Position numbers and translations under genes: made by a program. The notes under the pieces are model-generated. The model did no database searches. It was not told where the DNA came from and worked only from the letters and a program-made list of their open reading frames with translations. DNA of 64,000 bases, taken from Candidatus Lustribacter sp. Lineage in GTDB: Bacteria; Vulcanimicrobiota; Vulcanimicrobiia; Vulcanimicrobiales; Vulcanimicrobiaceae. The DNA is taken from contig OZ255842.1 in assembly GCA_965277805.1 (NCBI GenBank), positions 2,304,001-2,368,000 on the forward strand, read 5' to 3'. Shown one piece after another: positions 1-64,000 of the stretch; the stretch's first letter is position 1, and each line of letters begins with the position of its first letter.

Positions 1-655
1 GAAGATGCCGGTGCGCCGGAAGTAGTCGCGCTCGACCGCGCGCACATCGGGGAACAGGCGCCGCAACGCGGGGTTGGCGCGCATGGCATCCGGCACGTCG
101 GCGCCGATGTACGCATCGATTCGGCCATCGGCAATGAGGTTCTCTAGCGGCTCTCCGCTGGTCCCCTCTTGGATCGTGAAGCGTTCACGCAGCCGCTGGA
201 GCTGCTCCGCGCTTCCGATGTCGCGGAACGGCGTCTCTTGGACCCATTGAACGCGGCTGAGGTCGACTCCGTATTCGTCTTGCAGAAGGCCGCGTATCCA
301 AACTGCAGCCGACATCGGAAAGTGCGTCACCCCGATTCGACGCCCTTCGAGATCCTTCGGGTGTTCGATCCCGGCGTCACGACGAACGATGATCATGCCG
401 TGTCGAAAAGACGCGCGACGGGAAAACCGGAATCCCGACGAACGGAGGCGTTCCGGCGGCGTTGCGTCGCACGAAGTCGGAGCTGGACATCTCCGATGCT
501 TGGTACTTACCCTCCAGCATCCCGTCGAAGACGTCGCGCGGCGTGTCGCACGGGACGAAGGTCAAGTCGATCCCGTCCGCCTTTACCTCGCCCGAGTAAA
601 GCGGAACCATCCGGTCATAGAGCCCGCAGGCAAAAGTCAAAGGAACGTTTGGCAA
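1..655 (-). pseudogene. 4,5-dihydroxyphthalate decarboxylase-like protein (periplasmic-binding-protein fold), frameshifted at 406-409, runs off the window's left edge
   Basis: ORF 377..703 reads LTFACGLYDR..SEMSSS..PVFPSRVF then stops. Removing one A from AAAA at 406-409 continues as RHGMIIVRRDAGIEHPKDLEGRRIGV..WIRGLLQDEYGVD..RLFPDVRAVERDYFRRTGIF to position 1. TTG start at 655 follows GGAAAGGA. Could be a sequencing error. Confidence 0.8.
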
Positions 656-678
656 CCTAGTGTCCTTTCCGGATTGGA

Positions 679-2070
679 TTAACTTGTAGACGGCCCAACC
701 CACACGGTTTGAATATTCATGAACTCGCGGATGCCGAGGTACGAGAGCTCGCGGCCATAGCCGCTGTGCTTCACGCCCCCAAACGGCAGACGCGGATCGG
801 ATGCGGTCATTCCGTTGATGAACACAGCGCCCGATTCAATCCGCCGCGCAAGCCGCTTTCCGCGCTCCGGGTCGCCCGTCCACAACGCGCCGCCGAGACC
901 AAAGGTCGAGTCGTTCGCCAGGTCGATCGCGTGCTCGGAATCGCGCGCGCGAATCACCGCTGCAACCGGCCCGAACGTCTCCTCGCGAAAAACCGCCATC
1001 GTATCGTCGACGTCGACGAGCACGGTCGCCGGGAAGAACGCCCCCGGCCCCTCAGGCAGGCTGCCGCCGAGCACGACGCGCGCGCCCTTGGCGACGGACG
1101 CGTCGATCTGCTTCACGAGATCATCGCGCAGGTCAACGCGCGCTAACGGCCCCATCACGGTCGTGCGCTGCTCCGGATCGCCGGTCGCGTATACCTTAGA
1201 CGCCTCGACGAACGCCGCGACGAACCTGTCGTAGACGGCATCCTCAACGATGAACCGCTTCCCGCAGATACAACTCTGGCCGGCATTCTGAAACCGTGCC
1301 TTGGCCGCCGTCTTCGCAGCAGCCGGAATGTCGGCATCCGCCAGTACGACGAACGCATCGGAGCCGCCGAGCTCGAGCACGTGCTTCTTCAGCGCACGAC
1401 CGCTCTCGCTCGCCACCGAAACGCCGGCCGTCTCGCTTCCGGTAATCGTCACCGCAGCGATGCGGTCATCGGCAATCAGCGCCTTCACCTCGGCTCCCGG
1501 CACAACCAGCGTCGTGAACGTGCCCGCCGGAAAGCCCGTCTCGCGAAACACTTCCTCGATATCGAGCGCGCAGCGCGTCACGTTGCTGGCATGCTTGAGC
1601 ACGCCCGCGTTGCCGGCCATGAGCGCCGGGGCTGCGAACCGGAAGACTTGCCAATACGGAAAATTCCACGGCATCACGGCCAAGACGATGCCGAGCGGCT
1701 GATAAGCGATATAGCTTTCGGTCGCGGTTGAATCGACGCGTTCGTCCGCCAAAAACCGTTCCGCGTTATCGGCGTAGAACTCGCACGCCCAGGCGCACTT
1801 CTCTACCTCGGCCTCGGCGTCGGCAATCGGTTTGCCCATCTCACGCGTCGCGTTGAGCGCGAAGCGCGCCGCGTGAGCCCGGAGATACGCAGCGGCTTTT
1901 TTCATCAACCCGGCGCGGTCGTCGAAGCTGCGCTGCGCCCACAAACGTTGCGCCGCGACGGCGCGGTCGAGCGCGGCGTCGATCTCCCCTTGCGTGTGAA
2001 GCCGGAACGTTTCGAGCGACTTCCCGTTCGCCGGGTTCACGGAAGCGACAGTTTTCGTTGCAGTCGTCAC
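679..2070 (-). CDS. NAD(P)-dependent aldehyde dehydrogenase, succinate-semialdehyde dehydrogenase-like (GabD1/Sad type)
   Basis: Motifs VMPWNFP, TGSETAG, LELGGSD, QNAGQSC, EETFGP, PFGGVKHSGYGRE. GTG start at 2070 chosen over 2100. Confidence 0.9.
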   Translation of the reverse strand: MTTATKTVASVNPANGKSLETFRLHTQGEIDAALDRAVAAQRLWAQRSFDDRAGLMKKAAAYLRAHAARFALNATREMGKPIADAEAEVEKCAWACEFYADNAERFLADERVDSTATESYIAYQPLGIVLAVMPWNFPYWQVFRFAAPALMAGNAGVLKHASNVTRCALDIEEVFRETGFPAGTFTTLVVPGAEVKALIADDRIAAVTITGSETAGVSVASESGRALKKHVLELGGSDAFVVLADADIPAAAKTAAKARFQNAGQSCICGKRFIVEDAVYDRFVAAFVEASKVYATGDPEQRTTVMGPLARVDLRDDLVKQIDASVAKGARVVLGGSLPEGPGAFFPATVLVDVDDTMAVFREETFGPVAAVIRARDSEHAIDLANDSTFGLGGALWTGDPERGKRLARRIESGAVFINGMTASDPRLPFGGVKHSGYGRELSYLGIREFMNIQTVWVGPSTS

Positions 2071-2074
2071 GTGA

Positions 2075-2980
2075 TTACTCCGCGCTCCGCGAAAAATCAA
2101 CGGTCCGGCGCGCCATCGTCATCTCCTGAGTCGACGGGGCGGTGTAGCCCCAGAGATCGCGTCGCCCCGGTGGGAACTCTTTCGCCCATTCTTCGGGCTT
2201 GCGCACGCGATAGCTGTCATCGACTTGTAGAAACTCCGTAGAGTACTCAATCGGAAGATCCTCGGGCCCGACGAAGTAGGCGAAAATGTTGTTGCCTGGG
2301 CCGTGGCGTCCCGGCCCCCAACCCGGCAGCAGGTCGTTTTCGCGCAAACGGCCGAGCCCGCGCATCAGCGAATCGAAGTTCGGCAGTTCGAACGCGACGT
2401 GATCGAGAGTCGTGACCGGCGACGGCACGAGCGCGATGCTGTGGTGATCGCTATTGTAGTTGACGAAGTGAATCGTGCGCGTGCGATCGATGATCCGTCC
2501 GCCGAGCGCGTTGACGTAGAAGTCCTCGAGGCGCTCCACTTGGCGCGTGCAGATGGTGATGTGCGAGAGCTTGCGCGGGAGATCGATGCCGTCGGTCACC
2601 TCGGCGTGCGTTGCGTCGCCGGCGACGATATAGAGCAGACGGCCTTCCGGATCGCGCACGAAGAACCCATAACCGCCCCCCGGTTCGTCCGATTCGCCGG
2701 GGGCGGTCAAGCCGTCACTCTTCTGCAGCGCCAGCCGCGCATGGATGGCATCGACCGCATGCCGGTCGTGCGCCCACAGGTCCATGCGCAGCACTTCCGT
2801 CTGCGGCCGCTTGTGGAGCGCCAGAACGTAGTGCGGTTCGGCCGTGCCCCGCAGATAGATCGCGGCATCGTCCTGGTCGACGGCCGAAAGCCCCCACGCT
2901 TTGGTGAAGAACTCGCTCGCCTGCTCGAGATCGACGACGCCGAAATGAATTGACCTGAGGGCGCGAATTGAATCGCTCAT
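2075..2980 (-). CDS. Two-domain VOC family protein (extradiol ring-cleavage dioxygenase-like)
   Basis: RKLSH, DHHSIAL, HVAFE, WGPGRHGPGNNIFAYF..P..IEY give the His-His-Glu metal triad. Confidence 0.8.
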   Translation of the reverse strand: MSDSIRALRSIHFGVVDLEQASEFFTKAWGLSAVDQDDAAIYLRGTAEPHYVLALHKRPQTEVLRMDLWAHDRHAVDAIHARLALQKSDGLTAPGESDEPGGGYGFFVRDPEGRLLYIVAGDATHAEVTDGIDLPRKLSHITICTRQVERLEDFYVNALGGRIIDRTRTIHFVNYNSDHHSIALVPSPVTTLDHVAFELPNFDSLMRGLGRLRENDLLPGWGPGRHGPGNNIFAYFVGPEDLPIEYSTEFLQVDDSYRVRKPEEWAKEFPPGRRDLWGYTAPSTQEMTMARRTVDFSRSAE

Positions 2981-3807
2981 AGGATGTTCTCCATTCGTGA
3001 TAATTCGTTAGCCGGATGCGCGCCTAACCATTCGAACAAGATCTGGTTGAACAGCTGCGGATGCTCTACATTCGGCAGGTGCCGGGCGTCTTCAATAATG
3101 CGGAACTCGCCGCGCTGTACCCGACGAGCGATGTCTTGGTTTTCATCGAGATCCGAGCCGAGATCGTCGGCTCCGCAGAGCACCAGCGTCGCGGCCGTAA
3201 TCTGCGAAAGGCGATCCACCCAGCTAAAATTCTGAATCGCCGCCGCGCAGCCGATGTACCCTTGCGGCGACGTTGCCGCCACGGTGTCGTGAATCTGCTG
3301 CCATAGCTGCGGACGGCGCCGGCGGCATTCCGGACTCAGCCACCGCATCATGGTATCCGCCGCCAGCGGCAGGGTCGAATTCTGGGCCTGCACCTCGGTG
3401 ATCCGCGGTCCCCACCGGTCGAGCGCATCCGCAGGCGATGCGGCACGCGTATCGCTCAGAACCATCGAGGCCACGCGTTCCGCATGCAGGATCGCGACGC
3501 CGAGCGCGATCATGCCGCCAATCGAGAGCCCGCAAAAATGCGCGCGCTCGACCTGCACCTGGTCGAGCACTAGCACCGCATCCGCGACGAGCTGCTCCAT
3601 CCGGTAGTTGCCCGGCGCGGGATCGCTGCCGCCGTGGCCGCGCATGTCCACGCGCAGCACCCGGTAACCTGCCCGGAGCAGAGCCGATACCTGATCCATC
3701 CACATCCCGCTATCCGCCGCCAGCGGATGCGCAAGGTATACCGTCTCGGCGTCCTCCGGTCCGGCGAGGTCGTAGTAGATCCGTCGTCCATGACTTGAAA
3801 GCAGCAT
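2977..3807 (-). CDS. Alpha/beta hydrolase, 3-oxoadipate enol-lactonase (PcaD)-like
   Basis: DMRGHGGS, GLSIGG nucleophile elbow, GY.GC..AI, G..D, ARHLPNVEHP. Start MLLSSHG at 3807 within ORF 2977..4176. Confidence 0.8.
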   Translation of the reverse strand: MLLSSHGRRIYYDLAGPEDAETVYLAHPLAADSGMWMDQVSALLRAGYRVLRVDMRGHGGSDPAPGNYRMEQLVADAVLVLDQVQVERAHFCGLSIGGMIALGVAILHAERVASMVLSDTRAASPADALDRWGPRITEVQAQNSTLPLAADTMMRWLSPECRRRRPQLWQQIHDTVAATSPQGYIGCAAAIQNFSWVDRLSQITAATLVLCGADDLGSDLDENQDIARRVQRGEFRIIEDARHLPNVEHPQLFNQILFEWLGAHPANELSRMENIL

Positions 3808-3809
3808 AA

Positions 3810-4682
3810 CTAGTGCGACTCCTCCCAACGGCTGCCGATGATGCCTTGCGGCCGGATTGCGAGCAGCACGAGCAAAATCGCGAACGAAATCACGGTCTCG
3901 TAGTTCGACGAAACGTAACGCGCGACCAACGCATTGACCAGACCCAGCAGCAAGCCGCCGACGAGTGCGCCCGGCAGACTGCCGAACCCGCCCAAGACCG
4001 CCGCAACGAATCCGAACACGCCGTACGTCAGTCCCGCATCGACCGAAGTAAACTGCGCCGGCGTAATCATCGCCCCGCCGAGACCGCCCAGCATTGCGGT
4101 GAAGGCGAAGGCCGTCGCTCCCATCCGCTCGGGCGAGATGCCCAGCAGCTGGCTCGTATCGCGGCTCGCTGCGCACGCGCGCATCGCGCGCCCCATGATG
4201 CTGTAACGTAGGATGGCGCTGAACGCCGCCATCAGCGCGAGCGTCGCGAGCGCGACGATGACGTATTGTCCGTCGATGTGGTTCCCGTCGAAATTAAGAG
4301 TGAATCCCGCGATCCAAGACGGCAGCGTTTGCGGCATCGCGCCGAACACGGCGAGCGCACCCGTGCTGATGATCGCGCCATAGACGATCGTCGCAAGCAG
4401 CACGACGTAGGCCGGGCTGCGCCGCCGCCACAGCGGCAGCACGACGGCGATCCACAGCACGAGACCGGTGAACGCGGCGCTCAGAACGCCCAAGAGCACG
4501 GCCAACGGATACGGAAGCCCCGCGACGGAGTAGTACCACCACGTCGAGAAACCGCCGACCATCACGTAACTGCCCTGCGCAAAATTGACGACTCCGGTCG
4601 TGCGGTAGATGAGCGAATAGCCGACCGCGACGAGCGCGTAGATGCAGCCCGTCGCGATGCCCGTCGCGACGATCAAGCTCAT
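3810..4682 (-). CDS. Branched-chain-amino-acid-type ABC permease (LivH-like)
   Basis: YALVAVGYSLIYRTTGVVNFAQG, GRAMRA, AAVLGGFGS. Confidence 0.9.
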   Translation of the reverse strand: MSLIVATGIATGCIYALVAVGYSLIYRTTGVVNFAQGSYVMVGGFSTWWYYSVAGLPYPLAVLLGVLSAAFTGLVLWIAVVLPLWRRRSPAYVVLLATIVYGAIISTGALAVFGAMPQTLPSWIAGFTLNFDGNHIDGQYVIVALATLALMAAFSAILRYSIMGRAMRACAASRDTSQLLGISPERMGATAFAFTAMLGGLGGAMITPAQFTSVDAGLTYGVFGFVAAVLGGFGSLPGALVGGLLLGLVNALVARYVSSNYETVISFAILLVLLAIRPQGIIGSRWEESH

Positions 4683-5476
4683 ACCTCGCTCCCTTCAACC
4701 GCGGAATCGCCGAGATAAGCGTCGCGCACGGCGGGGTCGCGACGGACGTCGTCCGGAAGACCTGACGCGATGACCGAGCCGAAATTCATCACGGTCATCC
4801 GATCGGAGAGGCCGAACACAAACGGAACGTCGTGATCGACCAAGAGCATGCCGATGCCCTCGCTGCGAAACCGGCGAATGAGATCGGCCAGCCGGTTGCG
4901 CTCGATGTCGTTGAGCCCGGCTGCGGGCTCGTCCAGCAGCAGGACGCGCGGGTGCATAGCGATGGCGCGCGCGATCTCGAGGAAACGGAGTTGACCGAAG
5001 GTAAGATTGCGCGCGTCTGTGCCGGAAAGCGCGTCGAGTTCGAACACGCGCAGCAGGCGTTCGGCCTCGTTCACCATCGCCTTCGCCTCGTGCCGCATCG
5101 CCGGGGTGCGCGCCAACACCGCGCCGAGCCGCGCATGATAGCGCGTGTGCAGTCCCACGAGCACGTTTTCAAACACGCTGAGTCCGGCCAGCGGCGTCGC
5201 CTGCTGGAACGTACGCGAGATCCCCAAACGCGCGATCCCCGACGGCGAAAGCCGGGAAAGATCCTGCGCTCCGAATCGCAAACTTCCGCCGTCGGCACGC
5301 ACGAAGCCCGTAATCAGCCCGATCGTCGTCGATTTGCCGGCGCCGTTAGGCCCGATCAACCCATGCACCTGGCCGGCCGCAACCTCGAGCGAGAGCTCGG
5401 AGACGGCGACGAGCCCGCCGTAGCGCTTCGTGATGCCGCTCAAAACCAGATCGGCGGTTGCAGTCCCCGCGGTCAA
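4679..5476 (-). CDS. ABC ATP-binding protein (LivG-like)
   Basis: GPNGAGKST, GISRTFQ, LLLDEPAAG, VDHD, AYLG. Probable TTG start at 5476 overlaps the LivM stop. Confidence 0.9.
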   Translation of the reverse strand: MTAGTATADLVLSGITKRYGGLVAVSELSLEVAAGQVHGLIGPNGAGKSTTIGLITGFVRADGGSLRFGAQDLSRLSPSGIARLGISRTFQQATPLAGLSVFENVLVGLHTRYHARLGAVLARTPAMRHEAKAMVNEAERLLRVFELDALSGTDARNLTFGQLRFLEIARAIAMHPRVLLLDEPAAGLNDIERNRLADLIRRFRSEGIGMLLVDHDVPFVFGLSDRMTVMNFGSVIASGLPDDVRRDPAVRDAYLGDSAVEGSEV

Positions 5477-6459
5477 TGCGCCGGCTCCCGTCGCCGCAAC
5501 CACGCCGGCAGCATCTCGCTCAGCGGTGCGGTTTCGCCCGTCCGTCCGAAAAAGCCCGACGGCCAGAGCACGATCAGCGCGAGCAGTACCACGAAGAAGA
5601 CCAGGCTCTGATACTTCTCGAGCCCAGCGAGGACTTGCGGCGCGAACGTGAGCAGGGCCGCGCCGACGATCGGGCCGGCGTACGAACCGCGGCCGCCGAT
5701 GAAGAGCATCAATAGCACGTTCAAGACCACGCTGACGTCGTACAGATCCGGACCGGCAAACGAGGTGAACTCGACATAGAGCGAGCCGGCGACCGACGCA
5801 ATGACGGCGGCGATCGCGAACGCCGTGAGCTTCGCCCGCGTGATGTTGATGCCGAGCGAGATCGCGATCTCTTGGCCCGTCGCCAGCGCGCGCCACGCGC
5901 GGCCCAAGTGCGATCGCGCGAGCAACGCGAAGATGGCGAGCGCGATGCCGCACGCCGCCCAGCTGAGCACGTAAAACGGCAGCGCCCCATTTAAGGCAAA
6001 CGTGCCGATGGCGAGCGGCGGCACGCCCGAGATACCGACGCTGCCGTTGGTGAGCGGCGTCGCGGCGGTCACGAATGAGTTCGTGCCGAGGGCCAGCGCA
6101 AACGTCGCCATCGCAAGGTAGTGTCCGCGCAAACGCAGGAGCGGGGCGCCGATGATGAGCGACGCAGCGAACGCGAGGATCGCCGAGGCCGCCAGCGCGA
6201 GTAGCGGATTGACGCCGAGCTTCGTCGTGAGGACCGCGCTGCCGTAGCCGCCGATCGCCATGAACGCCGTCTGTGCGAAGCTCACCTGACCGGCGAGGCC
6301 GAGCACGATGTTGAGCGAGATCACGACCATCGCATAGAGCGCGGTAATCGTCAGGCTGTAGATGACGAGCCGCCCGCCGATGAAGGGCGCCAAGACGACG
6401 ACGGCAGCGATGAGGATCATCACGACGCGTTCGACCGTGTTGTGCCGCGCGATGTCCAT
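5473..6459 (-). CDS. Branched-chain-amino-acid-type ABC permease (LivM-like)
   Basis: SLNIVLGLAGQVSFAQTAF, LRLRGHYLAMAT, GRAWRA, GGRGS..GP..GA. Confidence 0.9.
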   Translation of the reverse strand: MDIARHNTVERVVMILIAAVVVLAPFIGGRLVIYSLTITALYAMVVISLNIVLGLAGQVSFAQTAFMAIGGYGSAVLTTKLGVNPLLALAASAILAFAASLIIGAPLLRLRGHYLAMATFALALGTNSFVTAATPLTNGSVGISGVPPLAIGTFALNGALPFYVLSWAACGIALAIFALLARSHLGRAWRALATGQEIAISLGINITRAKLTAFAIAAVIASVAGSLYVEFTSFAGPDLYDVSVVLNVLLMLFIGGRGSYAGPIVGAALLTFAPQVLAGLEKYQSLVFFVVLLALIVLWPSGFFGRTGETAPLSEMLPAWLRRREPAH

Positions 6460-7187
6460 CAGGCCACCGCCTTGCCGAGATAGAGCGCAGCCAATTCGTC
6501 AACCGTCGGCCGCCGCGCCGCTTGGAACACGGCGCGCCCGTTCTGCAGCACGATCGTAGCCTCGCGCTCGGAACTCAGCGGCACCGCCTTCTGCTCAACC
6601 AGCACGATCGCAAGGCCGCGTCCGAGCAGCATGCGCAACGCATCGTACACGTGCGCCACCGCGAGCGGTGCGAGGCCTAACGACGGCTCGTCCAGCAGCA
6701 GGACTTCAGGCTTCGCCAGGAGCGCCCGCGCGATCGCCAGCATCTGCATCTGGCCGCCGCTCAACGTACTGCAATCCTGATGCAAGCGCTCACGCAGCAC
6801 CGGAAATAGGGCGAACGCTTCGTCCAGATCCGCATCACGCGTCCCGCGTTTCTCAACTGCCGCAGAGTGGCGGCCGAGTTCGAGATTGTCGAGCACCGAC
6901 AGGCCCTGCAACACGCCGCGGCCTTCGGGCACGAGCGCGATGCCGGCCCGCACGCGCCGGAACGCCGGCAGCGCGCTGATCGTTCGTCCGCGTAAAGAAA
7001 CCGTTCCGGATTGCAACGGCACGGCGCCGGCCAAGGCGCGCACGAGGGTCGTTTTTCCCGCCCCATTCGGGCCGAGAATCACGGTCAAACTCGCGGGCGC
7101 GACCGCGAGCGAGATCGCATGCAGCGCGTCCACGCGACCGTAACGGACCGATATCTCGCTCGCGCCTAGGAGCGCCGGCTCCGCCAT
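6459..7187 (-). CDS. ABC ATP-binding protein (LivF-like)
   Basis: GPNGAGKTT, VPEGR, LSGGQMQML, LDEPSLGLAP, VEQ. Confidence 0.9.
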   Translation of the reverse strand: MAEPALLGASEISVRYGRVDALHAISLAVAPASLTVILGPNGAGKTTLVRALAGAVPLQSGTVSLRGRTISALPAFRRVRAGIALVPEGRGVLQGLSVLDNLELGRHSAAVEKRGTRDADLDEAFALFPVLRERLHQDCSTLSGGQMQMLAIARALLAKPEVLLLDEPSLGLAPLAVAHVYDALRMLLGRGLAIVLVEQKAVPLSSEREATIVLQNGRAVFQAARRPTVDELAALYLGKAVA

Positions 7188-7209
7188 AACCGTCGCCGTG
7201 CTGTCCGCG

Positions 7210-8409
7210 CTAGCTCCCAGTCATCCGAACGTTGGGCTCGCTGAAGACGATCCCGATGCTACCGTCGGCGTTGAACTTCGCGATGCGCGACGGGGTCGCC
7301 GTCGCGGCCTGTCCGGTGTGATCGGCGGGCGTGAATTTGTAGAGCGCATTGCACCCTTGCACGGAGACCTTCTCGAGCGCCGCATGAATGTCGGGGCCTT
7401 TGGCCGACTTGGCCTGCGACACTGCGCGGTCGAGAACGCGCACCGCATCCCAGCCGAACGCGGCGCCGGAAATCGTCGCCATGCTCTTACCGGCCTTCGT
7501 ATAGGCGCCGATGAAGGCGGCACACGCGGCCTTGGTCGCCGGGTTGTCGATGTTCGGATAAAGTTGCACGCCGGTCGCGTAGAAAACCGTGTTAGGGTAC
7601 GCCGTCGCAACGTTCTTGTGAGTCGGCACGTCGTCGTCGCCCTGGACGAGCGGCACGGTCAGTCCGACCGCAGCTGCGGCCTTGCCCTCAACGATGTGCG
7701 GCGCGCCGGTGAGGATGTCGAGCACGGCCTGCGCCCCGCTCGCCTTAACCCCGGACATCTGCGGCGTCATGTCGGTCAGCGACGGCTCGATAGCCTGCGA
7801 GTACACCACTTCCATGCCGAGCGCGTTAGCGCGCGCGGTCATGAATTTGGCCGCGCCTTGTCCGTACGGCGTCTGCGAATAGAGTAGCGCGATTTTCTTC
7901 GCATGCAGCGTCTTGCTTGCGTAATCGACTTGGAGCGCATCGCCGAGCGCGTCACCGTGGGCGTTGATGAGGTTGACTGTAAACGCCCAGACCGGATTCG
8001 GCGGCAGCAGCGAGAACACGATTTGCGGCACCTGCGCGCGTTCGAGGATCGGCTCGATCGCTGTGTTCTGCGCCGAGCTTCCGCCGGTCAACATGACGCT
8101 CACGCCGAACTGGTTGATCAGTTGGTTCGTCACCGTGACGCCGGTCGTCGCGTTCGAGGCATTGTCGAGCACGTGCAGGTTGATCTGGCGCCCGTCGATG
8201 CCGCCTTTGGCATTGAGCTCGTCGACGCCAAGCTTCACCCCATCGACGAATTGGCCATCGTAGCCGGCCAGGTAACCCGTGAGCCCGACCGGCACGCCGA
8301 CCTCGATCGGATCCTTGGCCGCGCCAAACGAGGCAGCGCCCGGCACGGTCAATGCGGCAACTAGGATGACGGCGGCCAGTGAACGGCCCCCGCGCGTCGC
8401 TCTCAACAT
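7210..8409 (-). CDS. Liv-type ABC substrate-binding protein
   Basis: Signal peptide, LTG..A, NAKGGIDGRQI, PYGQG; first gene of the Liv operon. Confidence 0.85.
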   Translation of the reverse strand: MLRATRGGRSLAAVILVAALTVPGAASFGAAKDPIEVGVPVGLTGYLAGYDGQFVDGVKLGVDELNAKGGIDGRQINLHVLDNASNATTGVTVTNQLINQFGVSVMLTGGSSAQNTAIEPILERAQVPQIVFSLLPPNPVWAFTVNLINAHGDALGDALQVDYASKTLHAKKIALLYSQTPYGQGAAKFMTARANALGMEVVYSQAIEPSLTDMTPQMSGVKASGAQAVLDILTGAPHIVEGKAAAAVGLTVPLVQGDDDVPTHKNVATAYPNTVFYATGVQLYPNIDNPATKAACAAFIGAYTKAGKSMATISGAAFGWDAVRVLDRAVSQAKSAKGPDIHAALEKVSVQGCNALYKFTPADHTGQAATATPSRIAKFNADGSIGIVFSEPNVRMTGS

Positions 8410-8489
8410 CTTTGCCTCCTACCATTCGAGCCGCACCGGCAAGACGCGGCGCGGGCAGTCGAACGGCCCATATCGCCCAGGTTAGCGAA

Positions 8490-8521
8490 CCGTCAATACA
8501 ATGTCAACAATATCGCTAACG
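8490..8521 (-). promoter_or_regulatory. Putative promoter/operator of the Liv-catabolic operon
   Basis: AT-rich island with TTGACA on the minus strand and repeated ACAAT (caatacaatgtcaacaatatcg), between the GntR stop and the binding-protein gene. Confidence 0.45.
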
Positions 8522-9196
8522 AGATGGGTAACCGTGCTCCATGGCCCTCAGCAGCTCGGCCAGAACGTTCGTCACATGGAGGCGCATCGCGCGTTCGGCA
8601 GCCGGTCCGTCACCGGCAGCGATCGCCTCGACGATCGCGATATGCTCGGGCAGCGAGCGCGAGGGCCGGCCCGGGTTGAGAAGGCTGCGAATCTGGTAAC
8701 GCACGGCCTGCACCTGCAGCGCCTCGACCTCGCGCTCCGCCAACGGCTGGTCGGCGATCGCGAAAATTGTCTTATGAAGAACAGAATTCAGCTTCGAATA
8801 AGCGAACAGGTCGCCGGCCGCGAGGACGTCCTCCATCTGCGCGAGGATCTTCTGCAGCTGCGCGATGCCCTCGGGCGTTCGGCGCTGCGCCGCTCGATCG
8901 GCCACGAAACCCTCGATCACCGCACGCAATTCGAGAATCTGAATCGCTTCCGACTGCGTGAATACGCGAACGCGCGCCCCAAAGTTGGGCTGGCGGACGA
9001 TCAGGCCTTCCTGTTCGAGGCGGGCGAAGGCGGTGCGCAAATAGCCGCGGGTGGTGCCATGTCGGGCAATGATCTCGGCTTCGACGAGCCGCTCGTTCGG
9101 AAGGAGCGCGCCCTCCATGATATCGGCTTTGAGCTGCTCGTAAATCCGAACGTCCGGCCGCGGCGCGACACCAGCCGATCCTGCTAACGCTTCCAC
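8516..9196 (-). CDS. GntR family (FadR/FCD) transcriptional regulator
   Basis: wHTH ERLVE..TRGYLRTA..LEQEGL; FCD N..LH..I and SLPEH..I..AI..GD. Confidence 0.9.
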   Translation of the reverse strand: MEALAGSAGVAPRPDVRIYEQLKADIMEGALLPNERLVEAEIIARHGTTRGYLRTAFARLEQEGLIVRQPNFGARVRVFTQSEAIQILELRAVIEGFVADRAAQRRTPEGIAQLQKILAQMEDVLAAGDLFAYSKLNSVLHKTIFAIADQPLAEREVEALQVQAVRYQIRSLLNPGRPSRSLPEHIAIVEAIAAGDGPAAERAMRLHVTNVLAELLRAMEHGYPSR

Positions 9197-9314
9197 GGTG
9201 TACCTATTCTTCCGAGACCGGCACGGTCATGCACAAGGGGAAGGTCGCAGCGGAACGAACACGATGGTTAACAATTTCGTTTACGAGCGTATTTTCCTGC
9301 CCTAAGGGGGAACC

Positions 9315-10334
9315 ATGCAGCCATATGATCGGGAAGGCACCAAGGCCTGGGCCCGTGCCAACATGCGGGGTGTCTGCAATGTGCTGATGCCGTCGTTCTC
9401 GGCCGATCTGAAGAGGCTCAACGAGGAAGGCATCCGCCACGACGTCCGCATGTGTAAGTCGCTCGGCTTCTGGGGCACGCTGGCGGTATCGGAGTGCGGC
9501 ACAACGATCGAGGAGTACGTCCGTTTCGTCGAGATTGCCGTCGACGAAGCCGGCAAGGATTTCCACATCATGTTCCACGCCAGCTTCGATACGCTCGAAG
9601 ATACGATTCGCGCCGGTAAGGCCTGTGCGGCTGCCGGCGCCGACACGATGCTGCTTTCCTATGCGCCCACGTTCTATCCGACGAGCGAAGACGACGTCTA
9701 TGCGTATTCGATAAAAGCAATGGAAGAGATTCCGCTTGCGACAGTCCTCTTTGCCGTGCACTTGTGGGATTTTGCCCGGCTGCACCCGGCGGAAATGTCA
9801 CCGCAACTCGTCTCACGCCTCGCCGATCACCCGCGTGCGGTCGCATTCAAATGCGAAGGCGGCGGCAACACCAACGCGCCGCACGTCGACGCGCTGCGCC
9901 TGTGCGGCGACAGGCTACTCATTTCCGATCCACGCGAAGGCAACGCGCCCGGCCACATCAAGTGGTTCGGCATGCAATGGATGGGAACGAGCATCTTTCA
10001 GTTTTTCGGCGATAACGTACCGAAGTATTTCAACCTGATGCATGAAGAGCGCTGGGATGAGGCCATGGAGATTTTCTGGTGCATCCAGCCGGCTCGCGCC
10101 GCCCGCCTCGCATTTTCTGCTACCTATTTGGGCGGCGCGCATTTCATCCACCGTTTGAGCTGGAAGTACATGGAGTGGCTCGTCGGCTTCAACGGCGGTC
10201 CCCTGCGTCTCCCGACGATGCGCCTAACCGACGCCGCAACCCGCCGTCTCGCCGAGGGCCTGATCCGCAGCAAGATCATCGAGAAAGCCCCGGGCACGCT
10301 CGGCGACTTCTACGTCGGTCGCAACCCAACCTAA
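9315..10334 (+). CDS. Dihydrodipicolinate synthase family protein (aldolase or hydratase-aldolase-like)
   Basis: TIM-barrel pattern, P.FYP, VAFKCE Schiff-base Lys, K....L.GFNGGPLRLP; lacks the canonical DapA GTTGE. Confidence 0.75.
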   Translation: MQPYDREGTKAWARANMRGVCNVLMPSFSADLKRLNEEGIRHDVRMCKSLGFWGTLAVSECGTTIEEYVRFVEIAVDEAGKDFHIMFHASFDTLEDTIRAGKACAAAGADTMLLSYAPTFYPTSEDDVYAYSIKAMEEIPLATVLFAVHLWDFARLHPAEMSPQLVSRLADHPRAVAFKCEGGGNTNAPHVDALRLCGDRLLISDPREGNAPGHIKWFGMQWMGTSIFQFFGDNVPKYFNLMHEERWDEAMEIFWCIQPARAARLAFSATYLGGAHFIHRLSWKYMEWLVGFNGGPLRLPTMRLTDAATRRLAEGLIRSKIIEKAPGTLGDFYVGRNPT

Positions 10335-10363
10335 ATGTCATCTCCTATCCCGAGGGTCCAATC

Positions 10364-11395
10364 ATGCTTCTGATCGATGACGCTGCCATCGAGAAAACGA
10401 TGGCGTCGGTCAACGTCCTCGACGATCTCGAACGCATGCTGACGCGTTCCGACGCCGGCGCACTCGAGCTCCCCGCCCGTCTCACGATCAACGACAAACA
10501 AGGCGGCTTCCTGCGCCTGATGCCGGCCATCAACTACGACATCGGTTATGCCGGGTTCAAAGCGATGAACATGCACCCGCAGTTCGGCGTGCGCTACATG
10601 ATCGCGATGATCCGGCTCGACACGGGGGAACTCGAAGCGCTGCTCGATGCCGACTGGATCACCGCATGCCGCACCTCGGCAACGGCGGCGATCGCCGTTC
10701 GTCACCTCAAACCACCGGTCGAAGACACCGTCGCCGTCATCGGCTCGGGAACGCAGGCGCGCGCCCTGCTCGATGCGGCGTCGCTCGTGCTCAAACCGAA
10801 ACGCGTGCTCGTCTTCTCGCCGACGGCTGAAAATCGCGAGCGCTTCGCCGCCGAGGCCGCCAAGGAACTCGGCCTGACCGTCACCGCCGTGGCGACCGCC
10901 GATGAGGCCATTCGCCCGGCCGACATCGTGCTGAGCGCATTTCGCGCAAAATCCACTCCCGTAATCCAGCTTGACGCCGTGCGCCCCGGCGCACTGGTCT
11001 GCGGCATAAGCTCGGTGCGCCCACAGCACCGCGAAGTCGACGTCGAGCTGTGGCAAAACAGCCGCGTGGTCGTGGATGATCTGGCGCACGTCCGCGAGTC
11101 CGGCGACGGCAAAGCCGCAACCGAACGCGGTCTCACGGCGGAGACCGACGTCGCCGAGCTGTGGCAAATCCTCGGCAATCCGGCACTGGGCCGCCGTTCT
11201 CCCGACGAACGCGTGCTCTTCAAATCAGTCGGTACCGCCGAGCAAGACATCGCGCTTGCCGCGCTCGTCCTCAAGCGCGCGAAAGCGCTCGGCTTGGGCC
11301 AAGACGTTGGGGGGTTCCCGGCTTTGCGTCCGATCCAATCGGAAGCCGATCGTGCCGCCATCGCAGCACAGACCGCAGGAGCACAACAGAAATGA
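10364..11395 (+). CDS. Ornithine cyclodeaminase/mu-crystallin family protein
   Basis: LMPA, GFK, TACRTSATAA, IGSGTQA, FKSVG.A.QD.A.A; ATG at 10364. Confidence 0.85.
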   Translation: MLLIDDAAIEKTMASVNVLDDLERMLTRSDAGALELPARLTINDKQGGFLRLMPAINYDIGYAGFKAMNMHPQFGVRYMIAMIRLDTGELEALLDADWITACRTSATAAIAVRHLKPPVEDTVAVIGSGTQARALLDAASLVLKPKRVLVFSPTAENRERFAAEAAKELGLTVTAVATADEAIRPADIVLSAFRAKSTPVIQLDAVRPGALVCGISSVRPQHREVDVELWQNSRVVVDDLAHVRESGDGKAATERGLTAETDVAELWQILGNPALGRRSPDERVLFKSVGTAEQDIALAALVLKRAKALGLGQDVGGFPALRPIQSEADRAAIAAQTAGAQQK

Positions 11396-12318
11396 AACGA
11401 CAGACATTTGTCTCGGCCTCGCTCGGAGCGCTCTTCGCCGCCTCGAGCCGCATTGCAGCGGCGGACGACGCTACGGCCATTCGGATCGCCTGCACGCCGG
11501 CCACGGCAACGTCGGAGGCCTACATCACCGATCAGCTCGGCTATTTTAAAAAAGCCGGTCTCAACGTGACGGTAACGCAGATCGCTCAAAATCCGTTAAT
11601 TCTCGATGCCGTCGTAACCGGATCGCAAGATATCGGGGTCGCGACGCCGCTAACCGTCGGGAACGCGATTCTGCACGGCCTTCCGTTGCGAGCGATCGGC
11701 ACCGGCATGCTGTATACAGAGAGCCAAACTGCGCTCTGCGTCGCGAAGGATTCACCGATCACGAATGCCCAGGGCCTGCAAGGCGCCGTTGTCGGCGTCG
11801 CCGTGATGAACGAAATCCAGTCGCTCGGGGTTCTGTCCTATCTCGACAAGTATCACGTCGATAAACAGTCCGTGCATTTCATCGAAGCCCCGATGCAGTC
11901 GATGGCCGGTGCGCTCAAGCGCGGTGCGATTCAAGCCGCCGTGATCGGCGAGCCCTTTATAACGGCGTCGCGCGATGACATACGGATTATTCCCCGTGCC
12001 TTCGATGCGCTCGGAAATGAATTCGGATTCCACGTCTGGTACACGCGGTCCGATTTCGCCAAGAAGAACTCGGCCGCGCTCACGACGATGATGCAGCAAG
12101 TGTACGCCGCTGCAAAGCTTTGCAACACGAAACCGGCGGCGGTGGAGAGCCTGATGGGGGCGTGGTCTAAGCTGACTCCGGAAGTCGAGCACCGTGTTGC
12201 CCAACCGGTCTTCGCCACCGAGATGACAGAGCAGCAGTTCAAAAAAATCCTGGAGCTGGCTACCGGCTACAAGCTTTTCCCCCGTCCACTGACCTACCGC
12301 GAACTCACCACCAACTAG
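11392..12318 (+). CDS. NitT/TauT-family ABC substrate-binding protein
   Basis: Tat-like leader MKRQTFV, G.FKKAGLNV, L.V.KDSPI, GEPF; ATG at 11392 overlaps the upstream stop. Confidence 0.85.
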   Translation: MKRQTFVSASLGALFAASSRIAAADDATAIRIACTPATATSEAYITDQLGYFKKAGLNVTVTQIAQNPLILDAVVTGSQDIGVATPLTVGNAILHGLPLRAIGTGMLYTESQTALCVAKDSPITNAQGLQGAVVGVAVMNEIQSLGVLSYLDKYHVDKQSVHFIEAPMQSMAGALKRGAIQAAVIGEPFITASRDDIRIIPRAFDALGNEFGFHVWYTRSDFAKKNSAALTTMMQQVYAAAKLCNTKPAAVESLMGAWSKLTPEVEHRVAQPVFATEMTEQQFKKILELATGYKLFPRPLTYRELTTN

Positions 12319-12329
12319 CGGGGAAGCGC

Positions 12330-13340
12330 ATGTACCACCACTTCCTCTGGGAAGATATCGGCAACGGCATCTGGTTCGGAAAGGCGCATCCCCACTCGTT
12401 TCAGAGCGGAAATACGGTAATCATCGCTCTTCCGACCGGCGGTTCGCTCGTCGTCGACCCGCAAGTCGCGTCGTTCGTCGGCCGCGAAATCGTCGCGAAG
12501 GCGAATGCGGTCGGTGCCGGCCCGGTCAAGTACGTCGTCGATACGCATCTGCACCAAGACCACTGCGGCGGCAATGCGGCGTTCAAGCAGGCCTACCCCG
12601 GCGTCAAGATCATTGCTCATGCGAACACGTGCGCGACGATACCGCTCAAAACGATCCCACGTATGAAATCGCGTCTCGCGGGCCAAAGGGCGCAACTCGA
12701 AGGCCTCCGGCAGTGCCGCGCCGGCATGTCTGCCGGCGACCCGGAAACCGCTGCCCTCGATCTCAAGATCGAAGGCTTCCGACGTTACCTCGAAGAGGCA
12801 GAGCACTTCGACTGGGTGTTGCCGGATACCAAGCTCGACCTCGAGCCGGGCGGAACGTACGTCATAAATGATGGCGACCGCCGCATCGAAATCGGCTACT
12901 TCGGCCGCGCCCACACCGACGGCGCTCTCGTCGTCTTCCTTCCGAACGACAAAGTCATCGCCAGCGGCGATATCTGGCTCGAGAACACCGGCTTCATGAT
13001 GCTCGATGCGGGCCTCGACGGCCGTGACGGTTCCGTGATCGAGACTCCGGTCACGCAAAACGCGATCCGCAAGCTGAACTTCGATACGACTCTCCCGGGG
13101 CACGACGATATCCTTCGAGGCAAAACAGCCCTCGACGCAGCGATCGCCAGCAGCACGCAATTCGTCGACCAAATCAAAACCCGATACGCCGGCGGCGAAG
13201 AAATCGAAACCATCCTTACCAACATGCCGCCGCCGCCCGACACCAACACGTTCTTTCAGGCCTGGTGGCGCCGCACCGTTATCCGCGGCTTCGAAGAACT
13301 AGAACTCCGCCGTCAACTCGGTCTGTCGTTGCCATCCTGA
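12330..13340 (+). CDS. MBL-fold metallo-hydrolase
   Basis: THLHQDHCGGN, AHT.G, GD, PGH; helical insertion after IIAH. Confidence 0.85.
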   Translation: MYHHFLWEDIGNGIWFGKAHPHSFQSGNTVIIALPTGGSLVVDPQVASFVGREIVAKANAVGAGPVKYVVDTHLHQDHCGGNAAFKQAYPGVKIIAHANTCATIPLKTIPRMKSRLAGQRAQLEGLRQCRAGMSAGDPETAALDLKIEGFRRYLEEAEHFDWVLPDTKLDLEPGGTYVINDGDRRIEIGYFGRAHTDGALVVFLPNDKVIASGDIWLENTGFMMLDAGLDGRDGSVIETPVTQNAIRKLNFDTTLPGHDDILRGKTALDAAIASSTQFVDQIKTRYAGGEEIETILTNMPPPPDTNTFFQAWWRRTVIRGFEELELRRQLGLSLPS

Positions 13341-13381
13341 AACTCGTCGAGGTGGCGAGCCCGGCGGCGAAATCACAGCGG

Positions 13382-14404
13382 CTAGACCGGACCTTTCGCC
13401 GCCAGGATCGCTGCATCGCGCGCGATCGACATGTCGGCCACTTTATCCAGCGGCAGCACCGCCTTCTGCACCCCGAGCGCGACGTTGAGCTGCTGCATGT
13501 AGTTGATGCGCTCGGGCGAGAGGACGATCGCGGTATTGAACGCTTTGTTCTCTTGGATCCAGTCCCACAGGTCGGTCGCGAGTTCTTCCGTGTCGGGCCC
13601 TACGCCGTCCTTATACGCATCGATCCACGCTTGTTTCGATGACGGGCCGTCGACGTATTTGTACGCGCGCCCGTAGGCGGCTAACGTTTTCACCAGCAAA
13701 TCCCGCTTGCCGGTGATCGCTGAGATCGGCGAAAATGCGCCCTGATTGGTGAATTGCGGAATCACCTTGGCGAAGTCGCAGAGCACGCGAACGCCGAGCT
13801 TCACGGCCGTGCGCGAGAACTCGTGCTGTGCCGCACCCGCATCGACTTTCTTGGCCGCTACCGCTTTGAAGATGTCGGAACTGCTGCCGATGTTGACGAA
13901 GTTAACCTTATTGAGGTCGACGCCATATTTGCGCAGCACCGCGGCCGTCGAGGTGTTCAAGAGCGCGCCGAGAGCCCCGGTGCCGATCGACTTGCCTTCC
14001 AAGTCTTTCACCGTTTTGATCGCCGGGTTACCCGTGTACATCGCGAAGCTGACCGGCAGGATCGCGCTACCCACGAGCTTGATCTGCGCACCGTTTTCGA
14101 TTGCGGTGAAGACTTGACTGAAGCCCGTGAGGATCGCGATGTCGGACATGCCGTTCACGACCGAAGCCATGAGTTTGACGCCGTCGGAGACGTTTTGCGT
14201 ATCTTCGCTGATGCCCAGGGCCTGAAAATACTTGCGGTTTTTGATCAGGGCTTGCAACGCGAACGAATCGTTCGAGCCCGTGTTGATGATGTTGACCGTT
14301 TCGCCGGCCGCCCGGACGACGGCCGGCGCAGCTGCAAATGCAGCGGCGGCAGCAAGTCCGGTCAAGAATCCCGGGCGCGTCGATGTGGTGTCTACGTCAG
14401 GCAT
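13382..14404 (-). CDS. NitT/TauT-family ABC substrate-binding protein
   Basis: Tat-like TRPGFL leader, IKTVKDLEGKSIG; divergent from the ABC ATPase. Confidence 0.85.
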   Translation of the reverse strand: MPDVDTTSTRPGFLTGLAAAAAFAAAPAVVRAAGETVNIINTGSNDSFALQALIKNRKYFQALGISEDTQNVSDGVKLMASVVNGMSDIAILTGFSQVFTAIENGAQIKLVGSAILPVSFAMYTGNPAIKTVKDLEGKSIGTGALGALLNTSTAAVLRKYGVDLNKVNFVNIGSSSDIFKAVAAKKVDAGAAQHEFSRTAVKLGVRVLCDFAKVIPQFTNQGAFSPISAITGKRDLLVKTLAAYGRAYKYVDGPSSKQAWIDAYKDGVGPDTEELATDLWDWIQENKAFNTAIVLSPERINYMQQLNVALGVQKAVLPLDKVADMSIARDAAILAAKGPV

Positions 14405-14494
14405 TTGAACGTTTCCAATCGCTGCGTTCGCAACATTTATAGGTGGGCTTCCAAAGGAATACGTCGGCGGAAAGGGCGACTGATTCCTGTTGTG

Positions 14495-15313
14495 ATGATC
14501 GATCCCGCTCGCTCGAACACCGCGAAGCTCTCGGTTCGCTCGGTCTCGAAGACGTTTCGGGTCGCAGGCGAAGACAAGTCGTTCCGGCTGTTGCCGGTGC
14601 TGCGCAATATCAGTTTCGACGTATTCGAAACCGAGATCGTCTCACTCATCGGTGAGAGTGGCAGCGGCAAGACGACGATGTTGCGCATCGTCCAAGGCTT
14701 GATCAAAGCGGATTCCGGCGAAATTGCCGTTAGCGGTAAGCCCATTCGGGGGCCGGGCTACGACCGCGGGATCGTGTTTCAGCAAGCGAACCTGCTGCCG
14801 TGGCTCAACGCCCAGAGCAACGTGGAGTTCGGGCTCGAGTTGAAAGGCATCCCCAAAGTCGAGCGCTCCGAGCGAGCGCGCGCGTTGTTGCAGCTCGTCG
14901 GCCTCACCGAATTTGCCCGTCAGTACCCGCATCAGCTCTCAGGCGGGATGCAGCAGCGCATCGGCGTTGCCCGCGCTCTTGCGATCGACCCGGAAATTCT
15001 GCTCATGGACGAGCCGTTCAGCGCGCTCGATGCGCAAACGCGCGAATCACTTCAACACGAGCTGCTCAGCATCCACGTCAAAACGCGAAAGACGATTCTC
15101 TTCGTCACCCACGATCTAGATGAAGCGGTGTACCTCAGCGACCGCGTGATCGTCATGGGCTCCCGGCCGGGTCACGTCAAGGACGTCATCGACGTACCGT
15201 TTGCGCGTCCGCGTCCGAGTCTCACGGAGATGCGCGGTAACCCCACCTTTCTTGAGCTGCGCGATCACATCTGGCAGCGGATTCGCCCGCCGGAAACAGT
15301 CGGCGTCCAATGA
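14495..15313 (+). CDS. NitT/TauT-family ABC ATP-binding protein
   Basis: [45 protein letters not shown]. Confidence 0.92.
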
Positions 15314-16149
15314 ACGCCGACGTTGAAGCGAGCACGCTGCCGCCCGAGGAGCTGCTTGAAACGATCGGCCCCGACGACGTCTTCGCCAAACGCAAGCGTC
15401 GCTACATCGTCATTCGCATCTGCTCGATCATCTTCGCGTTCGCCATCTGGGAAGTGTTCGGACGGCAAGTCAATCCGCTCTTCATGTCCTACCCGAGTAA
15501 AATCGTGCTCGGCGCCCTCTCGCTGATCCAAGCCGGGACACTGCAAGCCGCATTGCTCGAGAGCTTGCGCACGCTCGTGCTGGGTTACGCCGGCGGTGCG
15601 TTGTTCGGTGTTCTCGTCGGCCTTGCGGTCGGACGTTATCGTGAAGTCGAGGCTGCGCTGGATTGGCTGATCAACGCCTTCTACGCAACGCCGCTGGTCG
15701 CATTGATTCCGCTCGTGATCCTCTGGTTCGGCCTCGGATTTACGGCGAAGCTGTTCATCGTCTTCCTATTCACGCTTTTTCCGGTGTTGATCAACACCTC
15801 GATCGGCGTGCGAAACGTGAACCGCTCCCTTATCGACGTGGGCGTTGCGTTCGTCGCCAACGAGCGCCAGATCTTCACGCGCATCATCCTGCCGGCGTCC
15901 CTGCCCTACGTCATGGCCGGCCTGCGCCTAGGCATCGGCCGCGCCATCATCGGCATGGTGACTGCCGAGTTCTTTACGGCGATCAGCGGCCTCGGCGGTC
16001 TGGTCGTCAAGTACGGCAACCAATTCCGCACCGACGAAATGCTCGTTCCGGTTATCATCCTCATGTGCCTCGGCGTTATCCTCACCGGGTCGCTGCAGCG
16101 CGCCGAACAACTCATCGCTCCCTGGAAGAGTAACGAGAACAATGAATAG
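15310..16149 (+). CDS. NitT/TauT-family ABC permease
   Basis: P.VALIPL.ILWFG.G, INT..G, LPASLPYVMAGLRLG..AE. Confidence 0.92.
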   Translation: MNADVEASTLPPEELLETIGPDDVFAKRKRRYIVIRICSIIFAFAIWEVFGRQVNPLFMSYPSKIVLGALSLIQAGTLQAALLESLRTLVLGYAGGALFGVLVGLAVGRYREVEAALDWLINAFYATPLVALIPLVILWFGLGFTAKLFIVFLFTLFPVLINTSIGVRNVNRSLIDVGVAFVANERQIFTRIILPASLPYVMAGLRLGIGRAIIGMVTAEFFTAISGLGGLVVKYGNQFRTDEMLVPVIILMCLGVILTGSLQRAEQLIAPWKSNENNE

Positions 16150-17134
16150 CCCGATGAAGACGTTCACCATCGCCGTCAATCCTTATCCCCACGTGGCTGC
16201 TCTGAGGGACGGGCGCATCGCGCCTGCGGGGGCGAAGCTCGATTTCATCGAGGTCAACCCGATGATCGCGGCCTATCGCAAGATGGTTCGCAATCTCGAA
16301 TACGATATTTGTGAAGTCGCGGTCACGACGTACGTCGTCGCGAAGGCCTTCAACAAAGGGTTCACCGCCCTCCCGATCCCGCTCAACCATCTGTTCCATT
16401 TCGGCGATATCCAAGTCGGACTGGACACGGGCATCAACGCACCGGCCGACTTGGTCGGCAAGCGGGTCGGCGTGCGAGCCTACACCGTGACGACCGGCGT
16501 TTGGGTGCGCGGCATCCTGCAGAGCGAATACGGGGTCGACCCGGCGAAGATCACCTGGATTACCGACGACGAAGAGCACGTAGAGGAATTCATCGCACCG
16601 CCCAACGTGCTGGCGTCGGAGGGCGTGAGCCTGGTCGATCTCTTTCAAGAGGGCAAGATCGATGCGGCGTTTTCCGGCCGGGCCGGACTCGGCCGTTCGG
16701 GCGCGCCGCGCGAGGGCTGGGAAAAAGGGAATGCCGCGACGCCCGCCGTCCTGTCGACGCGCGAGTTTCGCGCTCTCTTTCCGAATGCCGGCGAACTCGA
16801 CGCCGCATGGTTCAAACGCACCGGAATCTACCCGATGCACGGGGTGGTGTGTTTGCGCGACTCCGTCATCGCAACAAACCCGGACCTGCCACGCGCCCTT
16901 TTCGACGCGTTCACGCGCGCCAAGGACGAATATCTCGCCGCCCTTGCCAAACGCGGCCCGCAAGATGCCGAAGACAAAAAATGGCTCGGCATGCAAGAGA
17001 TCGTCGGAGCTGACCCGCTACCATACGGGCTTCAGGCCAATATCAAGACGATCGACGCGCTCATCGATTTCGCGTTGAAGCAAAAGCTGATCTCGAAGCG
17101 CTACGCACCCGAAGAACTCTTTTACCCCATCTGA
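16142..17134 (+). CDS. 4,5-dihydroxyphthalate decarboxylase-like protein
   Basis: YDICEVA..TY, GVRAYTVTTGVWVRGIL..EYGVD, TGIYPM, DPLPYG...N; no signal peptide. Confidence 0.75.
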   Translation: MNSPMKTFTIAVNPYPHVAALRDGRIAPAGAKLDFIEVNPMIAAYRKMVRNLEYDICEVAVTTYVVAKAFNKGFTALPIPLNHLFHFGDIQVGLDTGINAPADLVGKRVGVRAYTVTTGVWVRGILQSEYGVDPAKITWITDDEEHVEEFIAPPNVLASEGVSLVDLFQEGKIDAAFSGRAGLGRSGAPREGWEKGNAATPAVLSTREFRALFPNAGELDAAWFKRTGIYPMHGVVCLRDSVIATNPDLPRALFDAFTRAKDEYLAALAKRGPQDAEDKKWLGMQEIVGADPLPYGLQANIKTIDALIDFALKQKLISKRYAPEELFYPI

Positions 17135-17156
17135 ATCCAGAACAGGAACCGATCTC

Positions 17157-18104
17157 ATGGCTGAAACCAAAACGCTTACGCTCAAAACCTTACTCGACAC
17201 GTATGGCCATACGCAGGCAATCAAAGACGGCACGCTGATCTCGCCGCGGCTGGCGTTTGATTTCGTCGACATCAAGCCGGTTAGCAGCGGGTTCGGGAAC
17301 ATGGCCGAACATCAAGAATTCGATTTTTCCGAGATGGCGATCGTTACGTTCATTCAAGCTCTCGCGCTCGGCAAGCCGATCTCATTGCTGCCGGCGGTGA
17401 TGCTGAACCGCTTTCATCACGGTTCGATCGTAAAAAAGACCGGCGGTACCGTTAGCGGGCCGAGGGATCTCAACGGCAAGAAGATCGGGGTTCGGGCATA
17501 CACGCAGACGACCGGCGTGTGGGTCCGCGGCATTCTGGGCGCGGAGTACGGGGTGGACCTCGACAGCATCACCAACGTCACCAATGAAGGCGGGCACCTC
17601 AAAGACTACGTGGAGCCGAAGAATGTCGTGCGTTCGCCGGGCGGGAAAAAAATGCTCGACATGCTCCTCGACGGCGACATCGATGCCTGGATCGCCGGCC
17701 GCGAAGCGCCGAAAACTCCAGCCATTGAGCCGCTGATTCCCAACGCGAGCGAAGCTGCGCTCGAATGGTTCGCGCGGGTCCAGGCCTTCCCGATCAACCA
17801 CATGGTGGTGCTCAAAAACTCGACGATCGACGCGAACCCGTGGCTGCCGGCCGAGTTATTCGGCCTGCTCAAAAGCGGTAAAGCCGCTTATCTGGCCGAT
17901 CTCAAGACGCGCCCGGCGACCGATCCCGACGAAGAGTACCGCAAGAAGCTGCTGATGGCCGGCGGCGATCCGCTACCGTTCGGCATCGAGGCGTTGCGCA
18001 AGTCGCTGACGGTCGTGATCGACTATGCGTTGGCCCAGAAGCTGATTCCGCGCCGCTATAGCGTCGACGAACTGTTCGATCCGCGCACGCGGGACCTGGC
18101 TTGA
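17157..18104 (+). CDS. 4,5-dihydroxyphthalate decarboxylase-like protein (tandem paralog)
   Basis: FDFSEMAIVTF, GVRAYTQTTGVWVRGIL..EYGVD, FPINHMVV, DPLPFG. Confidence 0.75.
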   Translation: MAETKTLTLKTLLDTYGHTQAIKDGTLISPRLAFDFVDIKPVSSGFGNMAEHQEFDFSEMAIVTFIQALALGKPISLLPAVMLNRFHHGSIVKKTGGTVSGPRDLNGKKIGVRAYTQTTGVWVRGILGAEYGVDLDSITNVTNEGGHLKDYVEPKNVVRSPGGKKMLDMLLDGDIDAWIAGREAPKTPAIEPLIPNASEAALEWFARVQAFPINHMVVLKNSTIDANPWLPAELFGLLKSGKAAYLADLKTRPATDPDEEYRKKLLMAGGDPLPFGIEALRKSLTVVIDYALAQKLIPRRYSVDELFDPRTRDLA

Positions 18105-19054
18105 ACAAGCGCGCATTCCTCAGTTTGACCGCCGGTGCCGCGGGCGGAGCGCTGCTCCCTGCGCGCTCCGGCGTGCGCGCGCAAGAGAACCCGACGATTC
18201 GTATCGGCACGCTCATTTCGGATAACGCCGCGGTGCCGCTCTACGGCGTCGATACGAACATGTTTGCACAAGCCGGGCTGAACGTCGTCGTGCAGCCATT
18301 CACGAACTACGGCGCGCTTCAAGGGGCGATCGCCGGCAAGGCACTCGATGTGGGCATCCTCGATACGCTTGCTGCCGCCGTCGGCGCGTCGCGTGGGATT
18401 CCGTTCACGATCTTCGCCGCGGCGTCGACGCAGATCGCAAAAACGCCGACGATGTTATTATGCGTAGCCAAAGCCTCACCATTGCGGTCGGGGCGGGAAC
18501 TCGAGGGCAAAACGATCGCGGTCGCGAGCCTCGGCGGCTCGGCCGAAGCGACGCTGCGGGCATGGCTCGGGAAAGAGGGCGTCGAGCAGAACAAATTTGG
18601 GTTGATCGAACTGCCGCTGCCGCAAATGGCTCCGGCGCTCGAACGCGGCACGGTCGCCGCCGCCGAAATCTTTGAGCCCGCGCTCACCGTTGCGCGACTC
18701 GCCGGCGCCCGTCCGTTCGGGCGCGTCTACGATGCGGTCGCACCGCAATTCTATCCCAACGTTTGGGTTACGACCACCGAGTACGTCCAAGCCAACGGCC
18801 CGCTGATGAAGCGGCTCGCCGCAACGGTCTACAAGATCGCCGCTTGGGCCAACGCACATCAACGCGAGTCCGGCGCGATCCTCATGAAGTATTCCAAGCT
18901 CGATCCGGAGGTCGTCGCCGCGATGACGCGCACCCAGTACAGCACGTCCCTCGAGCCCAAACTACTTCAGCCCCTAATTGAGGTTGGGGCGAAGTTCGGC
19001 ATGCTGGCCGCGCCGATGAACGGGGCAATGCTGATCGCACCCGGTTTTCACTAG
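18101..19054 (+). CDS. NitT/TauT-family ABC substrate-binding protein
   Basis: MNKRAFL Tat-like leader, F..AGLNV, LEGKTIAV, EP, WAN.H. Confidence 0.85.
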   Translation: MNKRAFLSLTAGAAGGALLPARSGVRAQENPTIRIGTLISDNAAVPLYGVDTNMFAQAGLNVVVQPFTNYGALQGAIAGKALDVGILDTLAAAVGASRGIPFTIFAAASTQIAKTPTMLLCVAKASPLRSGRELEGKTIAVASLGGSAEATLRAWLGKEGVEQNKFGLIELPLPQMAPALERGTVAAAEIFEPALTVARLAGARPFGRVYDAVAPQFYPNVWVTTTEYVQANGPLMKRLAATVYKIAAWANAHQRESGAILMKYSKLDPEVVAAMTRTQYSTSLEPKLLQPLIEVGAKFGMLAAPMNGAMLIAPGFH

Positions 19055-19071
19055 CGAGGAGTACCGCTACC

Positions 19072-19818
19072 ATGAGTGCCGAGAAGCCCGCGCCGCGCAG
19101 TCCGTGGTCCTACATTCAGCCCTGGGACATTGATTCGATCGCGGTCGATATTCAGGATGAAGAACAGCGTCGCGGTTGGATGCGCGCGATGTTCGTTGCA
19201 GGCGGACTACCCTACATGTGGCGCGAGCTGGCGCAACCGATGCGTGACGTGGTGTACGGCCTGCTGGAACTTAGGGCGGAAGACCGCGTGCTCATGATCG
19301 GCGAAGGCGTCGAGCCGTGCGGCTTTGCCGATGACATCCGGAAGCGCATCGGCCAGAACGGCGTGCTCGACGTCTTCGAGATTATTCGCGACGGCCGCGC
19401 CGCAGTTCAGACGCGGAAGATCGGCCGCAACGGCAAGATCGGCTGCTGGCGCTGGGAGTATGCGAGCGGCGTGCCCGATAACACGTATGACGCGGTGGCC
19501 GTCATGCAATCGGCCCAACACTGCGACGATTGGAACGAAACGGGCGCCGAACTCGTTCGCGTGTTACGTCCCGGCAGAATGATCGTTTCGGCTGAAATGT
19601 GCCTCGACGGCGATCGCTTCACCGGTCGGGTAAACGCCGACGTCCATATCCGGCAGTGGTACGACAAGATGTTTCCCGGCGGGCGCAGCGAGATTTCCAA
19701 TTACAGTGGCGAAGAGCTGCTGGCCTTGATCGGCCCGCACGTTAGCGGCGGACAGTGTATGGATTGGCGCGGCATCGAAGTGTTCTGGGGCCGGAAAGCC
19801 GCCCACGACCCCGTCTAG
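19072..19818 (+). CDS. Class I SAM-dependent methyltransferase-fold protein (degenerate motif I)
   Basis: LLELRAEDRVLMIGEG, PDNTYDAV, ELVRVLRPG. Confidence 0.6.
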   Translation: MSAEKPAPRSPWSYIQPWDIDSIAVDIQDEEQRRGWMRAMFVAGGLPYMWRELAQPMRDVVYGLLELRAEDRVLMIGEGVEPCGFADDIRKRIGQNGVLDVFEIIRDGRAAVQTRKIGRNGKIGCWRWEYASGVPDNTYDAVAVMQSAQHCDDWNETGAELVRVLRPGRMIVSAEMCLDGDRFTGRVNADVHIRQWYDKMFPGGRSEISNYSGEELLALIGPHVSGGQCMDWRGIEVFWGRKAAHDPV

Positions 19819-20774
19819 GCGATGATATCCTGTGCCGGAAAACTCTTTGGGATGACCTGATATTTGGCCGAAGCATCGATGACCGGCTGGATATCGCGCG
19901 GTTCGAGACCCGAAAAATAATGCGAACGCGGACCGCGTGCGATCGCCGCAGCGTCGACGCCGGTATACTTCGCAAGAATCGGAGCCGTTTCCCGAGGATG
20001 CGCGTTACTGTATGCCGTCGCTTTTGCCAAGGCGGTGGCGAAGGCCCGAATGGTAGCAGAATTTTTTTGCGCATAGCCGGGAGTCGAAATCCACGCTGCG
20101 GCGAGGTAGCGCGATGCAATGCCTTGCGATGGATCACCCAACGTCCGGCACAGGCCACTATCCAAGAGATTCGAAAGCAGCGGAAGGCCCACGCCGGCAG
20201 CGTCGATCCGGCCGGCGTCGAGGCCGGGGCCGATACCCGGACCGTTTAGCTCGGTGAATTGGACCGTCTCCGAGCGACCCCCGGTCTGATCGACCCAGCG
20301 CCGGATGTTAACGTACATCTCGCTCTGGAGCGCCGGTACGGCGATGATTTTGCCACCCAAATCGGCTGGGTGCTGATACAGCGCGCCCGCCTTTACGACG
20401 AGGCCGGTCGTGATCGGATCCGCCTTGTCGTAGATTACTGCGCCCGCAACAAGCGTCAACGGAATACTGTGCGTGTGAGCCGTCAGCAGGGAGAACAAAC
20501 TCGACAGCCCGATGTCGAGCGACCCGCCGATGATGGCCGCCGCAACGGCCGAACCGCTGGGGATCACCTCAATCGATACGTCGAGTCCGGCATCGGCGAA
20601 CAGCCCCGCGGCCTGCGCGTAGACGGCCGGTGTCGCGGGATCGAAGTTCAAGATTCCGAGGCGTACGTGACCTTCAGCCGCGATCGCAGGCCGGCGCGGA
20701 CCAAGCGCGGCGACGCCCATCGGCAGCGCTGCCAGACCGGCGATCACATTGCGGCGGCTGTGCAAGCTTCTCAT
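19815..20774 (-). CDS. NitT/TauT-family ABC substrate-binding protein
   Basis: SRRNVI Tat leader, GLFADAGLDV, SG.AV.AA..GGSLDIG. Confidence 0.85.
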   Translation of the reverse strand: MRSLHSRRNVIAGLAALPMGVAALGPRRPAIAAEGHVRLGILNFDPATPAVYAQAAGLFADAGLDVSIEVIPSGSAVAAAIIGGSLDIGLSSLFSLLTAHTHSIPLTLVAGAVIYDKADPITTGLVVKAGALYQHPADLGGKIIAVPALQSEMYVNIRRWVDQTGGRSETVQFTELNGPGIGPGLDAGRIDAAGVGLPLLSNLLDSGLCRTLGDPSQGIASRYLAAAWISTPGYAQKNSATIRAFATALAKATAYSNAHPRETAPILAKYTGVDAAAIARGPRSHYFSGLEPRDIQPVIDASAKYQVIPKSFPAQDIIA

Positions 20775-21646
20775 GCGCTGGCGAGAGCTTTCTTTTGAAT
20801 CAAGTCATCGACGATCTGAGCGACCTTCTCGGGCTGATCGGTCTGCGCTTGGTGCCCGGCCTGCGGTATCCAGTGGAATTTTACATCCGGAAGAATCGCT
20901 TCGAGTTTTTTGCCGAGTTCCGGCGGTGCGAAGATATCGTCGTGGCCCCAGATGAAAACGGTCGGGATTGCCTTCGCCAAGAGCGGTAACGTTTCGCGCA
21001 TATCAAAGCTTGCGAACAACAACGGGTTGTTGCGTACGGCAGCGATGGATTTGTCGGAGGCCGCGAACGCGTCCATTGCGCCCGGGCGCGTCGCGGAGGC
21101 TTGACGCAAGTCGATCAGCGCGTCGGTCACCACCTCCGGCCGCGCGCATAGACCTTTCATGAGCCGTTCCATTCCGGCCCGCGTTCCATCATAGCCTTGA
21201 AGAAGTTTCATCCCCTCGGTTTGGCCGAGCGGGATGCCGAGCGCCGAACCGATGGTGAGGCTCGATAGCAGGACGACGTTTTCGACGCGGTCCGGATGGG
21301 TGATCGCATAGCGCGCGACACACCATGCTCCTTGAGAGTTCCCGAGCAGCGTCGCTTTCTCGATGCAAAGCGTCTCGAGGAACGCAGCAGCATGATCGAC
21401 GCGGCTCTGCAAGCCGTCGTGCAACGGAACCGGATCGGTAAGACCGTACGCTCCGACGGAGTCGAGCCCGATGACGCGGTAGCGGTCGCCGAGCAACTCG
21501 AAGAGCCGGCCGAGGCCCGCGGCTCCGGACGAGCCGTGGCCGCCGCCGTGCATGCCCAGGATCACCGGACCGTCGCCGCCGCTCTCGGTGTAATGCGTCT
21601 TGACCCCGTTGACCATGACGAACCGGGACCTGCGTTCTGCAGTCAT
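20771..21646 (-). CDS. Alpha/beta hydrolase, meta-cleavage-product (BphD/MhpC-like) hydrolase family
   Basis: HGGGHGSSG oxyanion motif, GNSQG nucleophile, WG.DD, AGHQAQTDQP; ATG at 21646. Confidence 0.8.
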   Translation of the reverse strand: MTAERRSRFVMVNGVKTHYTESGGDGPVILGMHGGGHGSSGAAGLGRLFELLGDRYRVIGLDSVGAYGLTDPVPLHDGLQSRVDHAAAFLETLCIEKATLLGNSQGAWCVARYAITHPDRVENVVLLSSLTIGSALGIPLGQTEGMKLLQGYDGTRAGMERLMKGLCARPEVVTDALIDLRQASATRPGAMDAFAASDKSIAAVRNNPLLFASFDMRETLPLLAKAIPTVFIWGHDDIFAPPELGKKLEAILPDVKFHWIPQAGHQAQTDQPEKVAQIVDDLIQKKALASA

Positions 21647-21672
21647 TATCGCTCCATTCTCGGGCTTTTGCA

Positions 21673-21774
21673 AACGAAATCATATTTTAATCAACTAGGC
21701 AACCCCTCCTGGCGGGAAGAACGGCAGGGGTGTCCGCGCGAACGGTCAAACTTTATAACGAAATGATATTTTAA
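21673..21774. promoter_or_regulatory. Two copies of an 18-bp operator-like motif AACGAAAT(C/G)ATATTTTAA in a divergent promoter
   Basis: 21673-21690 and 21757-21774 match at 17 of 18 positions; AT-rich within GC-rich DNA. Confidence 0.7.
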
Positions 21775-21801
21775 CATCGTGGATCAAGAAAGGGAACGCC
21801 G

Positions 21802-22959
21802 GTGAGAGCTGGACATCGCGTCTGGGACGCCGACACGCACGTACGCCCAACGCTCGAAACCCTCGAACCTTACTACGACCCGGCTTTGCGCGCGCGAGTC
21901 GGTGAACTGGAAGACTACAAAGATGAGGTGATCGGCACCGAGCGCGTCACGCGCAAGGTGGGCAATCACGATTACACCTTCCCCGGCTACCTCGTCTTCC
22001 GGCGTACTCTTGGATACGATGTTCGCGATTCGGTGCCGCAGCGCGGCAGCGGCAAGAAGTTCATGGGCACCGAAGCCCCGAGCGCCAACACCGAAGACGA
22101 CGACCCGGACGCACGTCTGCGTGATATGGACCGCGAAGGTGTCGACGTACAGTTGCTCGTGCCCGGTCAGCCCAACCCGGTTGGACTAACCGACTTGGAG
22201 TTGCAGCTCGGCTTCGTGCGCGCATTCAACCGCTACGTCGCGGACTTCGCGTCCAAGGCTCCCGAACGGCTGAAGGTGCTCCTACCGGTGCTCGGCACCG
22301 CTCCCGAGGCCTGCGCCCAAGAGATTCGGCGTTACGCCGGCCAGCGCTGGATGGTCGGGGTGTGGCCGGTCGTCGGTAACGATCTACCGCTCGATCATCC
22401 GTCGCTGGCACCGATTTGGGAAGCGTGCGATGAAGCGGGGCTCGCCGTCGTGCACCACTCGCTGTCGAACGTCGCGCCCTACTTCCCCGGCTATCGCGAT
22501 CTCTGGGATAGCCGCACGCTCGGACGCGCCGCATCGCATCCGTGGGGTGCGATGCGCGCGCTCGGCGCCTTCCTCGGCGGCGGTTTGCTCGAAAAGTATC
22601 AAAACTTGCGTTTCGGTATCCTCGAGAGCGGGTGCGGCTGGTTGCCGTTCTGGGCGCGACGCGTCGACGATCAAATCGAGTATCTCGGCGGCGCTGCCCC
22701 GTTAAAGGAAACGGTCGAGGAGCAGATGCGCGGGGGCCGCTTCTTCGCAAGCTTGGAGATGGCGGAAAAGGAAGACATGGTGAAGATGGTCGTCGATTTT
22801 CTCGGCGACGGCGTCCTCATGTACGCTTCCGACTATCCGCATCCGGAATGCCGCTATCCCGAATCGGTCGACACGTTCCTGGGCTGGTCGACGATGTCGG
22901 AGAGCCTGAAAAATAAGTTGCTCTGGGAGAACGCGGTGAAGTTCTACGGTGAACCATAA
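21802..22959 (+). CDS. Amidohydrolase_2 family TIM-barrel metalloprotein (possible dinuclear oxygenase)
   Basis: DADTH, RLRDMDREGVD, VHH, ILESGCGW, SDYPHPE. Confidence 0.85.
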   Translation: MRAGHRVWDADTHVRPTLETLEPYYDPALRARVGELEDYKDEVIGTERVTRKVGNHDYTFPGYLVFRRTLGYDVRDSVPQRGSGKKFMGTEAPSANTEDDDPDARLRDMDREGVDVQLLVPGQPNPVGLTDLELQLGFVRAFNRYVADFASKAPERLKVLLPVLGTAPEACAQEIRRYAGQRWMVGVWPVVGNDLPLDHPSLAPIWEACDEAGLAVVHHSLSNVAPYFPGYRDLWDSRTLGRAASHPWGAMRALGAFLGGGLLEKYQNLRFGILESGCGWLPFWARRVDDQIEYLGGAAPLKETVEEQMRGGRFFASLEMAEKEDMVKMVVDFLGDGVLMYASDYPHPECRYPESVDTFLGWSTMSESLKNKLLWENAVKFYGEP

Positions 22960-22972
22960 CGTGGAGTCGACG

Positions 22973-23314
22973 ATGACTCGCGTTTTCTCACTGGAGCAAT
23001 TGCCGCCCGGAATGGCTCGAATGGAACCCATTGGCGAACAGTACATCGCCTTCTTCAACATCGACGGCACGATCTACGCCGTCGACGACACCTGCCCGCA
23101 TCTCGGCGGCCCGCTACACGATGGAAACGTCGACCCCGACGAGCTGCTTGTCACCTGCCCGCTTCATAACTGGCGCTTCAGTCTCTGCGACGGCACGATG
23201 CGTCCGGGGCGGCGGCGCATTGCGACATACGATGTCGAGATCCGGGACGGTAATGTCTACGTTAATACCGCGCCGCGACCCGTGGTCCCGGCCGATCAGC
23301 CCCCAGCGCCCTAG
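22973..23314 (+). CDS. Rieske [2Fe-2S] ferredoxin
   Basis: CPHLGGPL and TCPLHNWRF; about 113 aa. Confidence 0.9.
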   Translation: MTRVFSLEQLPPGMARMEPIGEQYIAFFNIDGTIYAVDDTCPHLGGPLHDGNVDPDELLVTCPLHNWRFSLCDGTMRPGRRRIATYDVEIRDGNVYVNTAPRPVVPADQPPAP

Positions 23315-24423
23315 TTCGACGGAACCTTCTGCTTGGCCGCCGAGCCGACGATGTGCGAGACGCTTCCGATGCCGTCCGCTTTCAGCAGAGCGAGCAATTC
23401 TTCGTTCACCCGGCGAGCCAGCGACGGGCCCTGAAAGATCAGCGCCGTCACGAACTGGACGAGGCTCGCGCCGGCCTTCAACGCAGCGTACGCGTCGTGC
23501 CCGGAGCGAATGCCGCCCGACGCGATGAGCGCATAGCGCGCCGGATCGGCGCGCACGTACCACTCGCGTACGGACTCGAGCATCGCCGGAAGGCCGAGCG
23601 CCGGGCTCGATAGCGACCCCGTCAACGCTTCCCATGTCGATGCAGGCGTGTTGAGCCCCACGTACGGGCGCGCGCTGATCGTGTTGACCCGAAAACCGCG
23701 CACAAACGGGAAATCGTCCGTGACGCGCAGCACCGATTCGATCGCATCGAACGGAACGCGGATCTTGATGAACACCGGCGGCAAACTGCCGGTTGCGCCG
23801 ATCGCCTCCAACAGGCGCCGCAAATTGTCCATGCGCGCAAGCGGATGCACGCCCGGCGCGTTCGCGCATTCCGCGCTGATGGCGAGAAAGCGCCCCAGCG
23901 GAGCAAACGTCGCGGCCGCTGATGCTAATTCGGCGATCACCTCAGCCGGCTCAACGGGGCGGCCCGTGTTCGTCTCGACGATGTTCACGCCCAACGGCAC
24001 TGCGCTGTCGGCAAGTGCGACGCGGCGCGCCACGACCTCGGCCCCGTCGTTGGGCACACCGTAGTTCACGATTACCGCTTCGTCCGCCGGCAGACGGAAC
24101 ACGCGCGGCCGCGCCGGATTGCCCGCCGACGGCCAACGTGAAACCGAACCGATCTCGAGAAAGCCGAAGCCCATGCGCGAGAGCAGCGCGATGCCCTCGC
24201 CGCTCTTGTCATAGCCGGCGCCCAAACCGACCGGGTTCGGGAACCTGATCCCGGCCACGTCCGTCACCAAGCGCGCATCCTGCGGCGCACCCCAACGCTT
24301 TTGCGCGAACGCGCGCGCCGCGGGAACGCGTCCCGCGAGCGCGCTCGCCTGCATGGCGAGATGATGCGCCCGTTCCGGATCGAGCCGGAACAGGATCGGC
24401 TTGACGTGACGGTAGAGGCTCAT
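23311..24423 (-). CDS. Divergent class-2 (quinone) dihydroorotate dehydrogenase-like flavoprotein
   Basis: LF.LDPE.AH N-terminal helices, NPVGLGAGYDK, GFLEIGSV, GN..PRVFRL, SGGI, GASLVQ; substrate-site motifs altered. Confidence 0.75.
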   Translation of the reverse strand: MSLYRHVKPILFRLDPERAHHLAMQASALAGRVPAARAFAQKRWGAPQDARLVTDVAGIRFPNPVGLGAGYDKSGEGIALLSRMGFGFLEIGSVSRWPSAGNPARPRVFRLPADEAVIVNYGVPNDGAEVVARRVALADSAVPLGVNIVETNTGRPVEPAEVIAELASAAATFAPLGRFLAISAECANAPGVHPLARMDNLRRLLEAIGATGSLPPVFIKIRVPFDAIESVLRVTDDFPFVRGFRVNTISARPYVGLNTPASTWEALTGSLSSPALGLPAMLESVREWYVRADPARYALIASGGIRSGHDAYAALKAGASLVQFVTALIFQGPSLARRVNEELLALLKADGIGSVSHIVGSAAKQKVPSN

Positions 24424-25358
24424 GCCTTCCAGATCAGCTCGCTCGCCGGGAAGCCTTCATCGAGGAACTTGTACTTCGCGGCGAAGTCAATCGTCGGCTG
24501 CAGTTCCGCCGGCACCGTGGTCTCGGCGTACACCGAGCGCACCATGTGCGCGAGCGTATCGGGATCGACCTTGGCGTACTTCTCGAGGATCACGGCGCTC
24601 TTGGCGTGATTGGCGTTGCCCCACGCCGCCGCTTCGCGAATGGCTGCGGCGAAGCGCGTCACCGTGTCGACGTTCGCCGCCGCCCACTGCTTGCTCGTGA
24701 AATACGCAGCGCCGAGGAACCGCTTCGCGATCGCCTCGTACGGACGTCCGATCAGCTTCGTCGAATCGCGCAGCGCGGTCGCATAGGGTTCCACGATGAA
24801 GGCGGCGTCGATGCGCCCCGCTTTCATGGCATCGCCGCACGCGATGTAGGGAATCTCGACCCATTTGACTTTCGCCGGGTCGCCGCCGTGCTGCTGCACC
24901 CACGCGTTGGTCGCGGTATCGCCGAGGTTCTTGAGCGGCGAGGTGCCGATGATCTTTCCTTGCAGATCGAGCGGCCCGCGGATGGGCGAGTCTTTAGGCG
25001 CGAGCAGGTAGTTGTTCGGCCAGCGCGAGTCGTTGACGGCCGCCGGCGCGACGATCGTGATCGGCAGTCCCTTGCGAAACGCCTGTTCGATCGCGAGGAT
25101 GTTCGTGTAGGCGATATCGACCGAGTTCGACACCACCGACGGCACCGCGAGCGAGTTGTCGTTCGGCGTCGTGATGTCCACGTCGAGGCCGTGCTTCTCG
25201 AAGATCCCGAGTTCGCGCGCGTAATACAGCGCTCCCGATTGGTCGAGCGCAGTTGCGACCGCACGTACTTTCGTCGGCGATTGCGCGCGAACGGGACGCG
25301 CGCCCGCGGCGGCAACGATGCCCCCGGCAAGAAGACATACTGCATTACGGCGATTCAC
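24420..25358 (-). CDS. NitT/TauT-family ABC substrate-binding protein
   Basis: MNRRNAV Tat leader, G.FEKHGLDV, DLQGKIIG, VEPY. Confidence 0.85.
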   Translation of the reverse strand: MNRRNAVCLLAGGIVAAAGARPVRAQSPTKVRAVATALDQSGALYYARELGIFEKHGLDVDITTPNDNSLAVPSVVSNSVDIAYTNILAIEQAFRKGLPITIVAPAAVNDSRWPNNYLLAPKDSPIRGPLDLQGKIIGTSPLKNLGDTATNAWVQQHGGDPAKVKWVEIPYIACGDAMKAGRIDAAFIVEPYATALRDSTKLIGRPYEAIAKRFLGAAYFTSKQWAAANVDTVTRFAAAIREAAAWGNANHAKSAVILEKYAKVDPDTLAHMVRSVYAETTVPAELQPTIDFAAKYKFLDEGFPASELIWKA

Positions 25359-27049
25359 GATTTTCCTCCATATCCATAATCACGTTGGGCTGCATCGGCG
25401 GTGACGTAGCCGAATTCCAGATCGCGTTCGATTTCTGCCTGCGGCCGGTCGCCGGGTTTCCCGTAACCCCCGCCGCCGCCGGTTTCGACCACGACCACGT
25501 CACCGGGTTCGAGGGCGAAATGTTCGGACTTGTAGACCACTTCAGGTTCACCCGTACCGCCTTTATAGACGCGTACGATGCCGGGCTGCGCGGTGCCGCC
25601 GCCGTGCACGCCCCACGGCGGGCACACGTGGCGCTCGAAGTTGAGCGAGAGCCGGCAGTTGCCGAGAATGCGGTAGCGCTTGCGGAATCCGAGCCCGCCG
25701 CGATAACGCCCCGCACCGGCGGAATCCTCGCGCAGCGAGAACGACTCGAGCCGGTAGGGATACATCGACTCTTGCAGCTCGACCGGAATGATGCGCGAGT
25801 CGCCGTGCGCCATGGTCCGGAAGGGACCCGAGCCGTCGGCGCGCGCCGAGGCGCCCCAGCCGCCGTGACCGCTGTCATAGCATTGAAACGGCGTTCCGTC
25901 GGGAAACGTGCCGATGAAGCGCACCGACGAGTAAGAACCGAAGTGAGCGCCCGTCACGGCCTCGGGCATCGCGTGCTCGAGCGCCTTGATGAACGTATCG
26001 ACGATCGTTGGAAACGGGAAGCCGTAGTTGCCCATCGCCGCGCGCGGCGAGGCGCTCACGAGCGTCCCGGGCGGCAGGATCAGCTTGAGCGGACGATACG
26101 TGCCGGCGTTGGCCGGCTCGTCGGTGGCGATCAGGTACTTGAACGCGATGCGCGCGGTCGTCAGCCCGCCGCCGTGGTGCCCCGAATTGATCGAGCTGCG
26201 CACTTGCGGCGGCATGTCGGAGTAGTCGACCGTCATCTCATCGCCTTCGACGATGACGCGCACCTTGATCGGAATCGGCTCGTTCCCGATGCCGTCGTCG
26301 TCGAGCGCGGATTCCGCCTCATAGACACCGTCGGGAATCGCGCGGATCTTCGCTCGCGCGGCCGCCTCGCAGCGATCGAGAATAATGCCGACCGCCGCGA
26401 TGAAGGTCTCGGTGCCGTACTTGCGCGCCAGGCCCGCCATTAGGTCGCGGCCTTGCAGACAGCCGGCCAGCTGCGCCTCGATGTCGCCCATCAGCTCGGT
26501 CGGGAAACGCGAGTTGTTTTCGATGATGCGGTAGACGTCGTCGACCTTCACGCCCTTCGACCACATGCGGACCGAACGCAGCTGCAGGCCCTCCATGAAG
26601 ATGTCGGTCGAGTCCTTGGAGATCGAACCGACAGCTCCGCCGCCGATGTCCATCCAGTGCACGTTGATCGCGAAGTACCCGATGCGCGTGCCGTCGACGT
26701 CGACCGGCGTGTACATCACGGTGTTGTTGAGGTGCTGCCCTTGAACGGCGGCGGCATTGCACACGATCACATCGCCCGTGAAGATGCCGTCTTGGCCGTA
26801 GAGACCGATGGCGTCGCGCACGGCCGCGCCGACGGAGTCGGCAACGAAGATCGGCATCCCGCCGACCGATTGCGCGATCAGATCGCCTTCCGGACCGACG
26901 AATCCCACCGCGTAGTCGCGATATTCGTAGATGTAGGGGCTGAACGCGGTGCGCGTGATGTTGGCGTCGATTTGGTTCGTGATCGACTTGAGCCCGTGCC
27001 GGATCACTTCGAGGGTAATCGGATCGACAGCCGGCTGGGTTGCGATCAT
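25355..27049 (-). CDS. Hydantoinase B/oxoprolinase family subunit
   Basis: DPITLEVI, RTAFSP.I.E..D, QHLNN, HWMDIGG, EGLQ, GGWGA, SAGAG..RGGLG, GGGGYG.P. Confidence 0.92.
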   Translation of the reverse strand: MIATQPAVDPITLEVIRHGLKSITNQIDANITRTAFSPYIYEYRDYAVGFVGPEGDLIAQSVGGMPIFVADSVGAAVRDAIGLYGQDGIFTGDVIVCNAAAVQGQHLNNTVMYTPVDVDGTRIGYFAINVHWMDIGGGAVGSISKDSTDIFMEGLQLRSVRMWSKGVKVDDVYRIIENNSRFPTELMGDIEAQLAGCLQGRDLMAGLARKYGTETFIAAVGIILDRCEAAARAKIRAIPDGVYEAESALDDDGIGNEPIPIKVRVIVEGDEMTVDYSDMPPQVRSSINSGHHGGGLTTARIAFKYLIATDEPANAGTYRPLKLILPPGTLVSASPRAAMGNYGFPFPTIVDTFIKALEHAMPEAVTGAHFGSYSSVRFIGTFPDGTPFQCYDSGHGGWGASARADGSGPFRTMAHGDSRIIPVELQESMYPYRLESFSLREDSAGAGRYRGGLGFRKRYRILGNCRLSLNFERHVCPPWGVHGGGTAQPGIVRVYKGGTGEPEVVYKSEHFALEPGDVVVVETGGGGGYGKPGDRPQAEIERDLEFGYVTADAAQRDYGYGGKS

Positions 27050-29100
27050 ACGGCCTCCTTGATGTTGCAATCGATGCGGATTTCTTGCAGTTTGCCGATC
27101 GTGAAGCGGTCGCCGGGCCAGATCACCGTGGTCGAGCCGTACTCTTCGAGCACTGCCGGGCCGTCGGCGCTGAAGCCGATCTCGAGCGCGTAACGATCGT
27201 ACACCGTCGCGTCGAGCAAACCGAAATGGCGGCCGTACGCGATCTTGCGGATCGAGGGCGCGCGGCCGCCGCCGCTGTGGCGCGGCAACCGGCTGATGTC
27301 GGGCCGTTCGAGCCGTGCGAAGGCCGACACGTGCAAGGCTTGCACCTCGGCCGGCAGGTGCGGATCGGCGTGACCGTAGCGCCGACGGTAATCGTCGTCG
27401 AACGCGGTGCGCATGGCCGCCATTCCGGCATCCGCCGCAACTGAAACCTTCACGTTGTGGCGCTGACCGACGTAGCGCATTTCGATCATGCGCTCGAAGC
27501 GGATCTCGGCTTCGCCGAACTCGGCTTTGAGGGCGGCCGCCGCTTGCGTTTCCATGCTGGTGAACTCACCGTTGATCTCCGCCACGCTCTCGGCGACGAA
27601 CGGAGCCACCAGCGTTTCGGTATCGTCGAGACGCGCTTCGGCCAGCAGCATCCCGGTCGCCGAGAACGTTCCCGGCTCGGGCGGAATGATGACCGTCGGA
27701 ATCGACAGCTCGCGCGCCAGCGCCGAGCCGTGCAGCGGGCCGCCGCCGCCGTACGCGAAGAGCACGAAGTCGCGCGGATCGCGCCCGTGCTCGACGGACA
27801 CTTGGCGCACGGCACCGGCCATCGTCACGGTTGCGATCTCGATGATGCCGTCGGCCAGTTCCAGCAGCGAAGCCTCACCGTAGCCCAGCGGCGCGCCGAG
27901 TTCTTTGAACGCGGTCTTGACGGCGTTTACGTCGAGCGCGAGTTCGCCGCCCAGAAAGCGGTCGGCGGCGATGCGCCCCAAGAGCAGGTTGGCGTCGGTC
28001 ACGGTCGGTTCGGTGCCGCCGCGGCCGTAACACACCGGACCCGGCGTGCTGCCGGCGCTGCGCGGACCGACGTGCAGGCGCTCTTGCGCGTCGAGCCAGG
28101 CGATCGAGCCGCCGCCCGAACCAACCTCGACGATGTCGACCACCGGCGATTTGATCGGGAAACCCTTGACGTACCCGGCCGCATAGTAGACGGATTCCAC
28201 CGCAAACCGGCCGTTCTCGACGAGCGCGCACTTCGCGGTGGTGCCGCCCATATCGAACGCGATCGCATGTTCGATGCCGAGCGCTTCGGCATAGGCGCCG
28301 GCGCCGATGCAGCCGCCGATCGGGCCCGATTCCACCAGCACAATCGGCTGGCGGCACGTGCGTTCGACCGAGAGGACGCCGCCGTTCGAACCCATGAGGT
28401 ACAAGGTACCGCCGAAGCCGCGGCCGTGCAGTTTGTCTTCGAGGCCGCGCACGTACGAGTTGACGTCGGGGCCCACGAAGGCGTTCGCGGCGACCGTCGC
28501 CGTGCGTTCGTATTCGTACCACTCGCGCGAGAGATCGACGCTGTTCGTGATGAACACGCCGGGTAGCTCCGCCCGCAGCACTTCCACCGCTTGCAGTTCG
28601 TGGGCCGGATTCACGTAGGCGTGCAGAAAGCACACCGCCACGGCATCGATCTTCTGCTCGCGAAACGTCGCGGCCAGCGCTTCGAGGCCGGCCACGTCGA
28701 GCGGCACGATCACCTCGCCCTTGGCATCGATGCGTTCGTCGGCTTCGAAGCGGCGATTGCGCGGAATGAGCGGCTCGTCGCGCTTGAAGTAGAGGTCGAA
28801 CGGATCGGGACGGTTGCCGCGCGCGATCTCGAGCACGTCGCGGAAGCCCTTGGTGGTTACCAGCGCAGCCCGCGCGCCCTTGCGCTGGATTAGCGCGTTG
28901 ATCACAAGCGTCGTACCGTGATTGATCAGGGCAACGTCGCGCGGCTCCAGGTCGACCTTGCCGAAGCAGTCGAGGATGCCGGTTCCGAAGTCCCCGTAGG
29001 TTGTCGGACTCTTCGTATAAATGACCCGGTCGGATCCGCGGTCGAACGCCACGAGGTCGGTGAAGGTTCCGCCGATATCGACGGCCACGACGTATTCCAA
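27046..29100 (-). CDS. Hydantoinase A/oxoprolinase family ATP-binding subunit
   Basis: DIGGTFTD, HGTT, GFRDVLEI, ESGP, DMGGTT, GSGGGS, SAG..PGPVCYGRGG..PTVTDA. Confidence 0.93.
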   Translation of the reverse strand: MEYVVAVDIGGTFTDLVAFDRGSDRVIYTKSPTTYGDFGTGILDCFGKVDLEPRDVALINHGTTLVINALIQRKGARAALVTTKGFRDVLEIARGNRPDPFDLYFKRDEPLIPRNRRFEADERIDAKGEVIVPLDVAGLEALAATFREQKIDAVAVCFLHAYVNPAHELQAVEVLRAELPGVFITNSVDLSREWYEYERTATVAANAFVGPDVNSYVRGLEDKLHGRGFGGTLYLMGSNGGVLSVERTCRQPIVLVESGPIGGCIGAGAYAEALGIEHAIAFDMGGTTAKCALVENGRFAVESVYYAAGYVKGFPIKSPVVDIVEVGSGGGSIAWLDAQERLHVGPRSAGSTPGPVCYGRGGTEPTVTDANLLLGRIAADRFLGGELALDVNAVKTAFKELGAPLGYGEASLLELADGIIEIATVTMAGAVRQVSVEHGRDPRDFVLFAYGGGGPLHGSALARELSIPTVIIPPEPGTFSATGMLLAEARLDDTETLVAPFVAESVAEINGEFTSMETQAAAALKAEFGEAEIRFERMIEMRYVGQRHNVKVSVAADAGMAAMRTAFDDDYRRRYGHADPHLPAEVQALHVSAFARLERPDISRLPRHSGGGRAPSIRKIAYGRHFGLLDATVYDRYALEIGFSADGPAVLEEYGSTTVIWPGDRFTIGKLQEIRIDCNIKEAV

Positions 29101-29188
29101 AGCGATCCCCTTCGCCGCCAGGAATTGGCGGCATATACATTACAATACAATATCGTAACGTAATTACCTGCCCCCCGGAGGTGCCCCT

Positions 29189-29824
29189 GTGAAAATAGTA
29201 CAGCGCAAAGAATGGTGGGACCGGTTGTTCGCCCCGTCCTCGGCCCTAGCCATCATCACCACGGTCGACGAGGCCGGAGCCGTGAACGCGGCCGCCTTCG
29301 GAACCTGTACGCGGGTGCACCACAACCCGGTGGACATCGCGTTTACGTGCCGCCCGGAGAAGGATACCACTAAAAACGTGCTCGCAACGGGTGAGTTCGT
29401 CGTCAATCTCCCGCGCTTTGAAGAGGCCTCGCTCGAAGCGGTACGCGTCGTCGGCCTGCCGTTTGCGCGCGGCGTGAACGAGCTCGAACGCGCCGGCCTG
29501 CACGCCCTGCCCGCGCTCGAACTACAGCCGCCGCGCATTGTGGAGTGCACGCGGCACTTCGAGTGCAAGGTCGAATGGACGCACGAGTGGTCGGACCGCG
29601 TCATGATCGTCGGACGCTGCGTCGCAGCGTCGACCGACGAGGACTGCGTCGATGAGGAAGGGTACGTCCGCTTTGACAACGCGCGGCCGGCGCACTTCGC
29701 CGGTGCATCGTACAATTATTTCGTCGCGGCCTACGAGGTAATGAAGGTTCGTCAGCCTTACGAGGGTCCGGAAGTCGAGGAATACGATGCGTTCGAACGC
29801 GCGATCTACTCCCACCCCTCCTAA
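29189..29824 (+). CDS. Flavin reductase-like (DIM6/NTAB) FMN-binding protein
   Basis: ITT....G.VNAA.F, KDT..N...TGEFVVN, PPRI.EC..HFEC. Confidence 0.85.
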   Translation: MKIVQRKEWWDRLFAPSSALAIITTVDEAGAVNAAAFGTCTRVHHNPVDIAFTCRPEKDTTKNVLATGEFVVNLPRFEEASLEAVRVVGLPFARGVNELERAGLHALPALELQPPRIVECTRHFECKVEWTHEWSDRVMIVGRCVAASTDEDCVDEEGYVRFDNARPAHFAGASYNYFVAAYEVMKVRQPYEGPEVEEYDAFERAIYSHPS

Positions 29825-30407
29825 GCCACGCCGCAAAGCCGGACGGCCGCGCGATCCCGACGTTCACGATGCAATTCTGCGCGCCACCGCCGAGCTGATC
29901 GGCGAGAGCGGCTACGCCAACCTCAGCATCGAGGGCGTCGCGCAGCGCGCCGATGTCGGACGACCCTCAATCTACCGGCGCTGGCCGTCCAAACTGCACC
30001 TGGTCGAAGAGCTGATGAGCGCGGTGAGTGCGAGCGCGCCGCTGCCCGACACCGGTTCGCTGCGCGGCGATTTGCTCGCGCTCTATCGACTCTACGCGCG
30101 CACGCTGGATACGCCGGGCGGCCCGATCATTCCGGGACTCGTCGCCGAGGCGATGCACGATCTCGAACTCTCCGCGATCATCCAGCGCTACGTTGACGGG
30201 CGCCGCGCCGTTGCGCTGGGCGTGTTCGAGCGCGCGGTAGCGCGCGGCGAGATGCGTCCCGACGTCGATGCGGGAATGCTGATCGACTTCATCTCGGGCT
30301 TCTTCTGGTATCGCAAGCTGATCCGTCGCGCGCGCGTCCGAGCTGACGCGGCCGATCACTTCGTCGACGTCGTGCTGGCCGGCATCGCCGCCCGGAAGAA
30401 CCCTTGA
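29787..30407 (+). CDS. TetR/AcrR family regulator
   Basis: GRPRDP, SIEGVA.RA.V.RPSIYRRWPSK, PDTGSLRGDL. Confidence 0.92.
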   Translation: MRSNARSTPTPPKPRRKAGRPRDPDVHDAILRATAELIGESGYANLSIEGVAQRADVGRPSIYRRWPSKLHLVEELMSAVSASAPLPDTGSLRGDLLALYRLYARTLDTPGGPIIPGLVAEAMHDLELSAIIQRYVDGRRAVALGVFERAVARGEMRPDVDAGMLIDFISGFFWYRKLIRRARVRADAADHFVDVVLAGIAARKNP

Positions 30408-30443
30408 CGCAACGTCGCCCTTGAAGTTAAAATCTTATTTCGT
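30404..30443 (+). promoter_or_regulatory. Sigma70-like promoter (TTGACG-18 bp-TAAAAT) overlapped by an inverted copy of the 21673/21757 operator
   Basis: TTGACG at 30404-30409, TAAAAT at 30428-30433. TTAAAATCTTATTTCGT at 30427-30443 reverse-complements to ACGAAATAAGATTTTAA and directly precedes the ATG at 30444. Confidence 0.65.
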
Positions 30444-31280
30444 ATGACGTTCGCCCCGGCTTCCGCGGCAACTGAGTCAAAGGCCCAGGTGCCTTCCTTT
30501 TTGTTGCCGCGGCTGTGGACGTCGCCGGCATTCGTTTATGGAGCGGCCTCGGTCATCGTCGGACTGCTCTTGTGGGAAGGCATCTACCGCTTCTTCCACG
30601 TGAGCCCGCTCGTGCTCGCGCCGCCGAGTGCGGTCGCCGCCGAATTCGTGAAATTGTCCGCGCAGGGCACGCTCTGGAACGACATCGTCGTCAGCTCGAA
30701 GCAGTTTTTCCTCGGTTATATTCTGTCATCGGTTTTGGCGATCGGGCTCGGGCTGCTCCTCGGCATCAACGCTCGTTTCCGGTATATTGCCAACCCCTGG
30801 GTGCAAGCGCTCTACGCGACGCCGACCGTTTCGCTGGCACCGGTCTTCATCATTTGGCTCGGCTTCGGTCTTGTGTCGAAGGCGATGATCGTTGGCCTTT
30901 TGGTGTTCTTTCCGGTGCTCATCAACACCACCGAAGGCGTGCGCATGCTCGATTGGCACTACGTGGACGTGGCAGCCGCGTTCGGCAGCAACCGCCAGGA
31001 GTTTTTTTGGAAGGTCGTGCTGCCCGCAACCCAGCCGCACATCTTCACCGGCCTACGCCTCGCCGTAGCGCGCGGCATCATCGGTCTCGTCGTCGGCGAT
31101 CTCTTCGGTTCGACCGAAGGCCTCGGCTACCTGATCCTCAACGCCTCGCAAGTTTTCAACACGACGATCCTGTTCGTCGGCACGGTCGTACTTGCAGCGG
31201 GCGGCGTGTTACTGACCGAACTCCTGACCGTGATCGAACGCCTTGTGAGCCCGTGGTCGCGAGTCAACCATGAGCGCTAA
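30444..31280 (+). CDS. NitT/TauT-family ABC permease
   Basis: PPSAV, YATP.VSLAP.FIIWLGFG, INT..G, LPA..P.IFTGLRLA. Confidence 0.92.
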   Translation: MTFAPASAATESKAQVPSFLLPRLWTSPAFVYGAASVIVGLLLWEGIYRFFHVSPLVLAPPSAVAAEFVKLSAQGTLWNDIVVSSKQFFLGYILSSVLAIGLGLLLGINARFRYIANPWVQALYATPTVSLAPVFIIWLGFGLVSKAMIVGLLVFFPVLINTTEGVRMLDWHYVDVAAAFGSNRQEFFWKVVLPATQPHIFTGLRLAVARGIIGLVVGDLFGSTEGLGYLILNASQVFNTTILFVGTVVLAAGGVLLTELLTVIERLVSPWSRVNHER

Positions 31281-32061
31281 GCCGGCTCTGCTCACGTTCG
31301 CGTCGATTCGTAAGGAATTTCCGTTGCCCGCGGCCGGCTCGGTGGTGCTGGCGATCGAAAACGTTTCGTTCGAATTGCGCGCCGGGGAGTTCATCAGCGT
31401 CGTCGGACCATCGGGTTGCGGCAAGACCACGCTGCTGCGCATGGCGGCCGGCATGACGCAGCCGACCACGGGCACCCTGACGTTCGCCGGCGCCGAAAAG
31501 CGCGGGAGCACGGGCTTCGTCTTTCAGCATGCCAGTTTGTTTCCGTGGCGGACGGTCGAGCAGAACGTCTCCTACGGACTCGAACTGACGCAAAACCGCA
31601 GGCACGCCAACCTCTCACAATCGGCGAAGCAGTCGCGCGTGAACGAACTGCTGAATCTCGTCGGCCTCTCCGAGTTTGCCAAATTCTATCCGCCCGAAAT
31701 TTCCGGCGGCATGCAGCAGCGCTGCAACCTCGCCCGCGCCCTGGCAATCCAGCCGCAGCTGCTGTTGATGGACGAGCCGTTTAGCGCGCTCGACGCCCAA
31801 ACGCGGGAGGAACTGCAACTCGAACTGACGCGCATCGCCAGCGCCTTGGGAACGACGGTGCTCTTCATCACGCACGATATCCGCGAAGCGGCGTTCTTAT
31901 CCGACCGCGTCGTCGTATTATCGCACCGCCCCTCGCACGTGGTCGAGATCGTCGACGTTCCGACGCCCCGGCCGCGCGCGTTCGACTACCAAGTGAGCGC
32001 GGAGTTCAATCGGATCATGCGCCACCTCTTCGAATTGGTCCACGCACCGGCGGCCGCGTAA
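31270..32061 (+). CDS. NitT/TauT-family ABC ATP-binding protein
   Basis: [34 protein letters not shown]. Confidence 0.92.
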   Translation: MSAKPALLTFASIRKEFPLPAAGSVVLAIENVSFELRAGEFISVVGPSGCGKTTLLRMAAGMTQPTTGTLTFAGAEKRGSTGFVFQHASLFPWRTVEQNVSYGLELTQNRRHANLSQSAKQSRVNELLNLVGLSEFAKFYPPEISGGMQQRCNLARALAIQPQLLLMDEPFSALDAQTREELQLELTRIASALGTTVLFITHDIREAAFLSDRVVVLSHRPSHVVEIVDVPTPRPRAFDYQVSAEFNRIMRHLFELVHAPAAA

Positions 32062-32068
32062 GAGACGG

Positions 32069-32509
32069 CTAGGCCGTCCGCAGGTCGCGGCCGCGCACGT
32101 CCTCGGCACGATCGATTTTGATCAGCACGCCGATGCCGACGTCGGCGCCCGCATGGGTGGCTTCGCGTTCGGTCAAGCGGGCGAAGATCGCATCGTGGAC
32201 GCCGCCGCTTTCGTGCAGTTCGGCGACGCCGAAGAAGCGCAAGAATCCGGAATCCAGCTTGCCCGCCAACTGCGCTTGCATGTTGTTGTAAAACACGACG
32301 ACACGCTTGTCGTGCTGCAGGTTCTCGAGCGCCGTCCGCTTCGAGCGTTCCCAGTACGCGAGATGATCGTCGTCGAACAAGAACATGCTGCCCTTCGGGC
32401 TGATGTTCGGCCCGTTCTCGCCGGTCGTCCCGAGAAGCATCGGACAGCCGTCGTCAAACGCGTTTTTGAGATACGTGCGAATCACATCGCTAAAGCCCGT
32501 GCTTGCCAT
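32069..32509 (-). CDS. Pyridoxamine 5'-phosphate oxidase-like split-barrel protein
   Basis: PNISPKGS, LAYWERS....ENL, LRFFG.A. Confidence 0.75.
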   Translation of the reverse strand: MASTGFSDVIRTYLKNAFDDGCPMLLGTTGENGPNISPKGSMFLFDDDHLAYWERSKRTALENLQHDKRVVVFYNNMQAQLAGKLDSGFLRFFGVAELHESGGVHDAIFARLTEREATHAGADVGIGVLIKIDRAEDVRGRDLRTA

Positions 32510-32519
32510 CGCCTAGCCT

Positions 32520-33047
32520 TTAGATCAGGTAGCCGACGACTCCCGCGGCGAGGCACCACCAGATCGGACTGATATCGACGATCAGCGCGATGACCGTGAC
32601 GATCGCGGTCATCGCGAGCGGCATCAGGGTGTGGTCGATGGTCGCGGCAACGACGAGACCGCTCGCAATCCACAGCCCGCCGGTAATCGGCTTGAACGCC
32701 TGACGAAAGTTTGCCAGCCAGGCATTGCTATGGCGGTGCAGTAGGCGGCCCGCGATGAACGAGATCGTCACCGTCAAAACGAGAAACGCGAATAGCGCAA
32801 CGCAGGCGCCCAACCACGAAGCGATGCGAAATCCGATCAACGGAACGAGCAAGAAGTTGGGCCCGGGCGCGGCCTGCGCCACCGCGAGCAATTCGGTGAA
32901 CGACCGTTCGCTCAGCCAATGCGTCTGCTGCACGAACTCCGTATGCATCTGCGGGATGAGAATCTTCACCCCGCCGCCCACCGCGAAGAGCGAGAACAGC
33001 ATGAAATGTCCGGCCATCGCGAGCAAGACATGGAACTGCTGGGTCAT
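32520..33047 (-). CDS. Short-chain chromate ion transporter (CHR) subunit
   Basis: SLFAVGGG, WLS...F....AVAQAAPGPN; ATG at 33047. Confidence 0.85.
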   Translation of the reverse strand: MTQQFHVLLAMAGHFMLFSLFAVGGGVKILIPQMHTEFVQQTHWLSERSFTELLAVAQAAPGPNFLLVPLIGFRIASWLGACVALFAFLVLTVTISFIAGRLLHRHSNAWLANFRQAFKPITGGLWIASGLVVAATIDHTLMPLAMTAIVTVIALIVDISPIWWCLAAGVVGYLI

Positions 33048-33628
33048 GCGCGTGCTTTCGCGGTCAAACGCGTCTCGATCGCCATGCTCAGCACGAGCAT
33101 GATGATCATGGCGAGTGGAATGAACATGTGCAGACCCGCCACCAGCAGAATCCCGAGCGCGCCGATCGCCATGCGCGCCGCCCGCCAGACCGGACGCACG
33201 TCGGGCGCTTCGTTCCAGATCAACCCCATCACGCGCAACCCGTTGGAGATGAAAATTCCGGCAACGGCAGCCGTAACGGCAACTTCGGCGGTCGCGTAAT
33301 GCGGATTGCTCGCGGCCAACTGCGCTGAGAGCTGCAAGAGCCCGATCGCCAAGAGCAACGACGGCACGATGAGCCCGGCGAGTGACGCGATCACCCCGAG
33401 CGGCCCCGCAAAGCGGTCCCCGACGATCACGGCCAGGTTCACCGCCGTCGCCCCCGGCAAGGCTTGCGAAATCCCGAACTGCTCGGCCAGCTCGCCCTCG
33501 GTCAGCCACTTTCGCTGCTTCACGAGCACGTGCCGGATCGGCCCCGCCGCCCCGCCGACGCTCGTCAGCCCAATCGTCATATGGCCGACGGCAAGATCCA
33601 GCAGCCCCGGTTTGGTCGAATCGCTCAC
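33044..33628 (-). CDS. Short-chain chromate ion transporter (CHR) subunit
   Basis: GLTSVGG, V..RKWL, SQALPG...VNL...VG.RF.G. Confidence 0.85.
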   Translation of the reverse strand: MSDSTKPGLLDLAVGHMTIGLTSVGGAAGPIRHVLVKQRKWLTEGELAEQFGISQALPGATAVNLAVIVGDRFAGPLGVIASLAGLIVPSLLLAIGLLQLSAQLAASNPHYATAEVAVTAAVAGIFISNGLRVMGLIWNEAPDVRPVWRAARMAIGALGILLVAGLHMFIPLAMIIMLVLSMAIETRLTAKARA

Positions 33629-33656
33629 TGTCGCGCCCTACGCCCCCACGCCCCAT

Positions 33657-33700
33657 TGTCATCCCGAGCAGCGCCGCAGGCGCGTCGTCCAGGGACCGCC
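33657..33700 (+). repeat. REP-like intergenic repeat, copy 1
   Basis: TGTCATCCCGAGCAGCGCCGCAGGCGCGTCGTCCAGGGACCGCC; internal hairpin GCGCC-GCA-GGCGC. Confidence 0.65.
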
Positions 33701-33723
33701 ACCATCGGCATGCAGGACTATAA

Positions 33724-33746
33724 CGATATATCGAGAACTATCTCGA
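33724..33746. promoter_or_regulatory. Overlapping palindromes upstream of the MFS gene (putative repressor site)
   Basis: CGATATATCG (33724-33733) and TCGAGA-ACTA-TCTCGA (33731-33746) just before the GTG at 33748. Confidence 0.45.
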
Positions 33747-33747
33747 C

Positions 33748-35157
33748 GTGACGTTTTCTGAGTCCCGAGCCCGCCGCATCGCCCTGCTCGTCGCAGCCGC
33801 CATGTTCATGAACTTGCTGGACGGGAGCGTCATCGCCACCGCGCTGCCATCGATGGCCCGAGCCTTCGGAACGAGCGCGGTCAACCTGAACATTGGAATC
33901 ACCGCATACCTGCTCGCCGTTGCAGTTTGCATCCCGGCTAGCGGCTGGATCGCCGAACGCTTCGGCGCGCGACTCGTCTTCGGCAGCGCCATCGGCATCT
34001 TCGTTGCCGCCTCGGTCGTCTGCGGTTTCGCACGCACCTTGCCGGTCTTCGTCGCCGCGCGCATCATTCAAGCCGTCGGCGGCGCGCTCATGACCCCGGT
34101 CGGCCGCCTCGTCGTCCTCAAGACGACCCCCAAGCACGGCTTACTGCGCGCGATGTCGATGATGGTCTGGCCGGCGCTCGTCGCGCCGATCCTCGGCCCT
34201 GCGGTCGGCGGCTACATCACGACGTACTTCGGCTGGCCCTGGATCTTCTTCCTCAACATCCCGCTCGGCGTCGCCGCTATCGCCTGCGCGATCGTCCTCT
34301 TCCCCGACGATCGTCCCGAAGGCCAACAGCCCTTCGACGCGCTCGGCTTTGCCCTCGTCGGTGCCGCGTGCTTTACGCTCATGTTCGGCGTCGACCTGAT
34401 CGGCCAACCCAATACGTCACCCGCGTTCATGATCGGTCTGATCGTCGCCGGTGCGTGTCTGATCACGCTCGCAATACGTCATTTGCTCACCGCGCCGAAC
34501 CCGCTCTTGCAACTCACGGCCTTTCGCATCCCCACGTTTTCCGTGAGCATGGTCGGCGGTTCCGTCAGCCGCCTCGCAATCGGTGCCACGCCGTTTCTGC
34601 TGCCGCTGATGTTTCAGATCGGCTTCGGATTGAGCGCTGCCGCCTCGGGCCTCCTAGTGCTGTGGCTATTCGCCGGCAACCTCGGCATGAAATCGGTCAC
34701 GACGCCGCTCCTGCGCCGCTTCGGCTTTCGCAGCATCCTCATCTGGAACGGCTTGGTGACGGCGACGTCGATTCTCGTCTGCAGCGCCCTCATGCCGCAA
34801 ACGCCGGTCGCAATCATCGTCGCCGTTCTTTTCCTCGGCGGCGCCGCACGTTCGCTGCAGTTCACCGCCTTCTCATCGATACAATTCGCCGACGTCCCGC
34901 CGCAACAGATGAACGGCGCCAACACCCTCTCCGCAACCATGATGCAGCTGAGCTCCGGTATCAGCGTCGCACTCGGCGCGCTGGTCTTGCGCGGCAGCAG
35001 CTTTGTTCACGGCCACCTCGGGGCGGTCCCCACCATCGCCGACTTCCACCTCGCCTTCATCGTCGTCGCCGTCGTGGCCGCCCTCTCCGTCCTCGACGTC
35101 ATCAAACTCCCCCACGACGCCGCCCACGCCATCAGCCGCCCCGTAGCCCCCGCATAA
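33748..35157 (+). CDS. MFS transporter, DHA2 (14-TM) efflux type
   Basis: FM..LD..VIATALP, SGW.AERFG, R..Q..GGA.M.PVGR, GP..GG.I...W.WIFFLN.P. Confidence 0.9.
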   Translation: MTFSESRARRIALLVAAAMFMNLLDGSVIATALPSMARAFGTSAVNLNIGITAYLLAVAVCIPASGWIAERFGARLVFGSAIGIFVAASVVCGFARTLPVFVAARIIQAVGGALMTPVGRLVVLKTTPKHGLLRAMSMMVWPALVAPILGPAVGGYITTYFGWPWIFFLNIPLGVAAIACAIVLFPDDRPEGQQPFDALGFALVGAACFTLMFGVDLIGQPNTSPAFMIGLIVAGACLITLAIRHLLTAPNPLLQLTAFRIPTFSVSMVGGSVSRLAIGATPFLLPLMFQIGFGLSAAASGLLVLWLFAGNLGMKSVTTPLLRRFGFRSILIWNGLVTATSILVCSALMPQTPVAIIVAVLFLGGAARSLQFTAFSSIQFADVPPQQMNGANTLSATMMQLSSGISVALGALVLRGSSFVHGHLGAVPTIADFHLAFIVVAVVAALSVLDVIKLPHDAAHAISRPVAPA

Positions 35158-35166
35158 CCTGCCGCA

Positions 35167-35215
35167 TGTCATTCCGAGCGAAGTGCCGCAGGCACGTAGA
35201 CGAGGAGCTCGCGCC
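35167..35215 (+). repeat. REP-like intergenic repeat, copy 2
   Basis: TGTCATTCCGAGCGAAGTGCCGCAGGCACGTAGACGAGGAGCTCGCGCC; hairpin GTGCC-GCA-GGCAC. Confidence 0.7.
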
Positions 35216-35254
35216 TTCGCGCTCGCACTCAATAACCACGATCGTGGCGGGTCG

Positions 35255-36217
35255 CTACGCTTTAGGGCACCACTCTCGATCCATCAGTTTGGCGCCGCTC
35301 GTCCCCAGCGTCGTCAATCTTCCTTGGTCGTGCAGCATGCGCACCACGGAATCGAGGCCCTTTCCGTTGACGCAGCCATCGTCCGGAAACACATGCGCCT
35401 TCGTGACGTAATAGTCGTACGACGCCGTGGCCGGGCCGATCGGCAGCTTCGTCTCCGCCATCAGGATCGCGATCGCCTTATCCTTGTTCGCCGGGGTACG
35501 AAGCCACTTGATCGAGTTCGAACGCGCAATCAAAAATTTGCGCAACACGTCGGCATGCGATTGGGCCCACGAACGGTTGACCGCAATGACGCTCAACGTG
35601 AGGTTCGGAAAGTAATCCGGCGTAAACGCGAGTGCGTTGTACCCGCGCGAGATGAGATCCGCATCGGCCGGCAGCGCGAAAAACCCGCCTTGGATCGCGC
35701 CCCCGATGATCGCCGCATAGCGCTGATTTTGTCCGGGCCCATAGAGAAACTGCACGTCGGTATCCGGATTCAGTCCGTTCTTCTTCAAGATCTGCTGCAT
35801 CACGGTCGTGTAGATGTCGGTCGGATCGGCAAGCGCGATCGTCTTGCCCTTGAGATCCTTGAACGTCTTGATCGCCGGCGGCGTGATGAAGTGATAGGGG
35901 ATGTTATCCGCGCCCACCGCAACCGCAACCACGTTCGCCCCCTTGTCGACCGCAAGCGCGAGCCCGGTCGCGTTCGGCAAACCGATCTCGACCGATCCGC
36001 CGAGCAGCGCGCCGATCATCGCTTCGGGCTGGCTCATCACGATCTCCACCTCGAGGCCTTGCGCTTCGTTGAAGCCCTCGGCTTTCGCGATGAAGTCCGG
36101 CCATTGCACGGCGGTCAACGAATTTATCGCCTCATGGATGTGGAGCAGGTCCGCCGCGCCCGCATTGAGCGGCGCAAAGCAGAGCGACATTCCCAGGAGC
36201 AGCGCGAGAATTCTCAT
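35255..36217 (-). CDS. NitT/TauT-family substrate-binding protein (GQNQR/2-Cys subfamily)
   Basis: Sec-type signal, DLKGKTIA, YGPGQNQRYAA, LAFTPDY, terminal DREWC. Confidence 0.85.
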   Translation of the reverse strand: MRILALLLGMSLCFAPLNAGAADLLHIHEAINSLTAVQWPDFIAKAEGFNEAQGLEVEIVMSQPEAMIGALLGGSVEIGLPNATGLALAVDKGANVVAVAVGADNIPYHFITPPAIKTFKDLKGKTIALADPTDIYTTVMQQILKKNGLNPDTDVQFLYGPGQNQRYAAIIGGAIQGGFFALPADADLISRGYNALAFTPDYFPNLTLSVIAVNRSWAQSHADVLRKFLIARSNSIKWLRTPANKDKAIAILMAETKLPIGPATASYDYYVTKAHVFPDDGCVNGKGLDSVVRMLHDQGRLTTLGTSGAKLMDREWCPKA

Positions 36218-36309
36218 GCGCGAGCAATCGGCGACGAGCGTTCGTTAGGCCTGCCGATCGCGCCACCGGCATCAAGGGACGTCCGCTCGGGCGCACAAAT
36301 ACGGCACGC

Positions 36310-37725
36310 TTGACGCTCACGAGCGTATCCGCGCCGCGCCGCCCCACCTTGATCGCGTTGATCGTGTCGTTTGCGTTCTTCATGCAACAGCTCGACAGTA
36401 CGGTCATCGCGACCGCGCTGCCGCAGATGGCGCGCACGTTCGGCGAGACACCGGTCAGCGTGAGCTCGGGCATCACGGCGTATCTGCTCACGCTCGCGGT
36501 ATTCATTCCGAGCAGCAGCTGGGCTGCCGACCGGTTCGGTTCGAAGACGATCTTCGCCGGCGCGATTCTCGTGTTCACGTTCGGCTCGGTGCTCTGCGGC
36601 ATTTCGAACTCACTGCCGGAATTCGTCGGCGCGCGCATCTTGCAAGCCATCGGCGGTGCGATGATGCTGCCCGTCGGCCGCCTGGCCGTGCTGCGCACCG
36701 CAGAAAAACACGAGCTGCTACGCACGATGCAGTACATCACGGTCCCGGGCTTAGTCGCGCCGGTGCTCGGTCCACCGCTGGGCGGCTTCATCACGACCTA
36801 CGCGTCGTGGCGCTGGATTTTCTTTTTGAACATTCCGATCGGTCTGATCGGCTTCACCCTCGTCTGCATCTTCATGACGAACTACCGGCCCGACGAACAG
36901 CGTCCGTTCGACGCCTACGGTTTCGTGCTCAGTGGCGTCGGGCTCTCCGCGGCCATGTACGGCTTCACCCTCCTCGGCCGGGAGGATGGGAATTGGCTGC
37001 TGACGGCCGTTTTTCTGATCTTCGGCGTCATCGTCGTCGGGCTCGCGATCCGTCACGGTCAACGCCACCCGACACCGCTGGTCGACCTCTCCGCATTCCG
37101 CGTTCCGACCTTCGTGCTCTCGACGCTTACGGCCGGCGCGCTCTACCGCATGATCATCGGCGCGACGCCCTACCTCTGGCCGTTGATGTTTCAAATCGCG
37201 TTCGGGCACACGGCGTTCGTGTCGGGCTTGCTCGTAATGGCCTGCACGGGCGGCGATTTCAGCGCCCAGCTCTTCGTCCGTCCCGTGATCCGGCGTTTCG
37301 GCTTCCGCCCGGCCATGCTCGCCGGCGGCTTCTGCACGACCGTGCTCATCTTCGCCTGCGCCTTCTTCAACCAGGGCACGCCGCTGTTCTTGATCGCGAT
37401 CGTGTTGCTGCTGATCGGAATGTTCCGCTCGATGCAGTTCACGTCGATGAACACGCTGACCTACAGCGACATCGAACCCGAATACATGAGTGCCGCAAGC
37501 ACGCTCTCCAGCACGATTCAACAACTCGCGGTCGGTATGGGCGTCGCGTTCGGCGCGTTCGCACTCAACAGCATCGCCTTCAGCACCGGCGGCGCAGGGC
37601 ACGGCTTGACGACCAGCGACTTCCAACTCACGTTCGTCGCGGTCGGCGCCCTCGGCATCGTGTCCACGCTGCTGTTCCTGCGATTGCCGCCCGGAGCGGG
37701 CATGCACATGATGCGGCGCCCGTAA
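36310..37725 (+). CDS. MFS transporter, DHA2 type (paralog of 33748..35157)
   Basis: FMQQLDSTVIATALP, ADRFG, GGAMMLPVGR, WRWIFFLNIP. Confidence 0.9.
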   Translation: MTLTSVSAPRRPTLIALIVSFAFFMQQLDSTVIATALPQMARTFGETPVSVSSGITAYLLTLAVFIPSSSWAADRFGSKTIFAGAILVFTFGSVLCGISNSLPEFVGARILQAIGGAMMLPVGRLAVLRTAEKHELLRTMQYITVPGLVAPVLGPPLGGFITTYASWRWIFFLNIPIGLIGFTLVCIFMTNYRPDEQRPFDAYGFVLSGVGLSAAMYGFTLLGREDGNWLLTAVFLIFGVIVVGLAIRHGQRHPTPLVDLSAFRVPTFVLSTLTAGALYRMIIGATPYLWPLMFQIAFGHTAFVSGLLVMACTGGDFSAQLFVRPVIRRFGFRPAMLAGGFCTTVLIFACAFFNQGTPLFLIAIVLLLIGMFRSMQFTSMNTLTYSDIEPEYMSAASTLSSTIQQLAVGMGVAFGAFALNSIAFSTGGAGHGLTTSDFQLTFVAVGALGIVSTLLFLRLPPGAGMHMMRRP

Positions 37726-37742
37726 CCGCGAAGCAGGCGCGC

Positions 37743-38633
37743 ATGCTCCTGAATCCGATGGATTTGCAAATCCTCGTGCGTTTGCGCGACGGGATGACGC
37801 AAGCTCAAATCGGAAACGAGCTCGGGATCGAGCAGCCGGCGGTGAGCAAATCCGTGCGCGCGGCTGAGGCGCGGTTGGGTATGGCGCTCGTGCAGACATC
37901 GGGGCGGCGAATCTCGCTCACCAGCGTGGGCCGCGAACTCGCGCAAGCCGGCACGCGCGTGCTGCTGCAATTGCAATCGGTCGACGATCTGGTCGAGTCG
38001 CTGCGTGCCGGGCGGTCCGGGCACACGCGCATCATCGCCTCGAGCACGCCGGGAACCTACGTGCTGCCGAAGATGATCGCCGGGTTTCTGCAAGCGCACC
38101 CCGATGCGCAAATCGATATCGACGTGATCCCGATGATGCACATCTGGGATGCGTTCGTCTCGGGCGGTTACGATCTCGCATTTGCGCCCCGGCTGCCGTT
38201 CACCGGCGCCGTCAGCCTCGAACCCGCCTACGTCGATCCGGTGCTCTTCTTCACCGCGCCCGCGCACCGGCTGGCCGGCCGCCCGAGCGTAACCATGGAC
38301 GATCTGCGCGAGGAGCAGCTGGTCGGGAAATTCACCGAAGACTACTGGGGCCACATCTACTACGATCTGCGCCAGCACGGCAACACGTTTGCGAAGACGA
38401 TCGACCTGAATTCGGCCGAAGCGGTGAAGCGCATCGTCGCTTCGGGTGTGGGCGTCGGGATGCTCTTCGCATCGTCGCTGGAAGCCGAAGCGGAGCGCGG
38501 TCTGCTCGTGCCCTTGCAGATCGCCGAGCCGCATTACCAGCAGAGTTATTTTTTCGTCCGGCCGCAATCGGGTTCATCACCGCTCGCCGATGCGCTGTGT
38601 GCCTACCTGAAGTCGCGTTGGAGCTTGCCGTGA
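37743..38633 (+). CDS. LysR family regulator
   Basis: QPAVSK..E..LG, LT..G, ASSTPGTYVLP, EAVK..V..G.GV; ATG at 37743. Confidence 0.85.
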   Translation: MLLNPMDLQILVRLRDGMTQAQIGNELGIEQPAVSKSVRAAEARLGMALVQTSGRRISLTSVGRELAQAGTRVLLQLQSVDDLVESLRAGRSGHTRIIASSTPGTYVLPKMIAGFLQAHPDAQIDIDVIPMMHIWDAFVSGGYDLAFAPRLPFTGAVSLEPAYVDPVLFFTAPAHRLAGRPSVTMDDLREEQLVGKFTEDYWGHIYYDLRQHGNTFAKTIDLNSAEAVKRIVASGVGVGMLFASSLEAEAERGLLVPLQIAEPHYQQSYFFVRPQSGSSPLADALCAYLKSRWSLP

Positions 38634-39607
38634 GCGAGTTCTCCGGACTCGGTATTTTCGGCGGACGTAAGGCGATCCCGGCCGTGCTGTCGGTAGCGGA
38701 ACTCACCATCATCCGCGGCATCGCCTCGGGCAAGACGCAGATCGAAATCGGTGAAGAGGTGCACCTCGAGCAATCGACGATCAGCAAGACGATCAAAGGC
38801 ATCGAGGAACGGGTCGGTTTTGCGATCGTGACCGTCAGCGGCCGCCGGCTCCGCTTGAGCGAGGCGGGCAGCGAACTCGCCGGCGCCGCCGATCGCGTCC
38901 TCGGCGCGATCGCGGATCTGGATGACTTCGCGCTCGAACTGAAAGCCGGCCGCGCGGGCAGCGTGCGCTTCATCGCGTCGAGTACGCCGGGAAGCTACGT
39001 GCTGCCGCGCATCGTCGCCGAATTTCTCGCCGAGCGGGAGCACGTTTCTATCGATATGGAAATCGTGCCGATATCGAACCTGCGCAGCACCTTCGATAGC
39101 GACCGCTTCGACTTCGCCATCGGGCCCGCAATCGGATTGCCGCCCGAGCTGAAAGCGGAGCATCTGTACAGCGAGCCGGTGGTCTTCTTCGCCGCACGCG
39201 GTGCCGCCATTGCCGCGCGCAAGAGCGTGAGCCTCGCGGATCTGGCGCATGAGACGCTGGTCGGCAAATTCGTCGATAGCCATTGGCGGCGGATTTTCCA
39301 CGAGCTCGAAGCGCGCGGCTTCCAAGCGCAGCGCAAGATCATGGTCATCCCGCCCGAGGCCGTGAAAGCGATGGTCGCACAGGGTCTCGGGGTCGGCGTG
39401 CTCTTCGAATCGTCAATCAGAGCCGAATTGGACGACGGGAGTTTGATCCGGCTGCCGGTGGCCGCGCCGCCGTTACTCGAGGAGTTCTGGATTGCCGGCG
39501 GCCGGGGCGAAACGCTCTCGCCGGTTGCGGCGGCGTTCGTGGAGTACATGCGGGCGCGGTTGACATATGAGCCCCCGGAATACGAGCGACGCCAGCCGGA
39601 ATTGTAG
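38630..39607 (+). CDS. LysR family regulator (tandem paralog)
   Basis: QSTISK..EERVG, ASSTPGSYVLP, EAVK.MV..GLGV; GTG at 38630 overlaps the upstream TGA; start uncertain. Confidence 0.85.
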   Translation: MSEFSGLGIFGGRKAIPAVLSVAELTIIRGIASGKTQIEIGEEVHLEQSTISKTIKGIEERVGFAIVTVSGRRLRLSEAGSELAGAADRVLGAIADLDDFALELKAGRAGSVRFIASSTPGSYVLPRIVAEFLAEREHVSIDMEIVPISNLRSTFDSDRFDFAIGPAIGLPPELKAEHLYSEPVVFFAARGAAIAARKSVSLADLAHETLVGKFVDSHWRRIFHELEARGFQAQRKIMVIPPEAVKAMVAQGLGVGVLFESSIRAELDDGSLIRLPVAAPPLLEEFWIAGGRGETLSPVAAAFVEYMRARLTYEPPEYERRQPEL

Positions 39608-39693
39608 TTTCCGAATCGGGGGCTTATCGTTACGGAGACCGTCGCTACGACCATGAGGGACTGGCTATCAAACGATTTTCGATTGCCCTGCCG

Positions 39694-40650
39694 TTGCACG
39701 CTTTACTGGTCACGGCGCTCGTCGTGTGCGGTGCGTCCGCCGGCCGGTCGCAATCGAGCGACAAAATCGTCGTGAAGGAATCCTACCCCTCGAAAGTCGC
39801 CTCGTTTTGGCCCAACTACGTCGCCTCATCGCAGGGCTTCTACGCCAAAGAGGGGCTCGACGTCCAAGATATCATCGTCGATCCGAACGTCACCGTATCG
39901 ACGCTGATCGGAAACTCCGTCGATATGTCCTACGCCGACTCGACGCAGCTGCTGCTGGCGCTCCAAAAGGGGGCCGCCCTCGTAGCGGTCGGCTTGCAAA
40001 CCGAACGCAACCCCTACAGCTTGATGAGCTCGCCGTCGGTGAAGACGCTCGCGGATTTGAAGGGCAAGCGCATCGGCGCGGCCAGCGAGATCGACGTCTA
40101 CACCTACGTCATCAAGCAGATTTTGCGCAAGGCCAAAATCGATCCCGACAAGGACGTCGATTTCATCTACGGCGGCGGTCAAAATCAGCGCCTCACCGCA
40201 GCGGTCGGCGGCGCGATCCAAGCCGGGCTGTTCAGCCCGCCTTCGGATGCGAAGCTGCGCGACCTCGGCTTCAACACGCTCGCATTTGCGCCGGACTACG
40301 CGCCGAACCTGACGCTGAGCATGGAGACGGTGCGCAAAGACTTCACCGAGCAGCACCCCGATGTGCTGCGGAAGATCTTGCACGCGCAATTGGAAGCGGT
40401 CAAATGGCTGAACAACCCGGCCAATAAAGCCCAAGCGCTGCAGATCTTGGAAACGCAGACCGGCGCGAACCCGGCGGATGCCGGTCAAGCCTACGACTAC
40501 TACATCGGCAAACACATCTGGTCGGACGCCTGCATTCACACGCGCGGGATGATTGCCGTTTCCGACATCTTGCACACGACTGGACAACTGACGACGCTGA
40601 CGTCGCAAGACGTCCCGAAGTATGCCGACACGAGGTTCTGCTCGAAATGA
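39694..40650 (+). CDS. NitT/TauT-family substrate-binding protein (GQNQR/2-Cys subfamily)
   Basis: GFY.KEGLDV, DLKGKRIG, YGGGQNQR, LAFAPDY, DTRFCSK. Confidence 0.85.
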   Translation: MHALLVTALVVCGASAGRSQSSDKIVVKESYPSKVASFWPNYVASSQGFYAKEGLDVQDIIVDPNVTVSTLIGNSVDMSYADSTQLLLALQKGAALVAVGLQTERNPYSLMSSPSVKTLADLKGKRIGAASEIDVYTYVIKQILRKAKIDPDKDVDFIYGGGQNQRLTAAVGGAIQAGLFSPPSDAKLRDLGFNTLAFAPDYAPNLTLSMETVRKDFTEQHPDVLRKILHAQLEAVKWLNNPANKAQALQILETQTGANPADAGQAYDYYIGKHIWSDACIHTRGMIAVSDILHTTGQLTTLTSQDVPKYADTRFCSK

Positions 40651-41954
40651 TCACGCAAGCCGAGAACGATCGTCTCACGCGCGTCGGACCGGGTACGCCG
40701 GCCGGAAATCTCATGCGCCGCTACTGGCACCCCGTTGCCGCCAAGGCGCAATTGCTCGAGCGCAACGTGATGCCGGTGCGTATCTTCGGTGAAGACCTCG
40801 TGCTTTTTCTCGACGGCCAAGGCCGTCCCGGGCTCGTCTCCGATCGCTGCGCGCACCGCCGCGTGAAACTCGAACACGGCTACACCAACGACGCCGGCAT
40901 CGTGTGTCCGTATCACGGCTGGACCTACAATGCCGGGGGCCGCTGCGTGGCGCAGCCCGGCGAGCCGCCGGAGAGCACGTTCAAAGATAAGATCACGATC
41001 GCGTCCTATCCGGTGCAAGAATTGGCCGGCCTGATGTTCGCCTATCTCGGGCCGCTGCCGGCGCCGCTCTTGCCGCGCTGGGACCGCCTCGTCTGGGACA
41101 ACGTCTATCGCGTGATCGGCTTCGTGAAGATTCCGTGCAACTGGCTGCAGTGCATGGAGAACACCCCCGATCCGGTGCACACCGAATATCTCCACGGCCA
41201 CTACTTCAAGCATCTGCTCGACAAGAGCAAGAGCACCGACGACCGCAGCCGCAAACTGGCCGAAGGCTTCACCACCCACTTCCTCAAGCATGACTACGCG
41301 ATCGGCAAGTACGGCGTCGATCGTCGCTGGCTGCTCGAAGGCCAATCGACCGACAAGGACACCTGGTCGAAGCCGCAGCCGCTCGTCTTTCCCGACATTC
41401 ACTGCACGTCGGGCGGCGGCCGCCACACCTTCGGCTGGCGCATGCCGATCGACGATGAAAACACGATGGAAGTGTACGTGCGTTCGTTCGATCCCGGTCC
41501 GGGCGTCACGGTGCCCGTTCAGGATCCGGTACCGTATCTCGAAGTCGAGATGGTCGATGAAAACGGGCGCTTCACGGCGTTGAATTCAGTCACCGGCCAA
41601 GACGTGATGGCGTGGGTCTCGCAGGGTACGGTTCTCGACCGTACCGAAGAGCGTCTCGGCGATACCGATCGCGGCGTGATCTTGTTCCGGCAATTGCTCA
41701 AGGCCCAAATCGACGCGGTCGAAGCGGGCCGCGATCCGATCAACGTCTTCCGCGATCCCGCCGAGAACCAATGCCTCGATCTCCCCGTGCCGTGGGATCG
41801 CGGTTATGCGTGGGGGTACGGCAAGGACGGCAGTTACGTTCGCGGTTCGATCACCGCCGCCGACCCGCTGCCCGAGCATCTCAAGAACGAGATCGAAGAC
41901 CTCTTCGTCCGCGCCGCTGAGAGCCGTCAGCGCCCCGCCTCAGCGATCGCCTAA
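40647..41954 (+). CDS. Rieske non-heme iron oxygenase alpha subunit (phthalate 4,5-dioxygenase/LigX type)
   Basis: LTRVGPGTP.G..MRRYW.P, CAHR, CPYHGW, ENTPDPVH..YLH, QD..AW..QG, E.LG..DRG. Confidence 0.9.
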   Translation: MITQAENDRLTRVGPGTPAGNLMRRYWHPVAAKAQLLERNVMPVRIFGEDLVLFLDGQGRPGLVSDRCAHRRVKLEHGYTNDAGIVCPYHGWTYNAGGRCVAQPGEPPESTFKDKITIASYPVQELAGLMFAYLGPLPAPLLPRWDRLVWDNVYRVIGFVKIPCNWLQCMENTPDPVHTEYLHGHYFKHLLDKSKSTDDRSRKLAEGFTTHFLKHDYAIGKYGVDRRWLLEGQSTDKDTWSKPQPLVFPDIHCTSGGGRHTFGWRMPIDDENTMEVYVRSFDPGPGVTVPVQDPVPYLEVEMVDENGRFTALNSVTGQDVMAWVSQGTVLDRTEERLGDTDRGVILFRQLLKAQIDAVEAGRDPINVFRDPAENQCLDLPVPWDRGYAWGYGKDGSYVRGSITAADPLPEHLKNEIEDLFVRAAESRQRPASAIA

Positions 41955-41967
41955 AGGAGCTGCGTTC

Positions 41968-42792
41968 GTGTCCGAAGTGATTCAGGTTCGACAACCGGTT
42001 GGCAGGAAGAAGATTTTGCCACGACTTCGGCTACAGAACTCGACGGCGCGCGGGGTGCTCTCGATCATCGCCGCCGGCGTGATCTGGGAAATCGCCGGGC
42101 GCACGTTCCTGAGCAACCCGCTCTTCTTCGCCCCGCTCAGCGCGGTCATCGCGAAGATGCAGCAGCTTTGGGTGGCCGGCACGCTGCAGCAAGACATCCT
42201 GGTCAGCGCGCAAGAGTTCATCATCGGCTTCGTGCTCGCATCGATCGCCGGCATCGCGATCGGCGTGATCATGGCGAGCTCCAAAGCCATTTGCGACGTC
42301 ATCGATCCGTGGGTCTCGATGCTCTATGCCACGCCGTTCGTCGCGCTCGCGCCGCTGCTCACGTTGTGGCTCGGCATCGGCATGACGGCCCACATCGCTG
42401 TCGTCTTCATCGTCGTGATCTTTCCGGTGCTCATCAACACCCACGCGGGCCTGGCCAATAGCGACCGCGATCTGATCGAGGTCGCGCGATCGTACGGCGC
42501 CGATCAGCGTCAGATCTTCGTGAAAATCCGCTTCCCCGGCGCCTTGCCGTTCATCGTAGCCGGCCTGCGGCAAGGCATCGCGCGCGGGCTCACCGGCGTC
42601 GTCGTCGCCGAGCTGTTCGGGTCGCGCGCCGGTCTCGGCTACCTGATCCTGATCTCGGGCCAGCAATTCGATCCGGCCGGGCTGCTCGTCGGCATCTTGC
42701 TCTTCGCACTCGTCGGCGTCGGCGCCGTCGAGGCGGTTCGCATTCTCGAACGGCGCATCGCGCCGTGGCGCTTCTCGGAGGTCAGCGAATGA
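41968..42792 (+). CDS. NitT/TauT-family ABC permease
   Basis: YATP.VALAPL..LWLGIG, EVARSYGA, PGALPFIVAGLR; GTG at 41968 after AAGGAG. Confidence 0.92.
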   Translation: MSEVIQVRQPVGRKKILPRLRLQNSTARGVLSIIAAGVIWEIAGRTFLSNPLFFAPLSAVIAKMQQLWVAGTLQQDILVSAQEFIIGFVLASIAGIAIGVIMASSKAICDVIDPWVSMLYATPFVALAPLLTLWLGIGMTAHIAVVFIVVIFPVLINTHAGLANSDRDLIEVARSYGADQRQIFVKIRFPGALPFIVAGLRQGIARGLTGVVVAELFGSRAGLGYLILISGQQFDPAGLLVGILLFALVGVGAVEAVRILERRIAPWRFSEVSE

Positions 42793-43622
42793 CGTCGACG
42801 GTTGCACCGGCGCTGCCGAAGCTCTCGATCGAGCATCTCTCGAAGAGCTATCGCAAGGGCGATCAGTCGGTCGAAGCCCTGCGCGACGTGAGCATCGATA
42901 TCGCCGGCGGCGAGTTCGTCTCGATCGTCGGCGCGTCGGGCTGCGGCAAGACGACGCTGCTGCGTATGCTCGACGGCTTGATCGCGCCGAGTTCGGGCAG
43001 CATCGCGCTCGATCAGAAGCCGATCGACGGGCCGGGATACGGGCGCGCCTTCGTCTTTCAACAAGACCGTCTGCTGCCATGGCGCAACGTGCTCACCAAC
43101 GTCATGCTGGGCACGGAGATCCAAGGGCACAAGGCACCGGCCGATCGCGCGCGTGCGCTGCAGTTCATCGAACTGGTCGGTCTGAGCGGTTTCGAGAAGC
43201 ATTATCCGCACGAGCTCTCGGGCGGTATGCGTCAGCGCGTCAACCTGGCGCGCGCGCTCACCGCGGAACCCGAGGTACTGCTGCTCGACGAACCGTTCGC
43301 TTCGCTCGATGCGCAGACGCGCGAGATCATGCAAGCGGAGTTGCTGCGGGTCTGGCGCGAGACGCGCAAGACGGCGATCTTCGTCACGCACCAAATCGAC
43401 GAAGCCGTCTACCTCTCGGATCGCGTGGTGGTGCTCACCGTTCGTCCGGGGCGCATCAAGGAGATCGTGAAGATCGACCTGCCGCGCCCGCGCGAACTAT
43501 CGGTGAAGCGCACCCCGGCGTTCGTCGAATATACGAGCCACATCTGGCAGCTCATCGAGCAAGAGGTTCAGGAAAGCATCGGCCTCGAGAAGGCCGCCGC
43601 GGCGGCCCGGCACCTTACTTAG
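42789..43622 (+). CDS. NitT/TauT-family ABC ATP-binding protein
   Basis: GASGCGKTT, LSGGMRQR, LDEPFASLDAQTRE, VTHQ; ATG at 42789. Confidence 0.92.
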   Translation: MTSTVAPALPKLSIEHLSKSYRKGDQSVEALRDVSIDIAGGEFVSIVGASGCGKTTLLRMLDGLIAPSSGSIALDQKPIDGPGYGRAFVFQQDRLLPWRNVLTNVMLGTEIQGHKAPADRARALQFIELVGLSGFEKHYPHELSGGMRQRVNLARALTAEPEVLLLDEPFASLDAQTREIMQAELLRVWRETRKTAIFVTHQIDEAVYLSDRVVVLTVRPGRIKEIVKIDLPRPRELSVKRTPAFVEYTSHIWQLIEQEVQESIGLEKAAAAARHLT

Positions 43623-44589
43623 AACACCACTCCGTGTCGACCAGCTTGGCCGAATCGCCCGGCTTGAGCGTGGTCAAGCGGTTTTGCTGCTGCAGGATCG
43701 ACACCAGCGTATCTAACCGCGACGGCACGGCGCACTTATCGGTGAGCACGTGCTTTTGCACCCAGTAGCTGTAGGCCGCTTCCGATTCTTCCTGGGTGCT
43801 GTTGGTCGCGGCGGCAAGGATATCGATCGCCTTCGCCTTGTTGGCCGGATTGTTGAGCCACGCGAGCGATTCGGCTTGGACTTTGAGGAACTTCCGCAGC
43901 GCGTCCGGGTGCTGCTGCGCCCAATCCTTGCGCACGGCGAGCAGGCTGAGCGCGAGGCTCGGCACGACGTCGGGCGTAAACGCGAGCGAGGTCATGCCGC
44001 GCGCCTTCAGCTTTTCATCTGCGGGCGATGAGAACAAACCCGCGTCGATCGCGCCTCCGAGCATCGCCGCTAAGCGCTGGCTCTGGCCGCCGCCGTACAC
44101 CCAATCGACGTCCTTTTCCGGATCGAGCCCGGCTTTCTTGAGGATGTTCTTGAGCACGGTCGTGTAGATCTCGATCGGCGACGCCGCACCGATGCGTTTC
44201 CCCTTGAGCTGCGCGATGGTTTTGATGCCCGGTGCGGCCATGAGGTTGTAAGGATTGCGATCGGCGACCGGTCCCACGGCGACGATGTTCGCGCCCTTGT
44301 CGACGCCGAGCACGAAGCCGGTTGAATCGATCGACACGACGTCGAGCGAGCCGCCGATCAATGCCGTGACGGTCGTCGGCGGATCGACGAGCGTCTGCTG
44401 CACGTCCAAGCCTTCGTTCTTGTAGAAGCCTTCGGCTTGGCCGACGAAGTACGCCCAATCGACCGGCGTCTGCGACATCGCGCCGCGCTTGACCACCGTC
44501 AGCGGCGCATCGGCAGCGCTCGCGGACACCAGCGATGCGGCAAACAAGAGCGCGAAGCCGGCAACGGCGGCACGGGCGATTTTCTTCAC
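43615..44589 (-). CDS. NitT/TauT-family substrate-binding protein (GQNQR/2-Cys subfamily)
   Basis: GFYKNEGLDV, YGGGQSQR, LAFTPD, DTEWCSK. Confidence 0.85.
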   Translation of the reverse strand: MKKIARAAVAGFALLFAASLVSASAADAPLTVVKRGAMSQTPVDWAYFVGQAEGFYKNEGLDVQQTLVDPPTTVTALIGGSLDVVSIDSTGFVLGVDKGANIVAVGPVADRNPYNLMAAPGIKTIAQLKGKRIGAASPIEIYTTVLKNILKKAGLDPEKDVDWVYGGGQSQRLAAMLGGAIDAGLFSSPADEKLKARGMTSLAFTPDVVPSLALSLLAVRKDWAQQHPDALRKFLKVQAESLAWLNNPANKAKAIDILAAATNSTQEESEAAYSYWVQKHVLTDKCAVPSRLDTLVSILQQQNRLTTLKPGDSAKLVDTEWCSK

Positions 44590-45689
44590 GAGAACTCCTC
44601 AATGCGGAATCGTTCCGACGACCAGAACGGCCCGGTGTACCCGCACAGCCGGAAGATCGCCGTATGCGCGATGTCGCGCACGAACTTGATGTCGACTTGC
44701 GGACGGCCCGTCTCATAGCCCGGCGGTCCGAAGTAGCCGTGATCGAGCAGCTCGGTGCGAACCGCGGTGAGCCGGTCGAGGCCCGCTTCGTCGACGTTGA
44801 GCCGCAGCTCGGCGACCATGCCGGCAAAGTCCGCGCGATACGCATGTTCGGCGTTCGGAGCGCGGCGCTCGGCGAGATAATATGCGGTGGTCTGTACGGC
44901 GTCCATGAGCAAGCCGGCGGAAAGATGAATCTGTGCGACCACGTTCGATCCGGTGATCTGATCGAACACGACGTCAGCCGGAAAGCCGCCTTCGGCGAGG
45001 GGGACGACGCCTTCGCCGATCGCCGCGAACGCGCGCAACAGTACCGCGTCGTCGGCGGGAAACGGCGAATGCGGAAAGCGTCCGACCCGGCGGTAACCGC
45101 GGTAGTGCGTGGCCGAAAGCAGCTTGTCGCCCGCGGCGTACTGCTCGATCGCGATGATCGGCGTCGCGATGCCGGCGATCAACGAGATCACCATCTCGAG
45201 CCGATCACGTTCTTTCGGACTGAGCACGCCTTCGATCGCAACGGCCATGCGCAGGTCGTGATGGCTCGTCGCGTCGGGTGAATGACCTTGAAACACGACC
45301 GTACGGCCGGCAAAGCGGCTCACGCCGTTCCAGCTCGTACCGGAGAGAATCACGCGCGTTGAAGCGACCGGCAGACCGGCCGCACCGCCGTAGGAAAGGT
45401 GAAGTTCGGCACAGTTGAAGAGCCGCGCGCCGTTTGCCGACGTGCCGGTAAACGTGACGGGTGAACTGCGCCACGAACCGTCGGCGGCTTCGAGTTTACC
45501 GCCCGGCTCGCCGTACCGTTCTTCCGGAATCGCGAACGTGGAAATATCTTCGAAGCGCGCGCTGATCGAGCTGCTCGATACCGTCACCGATACGTTGCCG
45601 CGAGATTGTTCGCCCGACTTGGCCGTGTACACGGCTTCGCACGGAGCCGTTGTAAACGACTCCGTCGCGCCGCGTTCAGCGATCGACAT
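44586..45689 (-). CDS. Protein of unknown function (paralog of 52411..53529)
   Basis: 367-aa ORF coupled to both neighbours; shares HHD.RMA, PHSPF, IH.SA and PGYETGRPQ.DIKF.RDIA with 52411..53529. Confidence 0.85.
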   Translation of the reverse strand: MSIAERGATESFTTAPCEAVYTAKSGEQSRGNVSVTVSSSSISARFEDISTFAIPEERYGEPGGKLEAADGSWRSSPVTFTGTSANGARLFNCAELHLSYGGAAGLPVASTRVILSGTSWNGVSRFAGRTVVFQGHSPDATSHHDLRMAVAIEGVLSPKERDRLEMVISLIAGIATPIIAIEQYAAGDKLLSATHYRGYRRVGRFPHSPFPADDAVLLRAFAAIGEGVVPLAEGGFPADVVFDQITGSNVVAQIHLSAGLLMDAVQTTAYYLAERRAPNAEHAYRADFAGMVAELRLNVDEAGLDRLTAVRTELLDHGYFGPPGYETGRPQVDIKFVRDIAHTAIFRLCGYTGPFWSSERFRIEEFS

Positions 45690-46154
45690 CTAGCTGAAGA
45701 ATTTGCCGGGCAGCGGAATGACGGGCTGCTCTTTGTTCTCCACCGAATCGCCGGCGAACGGTTTGCCCTCGAGGTCGACGCGGTCGTCAAAGTTCGTCCA
45801 GCCCTCGCGCTTCGCGCCGACGCGCAGGAGCACCAGATTCTCATCGCCGCTGCTGAGGAACCAGTAGTAGCTGCCCGAGGGAATCATGATGCCGTCGTAC
45901 TTGCGCAGCACGCGAATCTCTTCGCTCTCACCAAGCCGGAACGTCGCCTCACCGGCGAGGATCACGAACATATGATCTTCTTGGCTGTGCGTGTGGATCG
46001 CGTTTTCACCGCCGGCCGCATAGACTTTCAAGTGGGCGGCCAAGAGATCGGTTTTGGCGAGCAAGTCCATCGTGCGGCCTTGCGCGAGCAACTGACCTTT
46101 CAGCGTGAACGGCTTTGCTTCCGGAGCGGCCTTTTGGGTTTGCGTGCTCATCAA
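45690..46154 (-). CDS. Cupin domain protein
   Basis: GGENAIHTHSQEDHMFVILAGE and IMIPSG cupin motifs. Confidence 0.85.
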   Translation of the reverse strand: MMSTQTQKAAPEAKPFTLKGQLLAQGRTMDLLAKTDLLAAHLKVYAAGGENAIHTHSQEDHMFVILAGEATFRLGESEEIRVLRKYDGIMIPSGSYYWFLSSGDENLVLLRVGAKREGWTNFDDRVDLEGKPFAGDSVENKEQPVIPLPGKFFS

Positions 46155-46167
46155 TCGTCTCTTTCTG

Positions 46168-46890
46168 CTAGGCGGTAACGGCGGTGGGAGCGGCTCCCGA
46201 AGAGAGGAGCTTTCCGAGGCCGGACGTGGTGGGGTGCCCGATTTGGGCCAGCGACCACCACGCGGTGGCCTGGGTTTGTTCGATCACGGGGATGTTCTTT
46301 TCATCTTCGAGCACCCGCGAGATGCCGAGCATATTGCCGCGCGCAAAGATTACGACGCCGTCGCACTGCGGAAAGCGCGGCAGCGTTTCCCGCGCCAGCG
46401 CATCGTAGTCGGCCGCCGTCTTGGCGTTCACTTCATCTGCGTTGCGGCAGCCGAGCCCGACCGCCGCCTCGACGGCGAGGCCCACGTCGCGGCAAAACCC
46501 GACGATCTTGTCGTTCGACGGCTCGTCGTACTGCGTCACGAGCAGCGCATGACGCACGCCCAGATGCAGGCAGGCGAGCGCCGTCGCCGTGAGGCTCGAA
46601 ACGATCGGCACGCCGCGTTCGCGCGCGAGGCTTCCGAACAGCTCTTGCTCGGCCGCATAGCCGCGTCGCGCCGCATTCGGAATGCCCATGACCACGATGG
46701 CTTTCGCGCCCTCATCCGCGAGCACGTGCACCGCACCCGGAATCGCCGCGTTCGAACGCGCTTCTTCGCCCGGCTTGCCGTTGCGGTTGTTCAGCGTCGC
46801 AACGATTGCGGTCACGTCGGTGGGGAGCACCTCGTTGAGATCCGAGGGCAGTTGAACGACCGACGGCGAGATCGATCCAATTTTCGGCAT
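46168..46890 (-). CDS. Asp/Glu racemase-fold (maleate isomerase/arylmalonate decarboxylase-like) protein
   Basis: KIG.I.P, P.V....A...A...LG, T.Y....N, LE.E..IPVI...QA..W; canonical Cys positions not evident. Confidence 0.7.
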   Translation of the reverse strand: MPKIGSISPSVVQLPSDLNEVLPTDVTAIVATLNNRNGKPGEEARSNAAIPGAVHVLADEGAKAIVVMGIPNAARRGYAAEQELFGSLARERGVPIVSSLTATALACLHLGVRHALLVTQYDEPSNDKIVGFCRDVGLAVEAAVGLGCRNADEVNAKTAADYDALARETLPRFPQCDGVVIFARGNMLGISRVLEDEKNIPVIEQTQATAWWSLAQIGHPTTSGLGKLLSSGAAPTAVTA

Positions 46891-46893
46891 CGA

Positions 46894-48198
46894 TCAGGCT
46901 TCGACCAGCATGTTCTTCCGGCGCGCCGCCTCGACGTAGAGATCTTCGATTTCGTCCGCAACGTGTTCGGGCAAACGATCGGCGGCGGTAACCGAACCGC
47001 GAATGTACGAACCGTCCGCAGCGTAACCCCACGCATGACCGCGATCGAGCACGGTCGGCAGATCGATCTGCACGTTCTCAGCCGGATCGCGGAACACGTT
47101 GATCGGCGTCATGCCGGCTTCGACGCGTTCGATCTGATCGCGAATCAGCTGACGGTAGGCGATGATGCCGCGATCGGAATCACCGAGGCGCTCCTTGGTG
47201 CGGTCCATGATCTCGCCTTGCATCGTCCAGGCCATGAAGTCTTGACCGTTGACGGTGTCGAGCGAGAGAAAATTCCCCGTCTCGTCGCGGACCGGCATCT
47301 CGTAGTAGGGCACGACCTCTTGCTTGGGCACTTTCACGCCGTTGCCGGGCTGGAACGAACGCAGCACCACTTGCATCGTGTGGGTATCATCGATCGGCAC
47401 GCGCCAGCCGAAATCGTGGCGGCCCGAACCCGACGTCACGTGCGTGTTCGGGAAAACGAGCGGCGAGCTCGACGTCCACGTGTTCGCCGTTTCGCTTTGG
47501 CCTTCGATCAGCCAGCCGCGATGCAGGCCGTACTTGTGCATGCCGTACTCGTGCTTGATGATCGGTTTCTGAAAGCCCGATGCGAGCGCCCAGCGCGGAT
47601 CGCTCTTCGGAATCCCCTGTTCGCCGAGCCAGGTTTGAAAAAACTCGCCGTGCAGATAGATCGTGTGCATCGCATCGGGCGTGTTCTCCATGCACTGCAG
47701 CCAGTTGCACGGCACGATCGCATACGCGATGACGCGGTAGACGTCGTCCCACACGAGACGGTCCCAGTTCGGCAGCAGCGGTACCGGATCGGGCCCGATG
47801 TACGCAAACACGAGCCCGGCCAATTCCTGGACGTGATAGGCGCCGATTTGGACCTTGTCTTTGAACGTGCTGCCGGCGGGCTCGGCCGGTTGATCGACGC
47901 ATTGGCCGGTCGTATCGAACGTCCAGCCGTGATAGGGGCAACGGATGCCCGCGTCGTTCGTCCGCGCGCAGTCAAGCTTGACCTGACGGTGCGCGCAGCG
48001 ATCGTCGACCAGGCCCATACGATTCTTGCCATCGAGGAAGAGCACCATGTCTTGACCGTAGAGCCGGATCGGCATGACGCGGCGCTCGCGCAGCTGCTGC
48101 ATCGGCGCGACCGGCTGCCAATAGTGCCGGAAGAGCTTCCCGACCGGCGTCCCGGGGCCGACGCGGGTGAGGCGCTCGTTTTCTTCAGCGGTCAACAT
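46894..48198 (-). CDS. Rieske oxygenase alpha subunit (close paralog of 40647..41954)
   Basis: CAHR, CPYHGW, ENTPDAMH..YLH, QD..AW..QG; ATG at 48198 (MLTAEEN). Confidence 0.9.
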   Translation of the reverse strand: MLTAEENERLTRVGPGTPVGKLFRHYWQPVAPMQQLRERRVMPIRLYGQDMVLFLDGKNRMGLVDDRCAHRQVKLDCARTNDAGIRCPYHGWTFDTTGQCVDQPAEPAGSTFKDKVQIGAYHVQELAGLVFAYIGPDPVPLLPNWDRLVWDDVYRVIAYAIVPCNWLQCMENTPDAMHTIYLHGEFFQTWLGEQGIPKSDPRWALASGFQKPIIKHEYGMHKYGLHRGWLIEGQSETANTWTSSSPLVFPNTHVTSGSGRHDFGWRVPIDDTHTMQVVLRSFQPGNGVKVPKQEVVPYYEMPVRDETGNFLSLDTVNGQDFMAWTMQGEIMDRTKERLGDSDRGIIAYRQLIRDQIERVEAGMTPINVFRDPAENVQIDLPTVLDRGHAWGYAADGSYIRGSVTAADRLPEHVADEIEDLYVEAARRKNMLVEA

Positions 48199-48344
48199 GT
48201 GGTGGGGCTCCTTCTGAAATACTTCTTTTAGAGTACGCCCCGGGCTGGACCCGTTCAATTCTTATACCGGCGGCATCCATTCCGTTACCTCATGTATCAA
48301 CGCAGCGCAAGGTCGCCGGTCCGGCCGCGGGAATTAGGCCGCCC

Positions 48345-49124
48345 ATGCCAGCCGTAGATGCCGCGAACGCCGCGCGCTTGATCGATCTCGTCACCGCCAG
48401 CCGGATCCTCGAAAACGAGGGCATCCTCGACAGCTACGGCCACGTCACCGTGCGTTCTGCCACGGATCCGGGACATTTTTTCATGCCGCGCGCCTTGCCG
48501 CCCGGCTCGATCACGGCCGGCGATTTGGTCGAACTCGATCTCGAGTGCACGCCGGTGCTGCCGAACGCGCCGCGTCTCAACGGCGAGCGGTTCATCCACT
48601 CCGAGATCTACAAAGCGCGGCCCGACGTGCAGTGCGTGATTCACTCGCACTCGGCGGCCGTAATCCCGTTCGCCGTGGCCGGCGTGCCGCTGCGTCCGGT
48701 GCTCGCACAAGGCGGCTTCTTGCCGCCCGAAACGCCGGTCTTTGAGATTCGCGAAGCGACGGGGACCGTGGCCTCGCGCGGCATGCTCGTGACGAACAGC
48801 GCGCTCGGCGCGTTTCTCGCAAAAAAACTCGGCGCAGCGCCCGCGATTCTGCTGCGCGGCCACGGTGATGCCGTCGTCGGCACGAGCGTGAAACAAGCCG
48901 TCGTGCGCGCGCTCTACGTATCGCTGAACGCGCGCGTGCAGTCGGAAGCGATGCGACTCAGCCCCACTATCACCGCGATGGACGACGCCGAACTCGAGTA
49001 TAATGCGAAAGAAAACTTCGACGTCGACCGCCCGTGGGCGAATTTCAAACGCCGCTTGACCGAAGGCTACTACGCTCGCGGCCGCGAGCTTCCGAAAGGC
49101 TTCGAGCTCGACCCGATTACCTAA
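48345..49124 (+). CDS. Class II aldolase/adducin family protein (possible decarboxylase)
   Basis: D.YGHV.VR, ERFIHSEIYKARPDV..VIHSHS, LLRGHG. Confidence 0.85.
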   Translation: MPAVDAANAARLIDLVTASRILENEGILDSYGHVTVRSATDPGHFFMPRALPPGSITAGDLVELDLECTPVLPNAPRLNGERFIHSEIYKARPDVQCVIHSHSAAVIPFAVAGVPLRPVLAQGGFLPPETPVFEIREATGTVASRGMLVTNSALGAFLAKKLGAAPAILLRGHGDAVVGTSVKQAVVRALYVSLNARVQSEAMRLSPTITAMDDAELEYNAKENFDVDRPWANFKRRLTEGYYARGRELPKGFELDPIT

Positions 49125-50137
49125 ACCGGCGAGAGCTCTTTCGCGGGCGCATCGAGCTTCATGAAGCGCTTGATGTTGCCGCTGAGGATCTTCTCTTTGT
49201 CTTCCCGCGAGAGCGCGATCGCCTCGAACAACTCTAGCGCGTAGTGCGAATCCCAGCACGGGTAATCCGTGCCGTACATCACGTGATCCACGCCGAAGTA
49301 TTCGATCGCAAACCGCATGCCCGCCGTGTGCGGCGAGACCATGTCGGTGTACATGCGCTTCAAGTACGTGCTCGGCAACTCCGGCAGCTTTGCGCCGGTG
49401 CCGTTCTTGTCGAGACGTCCCGCTTGATACGGCAGCGCACCGCCGGTGTGCGATACGACGACCTTCAAGTTCGGATAGCGTTCCATGATGCCCGAGAAGA
49501 TCAACCGCGACGTCGCAACGGTCGCCTCCATGATGCGGCCTACGCTGCGATGCAGCGCACCGCCGTAGCCGGCCAGCGGATCGGCGAAGAGCGCATCGGT
49601 CGGATGCATGAAGAGCGGGATGCCCAACTGTTCGCAGCGCGCATAGAACGGCTCGAGCCGCGGCGCGGCGATGTCCGGATCGTCGCCGATGCTGCCCGGA
49701 ATATTGACGCCGAGCAAGCCTAAACGACCGACGGCATCTTCGAGCACGTCGATTGCAACTTGGGTGTCGGTTAGCGGCACCGCCGCGGTGGCCCAAAAAC
49801 GCCCGGGGTGCGAACGCACCGCGCCGGCCATCTCTTCGTTCCACTGGATCGCCGCTTCTTTGCCTTCGGCGGCCGGCACATCGGAGAAGTGCACCGAGAA
49901 CGGCCCGATCGACCCGAGCGCCGAGACGTGATGCCCCAGCGTGTCCATGTACGTGAAATGCCCGTCCAGATCGTACCAAACCGCCGGCACCGCCAGCACA
50001 TACGTGCAGCCGGGCGCCCGATAGTAATTGAACCCGCCCTTACCGTCAGGCTCCGCCCGCGGATACCCCTTACGCTTGCACAGATCCTCAAAGATCGACC
50101 GCGGCCACCAATGAAAATGCGACTCAATAATGTCCAC
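49121..50137 (-). CDS. Amidohydrolase_2 family protein, ACMSD-like decarboxylase
   Basis: SHFH, LFMHP, SG..ERYP.L..SH.GG.LPY..GR, YGTDYP; GTG at 50137 after GGAGG. Confidence 0.85.
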   Translation of the reverse strand: MDIIESHFHWWPRSIFEDLCKRKGYPRAEPDGKGGFNYYRAPGCTYVLAVPAVWYDLDGHFTYMDTLGHHVSALGSIGPFSVHFSDVPAAEGKEAAIQWNEEMAGAVRSHPGRFWATAAVPLTDTQVAIDVLEDAVGRLGLLGVNIPGSIGDDPDIAAPRLEPFYARCEQLGIPLFMHPTDALFADPLAGYGGALHRSVGRIMEATVATSRLIFSGIMERYPNLKVVVSHTGGALPYQAGRLDKNGTGAKLPELPSTYLKRMYTDMVSPHTAGMRFAIEYFGVDHVMYGTDYPCWDSHYALELFEAIALSREDKEKILSGNIKRFMKLDAPAKELSPV

Positions 50138-50197
50138 GGCCAAAACCTCCGGAACAAGCGCTGCCAGGTCTAGCAAGGTTCAAGCGCATCCCCCCTT

Positions 50198-50257
50198 TGT
50201 CATGCCGAGCGGAGCGCCGTAGGGCGCGGAGACGAGGTACGCGCCATAATCATGACA
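50198..50257 (+). repeat. REP-like intergenic repeat, copy 3, with terminal inverted repeat
   Basis: TGTCATGCCGAGCGGAGCGCCGTAGGGCGCGGAGACGAGGTACGCGCCATAATCATGACA; ends TGTCATG/CATGACA; hairpin GCGCC-GTAG-GGCGC. Confidence 0.7.
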
Positions 50258-50293
50258 CCAGCCGGAGCAATGCCCCCAACGGAAGACCGCCAA

Positions 50294-51268
50294 CTACCGC
50301 GGGCACCACTCCGCATCGATATACTTATCCACATCCGCCGGCGTCGACTTCGTCTGCCCGGTATCATGCATCATCGCCAAATCCGCTTGCATCCCCGGCT
50401 TCATGACACAATAATTCGTCGGAAAATCCCGCACCTTGACGACGTACTCGTTATACGCATCGCCCGCCTCATACGCCGAAACGTTCGTGGCCTTCTCCAA
50501 AATCGCAAGCGCATCGGCCTTATTCGCCGGATCGGCCAGCCACCGGCTCGCCTCCGCCATCGCCTTCAAATATCCGCGCATCGCCGCCGGATTCTTCACG
50601 GCCCAATCCCGCCGCACCGCCGTAATACTCAACTGCAAATATTTATAATAATCCGGCGTGAACGCGAGCGCATGGAACCCGCTCTCCGCAAGTTTCGTAT
50701 CCTGCGGCGCCGCAAAGAGCCCAGCCTGAACCGCCCCGCCGGCCACTGCCGCATAGCGCTGATTCTGCCCGCCGCCGTACACGAGATCAACGTCCTTATC
50801 CGGATCGAGCCCGCCCTTGCGAATGATCTGCTTGATTACGAGCGTGTACAACTCGATCGGCGACACCGCGGCGACGTGCTTCCCCGCGAGATCCTTGACG
50901 GTTTTCACCGACCCCGGCACCATCAAGTGATACGGCATGCGGTCGGCGCCCGAGCCCGTCGCAACGACTCCCGCGCCCTTGTCGATTCCGAGGATCAGCT
51001 GCGTCGCCGGCGTGAGCGCAACATCAACGGATCCGCCGATGAGCGCCGGCACGATCGCGACCGGATCGAGCGCGATGAGTTGCACGTCCAGCCCTTCGCG
51101 TGCAAAGAAGCCGCGCGATTCGGCGATGAAGTGCGGCCAGTTCTGCGCCGTGATCGAGGGAGTGGCAAAGCGGATCACCGTCTTGGCCGGCGTGTCGGCC
51201 GATGCGCGCGCGCCGAGCAGGGCGATCGCAGCCGCAGCGATCGTCAGGACACGTCGAGCGCCGTTCAC
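50294..51268 (-). CDS. NitT/TauT-family substrate-binding protein (GQNQR/2-Cys subfamily)
   Basis: GFFAREGLDV, YGGGQNQRYAA, LAFTPDY, DAEWCPR; GTG at 51268 overlaps the Rieske stop. Confidence 0.85.
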   Translation of the reverse strand: MNGARRVLTIAAAAIALLGARASADTPAKTVIRFATPSITAQNWPHFIAESRGFFAREGLDVQLIALDPVAIVPALIGGSVDVALTPATQLILGIDKGAGVVATGSGADRMPYHLMVPGSVKTVKDLAGKHVAAVSPIELYTLVIKQIIRKGGLDPDKDVDLVYGGGQNQRYAAVAGGAVQAGLFAAPQDTKLAESGFHALAFTPDYYKYLQLSITAVRRDWAVKNPAAMRGYLKAMAEASRWLADPANKADALAILEKATNVSAYEAGDAYNEYVVKVRDFPTNYCVMKPGMQADLAMMHDTGQTKSTPADVDKYIDAEWCPR

Positions 51269-52407
51269 TTGGGTTCGAGTTCGTCCGTCAAGTGGAATTG
51301 AGTCAGCGGTTTGCCCTCGGCCAAGGCCGCCAACTCGCGCCGCCAAAGCTTGCGGAAATGCGCCTCCGCGATGTCGGAGCTCCCCAAATGCTCGTCTTCG
51401 CGCGTCGAGACCGGCCCCTGCGCAACCTGAGCGACGTAATCCTCAACCGCTTCGATGTGCGTGCGATCCTTGATATCGCGCAGGCGCAACGTCCCCGCCA
51501 GCACCTGTTCGGCCAGCACCGGAATCACCGAGCGGTCGTAAAAACTCGCCGTACGCCCCGCAAGAATCTTCTCCGCCGCTTCACCCGTAACCGGAATCAG
51601 TGTGACGCGGTACGTCACGTGGCTCTCATCGTCGATCGGCACCCGGAACGAAACGTGCAGCGAATGTGCGACGCCCTTTGCCATGTTGATCGCCCGCGGC
51701 ACGATGTATCCGACGTTGGGCATGATCTTGTGCGCGACGTTTTCCTTGGCGTCGTTCGGCCAGCGCGAATACGCGGTATGCCCCCACGGCGTATCTTCAA
51801 CCCGCACTTCGGGCACACCGGTGATGCCCTTCTCCTCCATCAGGTCCCGATGGACGAAGCTGAAGTGCAGCGCGGAATTCTCGAGCGAGAAGAAATAGTT
51901 CGCCGGCATCACGTCGACCGTCACGTCGCGAATGCCATCCCGCTCCATCGCCTTGAAGCGCCACATCGGCGGCGGCTCGCCCTCGCCGAAATAGACGAAG
52001 ATCAAGCCCAGGTATTCTTCGGTCGGATATCCGTCGATGTTCAGCGCCGGCGTCGCGCGCGCTTTTTCCGACGGTCGCTCGATCACTTGACCCTTCGGAT
52101 CGAACACCCAGCCGTGATAGAAACAGCGGATGCAGCTGCCTTCGACAAAGCCGACGCTCAGTTGGGCTCCGCGATGCGAACAGCGGAAGCCGACCGCATG
52201 CGCGACGCCGTCTTCATCGCGGTAGAGCGTGAAGTCTTGGCTCATGATCTTCACGGGCTTGGCATCGCCCGTCTCGAGATCTTCCGAACGGTACACCGGC
52301 TGCCAGAAGGTGCGCATGTAACGCCCCGCGATCGTCCCGGGCGCGGTATGCACGAATGCGTTCTTGTGAACGCGGACTTCCTCGGTCGAGTGGAGCTCGA
52401 TAGCCAT
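51265..52407 (-). CDS. Rieske oxygenase alpha subunit (LigX-like, divergent)
   Basis: PGT.AGRYMR.FWQPV, CSHRG, CFYHGW, ENSALH...VH, RVPIDD, ED.VAQ..QG, EHLG.SD. Confidence 0.88.
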   Translation of the reverse strand: MAIELHSTEEVRVHKNAFVHTAPGTIAGRYMRTFWQPVYRSEDLETGDAKPVKIMSQDFTLYRDEDGVAHAVGFRCSHRGAQLSVGFVEGSCIRCFYHGWVFDPKGQVIERPSEKARATPALNIDGYPTEEYLGLIFVYFGEGEPPPMWRFKAMERDGIRDVTVDVMPANYFFSLENSALHFSFVHRDLMEEKGITGVPEVRVEDTPWGHTAYSRWPNDAKENVAHKIMPNVGYIVPRAINMAKGVAHSLHVSFRVPIDDESHVTYRVTLIPVTGEAAEKILAGRTASFYDRSVIPVLAEQVLAGTLRLRDIKDRTHIEAVEDYVAQVAQGPVSTREDEHLGSSDIAEAHFRKLWRRELAALAEGKPLTQFHLTDELEPK

Positions 52408-52410
52408 TGG

Positions 52411-53529
52411 TTACGATTTCCCCGCAAGTTCGAGCGTGGTGACGTGTTCGGCGCCGTAATACGCGCCGCTGAAGCCGCATGATTTCAGGACAACCGCATC
52501 AGCGATATCGCGCAAGAACTTGATGTCCTTTTGCGGCCGCCCGGTTTCGTAGCCCGGATCGTGAAAGTACCCGCGTTCGAGCAGCTCTGCCCGCACGCGT
52601 TCGTAACGCTCGCGATCGTCCGGCGAGAGCCCGAAGTCGTAGCCGTGCGCGGCAGCGGTCACGTTTGCCAGCGCCAGCATCTGCGCGGACATGTGAATGT
52701 CGCGCACGTTGTACGAGCACACGATCAGGTCGACGACGCGCCGCAGCGGGAAGGCTCCTTCTTGGCTCGCGCGCAGCGCGCTTGCGAGCATCGCAAAGGC
52801 CTTCGCTTTCGTCTCAACCGCGACGCCGGTGAACGGGCTATGCGGCGACCAGCCGACCCGCGGCGTCCAGCGCCGGTGCTCGGTCTCGATGAGGCCTCCG
52901 GCGGCATCGTACCGCTCGACGCAGACAACGGCCGTCTCGACGCCCTCAACAAATCCAAGCGAACGGGCGATGTCCGCGATCTCGGAATGCGGGAGATTTC
53001 CGCTCGCAACCATCGCCATGCGCTTGTCGTGATGATTTGCAACGTCGTGCGTCAGCGCGTGCACGATCGCGTCGTTGCCGGCAACCCTCGCGGATCCCGA
53101 CCACGCAGCGCCGGCAAATACGATGCGCGTGAGGGCAATCGTCCCCTTCGCGCTGCGGTTCAGCAGCAGCGAACCGTCGAAGAGCACCTCGCCCGCCGTC
53201 TGCGGCAACCCGCCGTAGCCTTTGACCGCCTCCCAACGTCCGTCGAGCGAGCGGATACGTGCCGGACCGGCCGGCCGCTTCGCAAACGCCGCGTCATCCT
53301 TCGGCACGAAACGCACCGAGATCGACGTCGGCGAGAGCACGACCGATGCGTTGCCGGCCGTACTCCATACCGGCGTCGCACGGCTCTCCGGAGCGACGTT
53401 GTCCTCGCGCGTGAACGTCGTATCGACGGGCTTAGAGGTGAAAACCTCGAGTTGCGCTGCACCGTCCAAGGCAGCGCGTTCTTCGACCGCGCGACCCGCG
53501 ATGCCGGTAGAAACTACATCCTGTGACAC
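52411..53529 (-). CDS. Protein of unknown function (paralog of 44586..45689)
   Basis: 372-aa ORF ending 3 bp before the Rieske start; shares motif blocks with 44586..45689. Confidence 0.85.
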   Translation of the reverse strand: MSQDVVSTGIAGRAVEERAALDGAAQLEVFTSKPVDTTFTREDNVAPESRATPVWSTAGNASVVLSPTSISVRFVPKDDAAFAKRPAGPARIRSLDGRWEAVKGYGGLPQTAGEVLFDGSLLLNRSAKGTIALTRIVFAGAAWSGSARVAGNDAIVHALTHDVANHHDKRMAMVASGNLPHSEIADIARSLGFVEGVETAVVCVERYDAAGGLIETEHRRWTPRVGWSPHSPFTGVAVETKAKAFAMLASALRASQEGAFPLRRVVDLIVCSYNVRDIHMSAQMLALANVTAAAHGYDFGLSPDDRERYERVRAELLERGYFHDPGYETGRPQKDIKFLRDIADAVVLKSCGFSGAYYGAEHVTTLELAGKS

Positions 53530-53553
53530 GCGCCTAGTCTAGCACCGGGCCCC

Positions 53554-54549
53554 TCAGAGCGCCAGGGTCGCCGCCGCGAACAGCTCCTCGGCATCGACGC
53601 GCCGGCTCGTGATGTGCTGTTCGTGCAGGTAGCGCAGCAGCGTATCCAGTTCTTTGCGCGACCGGCGCACGCTGTATGGCCACGGATCGACCGCGACGGC
53701 ATCGCGCACGCTCTTCGCGACGATCCCGGCACCGACGTACGGGCCGAGCCCGTCGACCAAGCGTCGCAGCACGCGCTCCGTTGCGGCATTGAACGCATCG
53801 ACGATGTTCAACGCCGCCCACGGGTAACGCTCGAGCACCGAGCGGCGCACCACGACGGTATGGTTCACCGGATACATGCCGGTCGCCGCGTGATAACGGA
53901 TCGCTTCCGCTGCAACGTCCGGATAGAGCGTGCGCACGCGCGAATCGGCGTGCAAATCGGCGCGGCTGCGGTCGACCAGATTGCGCGCGGTGATGTAGTG
54001 AAAGAGCACGTCGAGTTCGCCGTCGAGCAGCATCCGGTCGAGGCTCTTGTCCGGCGCGAGAAACGAAAAGCGCAGATCCGCCGGTGGAACGAAACCGAGT
54101 GCGCCGCCGAGCGAGCGATCCGCCTCGCGTTCCATCACCCACGTCAGGTCGCTCGGCTGCACGCCGTATTCATCCGCGAGCACGCCCCGCGCCCACACCA
54201 CCGAGGTTTGAATGTAATCCGGCACGCCCGCGCGCATACCGCGCAGATCGGCCGGCGTTTGGATTCCGGCATCGGCCCGCACCAGCAACTGCGTGTGATA
54301 GAACCGGCGCAACGTGAATACCGGCAGGGCGACCCAATCGGATTTTCCGTCGGCCACGAGGCACGAGAGCGCCGAGAGTGACATCTCCGAGACGTCGAAC
54401 TCGCCGAACTCGAGTTGCCGCCAGAACATTTCGGCAGATTCCATCGGGCTTAGTCGCAGCGTGATGCCGGCAGGAGCAACGCTGCCGTCGAGCAGCGGCC
54501 GCGTCCGTTCGTTCACCGTGAACGCCGCCGAGAGCTCGATGTTGCTCAA
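53554..54549 (-). CDS. 4,5-dihydroxyphthalate decarboxylase-like protein
   Basis: EMFWRQL...EFDVSEMSLS, GVPDY.QT..VW.RG.L.DEYGV, YPVNHTVVVR, DPWPY. Confidence 0.8.
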   Translation of the reverse strand: MSNIELSAAFTVNERTRPLLDGSVAPAGITLRLSPMESAEMFWRQLEFGEFDVSEMSLSALSCLVADGKSDWVALPVFTLRRFYHTQLLVRADAGIQTPADLRGMRAGVPDYIQTSVVWARGVLADEYGVQPSDLTWVMEREADRSLGGALGFVPPADLRFSFLAPDKSLDRMLLDGELDVLFHYITARNLVDRSRADLHADSRVRTLYPDVAAEAIRYHAATGMYPVNHTVVVRRSVLERYPWAALNIVDAFNAATERVLRRLVDGLGPYVGAGIVAKSVRDAVAVDPWPYSVRRSRKELDTLLRYLHEQHITSRRVDAEELFAAATLAL

Positions 54550-55526
54550 CGTCCGGCGTCCCGCAGGTACGTCGCGTCGAAAACATCACCGATCGGCGGT
54601 ACGGTCGTGATCGCACCGGCCGCGCGAATGTCTTCACCCATCGCGAGAAAATCGCGGCTGAGGTTAACGCGGTCGTTGATGTCGAACACGTGCAGTTGGG
54701 TGAAGTCGAGGTCGTAGGCCTTCGCCGCCGTCGTCGCCGCGATGTTCGTGGCCGTCACGAGCGCCGCGACGGTTTCGGCCTTGTGCGTGTACCCGAACTG
54801 CACCGCGCGCTTGAGCGCCCGCACGAAATGCACCACAGCGGCGCGGTTCGCAGCCGCCCACTTCGTGTTCACGGCAAATGCGGTATCGGCCCACGGCGTC
54901 AACGTTTTGGCTCCGCTATCGAGCCGGTGGAAGCCCTTCTCTTCGGCCAGAATGTCGAACGGCTGCGAGAGCACGGTCGCCTGCACCGTGCCGGACATCA
55001 GCGCATCGAAGCGGGAGCTGCTGCTGGCCGAGGTGTAGACCGTGAAGTCGCTGCGCTGCAGCTGGTGCATCGCTGCCATTTTGAAGAACGAGAGCGAAGA
55101 GACGTCCTGCGGCGAGCCGAGCGTGACCGACTTTCCTTTCAGGTCGGGCCAACTATTTATACCCGCTGACACCAGCACCGTGTAGGGATTGGGACCAAAT
55201 TCAGGCGCCACGATCTTGATCGGTAACCCGTGCGCGACCGCGGCGATCTCGATGTCGCTCCCGTCGAGCCCGATGTTCGCATCGGACGTCGCAAGGACGT
55301 TGATCGTCGCCACGTTGCTCCCGCTTAGCACGGGCGTGACCTTCAGCCCCTCGTCGCTGAAGAAGTTCTGCGCGAGCGCGATGTACACGGGCCAATTACC
55401 GCTCCCCGGCGCGTTCATTGCCAGAGAAATGGGAACCGGCGTCTGCGTCTGCGCGTTCGCGCGTGCGACGAGCGATATCGTGCAGCATAGTGCAAGCGCG
55501 AACGAGCGAAATCCAAAGCGATCCAT
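54546..55526 (-). CDS. NitT/TauT-family ABC substrate-binding protein
   Basis: Signal peptide, FF.DEGL.V, DLKGK, R..AL.SG.V.A..L.QPF. Confidence 0.85.
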   Translation of the reverse strand: MDRFGFRSFALALCCTISLVARANAQTQTPVPISLAMNAPGSGNWPVYIALAQNFFSDEGLKVTPVLSGSNVATINVLATSDANIGLDGSDIEIAAVAHGLPIKIVAPEFGPNPYTVLVSAGINSWPDLKGKSVTLGSPQDVSSLSFFKMAAMHQLQRSDFTVYTSASSSSRFDALMSGTVQATVLSQPFDILAEEKGFHRLDSGAKTLTPWADTAFAVNTKWAAANRAAVVHFVRALKRAVQFGYTHKAETVAALVTATNIAATTAAKAYDLDFTQLHVFDINDRVNLSRDFLAMGEDIRAAGAITTVPPIGDVFDATYLRDAGR

Positions 55527-55561
55527 GGCGCTCGCCTACGCGGGGCGCCCGGCGAACTCCC

Positions 55562-56437
55562 CTAGACGCGCTCCGCGTGCGGAACCGCGACGTCACGCTC
55601 CCACGTACGATGCTGCGGATCGCGCACGTCGACGCTGAACGATCCGACCTGCTCGATCTCGATCGTCAGTTGGTCGCCGTCCATGATCGGGCCCAGCCCT
55701 TCGTGATGGGTACCGGTGGCAATGACGTCGCCCGGTTCGAGCGGCACAACCGCGGAGGCGGCTTCGATCAACTTCTCGATCGAGTTTGCCATCTCGGTCG
55801 TACGGAAATCGTGCTTGAGATTGCCGTTGACCCACTGCCGGATACGGAGATCCATCGGATTCGGCACCATGTCGGCCGTAACGAGGCCCGGCCCCATCGG
55901 GCCGAACGTCGCGAACGACTTGTGAATGTAGAAGCCCGAGCTCAGACCGCGCGCCGAGAAATCGATGAAGGCCGTGTAGCCGAACACGTACCGCATCGCG
56001 CCGGCGGCCGGCACGTTGTCGGCGCGCGTGCCGATCACGACCGCGAGTTCGGGCTCCGCATGAAACTCTTTCGCCTGATGCGCCGGCAGCACGATCGTAT
56101 CGCCGGCGCCGATAACCGAACCGCGCGCCTTCAGGAAGAAGTCCGGCGGAGCGTTGTTCTCACCGCGCCGTTCGCGTTCGTAATCGCGGTAATTGCGCGC
56201 CGCACACAGCAGCTGATCGGATTCCGGAACCGGCGCCCGCAAGCGCACCTCCGTAACCGGCACGCCGCCGCCGCCCGCAACGAGCGCATCGATCCGGCCG
56301 CGCAGCCCTTCGGCACGTTCGATGAAACTGCGCACGATCGCGAGCGGGCTCGCGCCCTCGACCAGGGCACTGATGTCGTACACGCGGTCGTTGACGCGGA
56401 CGCCCGGCACGTAGTCACCGAAGAACACGAACTCCAT
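55562..56437 (-). CDS. Fumarylacetoacetate hydrolase family protein
   Basis: NY, FFLK, EPELAVVIG, GYT...D.SAR, KSF.TFGP.GP, L.PGDVI.TGT. Confidence 0.9.
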   Translation of the reverse strand: MEFVFFGDYVPGVRVNDRVYDISALVEGASPLAIVRSFIERAEGLRGRIDALVAGGGGVPVTEVRLRAPVPESDQLLCAARNYRDYERERRGENNAPPDFFLKARGSVIGAGDTIVLPAHQAKEFHAEPELAVVIGTRADNVPAAGAMRYVFGYTAFIDFSARGLSSGFYIHKSFATFGPMGPGLVTADMVPNPMDLRIRQWVNGNLKHDFRTTEMANSIEKLIEAASAVVPLEPGDVIATGTHHEGLGPIMDGDQLTIEIEQVGSFSVDVRDPQHRTWERDVAVPHAERV

Positions 56438-56442
56438 TGCGG

Positions 56443-57672
56443 TCAGCGCACTCCCACGCCGCTCGGTGCGGCAGCTTCGACGAGATGGTAGAGGTTGTTG
56501 GCGTTGTCGCGACCGACTTTGCGCGCGAGACCCGGCTTGTGCAGCGTGTTTTCCTCGAGCGTCGTCAGCGAACGCGGCCAGGTGGTCATGTGGTGCGGAA
56601 AATCACTGCCCCACATGTAGTTGTTCTCGCCGTAGACGTCCGATGCCAGCATCAGCGCGCGATCGTCCTCAAAGCCGAAGAACACGTTCTCGCGCAGATA
56701 CTCGCTGGGCCAGCGCTTGTTTACGGTCTTTTCCCGGTCGTCCGCGGAGACGCGGCCGAAGTCGTAATCGATCACCTGAACGGTTGATGCGGCATCCCAG
56801 ACTTGGAATTCCGCGAGACCGATTTTCAGCGTGGGGTAGCGATCGAAGACGCCCGAGAAGATCAAGTTGCTCGCCATCTCCCACGCCGGGTGCGGACCGT
56901 ACGCCGGACCGCTCATGCCGTTGATGATGTACTTGCGCGGATCGTATTCGCGCTTGCCGTCGCCGTGCGCCGTGACGGGACGCCCCTGGCTCGCGCCCGA
57001 GTGCGCGCTCAGCGGTATGCCGAGCTCGACCGCGGTCTGCCACAACGGCTCGTACTTCGGGTCCCAGTAGCCGCTGCCGCCGATCGTCGTCGGGATGTGC
57101 ACCGTTTTCACCCCGCGGCCCACGTATTCGCGCATGTCCTTGACCGCCAGGTCGATGTCGAGGACCGAAATCAACGGGGCCGGGAAGAGCCGCTTCGGCG
57201 CATGGGCCGCAAACGTGTCGATGATCCACTCGTTGTACGAGCGGAAGATTCCGCGCTGCAGCACCGGATCGTCCTGCAAGTAGTTGAAGCGCGTCGCACT
57301 CGAGTAGATGATCGACGCCTCGACGTTGTCGCGGTCCATCGCCTTGATGTATTCGGCCGGATCCCAGCCGCCGCGGTTGGTCTCGTAACGGAAATTCTCG
57401 CGGAACTCCTTGGCCTTGATGCTGAAGGTCTCCGGATCGCTCCAAATCGTGTTGTCGCGATGGCCGGGCTTGTCGACGACGTAACCCATCGAAAAGTACG
57501 CCGACCGCATTGGCGGGAGGCCTTCCTGAATGATCCAGAGGCCCGGCTGCAAACCCGGCGGATCGAGCACCACGTACGGTGCACGATCGCCGAATTCGCG
57601 TTGCGCCCGAACCCAGGCGTCGGGATGTTCGCCGATGTGGCTGTCGGCCGAGATCAGTTTGAAATCGAGCAT
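56443..57672 (-). CDS. Amidohydrolase_2 family protein
   Basis: ISADSH..E, YNEW, PLW...E...P.S.H, SGVFDRYP.LK...AE, WGSDFPH. Confidence 0.85.
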   Translation of the reverse strand: MLDFKLISADSHIGEHPDAWVRAQREFGDRAPYVVLDPPGLQPGLWIIQEGLPPMRSAYFSMGYVVDKPGHRDNTIWSDPETFSIKAKEFRENFRYETNRGGWDPAEYIKAMDRDNVEASIIYSSATRFNYLQDDPVLQRGIFRSYNEWIIDTFAAHAPKRLFPAPLISVLDIDLAVKDMREYVGRGVKTVHIPTTIGGSGYWDPKYEPLWQTAVELGIPLSAHSGASQGRPVTAHGDGKREYDPRKYIINGMSGPAYGPHPAWEMASNLIFSGVFDRYPTLKIGLAEFQVWDAASTVQVIDYDFGRVSADDREKTVNKRWPSEYLRENVFFGFEDDRALMLASDVYGENNYMWGSDFPHHMTTWPRSLTTLEENTLHKPGLARKVGRDNANNLYHLVEAAAPSGVGVR

Positions 57673-57681
57673 AACGGTATC

Positions 57682-59016
57682 CTAGGCAGAGGCGGCCGCC
57701 GCATCGACGTCGGCAATGTCGGCCGTCATCGTGCGCGAGGCGATCCAGAAGAACAGCGCAGCGAAGAAGAAAAAGAAACTCGACGCGATCAAACCGTAGC
57801 GCAACGACTCTGCGCCCGCCGTCTTCGAGAACAGATCGCTGACGAAGCCGATAAACTGCTGGCCGAAGCCGACGCCGAAGAAGTTGAAGATCAACAGCCA
57901 GCACGCCGAGGCCGTCGCGCGTATCGACGGTAAGACGAGCGCTTGGAACGTGCTGAACGACGCGCCCAGGCAGAGCGAGTTGATCCCGCTGCCGATTGCG
58001 TAGAGCGCGATCGTCGCGCTCGCCGAGTACGACAGGAAGCCGATCGTCAGCAGAACGCCGGCGATGCAGGCCACGATCGCGGGCTGCCACAGATACCAGC
58101 GCTCGTCGTTGCGCGCGAGCCGGCGTACGAGATACCCGCCGGCCAGCGCGCCGATGCACGACAGCAAGCCGCTCGTCACGGCGAGCGTGGGACCGAGATT
58201 TTGCGGTTTCATCGCGTACGAGCGGATGAGGAACGACGGCATCCACGTGCCGATGCCGAAGCTGACGAAGCCGGTGCACGACTGCGCGATGACGAGCCAG
58301 CGGTACGTGCGGCTGTTCCAGAGCATCCGCACCGTCGCGCCGAACGTCGGCGCTACGCCCGTAACCGGCCGTTCGTCGGCGCCGCCGCGAACGGGTTCGC
58401 GCACGGTGAGGTACCAGATCCCCGCGAAAACCAAACCCGGGATACCGGCAACGAAGAACGCCGCTCGCCAGCCGTAGTGCCCGACCGTCCACCCGCCGAG
58501 CGCCAGCGCAACGAGGACGCCGGCCTGCGTCGCCATCGCCAAATATCCGAACGCGACCGGACGCTGTTTCTTCGGATAGTAATCGGCCAAGACCGAATAG
58601 AGCATCGGATTGCAGCCTGATTCACCAATCCCGACGCCGATGCGCGCGGAAAGAAACTGCACGAACGAGGTGGTCGCGCCCGAGAGCGTCGTCATCACGC
58701 TCCAGAACCCGAGCGACACCGCAAACACGCCGCGGCGCGACGTTGCATCGGCGAAACGTGCGATCGGAATCCCGAGCGTCGCGTAGAAAATCGCAAACGC
58801 GACGCCGCTCATGAACCCGAGTTGCGCATCGGTGAGGTGCATCTCGAGCTTGACCGGCTGCAGCACGAGGCCGATCATCTGCCGGTCCATGTAGCTGAAT
58901 CCGATGCCGATGCAGCACATGACCGCAACGAAGTTCCGGTAGGCGTCCGACGTTGCCCCGGAATGGGAAACGCCCACGGCGTCAGAGGGCCCGGGCATGG
59001 TGAGAGGTCGATCCAT
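57682..59016 (-). CDS. MFS transporter (spinster-like)
   Basis: YMDRQ......P.K....L.D.QLG...G.AF..FY...G.P.AR.AD, RIGVGIGE; ATG at 59016 after GGAG. Confidence 0.88.
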   Translation of the reverse strand: MDRPLTMPGPSDAVGVSHSGATSDAYRNFVAVMCCIGIGFSYMDRQMIGLVLQPVKLEMHLTDAQLGFMSGVAFAIFYATLGIPIARFADATSRRGVFAVSLGFWSVMTTLSGATTSFVQFLSARIGVGIGESGCNPMLYSVLADYYPKKQRPVAFGYLAMATQAGVLVALALGGWTVGHYGWRAAFFVAGIPGLVFAGIWYLTVREPVRGGADERPVTGVAPTFGATVRMLWNSRTYRWLVIAQSCTGFVSFGIGTWMPSFLIRSYAMKPQNLGPTLAVTSGLLSCIGALAGGYLVRRLARNDERWYLWQPAIVACIAGVLLTIGFLSYSASATIALYAIGSGINSLCLGASFSTFQALVLPSIRATASACWLLIFNFFGVGFGQQFIGFVSDLFSKTAGAESLRYGLIASSFFFFFAALFFWIASRTMTADIADVDAAAASA

Positions 59017-59114
59017 GTCACGCTCCACGGCGAAAGCCCGCGCTGAACGGGCCGGTGCTTGCCGCGAGCCTAGCACGCCCGGAAGGCCGGACTCATTCCA
59101 TTTCCGCGGCAGAC

Positions 59115-59129
59115 ATTCCGCGGTGGAAT
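59115..59129. promoter_or_regulatory. Putative LysR box ATTCC-N5-GGAAT upstream of the MFS-led operon
   Basis: Perfect 5-bp inverted repeat containing T-N11-A, between the LysR stop and the MFS start. Confidence 0.45.
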
Positions 59130-59133
59130 ATTC

Positions 59134-60099
59134 TTACTCGCGCGAGGCCGGTTGTGGCGCGAAGTGCTCGAGCAGAAAGTTTCGGAAGCGGCGGGCCCGG
59201 GGCGAAAGCGGGATCGAACTTCGCCGAACCAGCGAAAACGGGTAGTCGAGGAAGTCCGCTTCGATCGGCAGCCGGACGAACGCGCCGCTGGCCAGCTCGT
59301 CGTGGACTGCCGTCTCGAACAGCATGCCGACCCCGAGGTTCCGGCTCACCATGTGTTTCACGCCCTCATAGGAGAGAAACTCGACGGTATTCTCGCGCGT
59401 GAAGCCCAACTGCTCGAGCCCTTCGAAGACTAGCGGCCACTCGCCGGCGATGGATTTCGAGATCAGCTTGTAGCTGGGCAACGCATCGGTCAGCCGCGCG
59501 CGCTTCTTCAACAGCGGGTGCGCCGGCGTAACGAACAAGACGAACCGGTCGGTGTAGAGCGTTTCGACGAGCAGATCGGGCGTCGGCTGCGCGTGGGTCA
59601 CGACCGCGAGATCGTAGCTGCCGCCCGCGAATATCTCGAGCGCCCCGCCGCGAAAGCGCACGTCGGTTTCGACGCGCTCGCCCGGGAACTGCTGCAAGTA
59701 CGATGCGATGACGTCGGGCAGCACGTAACTGCCGGGCGTTCCCGACGCGAGCAGCCGCACGGGCTGCGCTTCGCCGCTCAATCCCAGCGTGCACATTTGT
59801 TCGAGCGCGTCGTATTTCGCCAAGATCTCGTTCGCGAGGGCCGCCACGTCGCGGCCCGCGGGGGTGAGGCTCAGCCGTCGTCCGTCGTGCGTAACCAGCG
59901 GAATGCCGGAGCGCTGTTCGGCCGTGCGCAAGTGTTTGCTGATAGCCGGCTGCTCGAGCGAAAGGCGTTCCGCGACCTCGAGCTGGGTGCAGCCGTTCGC
60001 GAGGTGCACCAAGATCTGCAGATCCTTGATCGAGAAGGCGGCCGCGTGCCGATAGGGCCCCGAACCGTTGGCCATGGCGGGCGCGTTCTCGCTGAGCAC
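59134..60099 (-). CDS. LysR family regulator
   Basis: QPAISK, LTPAG, ASGTPGSYVLP, EGVK.MV...LGVG; alternative start ATG at 60075. Confidence 0.88.
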   Translation of the reverse strand: MLSENAPAMANGSGPYRHAAAFSIKDLQILVHLANGCTQLEVAERLSLEQPAISKHLRTAEQRSGIPLVTHDGRRLSLTPAGRDVAALANEILAKYDALEQMCTLGLSGEAQPVRLLASGTPGSYVLPDVIASYLQQFPGERVETDVRFRGGALEIFAGGSYDLAVVTHAQPTPDLLVETLYTDRFVLFVTPAHPLLKKRARLTDALPSYKLISKSIAGEWPLVFEGLEQLGFTRENTVEFLSYEGVKHMVSRNLGVGMLFETAVHDELASGAFVRLPIEADFLDYPFSLVRRSSIPLSPRARRFRNFLLEHFAPQPASRE

Positions 60100-60131
60100 A
60101 CCGGCACCCCGCCCGGGCTCGGACGCGGCAC

Positions 60132-60623
60132 TTGCGCGAACTGCCCTATCCGGAGTGGCCGTTCGGAGGCGGGCACGTGTGCCCGACCATCACGGAAGAT
60201 GTAGCCGCCCGCCGCGATGAGGACGTGCAAATACTCGTTTCCGCGATGTTCGATGCCTGCCGCGATCTGTCGAACGCGCCGAACGGCCTGCTTCCCTATA
60301 CCGAGAAGTGCCTGGACGACCTCCGCAAGTATTCGCCGCTCGCGAGCGATGCCGAGATCGTGCGCCTCAATGAACGGCTAGCAGGTGAAATCGCGCCCTT
60401 TCCGGTACCGACAGCCGAGGGCATCGTCAATGCGCTTGCCGTGGTCACGACGCGATTTCCGGAGCTGTTGGAATACGACCCACTGATCGTGTGGGATCTC
60501 TCGTTCGCGCGTCAGTTAATGCGTGAACGCGGGCTGGTGGTTACCAAGCGAGCCGGTGACCCCACCGCGCCGAAGGTGCGCCCGGCAGGCGCTCTGAATG
60601 CGGACAATTCCCGGGCCAGGTAG
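60132..60623 (+). pseudogene. Probable C-terminal remnant of an NMT1/TauA-like binding protein
   Basis: Ends P.PTAEGI.NAL......PEL...DP...WDLSF.R.L, typical of a binding-protein C-terminus. No signal peptide or N-lobe; in-frame TGA at 60093-60095. Confidence 0.45.
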
Positions 60624-60657
60624 CTCCGGCGAAAGAATGATCTTGAGGACTGGGACT

Positions 60658-61422
60658 GTGGCGTTGGAGCGGCGCGCCAGAAAGTCGTCGCCGCGTCGTA
60701 TCGGCTCGATCGAAGTCGGATTCAAAATCGTGCGCGCCCTCGAGACGGCGGATGGGCTGCTTCCGCTGAAAGAGCTCTCGAAGCGCGCCGGCATGCCGCC
60801 GAGCAAGGCATATGCATACGTCGCGAGTTTCGTGCACGAAGGCATGCTGGTGCAAGATGAGGTTACGGGCCGTTACGGCCTCGGACCCTATGCGATGTCG
60901 ATCGGCATCGCGGCGCTGCGGCAATCGGAGCTCATCGACGAAACGCGGCGCGATGCGGCGTCAATCAGCGAGGCGACAACGTGCTCGGTGATCCTCTCCA
61001 CCTGGGGCAACCTCGGCGCGGCGATCGTCTATCGCGCCGACGGCAAACACCGCGGCCCAACCTCGATGCGCGTCGGATATGTCGTGCCGCTGTGGCGCTC
61101 GGCGACGGGCCGCATCTTCCTCGCCTATCTCCCGCCGCAAGACACCGCCCCACTACTCGCCCGAGAAGAGGGCCTCGAGTGGAATTCTCCGCCCGTCTCC
61201 GAGGAGAACGCGCGCGTCCGCGCTGACGGCTATGCGTTAACCCCGGAAAACAGCGAATTCGCGGGCATCGCGGCGCCGATCCTCGATCAGTACGGTCATA
61301 TCGTCGCGGCGCTGACGCTGAGCCGCCCGTTCGCGGACAACACAAGCGAGACGCGCCACAAGCTCGGTCAAATTACCAAAGACGCAGCGGACGCGATCGG
61401 CAAACGTATCGCGCACGCCTGA
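60658..61422 (+). CDS. IclR family regulator
   Basis: SIE.G..I..AL, L.ELS..AGM..SKA..Y, GRY.LG, SATGRIFLA, IAAPI.D..G....ALT; GTG at 60658 (or ATG at 60637). Confidence 0.9.
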   Translation: MALERRARKSSPRRIGSIEVGFKIVRALETADGLLPLKELSKRAGMPPSKAYAYVASFVHEGMLVQDEVTGRYGLGPYAMSIGIAALRQSELIDETRRDAASISEATTCSVILSTWGNLGAAIVYRADGKHRGPTSMRVGYVVPLWRSATGRIFLAYLPPQDTAPLLAREEGLEWNSPPVSEENARVRADGYALTPENSEFAGIAAPILDQYGHIVAALTLSRPFADNTSETRHKLGQITKDAADAIGKRIAHA

Positions 61423-61425
61423 CGC

Positions 61426-63066
61426 TCAGGTCGAGAAGCGGGTAAAGCCGGTCGCTTCCGCGCGCGCGCTGAAATCCGTTACCACGTTCACTACCGCACT
61501 CTGCCCGCGGGCCACGGCCTGCGCCGCCCGTTCGAGCGCGGGACGAATGTCATCGGGATTCTCGACGTATTCACCGTGACAGCCCAGCGCGACGGCCATC
61601 TGCTCGTAGTGCGTGTACCCGAGTTCGCGGCCGACTTTCTTGCGCTCCGGATCGCCCGTCCAACCGCCGTTCAAGCTGATGACGACGAGGATCGGCAGAT
61701 TATGCCGGGTCGCCGTGTCGAGTTCCATGCCGTTGAGACCGAACGCGCCGTCTCCGGTCAGCACGATCACTTGCGCGTCCGGTTTGGCCGCCTTCGCGCC
61801 GACGCCGAACGGCAGGCCGACACCCATCGTGCCGAACGGCCCGGAATTGAGCCGGTGGCCCGGAACGAACGACGGAATGCTCTGCCGGCCGTAATTGAGG
61901 ATTTCTTGTCCATCGACCACGAGAATCGCGTCGCGGTCCATAAAATCGCGGACTTCTTTGCAGAGCCGCAACGGATGGATCGGCACCTGCGCATTGGCCA
62001 GGTTCGCCTCGTTCTTCGCTTGCCGCTCGCGCTCGATTCCGCCGAGTTGCTCCCGCCACAGCGCATACGATGCTTTGACGCCCGGCCCGATCGCCGCAGT
62101 GAACTGAGCGAGTACCGTTGCCGCATCGCCGGCGATGCCGAGGTCGGCCGTACCGTTGGCGATTTCCGCCGGATCGATGTCGATGCGGATCTTCTTCGCA
62201 CTGCCTGATAGCCGCGGTGGTCGCCCGTAGCCGAAGACATAATTCAAGCGCGTGCCGACCACGATGTACAAGTCGGCTTCTTTGAACGCGGTTGAGCGCG
62301 CGCTCGCATAAAAGTATTCATGGTCTTCGGGTACGACGCCGCGGCCCTGCGGTGTCGTATAGAACGGCATGCCGGTCGCTTCGACGAAACGCTGCAGTTC
62401 GGCGGCGGCCCCCGACCAGATAACGCCGCTGCCGCTCAGCAACACCGGTTTGCGTGCCGCCTGCAAGAGTTCGAGCGCACGAGCGACGGCTGCGGCCGGG
62501 GCCGCCGGCTGCGCGAACAGCGCACCCTCCGAAACCTTGGGCCACTTGACGTCGCCTTCTTCTACTTCTTGATGGAGGACGTCCCCCGGCAAGTCGAGGT
62601 AGACGGGACCGGGTTTGCCGGATCGCGCTTGCGCAAACGCGCGATAGACGAACTCGGGAATCCGCTTGGCCGTGTAAACGCGTTCAGCCCATTTCGTCAC
62701 CGGCCGCATGATCGCGAGCTGATCGATCTCTTGAAACGCGCCGAGGCCGTATTGTTCGACGGGACTCGAGCCGCCCAACGCCACGACCGGCGCGCAATCG
62801 ATGAGTGCGTTGGCGAGACCGGTGGTCAGGTTGATCGAGCCGGGACCCGAACATGCCATGCACACGCCCGGCACACCGCGTAAGCGCGCATAGGCGTGCG
62901 CCATCATTGCGGCCGCTTGCTCGTGACGCACATCGATCATGCGGATGCCGTCGCGCTGAGCGACGCTCGCGGTCTCGATCATCGGACCGCCCATGATGAA
63001 GAACAAATCTTGAACGCCCTGCGCTCGCAGCGCCCGGACGAGCAGGTCAACGCCCTTGATTGCCAT
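61426..63066 (-). CDS. ThDP-dependent enzyme, oxalyl-CoA decarboxylase/2-hydroxyacyl-CoA lyase-like
   Basis: RHEQAAAMMA, SGPG..N, GAFQE.DQ, PGPVYLDLPGD, GTMGVG, GDGAFG..GME. Confidence 0.85.
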   Translation of the reverse strand: MAIKGVDLLVRALRAQGVQDLFFIMGGPMIETASVAQRDGIRMIDVRHEQAAAMMAHAYARLRGVPGVCMACSGPGSINLTTGLANALIDCAPVVALGGSSPVEQYGLGAFQEIDQLAIMRPVTKWAERVYTAKRIPEFVYRAFAQARSGKPGPVYLDLPGDVLHQEVEEGDVKWPKVSEGALFAQPAAPAAAVARALELLQAARKPVLLSGSGVIWSGAAAELQRFVEATGMPFYTTPQGRGVVPEDHEYFYASARSTAFKEADLYIVVGTRLNYVFGYGRPPRLSGSAKKIRIDIDPAEIANGTADLGIAGDAATVLAQFTAAIGPGVKASYALWREQLGGIERERQAKNEANLANAQVPIHPLRLCKEVRDFMDRDAILVVDGQEILNYGRQSIPSFVPGHRLNSGPFGTMGVGLPFGVGAKAAKPDAQVIVLTGDGAFGLNGMELDTATRHNLPILVVISLNGGWTGDPERKKVGRELGYTHYEQMAVALGCHGEYVENPDDIRPALERAAQAVARGQSAVVNVVTDFSARAEATGFTRFST

Positions 63067-63074
63067 CGTGCCCT

Positions 63075-64000
63075 TCAGATCGCCTTCTGTTCGCGCATCG
63101 CGTCGAGTTCGCCGGCTGAATATCCCAGCGCCGTATAGACCGCGTTCGTATGCTCGCCCAAGAGCGGCGACGCCGTCACGGGCACGCTGGACTCCGACAT
63201 GTGCACCGGCCAGCCCGGCATGGTGAAGTCGCCCCGCTTCTTATGCTGGACGGTAACGATAACCCCGCGGCGGCGCATCTCGGGATCGTTGGCGATCTCT
63301 TCGGTGTCGAAGACCGCGCCGGCCGGAATGCCGGCTTCGCCGAGCATCTTCATCACCGAACGCTTGTCGTGCTGAAGCGTCCACTCGCTGATCAGTTCGT
63401 CGATTGCCGCGCGGTTCTCATAACGTGCCCGGGGCGTCGAGAAGCGCGGATCTTCGGCGAGTTCGCTGCGTCCCATGAATTCCAGCAGCCGCTCCCAGTG
63501 ACGGCTGCCCGCGCGCGTGCTATAGATGAAGCAATAGTCGCTCGAACCCCCGCCTTTGCACGGATATGCTTCGCTGGGAGCAGTCGAGCCGATGACGCTC
63601 GCGTTGCCGTTGCGCATCGCCGGCTTACCGAAGAGCGCGTTGCTGGCAAATCCGATGCGCGCGAAGTTCGTAACGGTCTCTTGCATGACGACTTCGATTT
63701 TCTGGCCGCGCCCGGTAGATTCACGCTGGTAGAGCGCCGCCAGAATGCCGATCACCGCATGGAGACCGGCACCGGTGTCCCCGATCGTGGCGCCGGAACG
63801 CAGAGGGCGTCCGTCGGCCTCGCCGTTAATGGACATCGCGCCGCCCGTTGCCTGCGCGATCATGTCGAACGAGAGGTAGTTCGCGTAGGGTCCGTCCGGT
63901 GCGAAACCTTTGATCTGGGCGAAGATGATCCGCGGATTGATCTTGGACACTTCTTCGTAGCTAAAACCGAGCCGCTCGATAACACCCGGCCCGAAATTCT
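63075..64000 (-). CDS. Family III CoA-transferase (CaiB/BaiF, formyl-CoA transferase-like); 5' end beyond the window
   Basis: NFGPG..ERLG, INPR.I....KGF..GPY, FD..AQA.GG.MS.G, D..AG, PLLGEHT. Confidence 0.88.
   Translation of the reverse strand, partial: NFGPGVIERLGFSYEEVSKINPRIIFAQIKGFAPDGPYANYLSFDMIAQATGGAMSINGEADGRPLRSGATIGDTGAGLHAVIGILAALYQRESTGRGQKIEVVMQETVTNFARIGFASNALFGKPAMRNGNASVIGSTAPSEAYPCKGGGSSDYCFIYSTRAGSRHWERLLEFMGRSELAEDPRFSTPRARYENRAAIDELISEWTLQHDKRSVMKMLGEAGIPAGAVFDTEEIANDPEMRRRGVIVTVQHKKRGDFTMPGWPVHMSESSVPVTASPLLGEHTNAVYTALGYSAGELDAMREQKAI

What the first reader, a model, noticed from the sequence alone, without database searches (positions are those of the whole stretch)
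44586..53529. Two paralogs of an unrecognised His-motif protein family, each inside a Rieske-oxygenase operon (best candidate for a new system)
Seen: 44586..45689 and 52411..53529 match no enzyme family I recognise, yet they align with each other in blocks. The blocks are GN.SV..S..SIS.RF, DG.W, TR....G..W.G..R.AG, HHD(L/K)RMA, E.Y........H, RVG..PHSPF, IH(L/M)SA, VR.ELL..GYF..PGYETGRPQ.DIKF.RDIA and CG(Y/F).G. Five His are retained although the rest has diverged. One gene lies in Rieske-racemase-like-cupin-X-binding protein; the other lies in decarboxylase-like-X-Rieske-binding protein. Both are tightly coupled to their neighbours. Inference: an unannotated, possibly metal-binding partner of these oxygenases, acting as a product-processing enzyme, accessory subunit or electron-supply component. 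The layout is a beta-rich N-terminus, a helical C-terminus and a terminal GYxG, reminiscent of ApeA-type HEPN proteins. An R-x5-H occurs only in the first copy (RTELLDH versus RAELLER), which suggests a defence-nuclease-like scaffold possibly repurposed for metabolism.
Basis: partly seen in the sequence, partly recalled or inferred. Interest (0 to 1): 0.85.

Follow-up and report, generated by a model that had tools for sequence, protein, structure and literature searches.

The report
Disarmed antiphage RNase in catabolic operon
These two genes encode a shortened relative of ApeA-type antiphage RNases that lacks the catalytic histidine and sits, across two bacterial phyla, inside one conserved aromatic-degradation gene cluster, where it likely works as a small-molecule-binding or catalytic partner rather than as a defence nuclease.

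Summary
Both ORFs are on the minus strand, are 33% identical, share every quoted block and are under purifying selection (dN/dS 0.14).

The family is not fold-less. The C-terminal domain matches HEPN structures (Z 8.2-8.7), and a homolog's model matches ApeA_NTD1/HEPN_Apea and YopA clusters over its full length (TM about 0.77-0.79). The nearest outside relatives keep R-[DNH]-x3-H (21 of 21), and 9 of 12 of their loci have defence or mobile neighbours. The family has D/E at that His in 90 of 91 sequences, has lost about 40 residues, and has gained its own invariant His/Arg and PGYETGRPQ motifs.

Of 22 further loci, 20 carry genes of the same catabolic cluster. The tightest partner is a cysteine-less arylmalonate-decarboxylase-like gene, not a particular Rieske gene.

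Verdict: a real, rare, apparently undescribed domestication of a defence RNase scaffold into catabolism. The mechanism is inferred: substrate, metal binding, His clustering and binding partners are untested. MtlR is a precedent for an inactive HEPN in a catabolic operon.

The parts
44586..45689 (-). Copy 1 (X1, P0001, 367 aa): ApeA/YopA-like protein with beta-rich N-terminal and alpha/beta middle domains and a C-terminal HEPN domain lacking the catalytic His
44637..44999 (-). HEPN-fold domain of copy 1 (residues about 231-351)
   Evidence: 1jog Z 8.7, Csm6 8jbc Z 8.7, HEPN toxins 8xdj 8.5, 7ae2 8.3, 5yep 8.2
44742..44759 (-). Degenerate HEPN motif R311-T-E-L-L-D316 (intact relatives: R-[DNH]-x3-H)
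44697..44723 (-). Family-specific near-invariant loop PGYETGRPQ (323-331) just after the former catalytic helix
45255..45263 (-). Family-specific HHD (143-145), candidate new ligand or metal site
   Evidence: role inferred
45060..45089 (-). Family-specific RVGxxPHSPF loop (201-210; H207 in 91 of 91) between the middle and HEPN domains
52411..53529 (-). Copy 2 (X2, P0002, 372 aa), same family, different subclade
52576..52593 (-). Degenerate HEPN motif of copy 2, R-A-E-L-L-E
46168..46890 (-). Arylmalonate-decarboxylase/maleate-isomerase-like protein with Ala at the catalytic Cys column (71 of 71); tightest co-inherited partner
46894..48195 (-). Rieske oxygenase alpha subunit of the phthalate 4,5-dioxygenase/LigXa-like group (Rieske1)
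45690..46151 (-). Cupin, present in only some loci
43615..44589 (-). NMT1/THI5-like ABC binding protein, overlapping the copy-1 stop
48345..49124 (+). Class II aldolase-fold protein, closest solved relative Mlr6791 (2z7b); recurrent member of the cluster
51265..52407 (-). Second Rieske oxygenase (Rieske2); orthologs at 56-72% in L009, L029, L084
50294..51268 (-). NMT1-like binding protein after Rieske2 (GTG start overlapping the Rieske2 stop inferred from the sequence)
53554..54549 (-). 4,5-dihydroxyphthalate-decarboxylase-like protein upstream of copy 2

Best explanation
Both genes encode an ApeA/YopA-type HEPN protein that lacks the RNase catalytic His and is inherited as a fixed part of a Rieske-oxygenase catabolic unit, where it likely binds an anionic pathway intermediate in a new His/Arg site and likely turns it over together with the cysteine-less arylmalonate-decarboxylase-like neighbour. 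Shown: the fold, the loss of the R-[DNH]-x3-H motif, the new invariant residues, purifying selection, the conserved cluster and the co-inheritance. Inferred: descent from a defence RNase by a roughly 40-residue deletion and active-site remodelling; an aromatic or N-heteroaromatic acid as substrate (from the neighbours); that the new residues form one pocket; and that the protein is catalytic rather than regulatory. My confidence in the domestication part alone is about 0.85. The figure given is for the whole statement including the catalytic role.
For: Fold: residues 231-351 match HEPN domains at the top of a 48,161-chain search; full-length TM 0.77-0.79 to ApeA_NTD1/HEPN_Apea and YopA clusters for homolog P0031; feature score 0.97. 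Motif: catalytic column D 62, E 28, G 1 of 91 against H in 21 of 21 intact relatives; the next residue after R is V/T/A/S/L in 82 of 91 against D/N/H in 21 of 21; R311 itself is replaced in 4 of 91. Family-specific conserved polar residues: H143, H144, R200, R201, R204, H207, Y325, T327, R329, Q331, K335, D339, E359. Context: 20 of 22 loci carry cluster genes and 13 of 22 the Rieske1 and/or AMDase-like ortholog, against 0 of 12 intact-relative loci; G934, found independently, repeats the cluster. The family and the AMDase-like ortholog were found in the same genomes in four samples: 2 of 201, 1 of 301, 4 of 121, 3 of 8. dN/dS 0.09-0.17 in five pairs; GC3 0.76-0.78, close to the neighbours. In L011, L014 and L084 the co-oriented run ends Rieske1, AMDase-like, X before an opposite-strand gene. 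LysR regulators already lie beside the cluster in L009, L014 and L084.
Against: No activity, substrate or ligand is shown. dN/dS (0.14) is two to three times that of neighbouring genes (0.04-0.07), which suits an accessory or regulatory protein as well. Three RR-type relatives (P0085-P0087) lack both HHD and PGYETGRPQ, and one may share a contig with an AMDase-like gene (same longest-contig length), so those motifs may not be essential to the cluster role. HEPN Z-scores of 8-8.7 are modest for helical bundles, and Foldseek found nothing. Some HEPN families with the His lost are proposed to use another His (PMC3710099 section 6). L012 has a SMODS cyclase gene about 6.5 kb upstream. Two intact relatives also sit beside metabolic genes (L054, L057). 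The genome samples were centred on genomes chosen for having the family, so only G934 is an independent co-occurrence there.
Confidence: 0.42

Rival explanations
1. A non-catalytic regulator, like MtlR: it senses a pathway metabolite or a partner protein and controls the operon through protein or RNA binding.
For: MtlR is an HEPN family that has partly lost the motif and lies in the mannitol operon (PMC3710099 passages). It acts through CRP and EII(Mtl) binding (PMC13421365 passages). ApeA proteins already couple a ligand pocket to the HEPN domain. dN/dS is higher than in the neighbouring enzymes.
Against: LysR genes lie beside several loci. There is no DNA-binding Pfam domain. The many invariant polar residues look more like a chemical site (inference).
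Confidence: 0.23
2. A structural subunit of a multi-protein oxygenase complex with the Rieske alpha subunit and the cysteine-less AMDase-like protein, as the GST-like NdmE is thought to be in NdmCDE.
For: Both X and the AMDase-like neighbour lack their ancestral catalytic residues. The three genes form a unit in L011, L014 and L084. Copy 2 and Rieske2 are missing together in G003. NdmE precedent (PMC4408171 passages).
Against: X tracks the adjacent Rieske poorly (rho 0.37), and it sits with two Rieske types that are only about 26% identical. No fusion with a Rieske or AMDase-like protein appeared among candidates of 173-818 aa.
Confidence: 0.17
3. Still an RNase, using another His: a metabolite-gated regulatory nuclease, or the toxin of an addiction pair with the AMDase-like protein that stabilises the mobile cluster.
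For: R311 is kept in 87 of 91 and E313 in 91 of 91; a second R-x5-H (R201-H207) is nearly invariant. Alternative His sites are proposed for AbiV and AF0298. The distribution is patchy, as for mobile modules.
Against: The His and the polar residue after R are both lost, D and E interchange freely, and R is lost in 4. H255 is N in 20 of 91. None of the 22 loci shows the pair in a different gene context. Copy 2 has no AMDase-like gene of its own.
Confidence: 0.12
4. A dead defence gene that hitch-hikes in the cluster without function.
For: The canonical motif is lost; copy 2 is absent from the close relative G003.
Against: dN/dS is 0.09-0.17. There are invariant new motifs across about 35-40% identity, and retention in both Eremiobacterota and Alphaproteobacteria.
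Confidence: 0.03

Closest known systems
ApeA_NTD1 + HEPN_Apea proteins (PF18862, PF18739) and YopA-like proteins (PF26308, PF27216)
   Same: Whole-chain architecture: beta-rich N-terminal region plus C-terminal HEPN; TM 0.77-0.79 by query over about 345-357 residues; shared W73, R112, G117, G173, F210, P237, R311, G318, R338, G353 with the nearest intact relatives.
   Different: About 40 residues shorter between HEPN helices 2 and 3 (11 against 48-70); catalytic His replaced by D/E; new HHD, RVGxxPHSPF and PGYETGRPQ motifs; catabolic instead of defence context; below Pfam thresholds.
E. coli Ec1ApeA/Ec2ApeA antiphage RNases (bioRxiv 10.64898/2026.01.26.701840; 10.64898/2026.03.20.713152)
   Same: HEPN_ApeA family name; single chain with N-terminal, middle and HEPN domains; a ligand pocket apart from the catalytic site is the model for the new site (analogy only).
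   Different: About 600 aa, mostly helical, need the Rx4-6H motif, and cleave tRNA or phage RNA. No direct alignment to them was obtained here, so equivalence of the pocket is untested.
MtlR, mannitol operon repressor
   Same: HEPN-derived, motif largely lost, encoded inside a catabolic operon.
   Different: Different HEPN family with no Pfam match; stand-alone HEPN acting through CRP, EII(Mtl) and HPr; here two extra domains and a His/Arg-rich motif set.
NdmE of the NdmCDE N7-demethylase
   Same: An enzyme-family scaffold postulated to be a structural subunit of a Rieske-family system.
   Different: GST-like fold; binding shown there, untested here.
Phthalate 4,5-dioxygenase-type catabolic clusters
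   Same: Rieske1 matches 7fjl and 7fhr (E 1e-51, 1e-45); a dihydroxyphthalate-decarboxylase-like gene is present; LigAB lies nearby in L009, L029 and L086.
   Different: The match covers only residues 1-283. The cluster adds the cysteine-less AMDase-like gene, the HEPN-derived gene, an Mlr6791-like protein, an M24 hydrolase and NMT1-type uptake; the substrate is unknown.

Membership tests
HEPN superfamily (fold) | Four-helix HEPN core | tested here: met
   model residues 231-351 align to 1jog (Z 8.7, rmsd 3.4, 108 aligned), 8jbc (8.7, 3.1, 107), 8xdj (8.5, 3.3, 112), 7ae2 (8.3), 5yep (8.2); one search agrees.
HEPN RNases | Rx4-6H motif on helix 3 with His at the catalytic column | tested here: not met
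   D 62, E 28, G 1 of 91; H in 21 of 21 intact relatives; the adjacent column is H in 5 of 91.
HEPN RNases | Polar residue (N, D, H) right after the Arg | tested here: not met
   V 59, T 8, A 8, S 4, L 3 of 91 against D 10, N 10, H 1 of 21 (definition).
HEPN RNases | Alternative conserved His upstream (AbiV, AF0298 type) | tested here: inconclusive
   H255 68 of 91; H207 91 of 91 but in a loop before the HEPN helices; H342 86 of 91 but D in copy 2. No coordinates to place them.
HEPN RNases | Dimer with composite site; RNA cleavage | not testable with these tools
ApeA defence system | ApeA_NTD1 plus HEPN_Apea architecture | tested here: met
   Atlas structure and feature matches; the two Atlas searches of a call count as one source.
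ApeA defence system | Pfam PF18862/PF18739 or PADLOC score | tested here: not met
   No hit at E 0.1 or E 10. The nearest intact relatives also miss (best E 0.077; 0 of 12), so this test is weak.
ApeA defence system | Stand-alone gene in defence islands or mobile elements | tested here: not met
   20 of 22 loci are in the catabolic cluster; no match in phages, plasmids or viral contigs.
ApeA defence system | Activating ligand pocket; antiphage activity | not testable with these tools
   No ApeA structure was listed in the fold searches.
YopA-like proteins | YopA_M and YopA_C domains | tested here: inconclusive
   TM 0.79 to YopA clusters; no hit in the local Pfam copy, which may not hold these models.
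MtlR | MtlR family sequence | tested here: not met
   No Pfam family at E 0.1; the likeness is one of situation, not membership.
Rieske electron-transfer components | Fe-S Cys/His motif or flavin/NAD-binding domain | tested here: not met
   No such family; one conserved Cys (C349, 86 of 91). The N-terminal split-barrel likeness to flavin reductases and PilZ (Z up to 7.2) lies in a region shared with intact relatives.
Accessory subunit of a Rieske oxygenase (NdmE-like role) | Physical complex with the oxygenase | not testable with these tools

The most novel reading that the evidence does not exclude
An antiphage HEPN RNase was rebuilt into a small-molecule enzyme. The old catalytic His was dropped and a new His/Arg, possibly metal, site was formed. 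It works with a second disarmed scaffold (the cysteine-less AMDase-like protein) on the product of a Rieske oxygenase in an undescribed aromatic or N-heteroaromatic degradation pathway that moves between phyla. To my recall no HEPN-derived catabolic enzyme is known.
Probability: 0.35. Interest if true: 0.85.

Novelty: new variant of a known kind. Interest (0 to 1): 0.66.

Why it matters
It is a traceable case of a defence toxin scaffold domesticated for metabolism. Intact relatives in defence islands, an intermediate RR-type clade and the remodelled family can all be aligned residue by residue. The cluster holds two proteins that have lost their ancestral catalytic residues yet are kept together under selection, which points to unrecognised chemistry or regulation. 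One carrier is a cultured type strain (Novosphingobium flavum, L014), so gene deletion and substrate screening are directly possible. It also warns that structure-based calls of ApeA defence systems would mislabel this family.

Tried and rejected
Family libraries: Pfam, PADLOC and NCBIfam gave no hit for either copy. PDB sequence searches with A1 and A2 gave only E above 0.5. Foldseek against PDB and BFVD gave no meaningful match (best TM by query 0.19 and 0.23 among the rows listed). The middle domain folded alone (pLDDT 91) gave a best Z of 5.5 to generic alpha/beta sandwiches, inconclusive. No ApeA structure appeared in those lists.

Mobile collections: no match in phages, plasmids or viral contigs.

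Complex prediction: not available, so neither the homodimer nor binding to the Rieske or AMDase-like protein was tested. Promoter and terminator scans were at or below chance.

Fusion: P0070 (632 aa, X plus class II aldolase) leaves the family sequence just after the RLCG motif and looks like a frameshift read-through of adjacent genes. It was dropped from the counts. Searches for longer proteins were not run.

Rejected: the copy-1 R-x5-H as catalytic; an electron-carrier role; local duplication (AU p 7e-5, group named after seeing a tree); chance adjacency (96 Rieske-like motifs put 12% of this genome within 4 kb of one, but orthology of the neighbours across phyla excludes it).

Earlier scan notes: three look-ups returned nothing.
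Full report
1. Observation. Both ORFs are real and on the minus strand. They align at 33% identity, 165 bits, against at most 21.9 bits for 200 shuffles. All quoted blocks are present. There is no third copy in the genome. Against G004, dN/dS is 0.138 for each copy; neighbouring genes give 0.043-0.072, and three more family pairs give 0.086, 0.111 and 0.167. GC3 is 0.76-0.78 against 0.79-0.84 for five neighbours. Close relatives are titled Eremiobacteraeota/Vulcanimicrobiota (L007, L008).

2. Fold. Curated libraries gave nothing. The ESM Atlas placed P0001 and P0031 beside ApeA_NTD1/HEPN_Apea and YopA clusters at 0.95-0.97, and the Atlas model of P0031 matched such clusters at TM 0.77-0.79 by query over 345-357 residues; those families are carried by 11-94% of cluster members. 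An AlphaFold2 model from 71 sequences (pLDDT 92.4) has a beta barrel, an alpha/beta middle domain and a helical C-terminus. Against 48,161 chains the top rows for residues 231-351 are HEPN or HEPN-like domains at Z 8.2-8.7. These Z values are modest alone, but they agree with the Atlas and with sequence. Foldseek and the middle domain alone were uninformative.

3. Intact relatives and the lost motif. An index-free search of 1.84 billion representatives gave 31 hits, 13 at E up to 1e-30. Ten of those 13 are family members, and 3 are an RR-type sister group lacking HHD and PGYETGRPQ. Weaker hits of 343-467 aa carry RDELLHNGY-type motifs. A profile search of 401 genomes of the phylum gave 18 more places outside G000, of which I fetched 12. 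In one alignment of 91 family, 3 RR-type and 21 intact sequences (P0070 left out; some duplicates and fragments included), the catalytic column is H in 21 of 21, D/E/G in 91 of 91 and R in 3 of 3. The residue after the Arg is D/N/H in all intact relatives and mostly V/T/A in the family. The stretch between HEPN helices 2 and 3 spans 11 residues against 48-70, and H244, invariant in intact relatives, survives in 14 of 91. By the definition in PMC3710099 (section 6 read) the canonical RNase site is gone, though that paper allows alternative His sites. Family-specific conserved residues are listed. Word-based searches favour sequences with the PGYETGRPQ motif, so its invariance is partly a sampling effect. 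A quick tree of 59 rows puts family plus RR-type on one branch (SH-aLRT 100) and the family on one branch (99), with a midpoint root among intact forms (the careful search did not finish). The direction from defence to metabolism is inferred from this tree, the deletion and the greater diversity of intact forms. The copy-1 clade and copy 2 do not form one clade (p-AU 7e-5, group named after seeing the tree).

4. Context. Pattern scans gave 9 genome and 17 metagenome loci. Leaving out L007, L008, L016 and L017 (89-98% identical to copy 1), 20 of 22 carry cluster genes, and 13 carry the Rieske1 and/or AMDase-like ortholog (Pfam for 113 selected ORFs). Two of the 20 (L015, L021) rest on ABC-transporter genes only. 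L028 and L031 have no upstream DNA. L013/L024 and L022/L023 are near-duplicates. Across 14 loci, the Rieske next to the AMDase-like gene is 54-97% identical to the window's and the AMDase-like protein 43-94%. Recurrent extras are an Mlr6791-like aldolase-fold protein, an M24 hydrolase, Rieske2, NMT1-type uptake and LigAB. None of 12 intact-relative loci has these genes. Nine of 12 have defence or mobile neighbours among the 69 neighbour ORFs I scanned: HicAB, AbiEii, Abi_C, type III R-M, Tn7-like genes, KAP NTPase, Mrr, DarT, AbiU2, a sub-threshold SduA_C hit, integrases and IS. Their GC3 is 0.47-0.73. Against my reading: L012 has a SMODS gene 6.5 kb away, and L054 and L057 border metabolic genes.

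5. The tightest partner. The AMDase-like protein has Ala at the column of the arylmalonate decarboxylase Cys in 71 of 71 sequences, followed by an invariant Arg (the catalytic role of that Cys is recalled). It was found in the same genomes as the family in four samples (2 of 201, 1 of 301, 4 of 121, 3 of 8), never alone; only G934 was not known beforehand. Protein searches returned 73 family and 74 AMDase-like clusters, with 13 longest-contig lengths in common. Pairwise identities over 14 loci correlate at rho 0.89 for X with AMDase-like (0 of 2000 permutations as high) and 0.37 for X with the adjacent Rieske. Shared ancestry inflates both and Rieske paralog swaps lower the second, so this shows co-inheritance, not contact. 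G003 lacks window 50152-53555, that is copy 2, Rieske2 and its binding protein together (genome 72% complete).

6. Mechanism. I favour a pathway enzyme or catalytic partner using the new His/Arg residues (0.42), over an MtlR-like regulator (0.23), a structural subunit (0.17), an alternative-site RNase or addiction toxin (0.12) and a dead passenger (0.03). The substrate is unknown. The neighbours suggest ring hydroxylation, decarboxylation and C-N hydrolysis of an aromatic or N-heteroaromatic acid (inference).

7. Literature. Read: 10.64898/2026.01.26.701840, parts 1-2 of 7 and passages; 10.64898/2026.03.20.713152, passages; PMC3710099, passages and section 6; PMC4408171, passages; PMC13421365, passages (it does not mention HEPN). 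No supplements were seen. Searches for a prior description: ApeA+HEPN, 18 papers, 15 listed, none on catabolism by title or abstract start; ApeA/HEPN with dioxygenase or aromatic degradation, 0; YopA/SPbeta/HEPN, 0; inactive or repurposed HEPN with Rieske, 15 of 496 listed, all on CRISPR; YopA in Bacillus, 1 listing; N. flavum, 9 listings, none on this cluster by title. The library omits most subscription papers.

8. Verdict. Real and rare. It is a new variant of ApeA-type HEPN proteins that fails the RNase-motif and defence-context tests and lives in a conserved catabolic unit. Interest 0.66; 0.85 if it proves to be an enzyme.

Noticed in passing
window 46168-46890 (-): The arylmalonate-decarboxylase-like protein belongs to a tight family of about 73 clusters that has Ala-Arg at the catalytic Cys column and invariant R36; sources call it maleate isomerase, which is probably wrong.
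   Followed up: partly
window 50152-53555; L007 3412-3535: A 3.4 kb block (binding protein, Rieske2, copy 2) is absent from the close relative G003; deletion or assembly not distinguished.
   Followed up: partly
P0085, P0086, P0087: A sister clade with R-x-E-L-L-R-R-G, no HHD and no PGYETGRPQ; a possible evolutionary intermediate. Contexts could not be read.
   Followed up: partly
L053-L064: Intact-motif ApeA/YopA-like HEPN genes in relatives, mostly in defence or mobile regions, missed by Pfam (12 of 12) and, for the two tested, by NCBIfam: candidate unannotated defence RNases.
   Followed up: partly
whole genome G000: 96 Rieske-type motif matches and at least seven class II aldolase-like genes; the window is part of a large catabolic region, including a third Rieske at 40647-41954 that is 61% identical to Rieske1.
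   Followed up: partly
window 25358-30404; L022 6076-8145: Hydantoinase/oxoprolinase, flavin reductase and TetR genes lie 14-19 kb from copy 1 here, and the same families lie directly beside the family gene in L022, so they may belong to the same pathway.
   Followed up: no
window 60132-60623 (+): A 163-aa ORF with no Pfam family between LysR and IclR regulators.
   Followed up: no
window 16142-19815 (+): ORFs of 330, 315 and 248 aa with no Pfam hit at E 1e-6; the first two resemble the decarboxylase-like gene by eye.
   Followed up: no
L012 456-2676: A SMODS cyclase and two unassigned ORFs, a CBASS-like locus, border the catabolic cluster in one Stellaceae genome.
   Followed up: no
P0070: A 632-aa record joining the family protein to the class II aldolase, probably a frameshift artefact.
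   Followed up: partly
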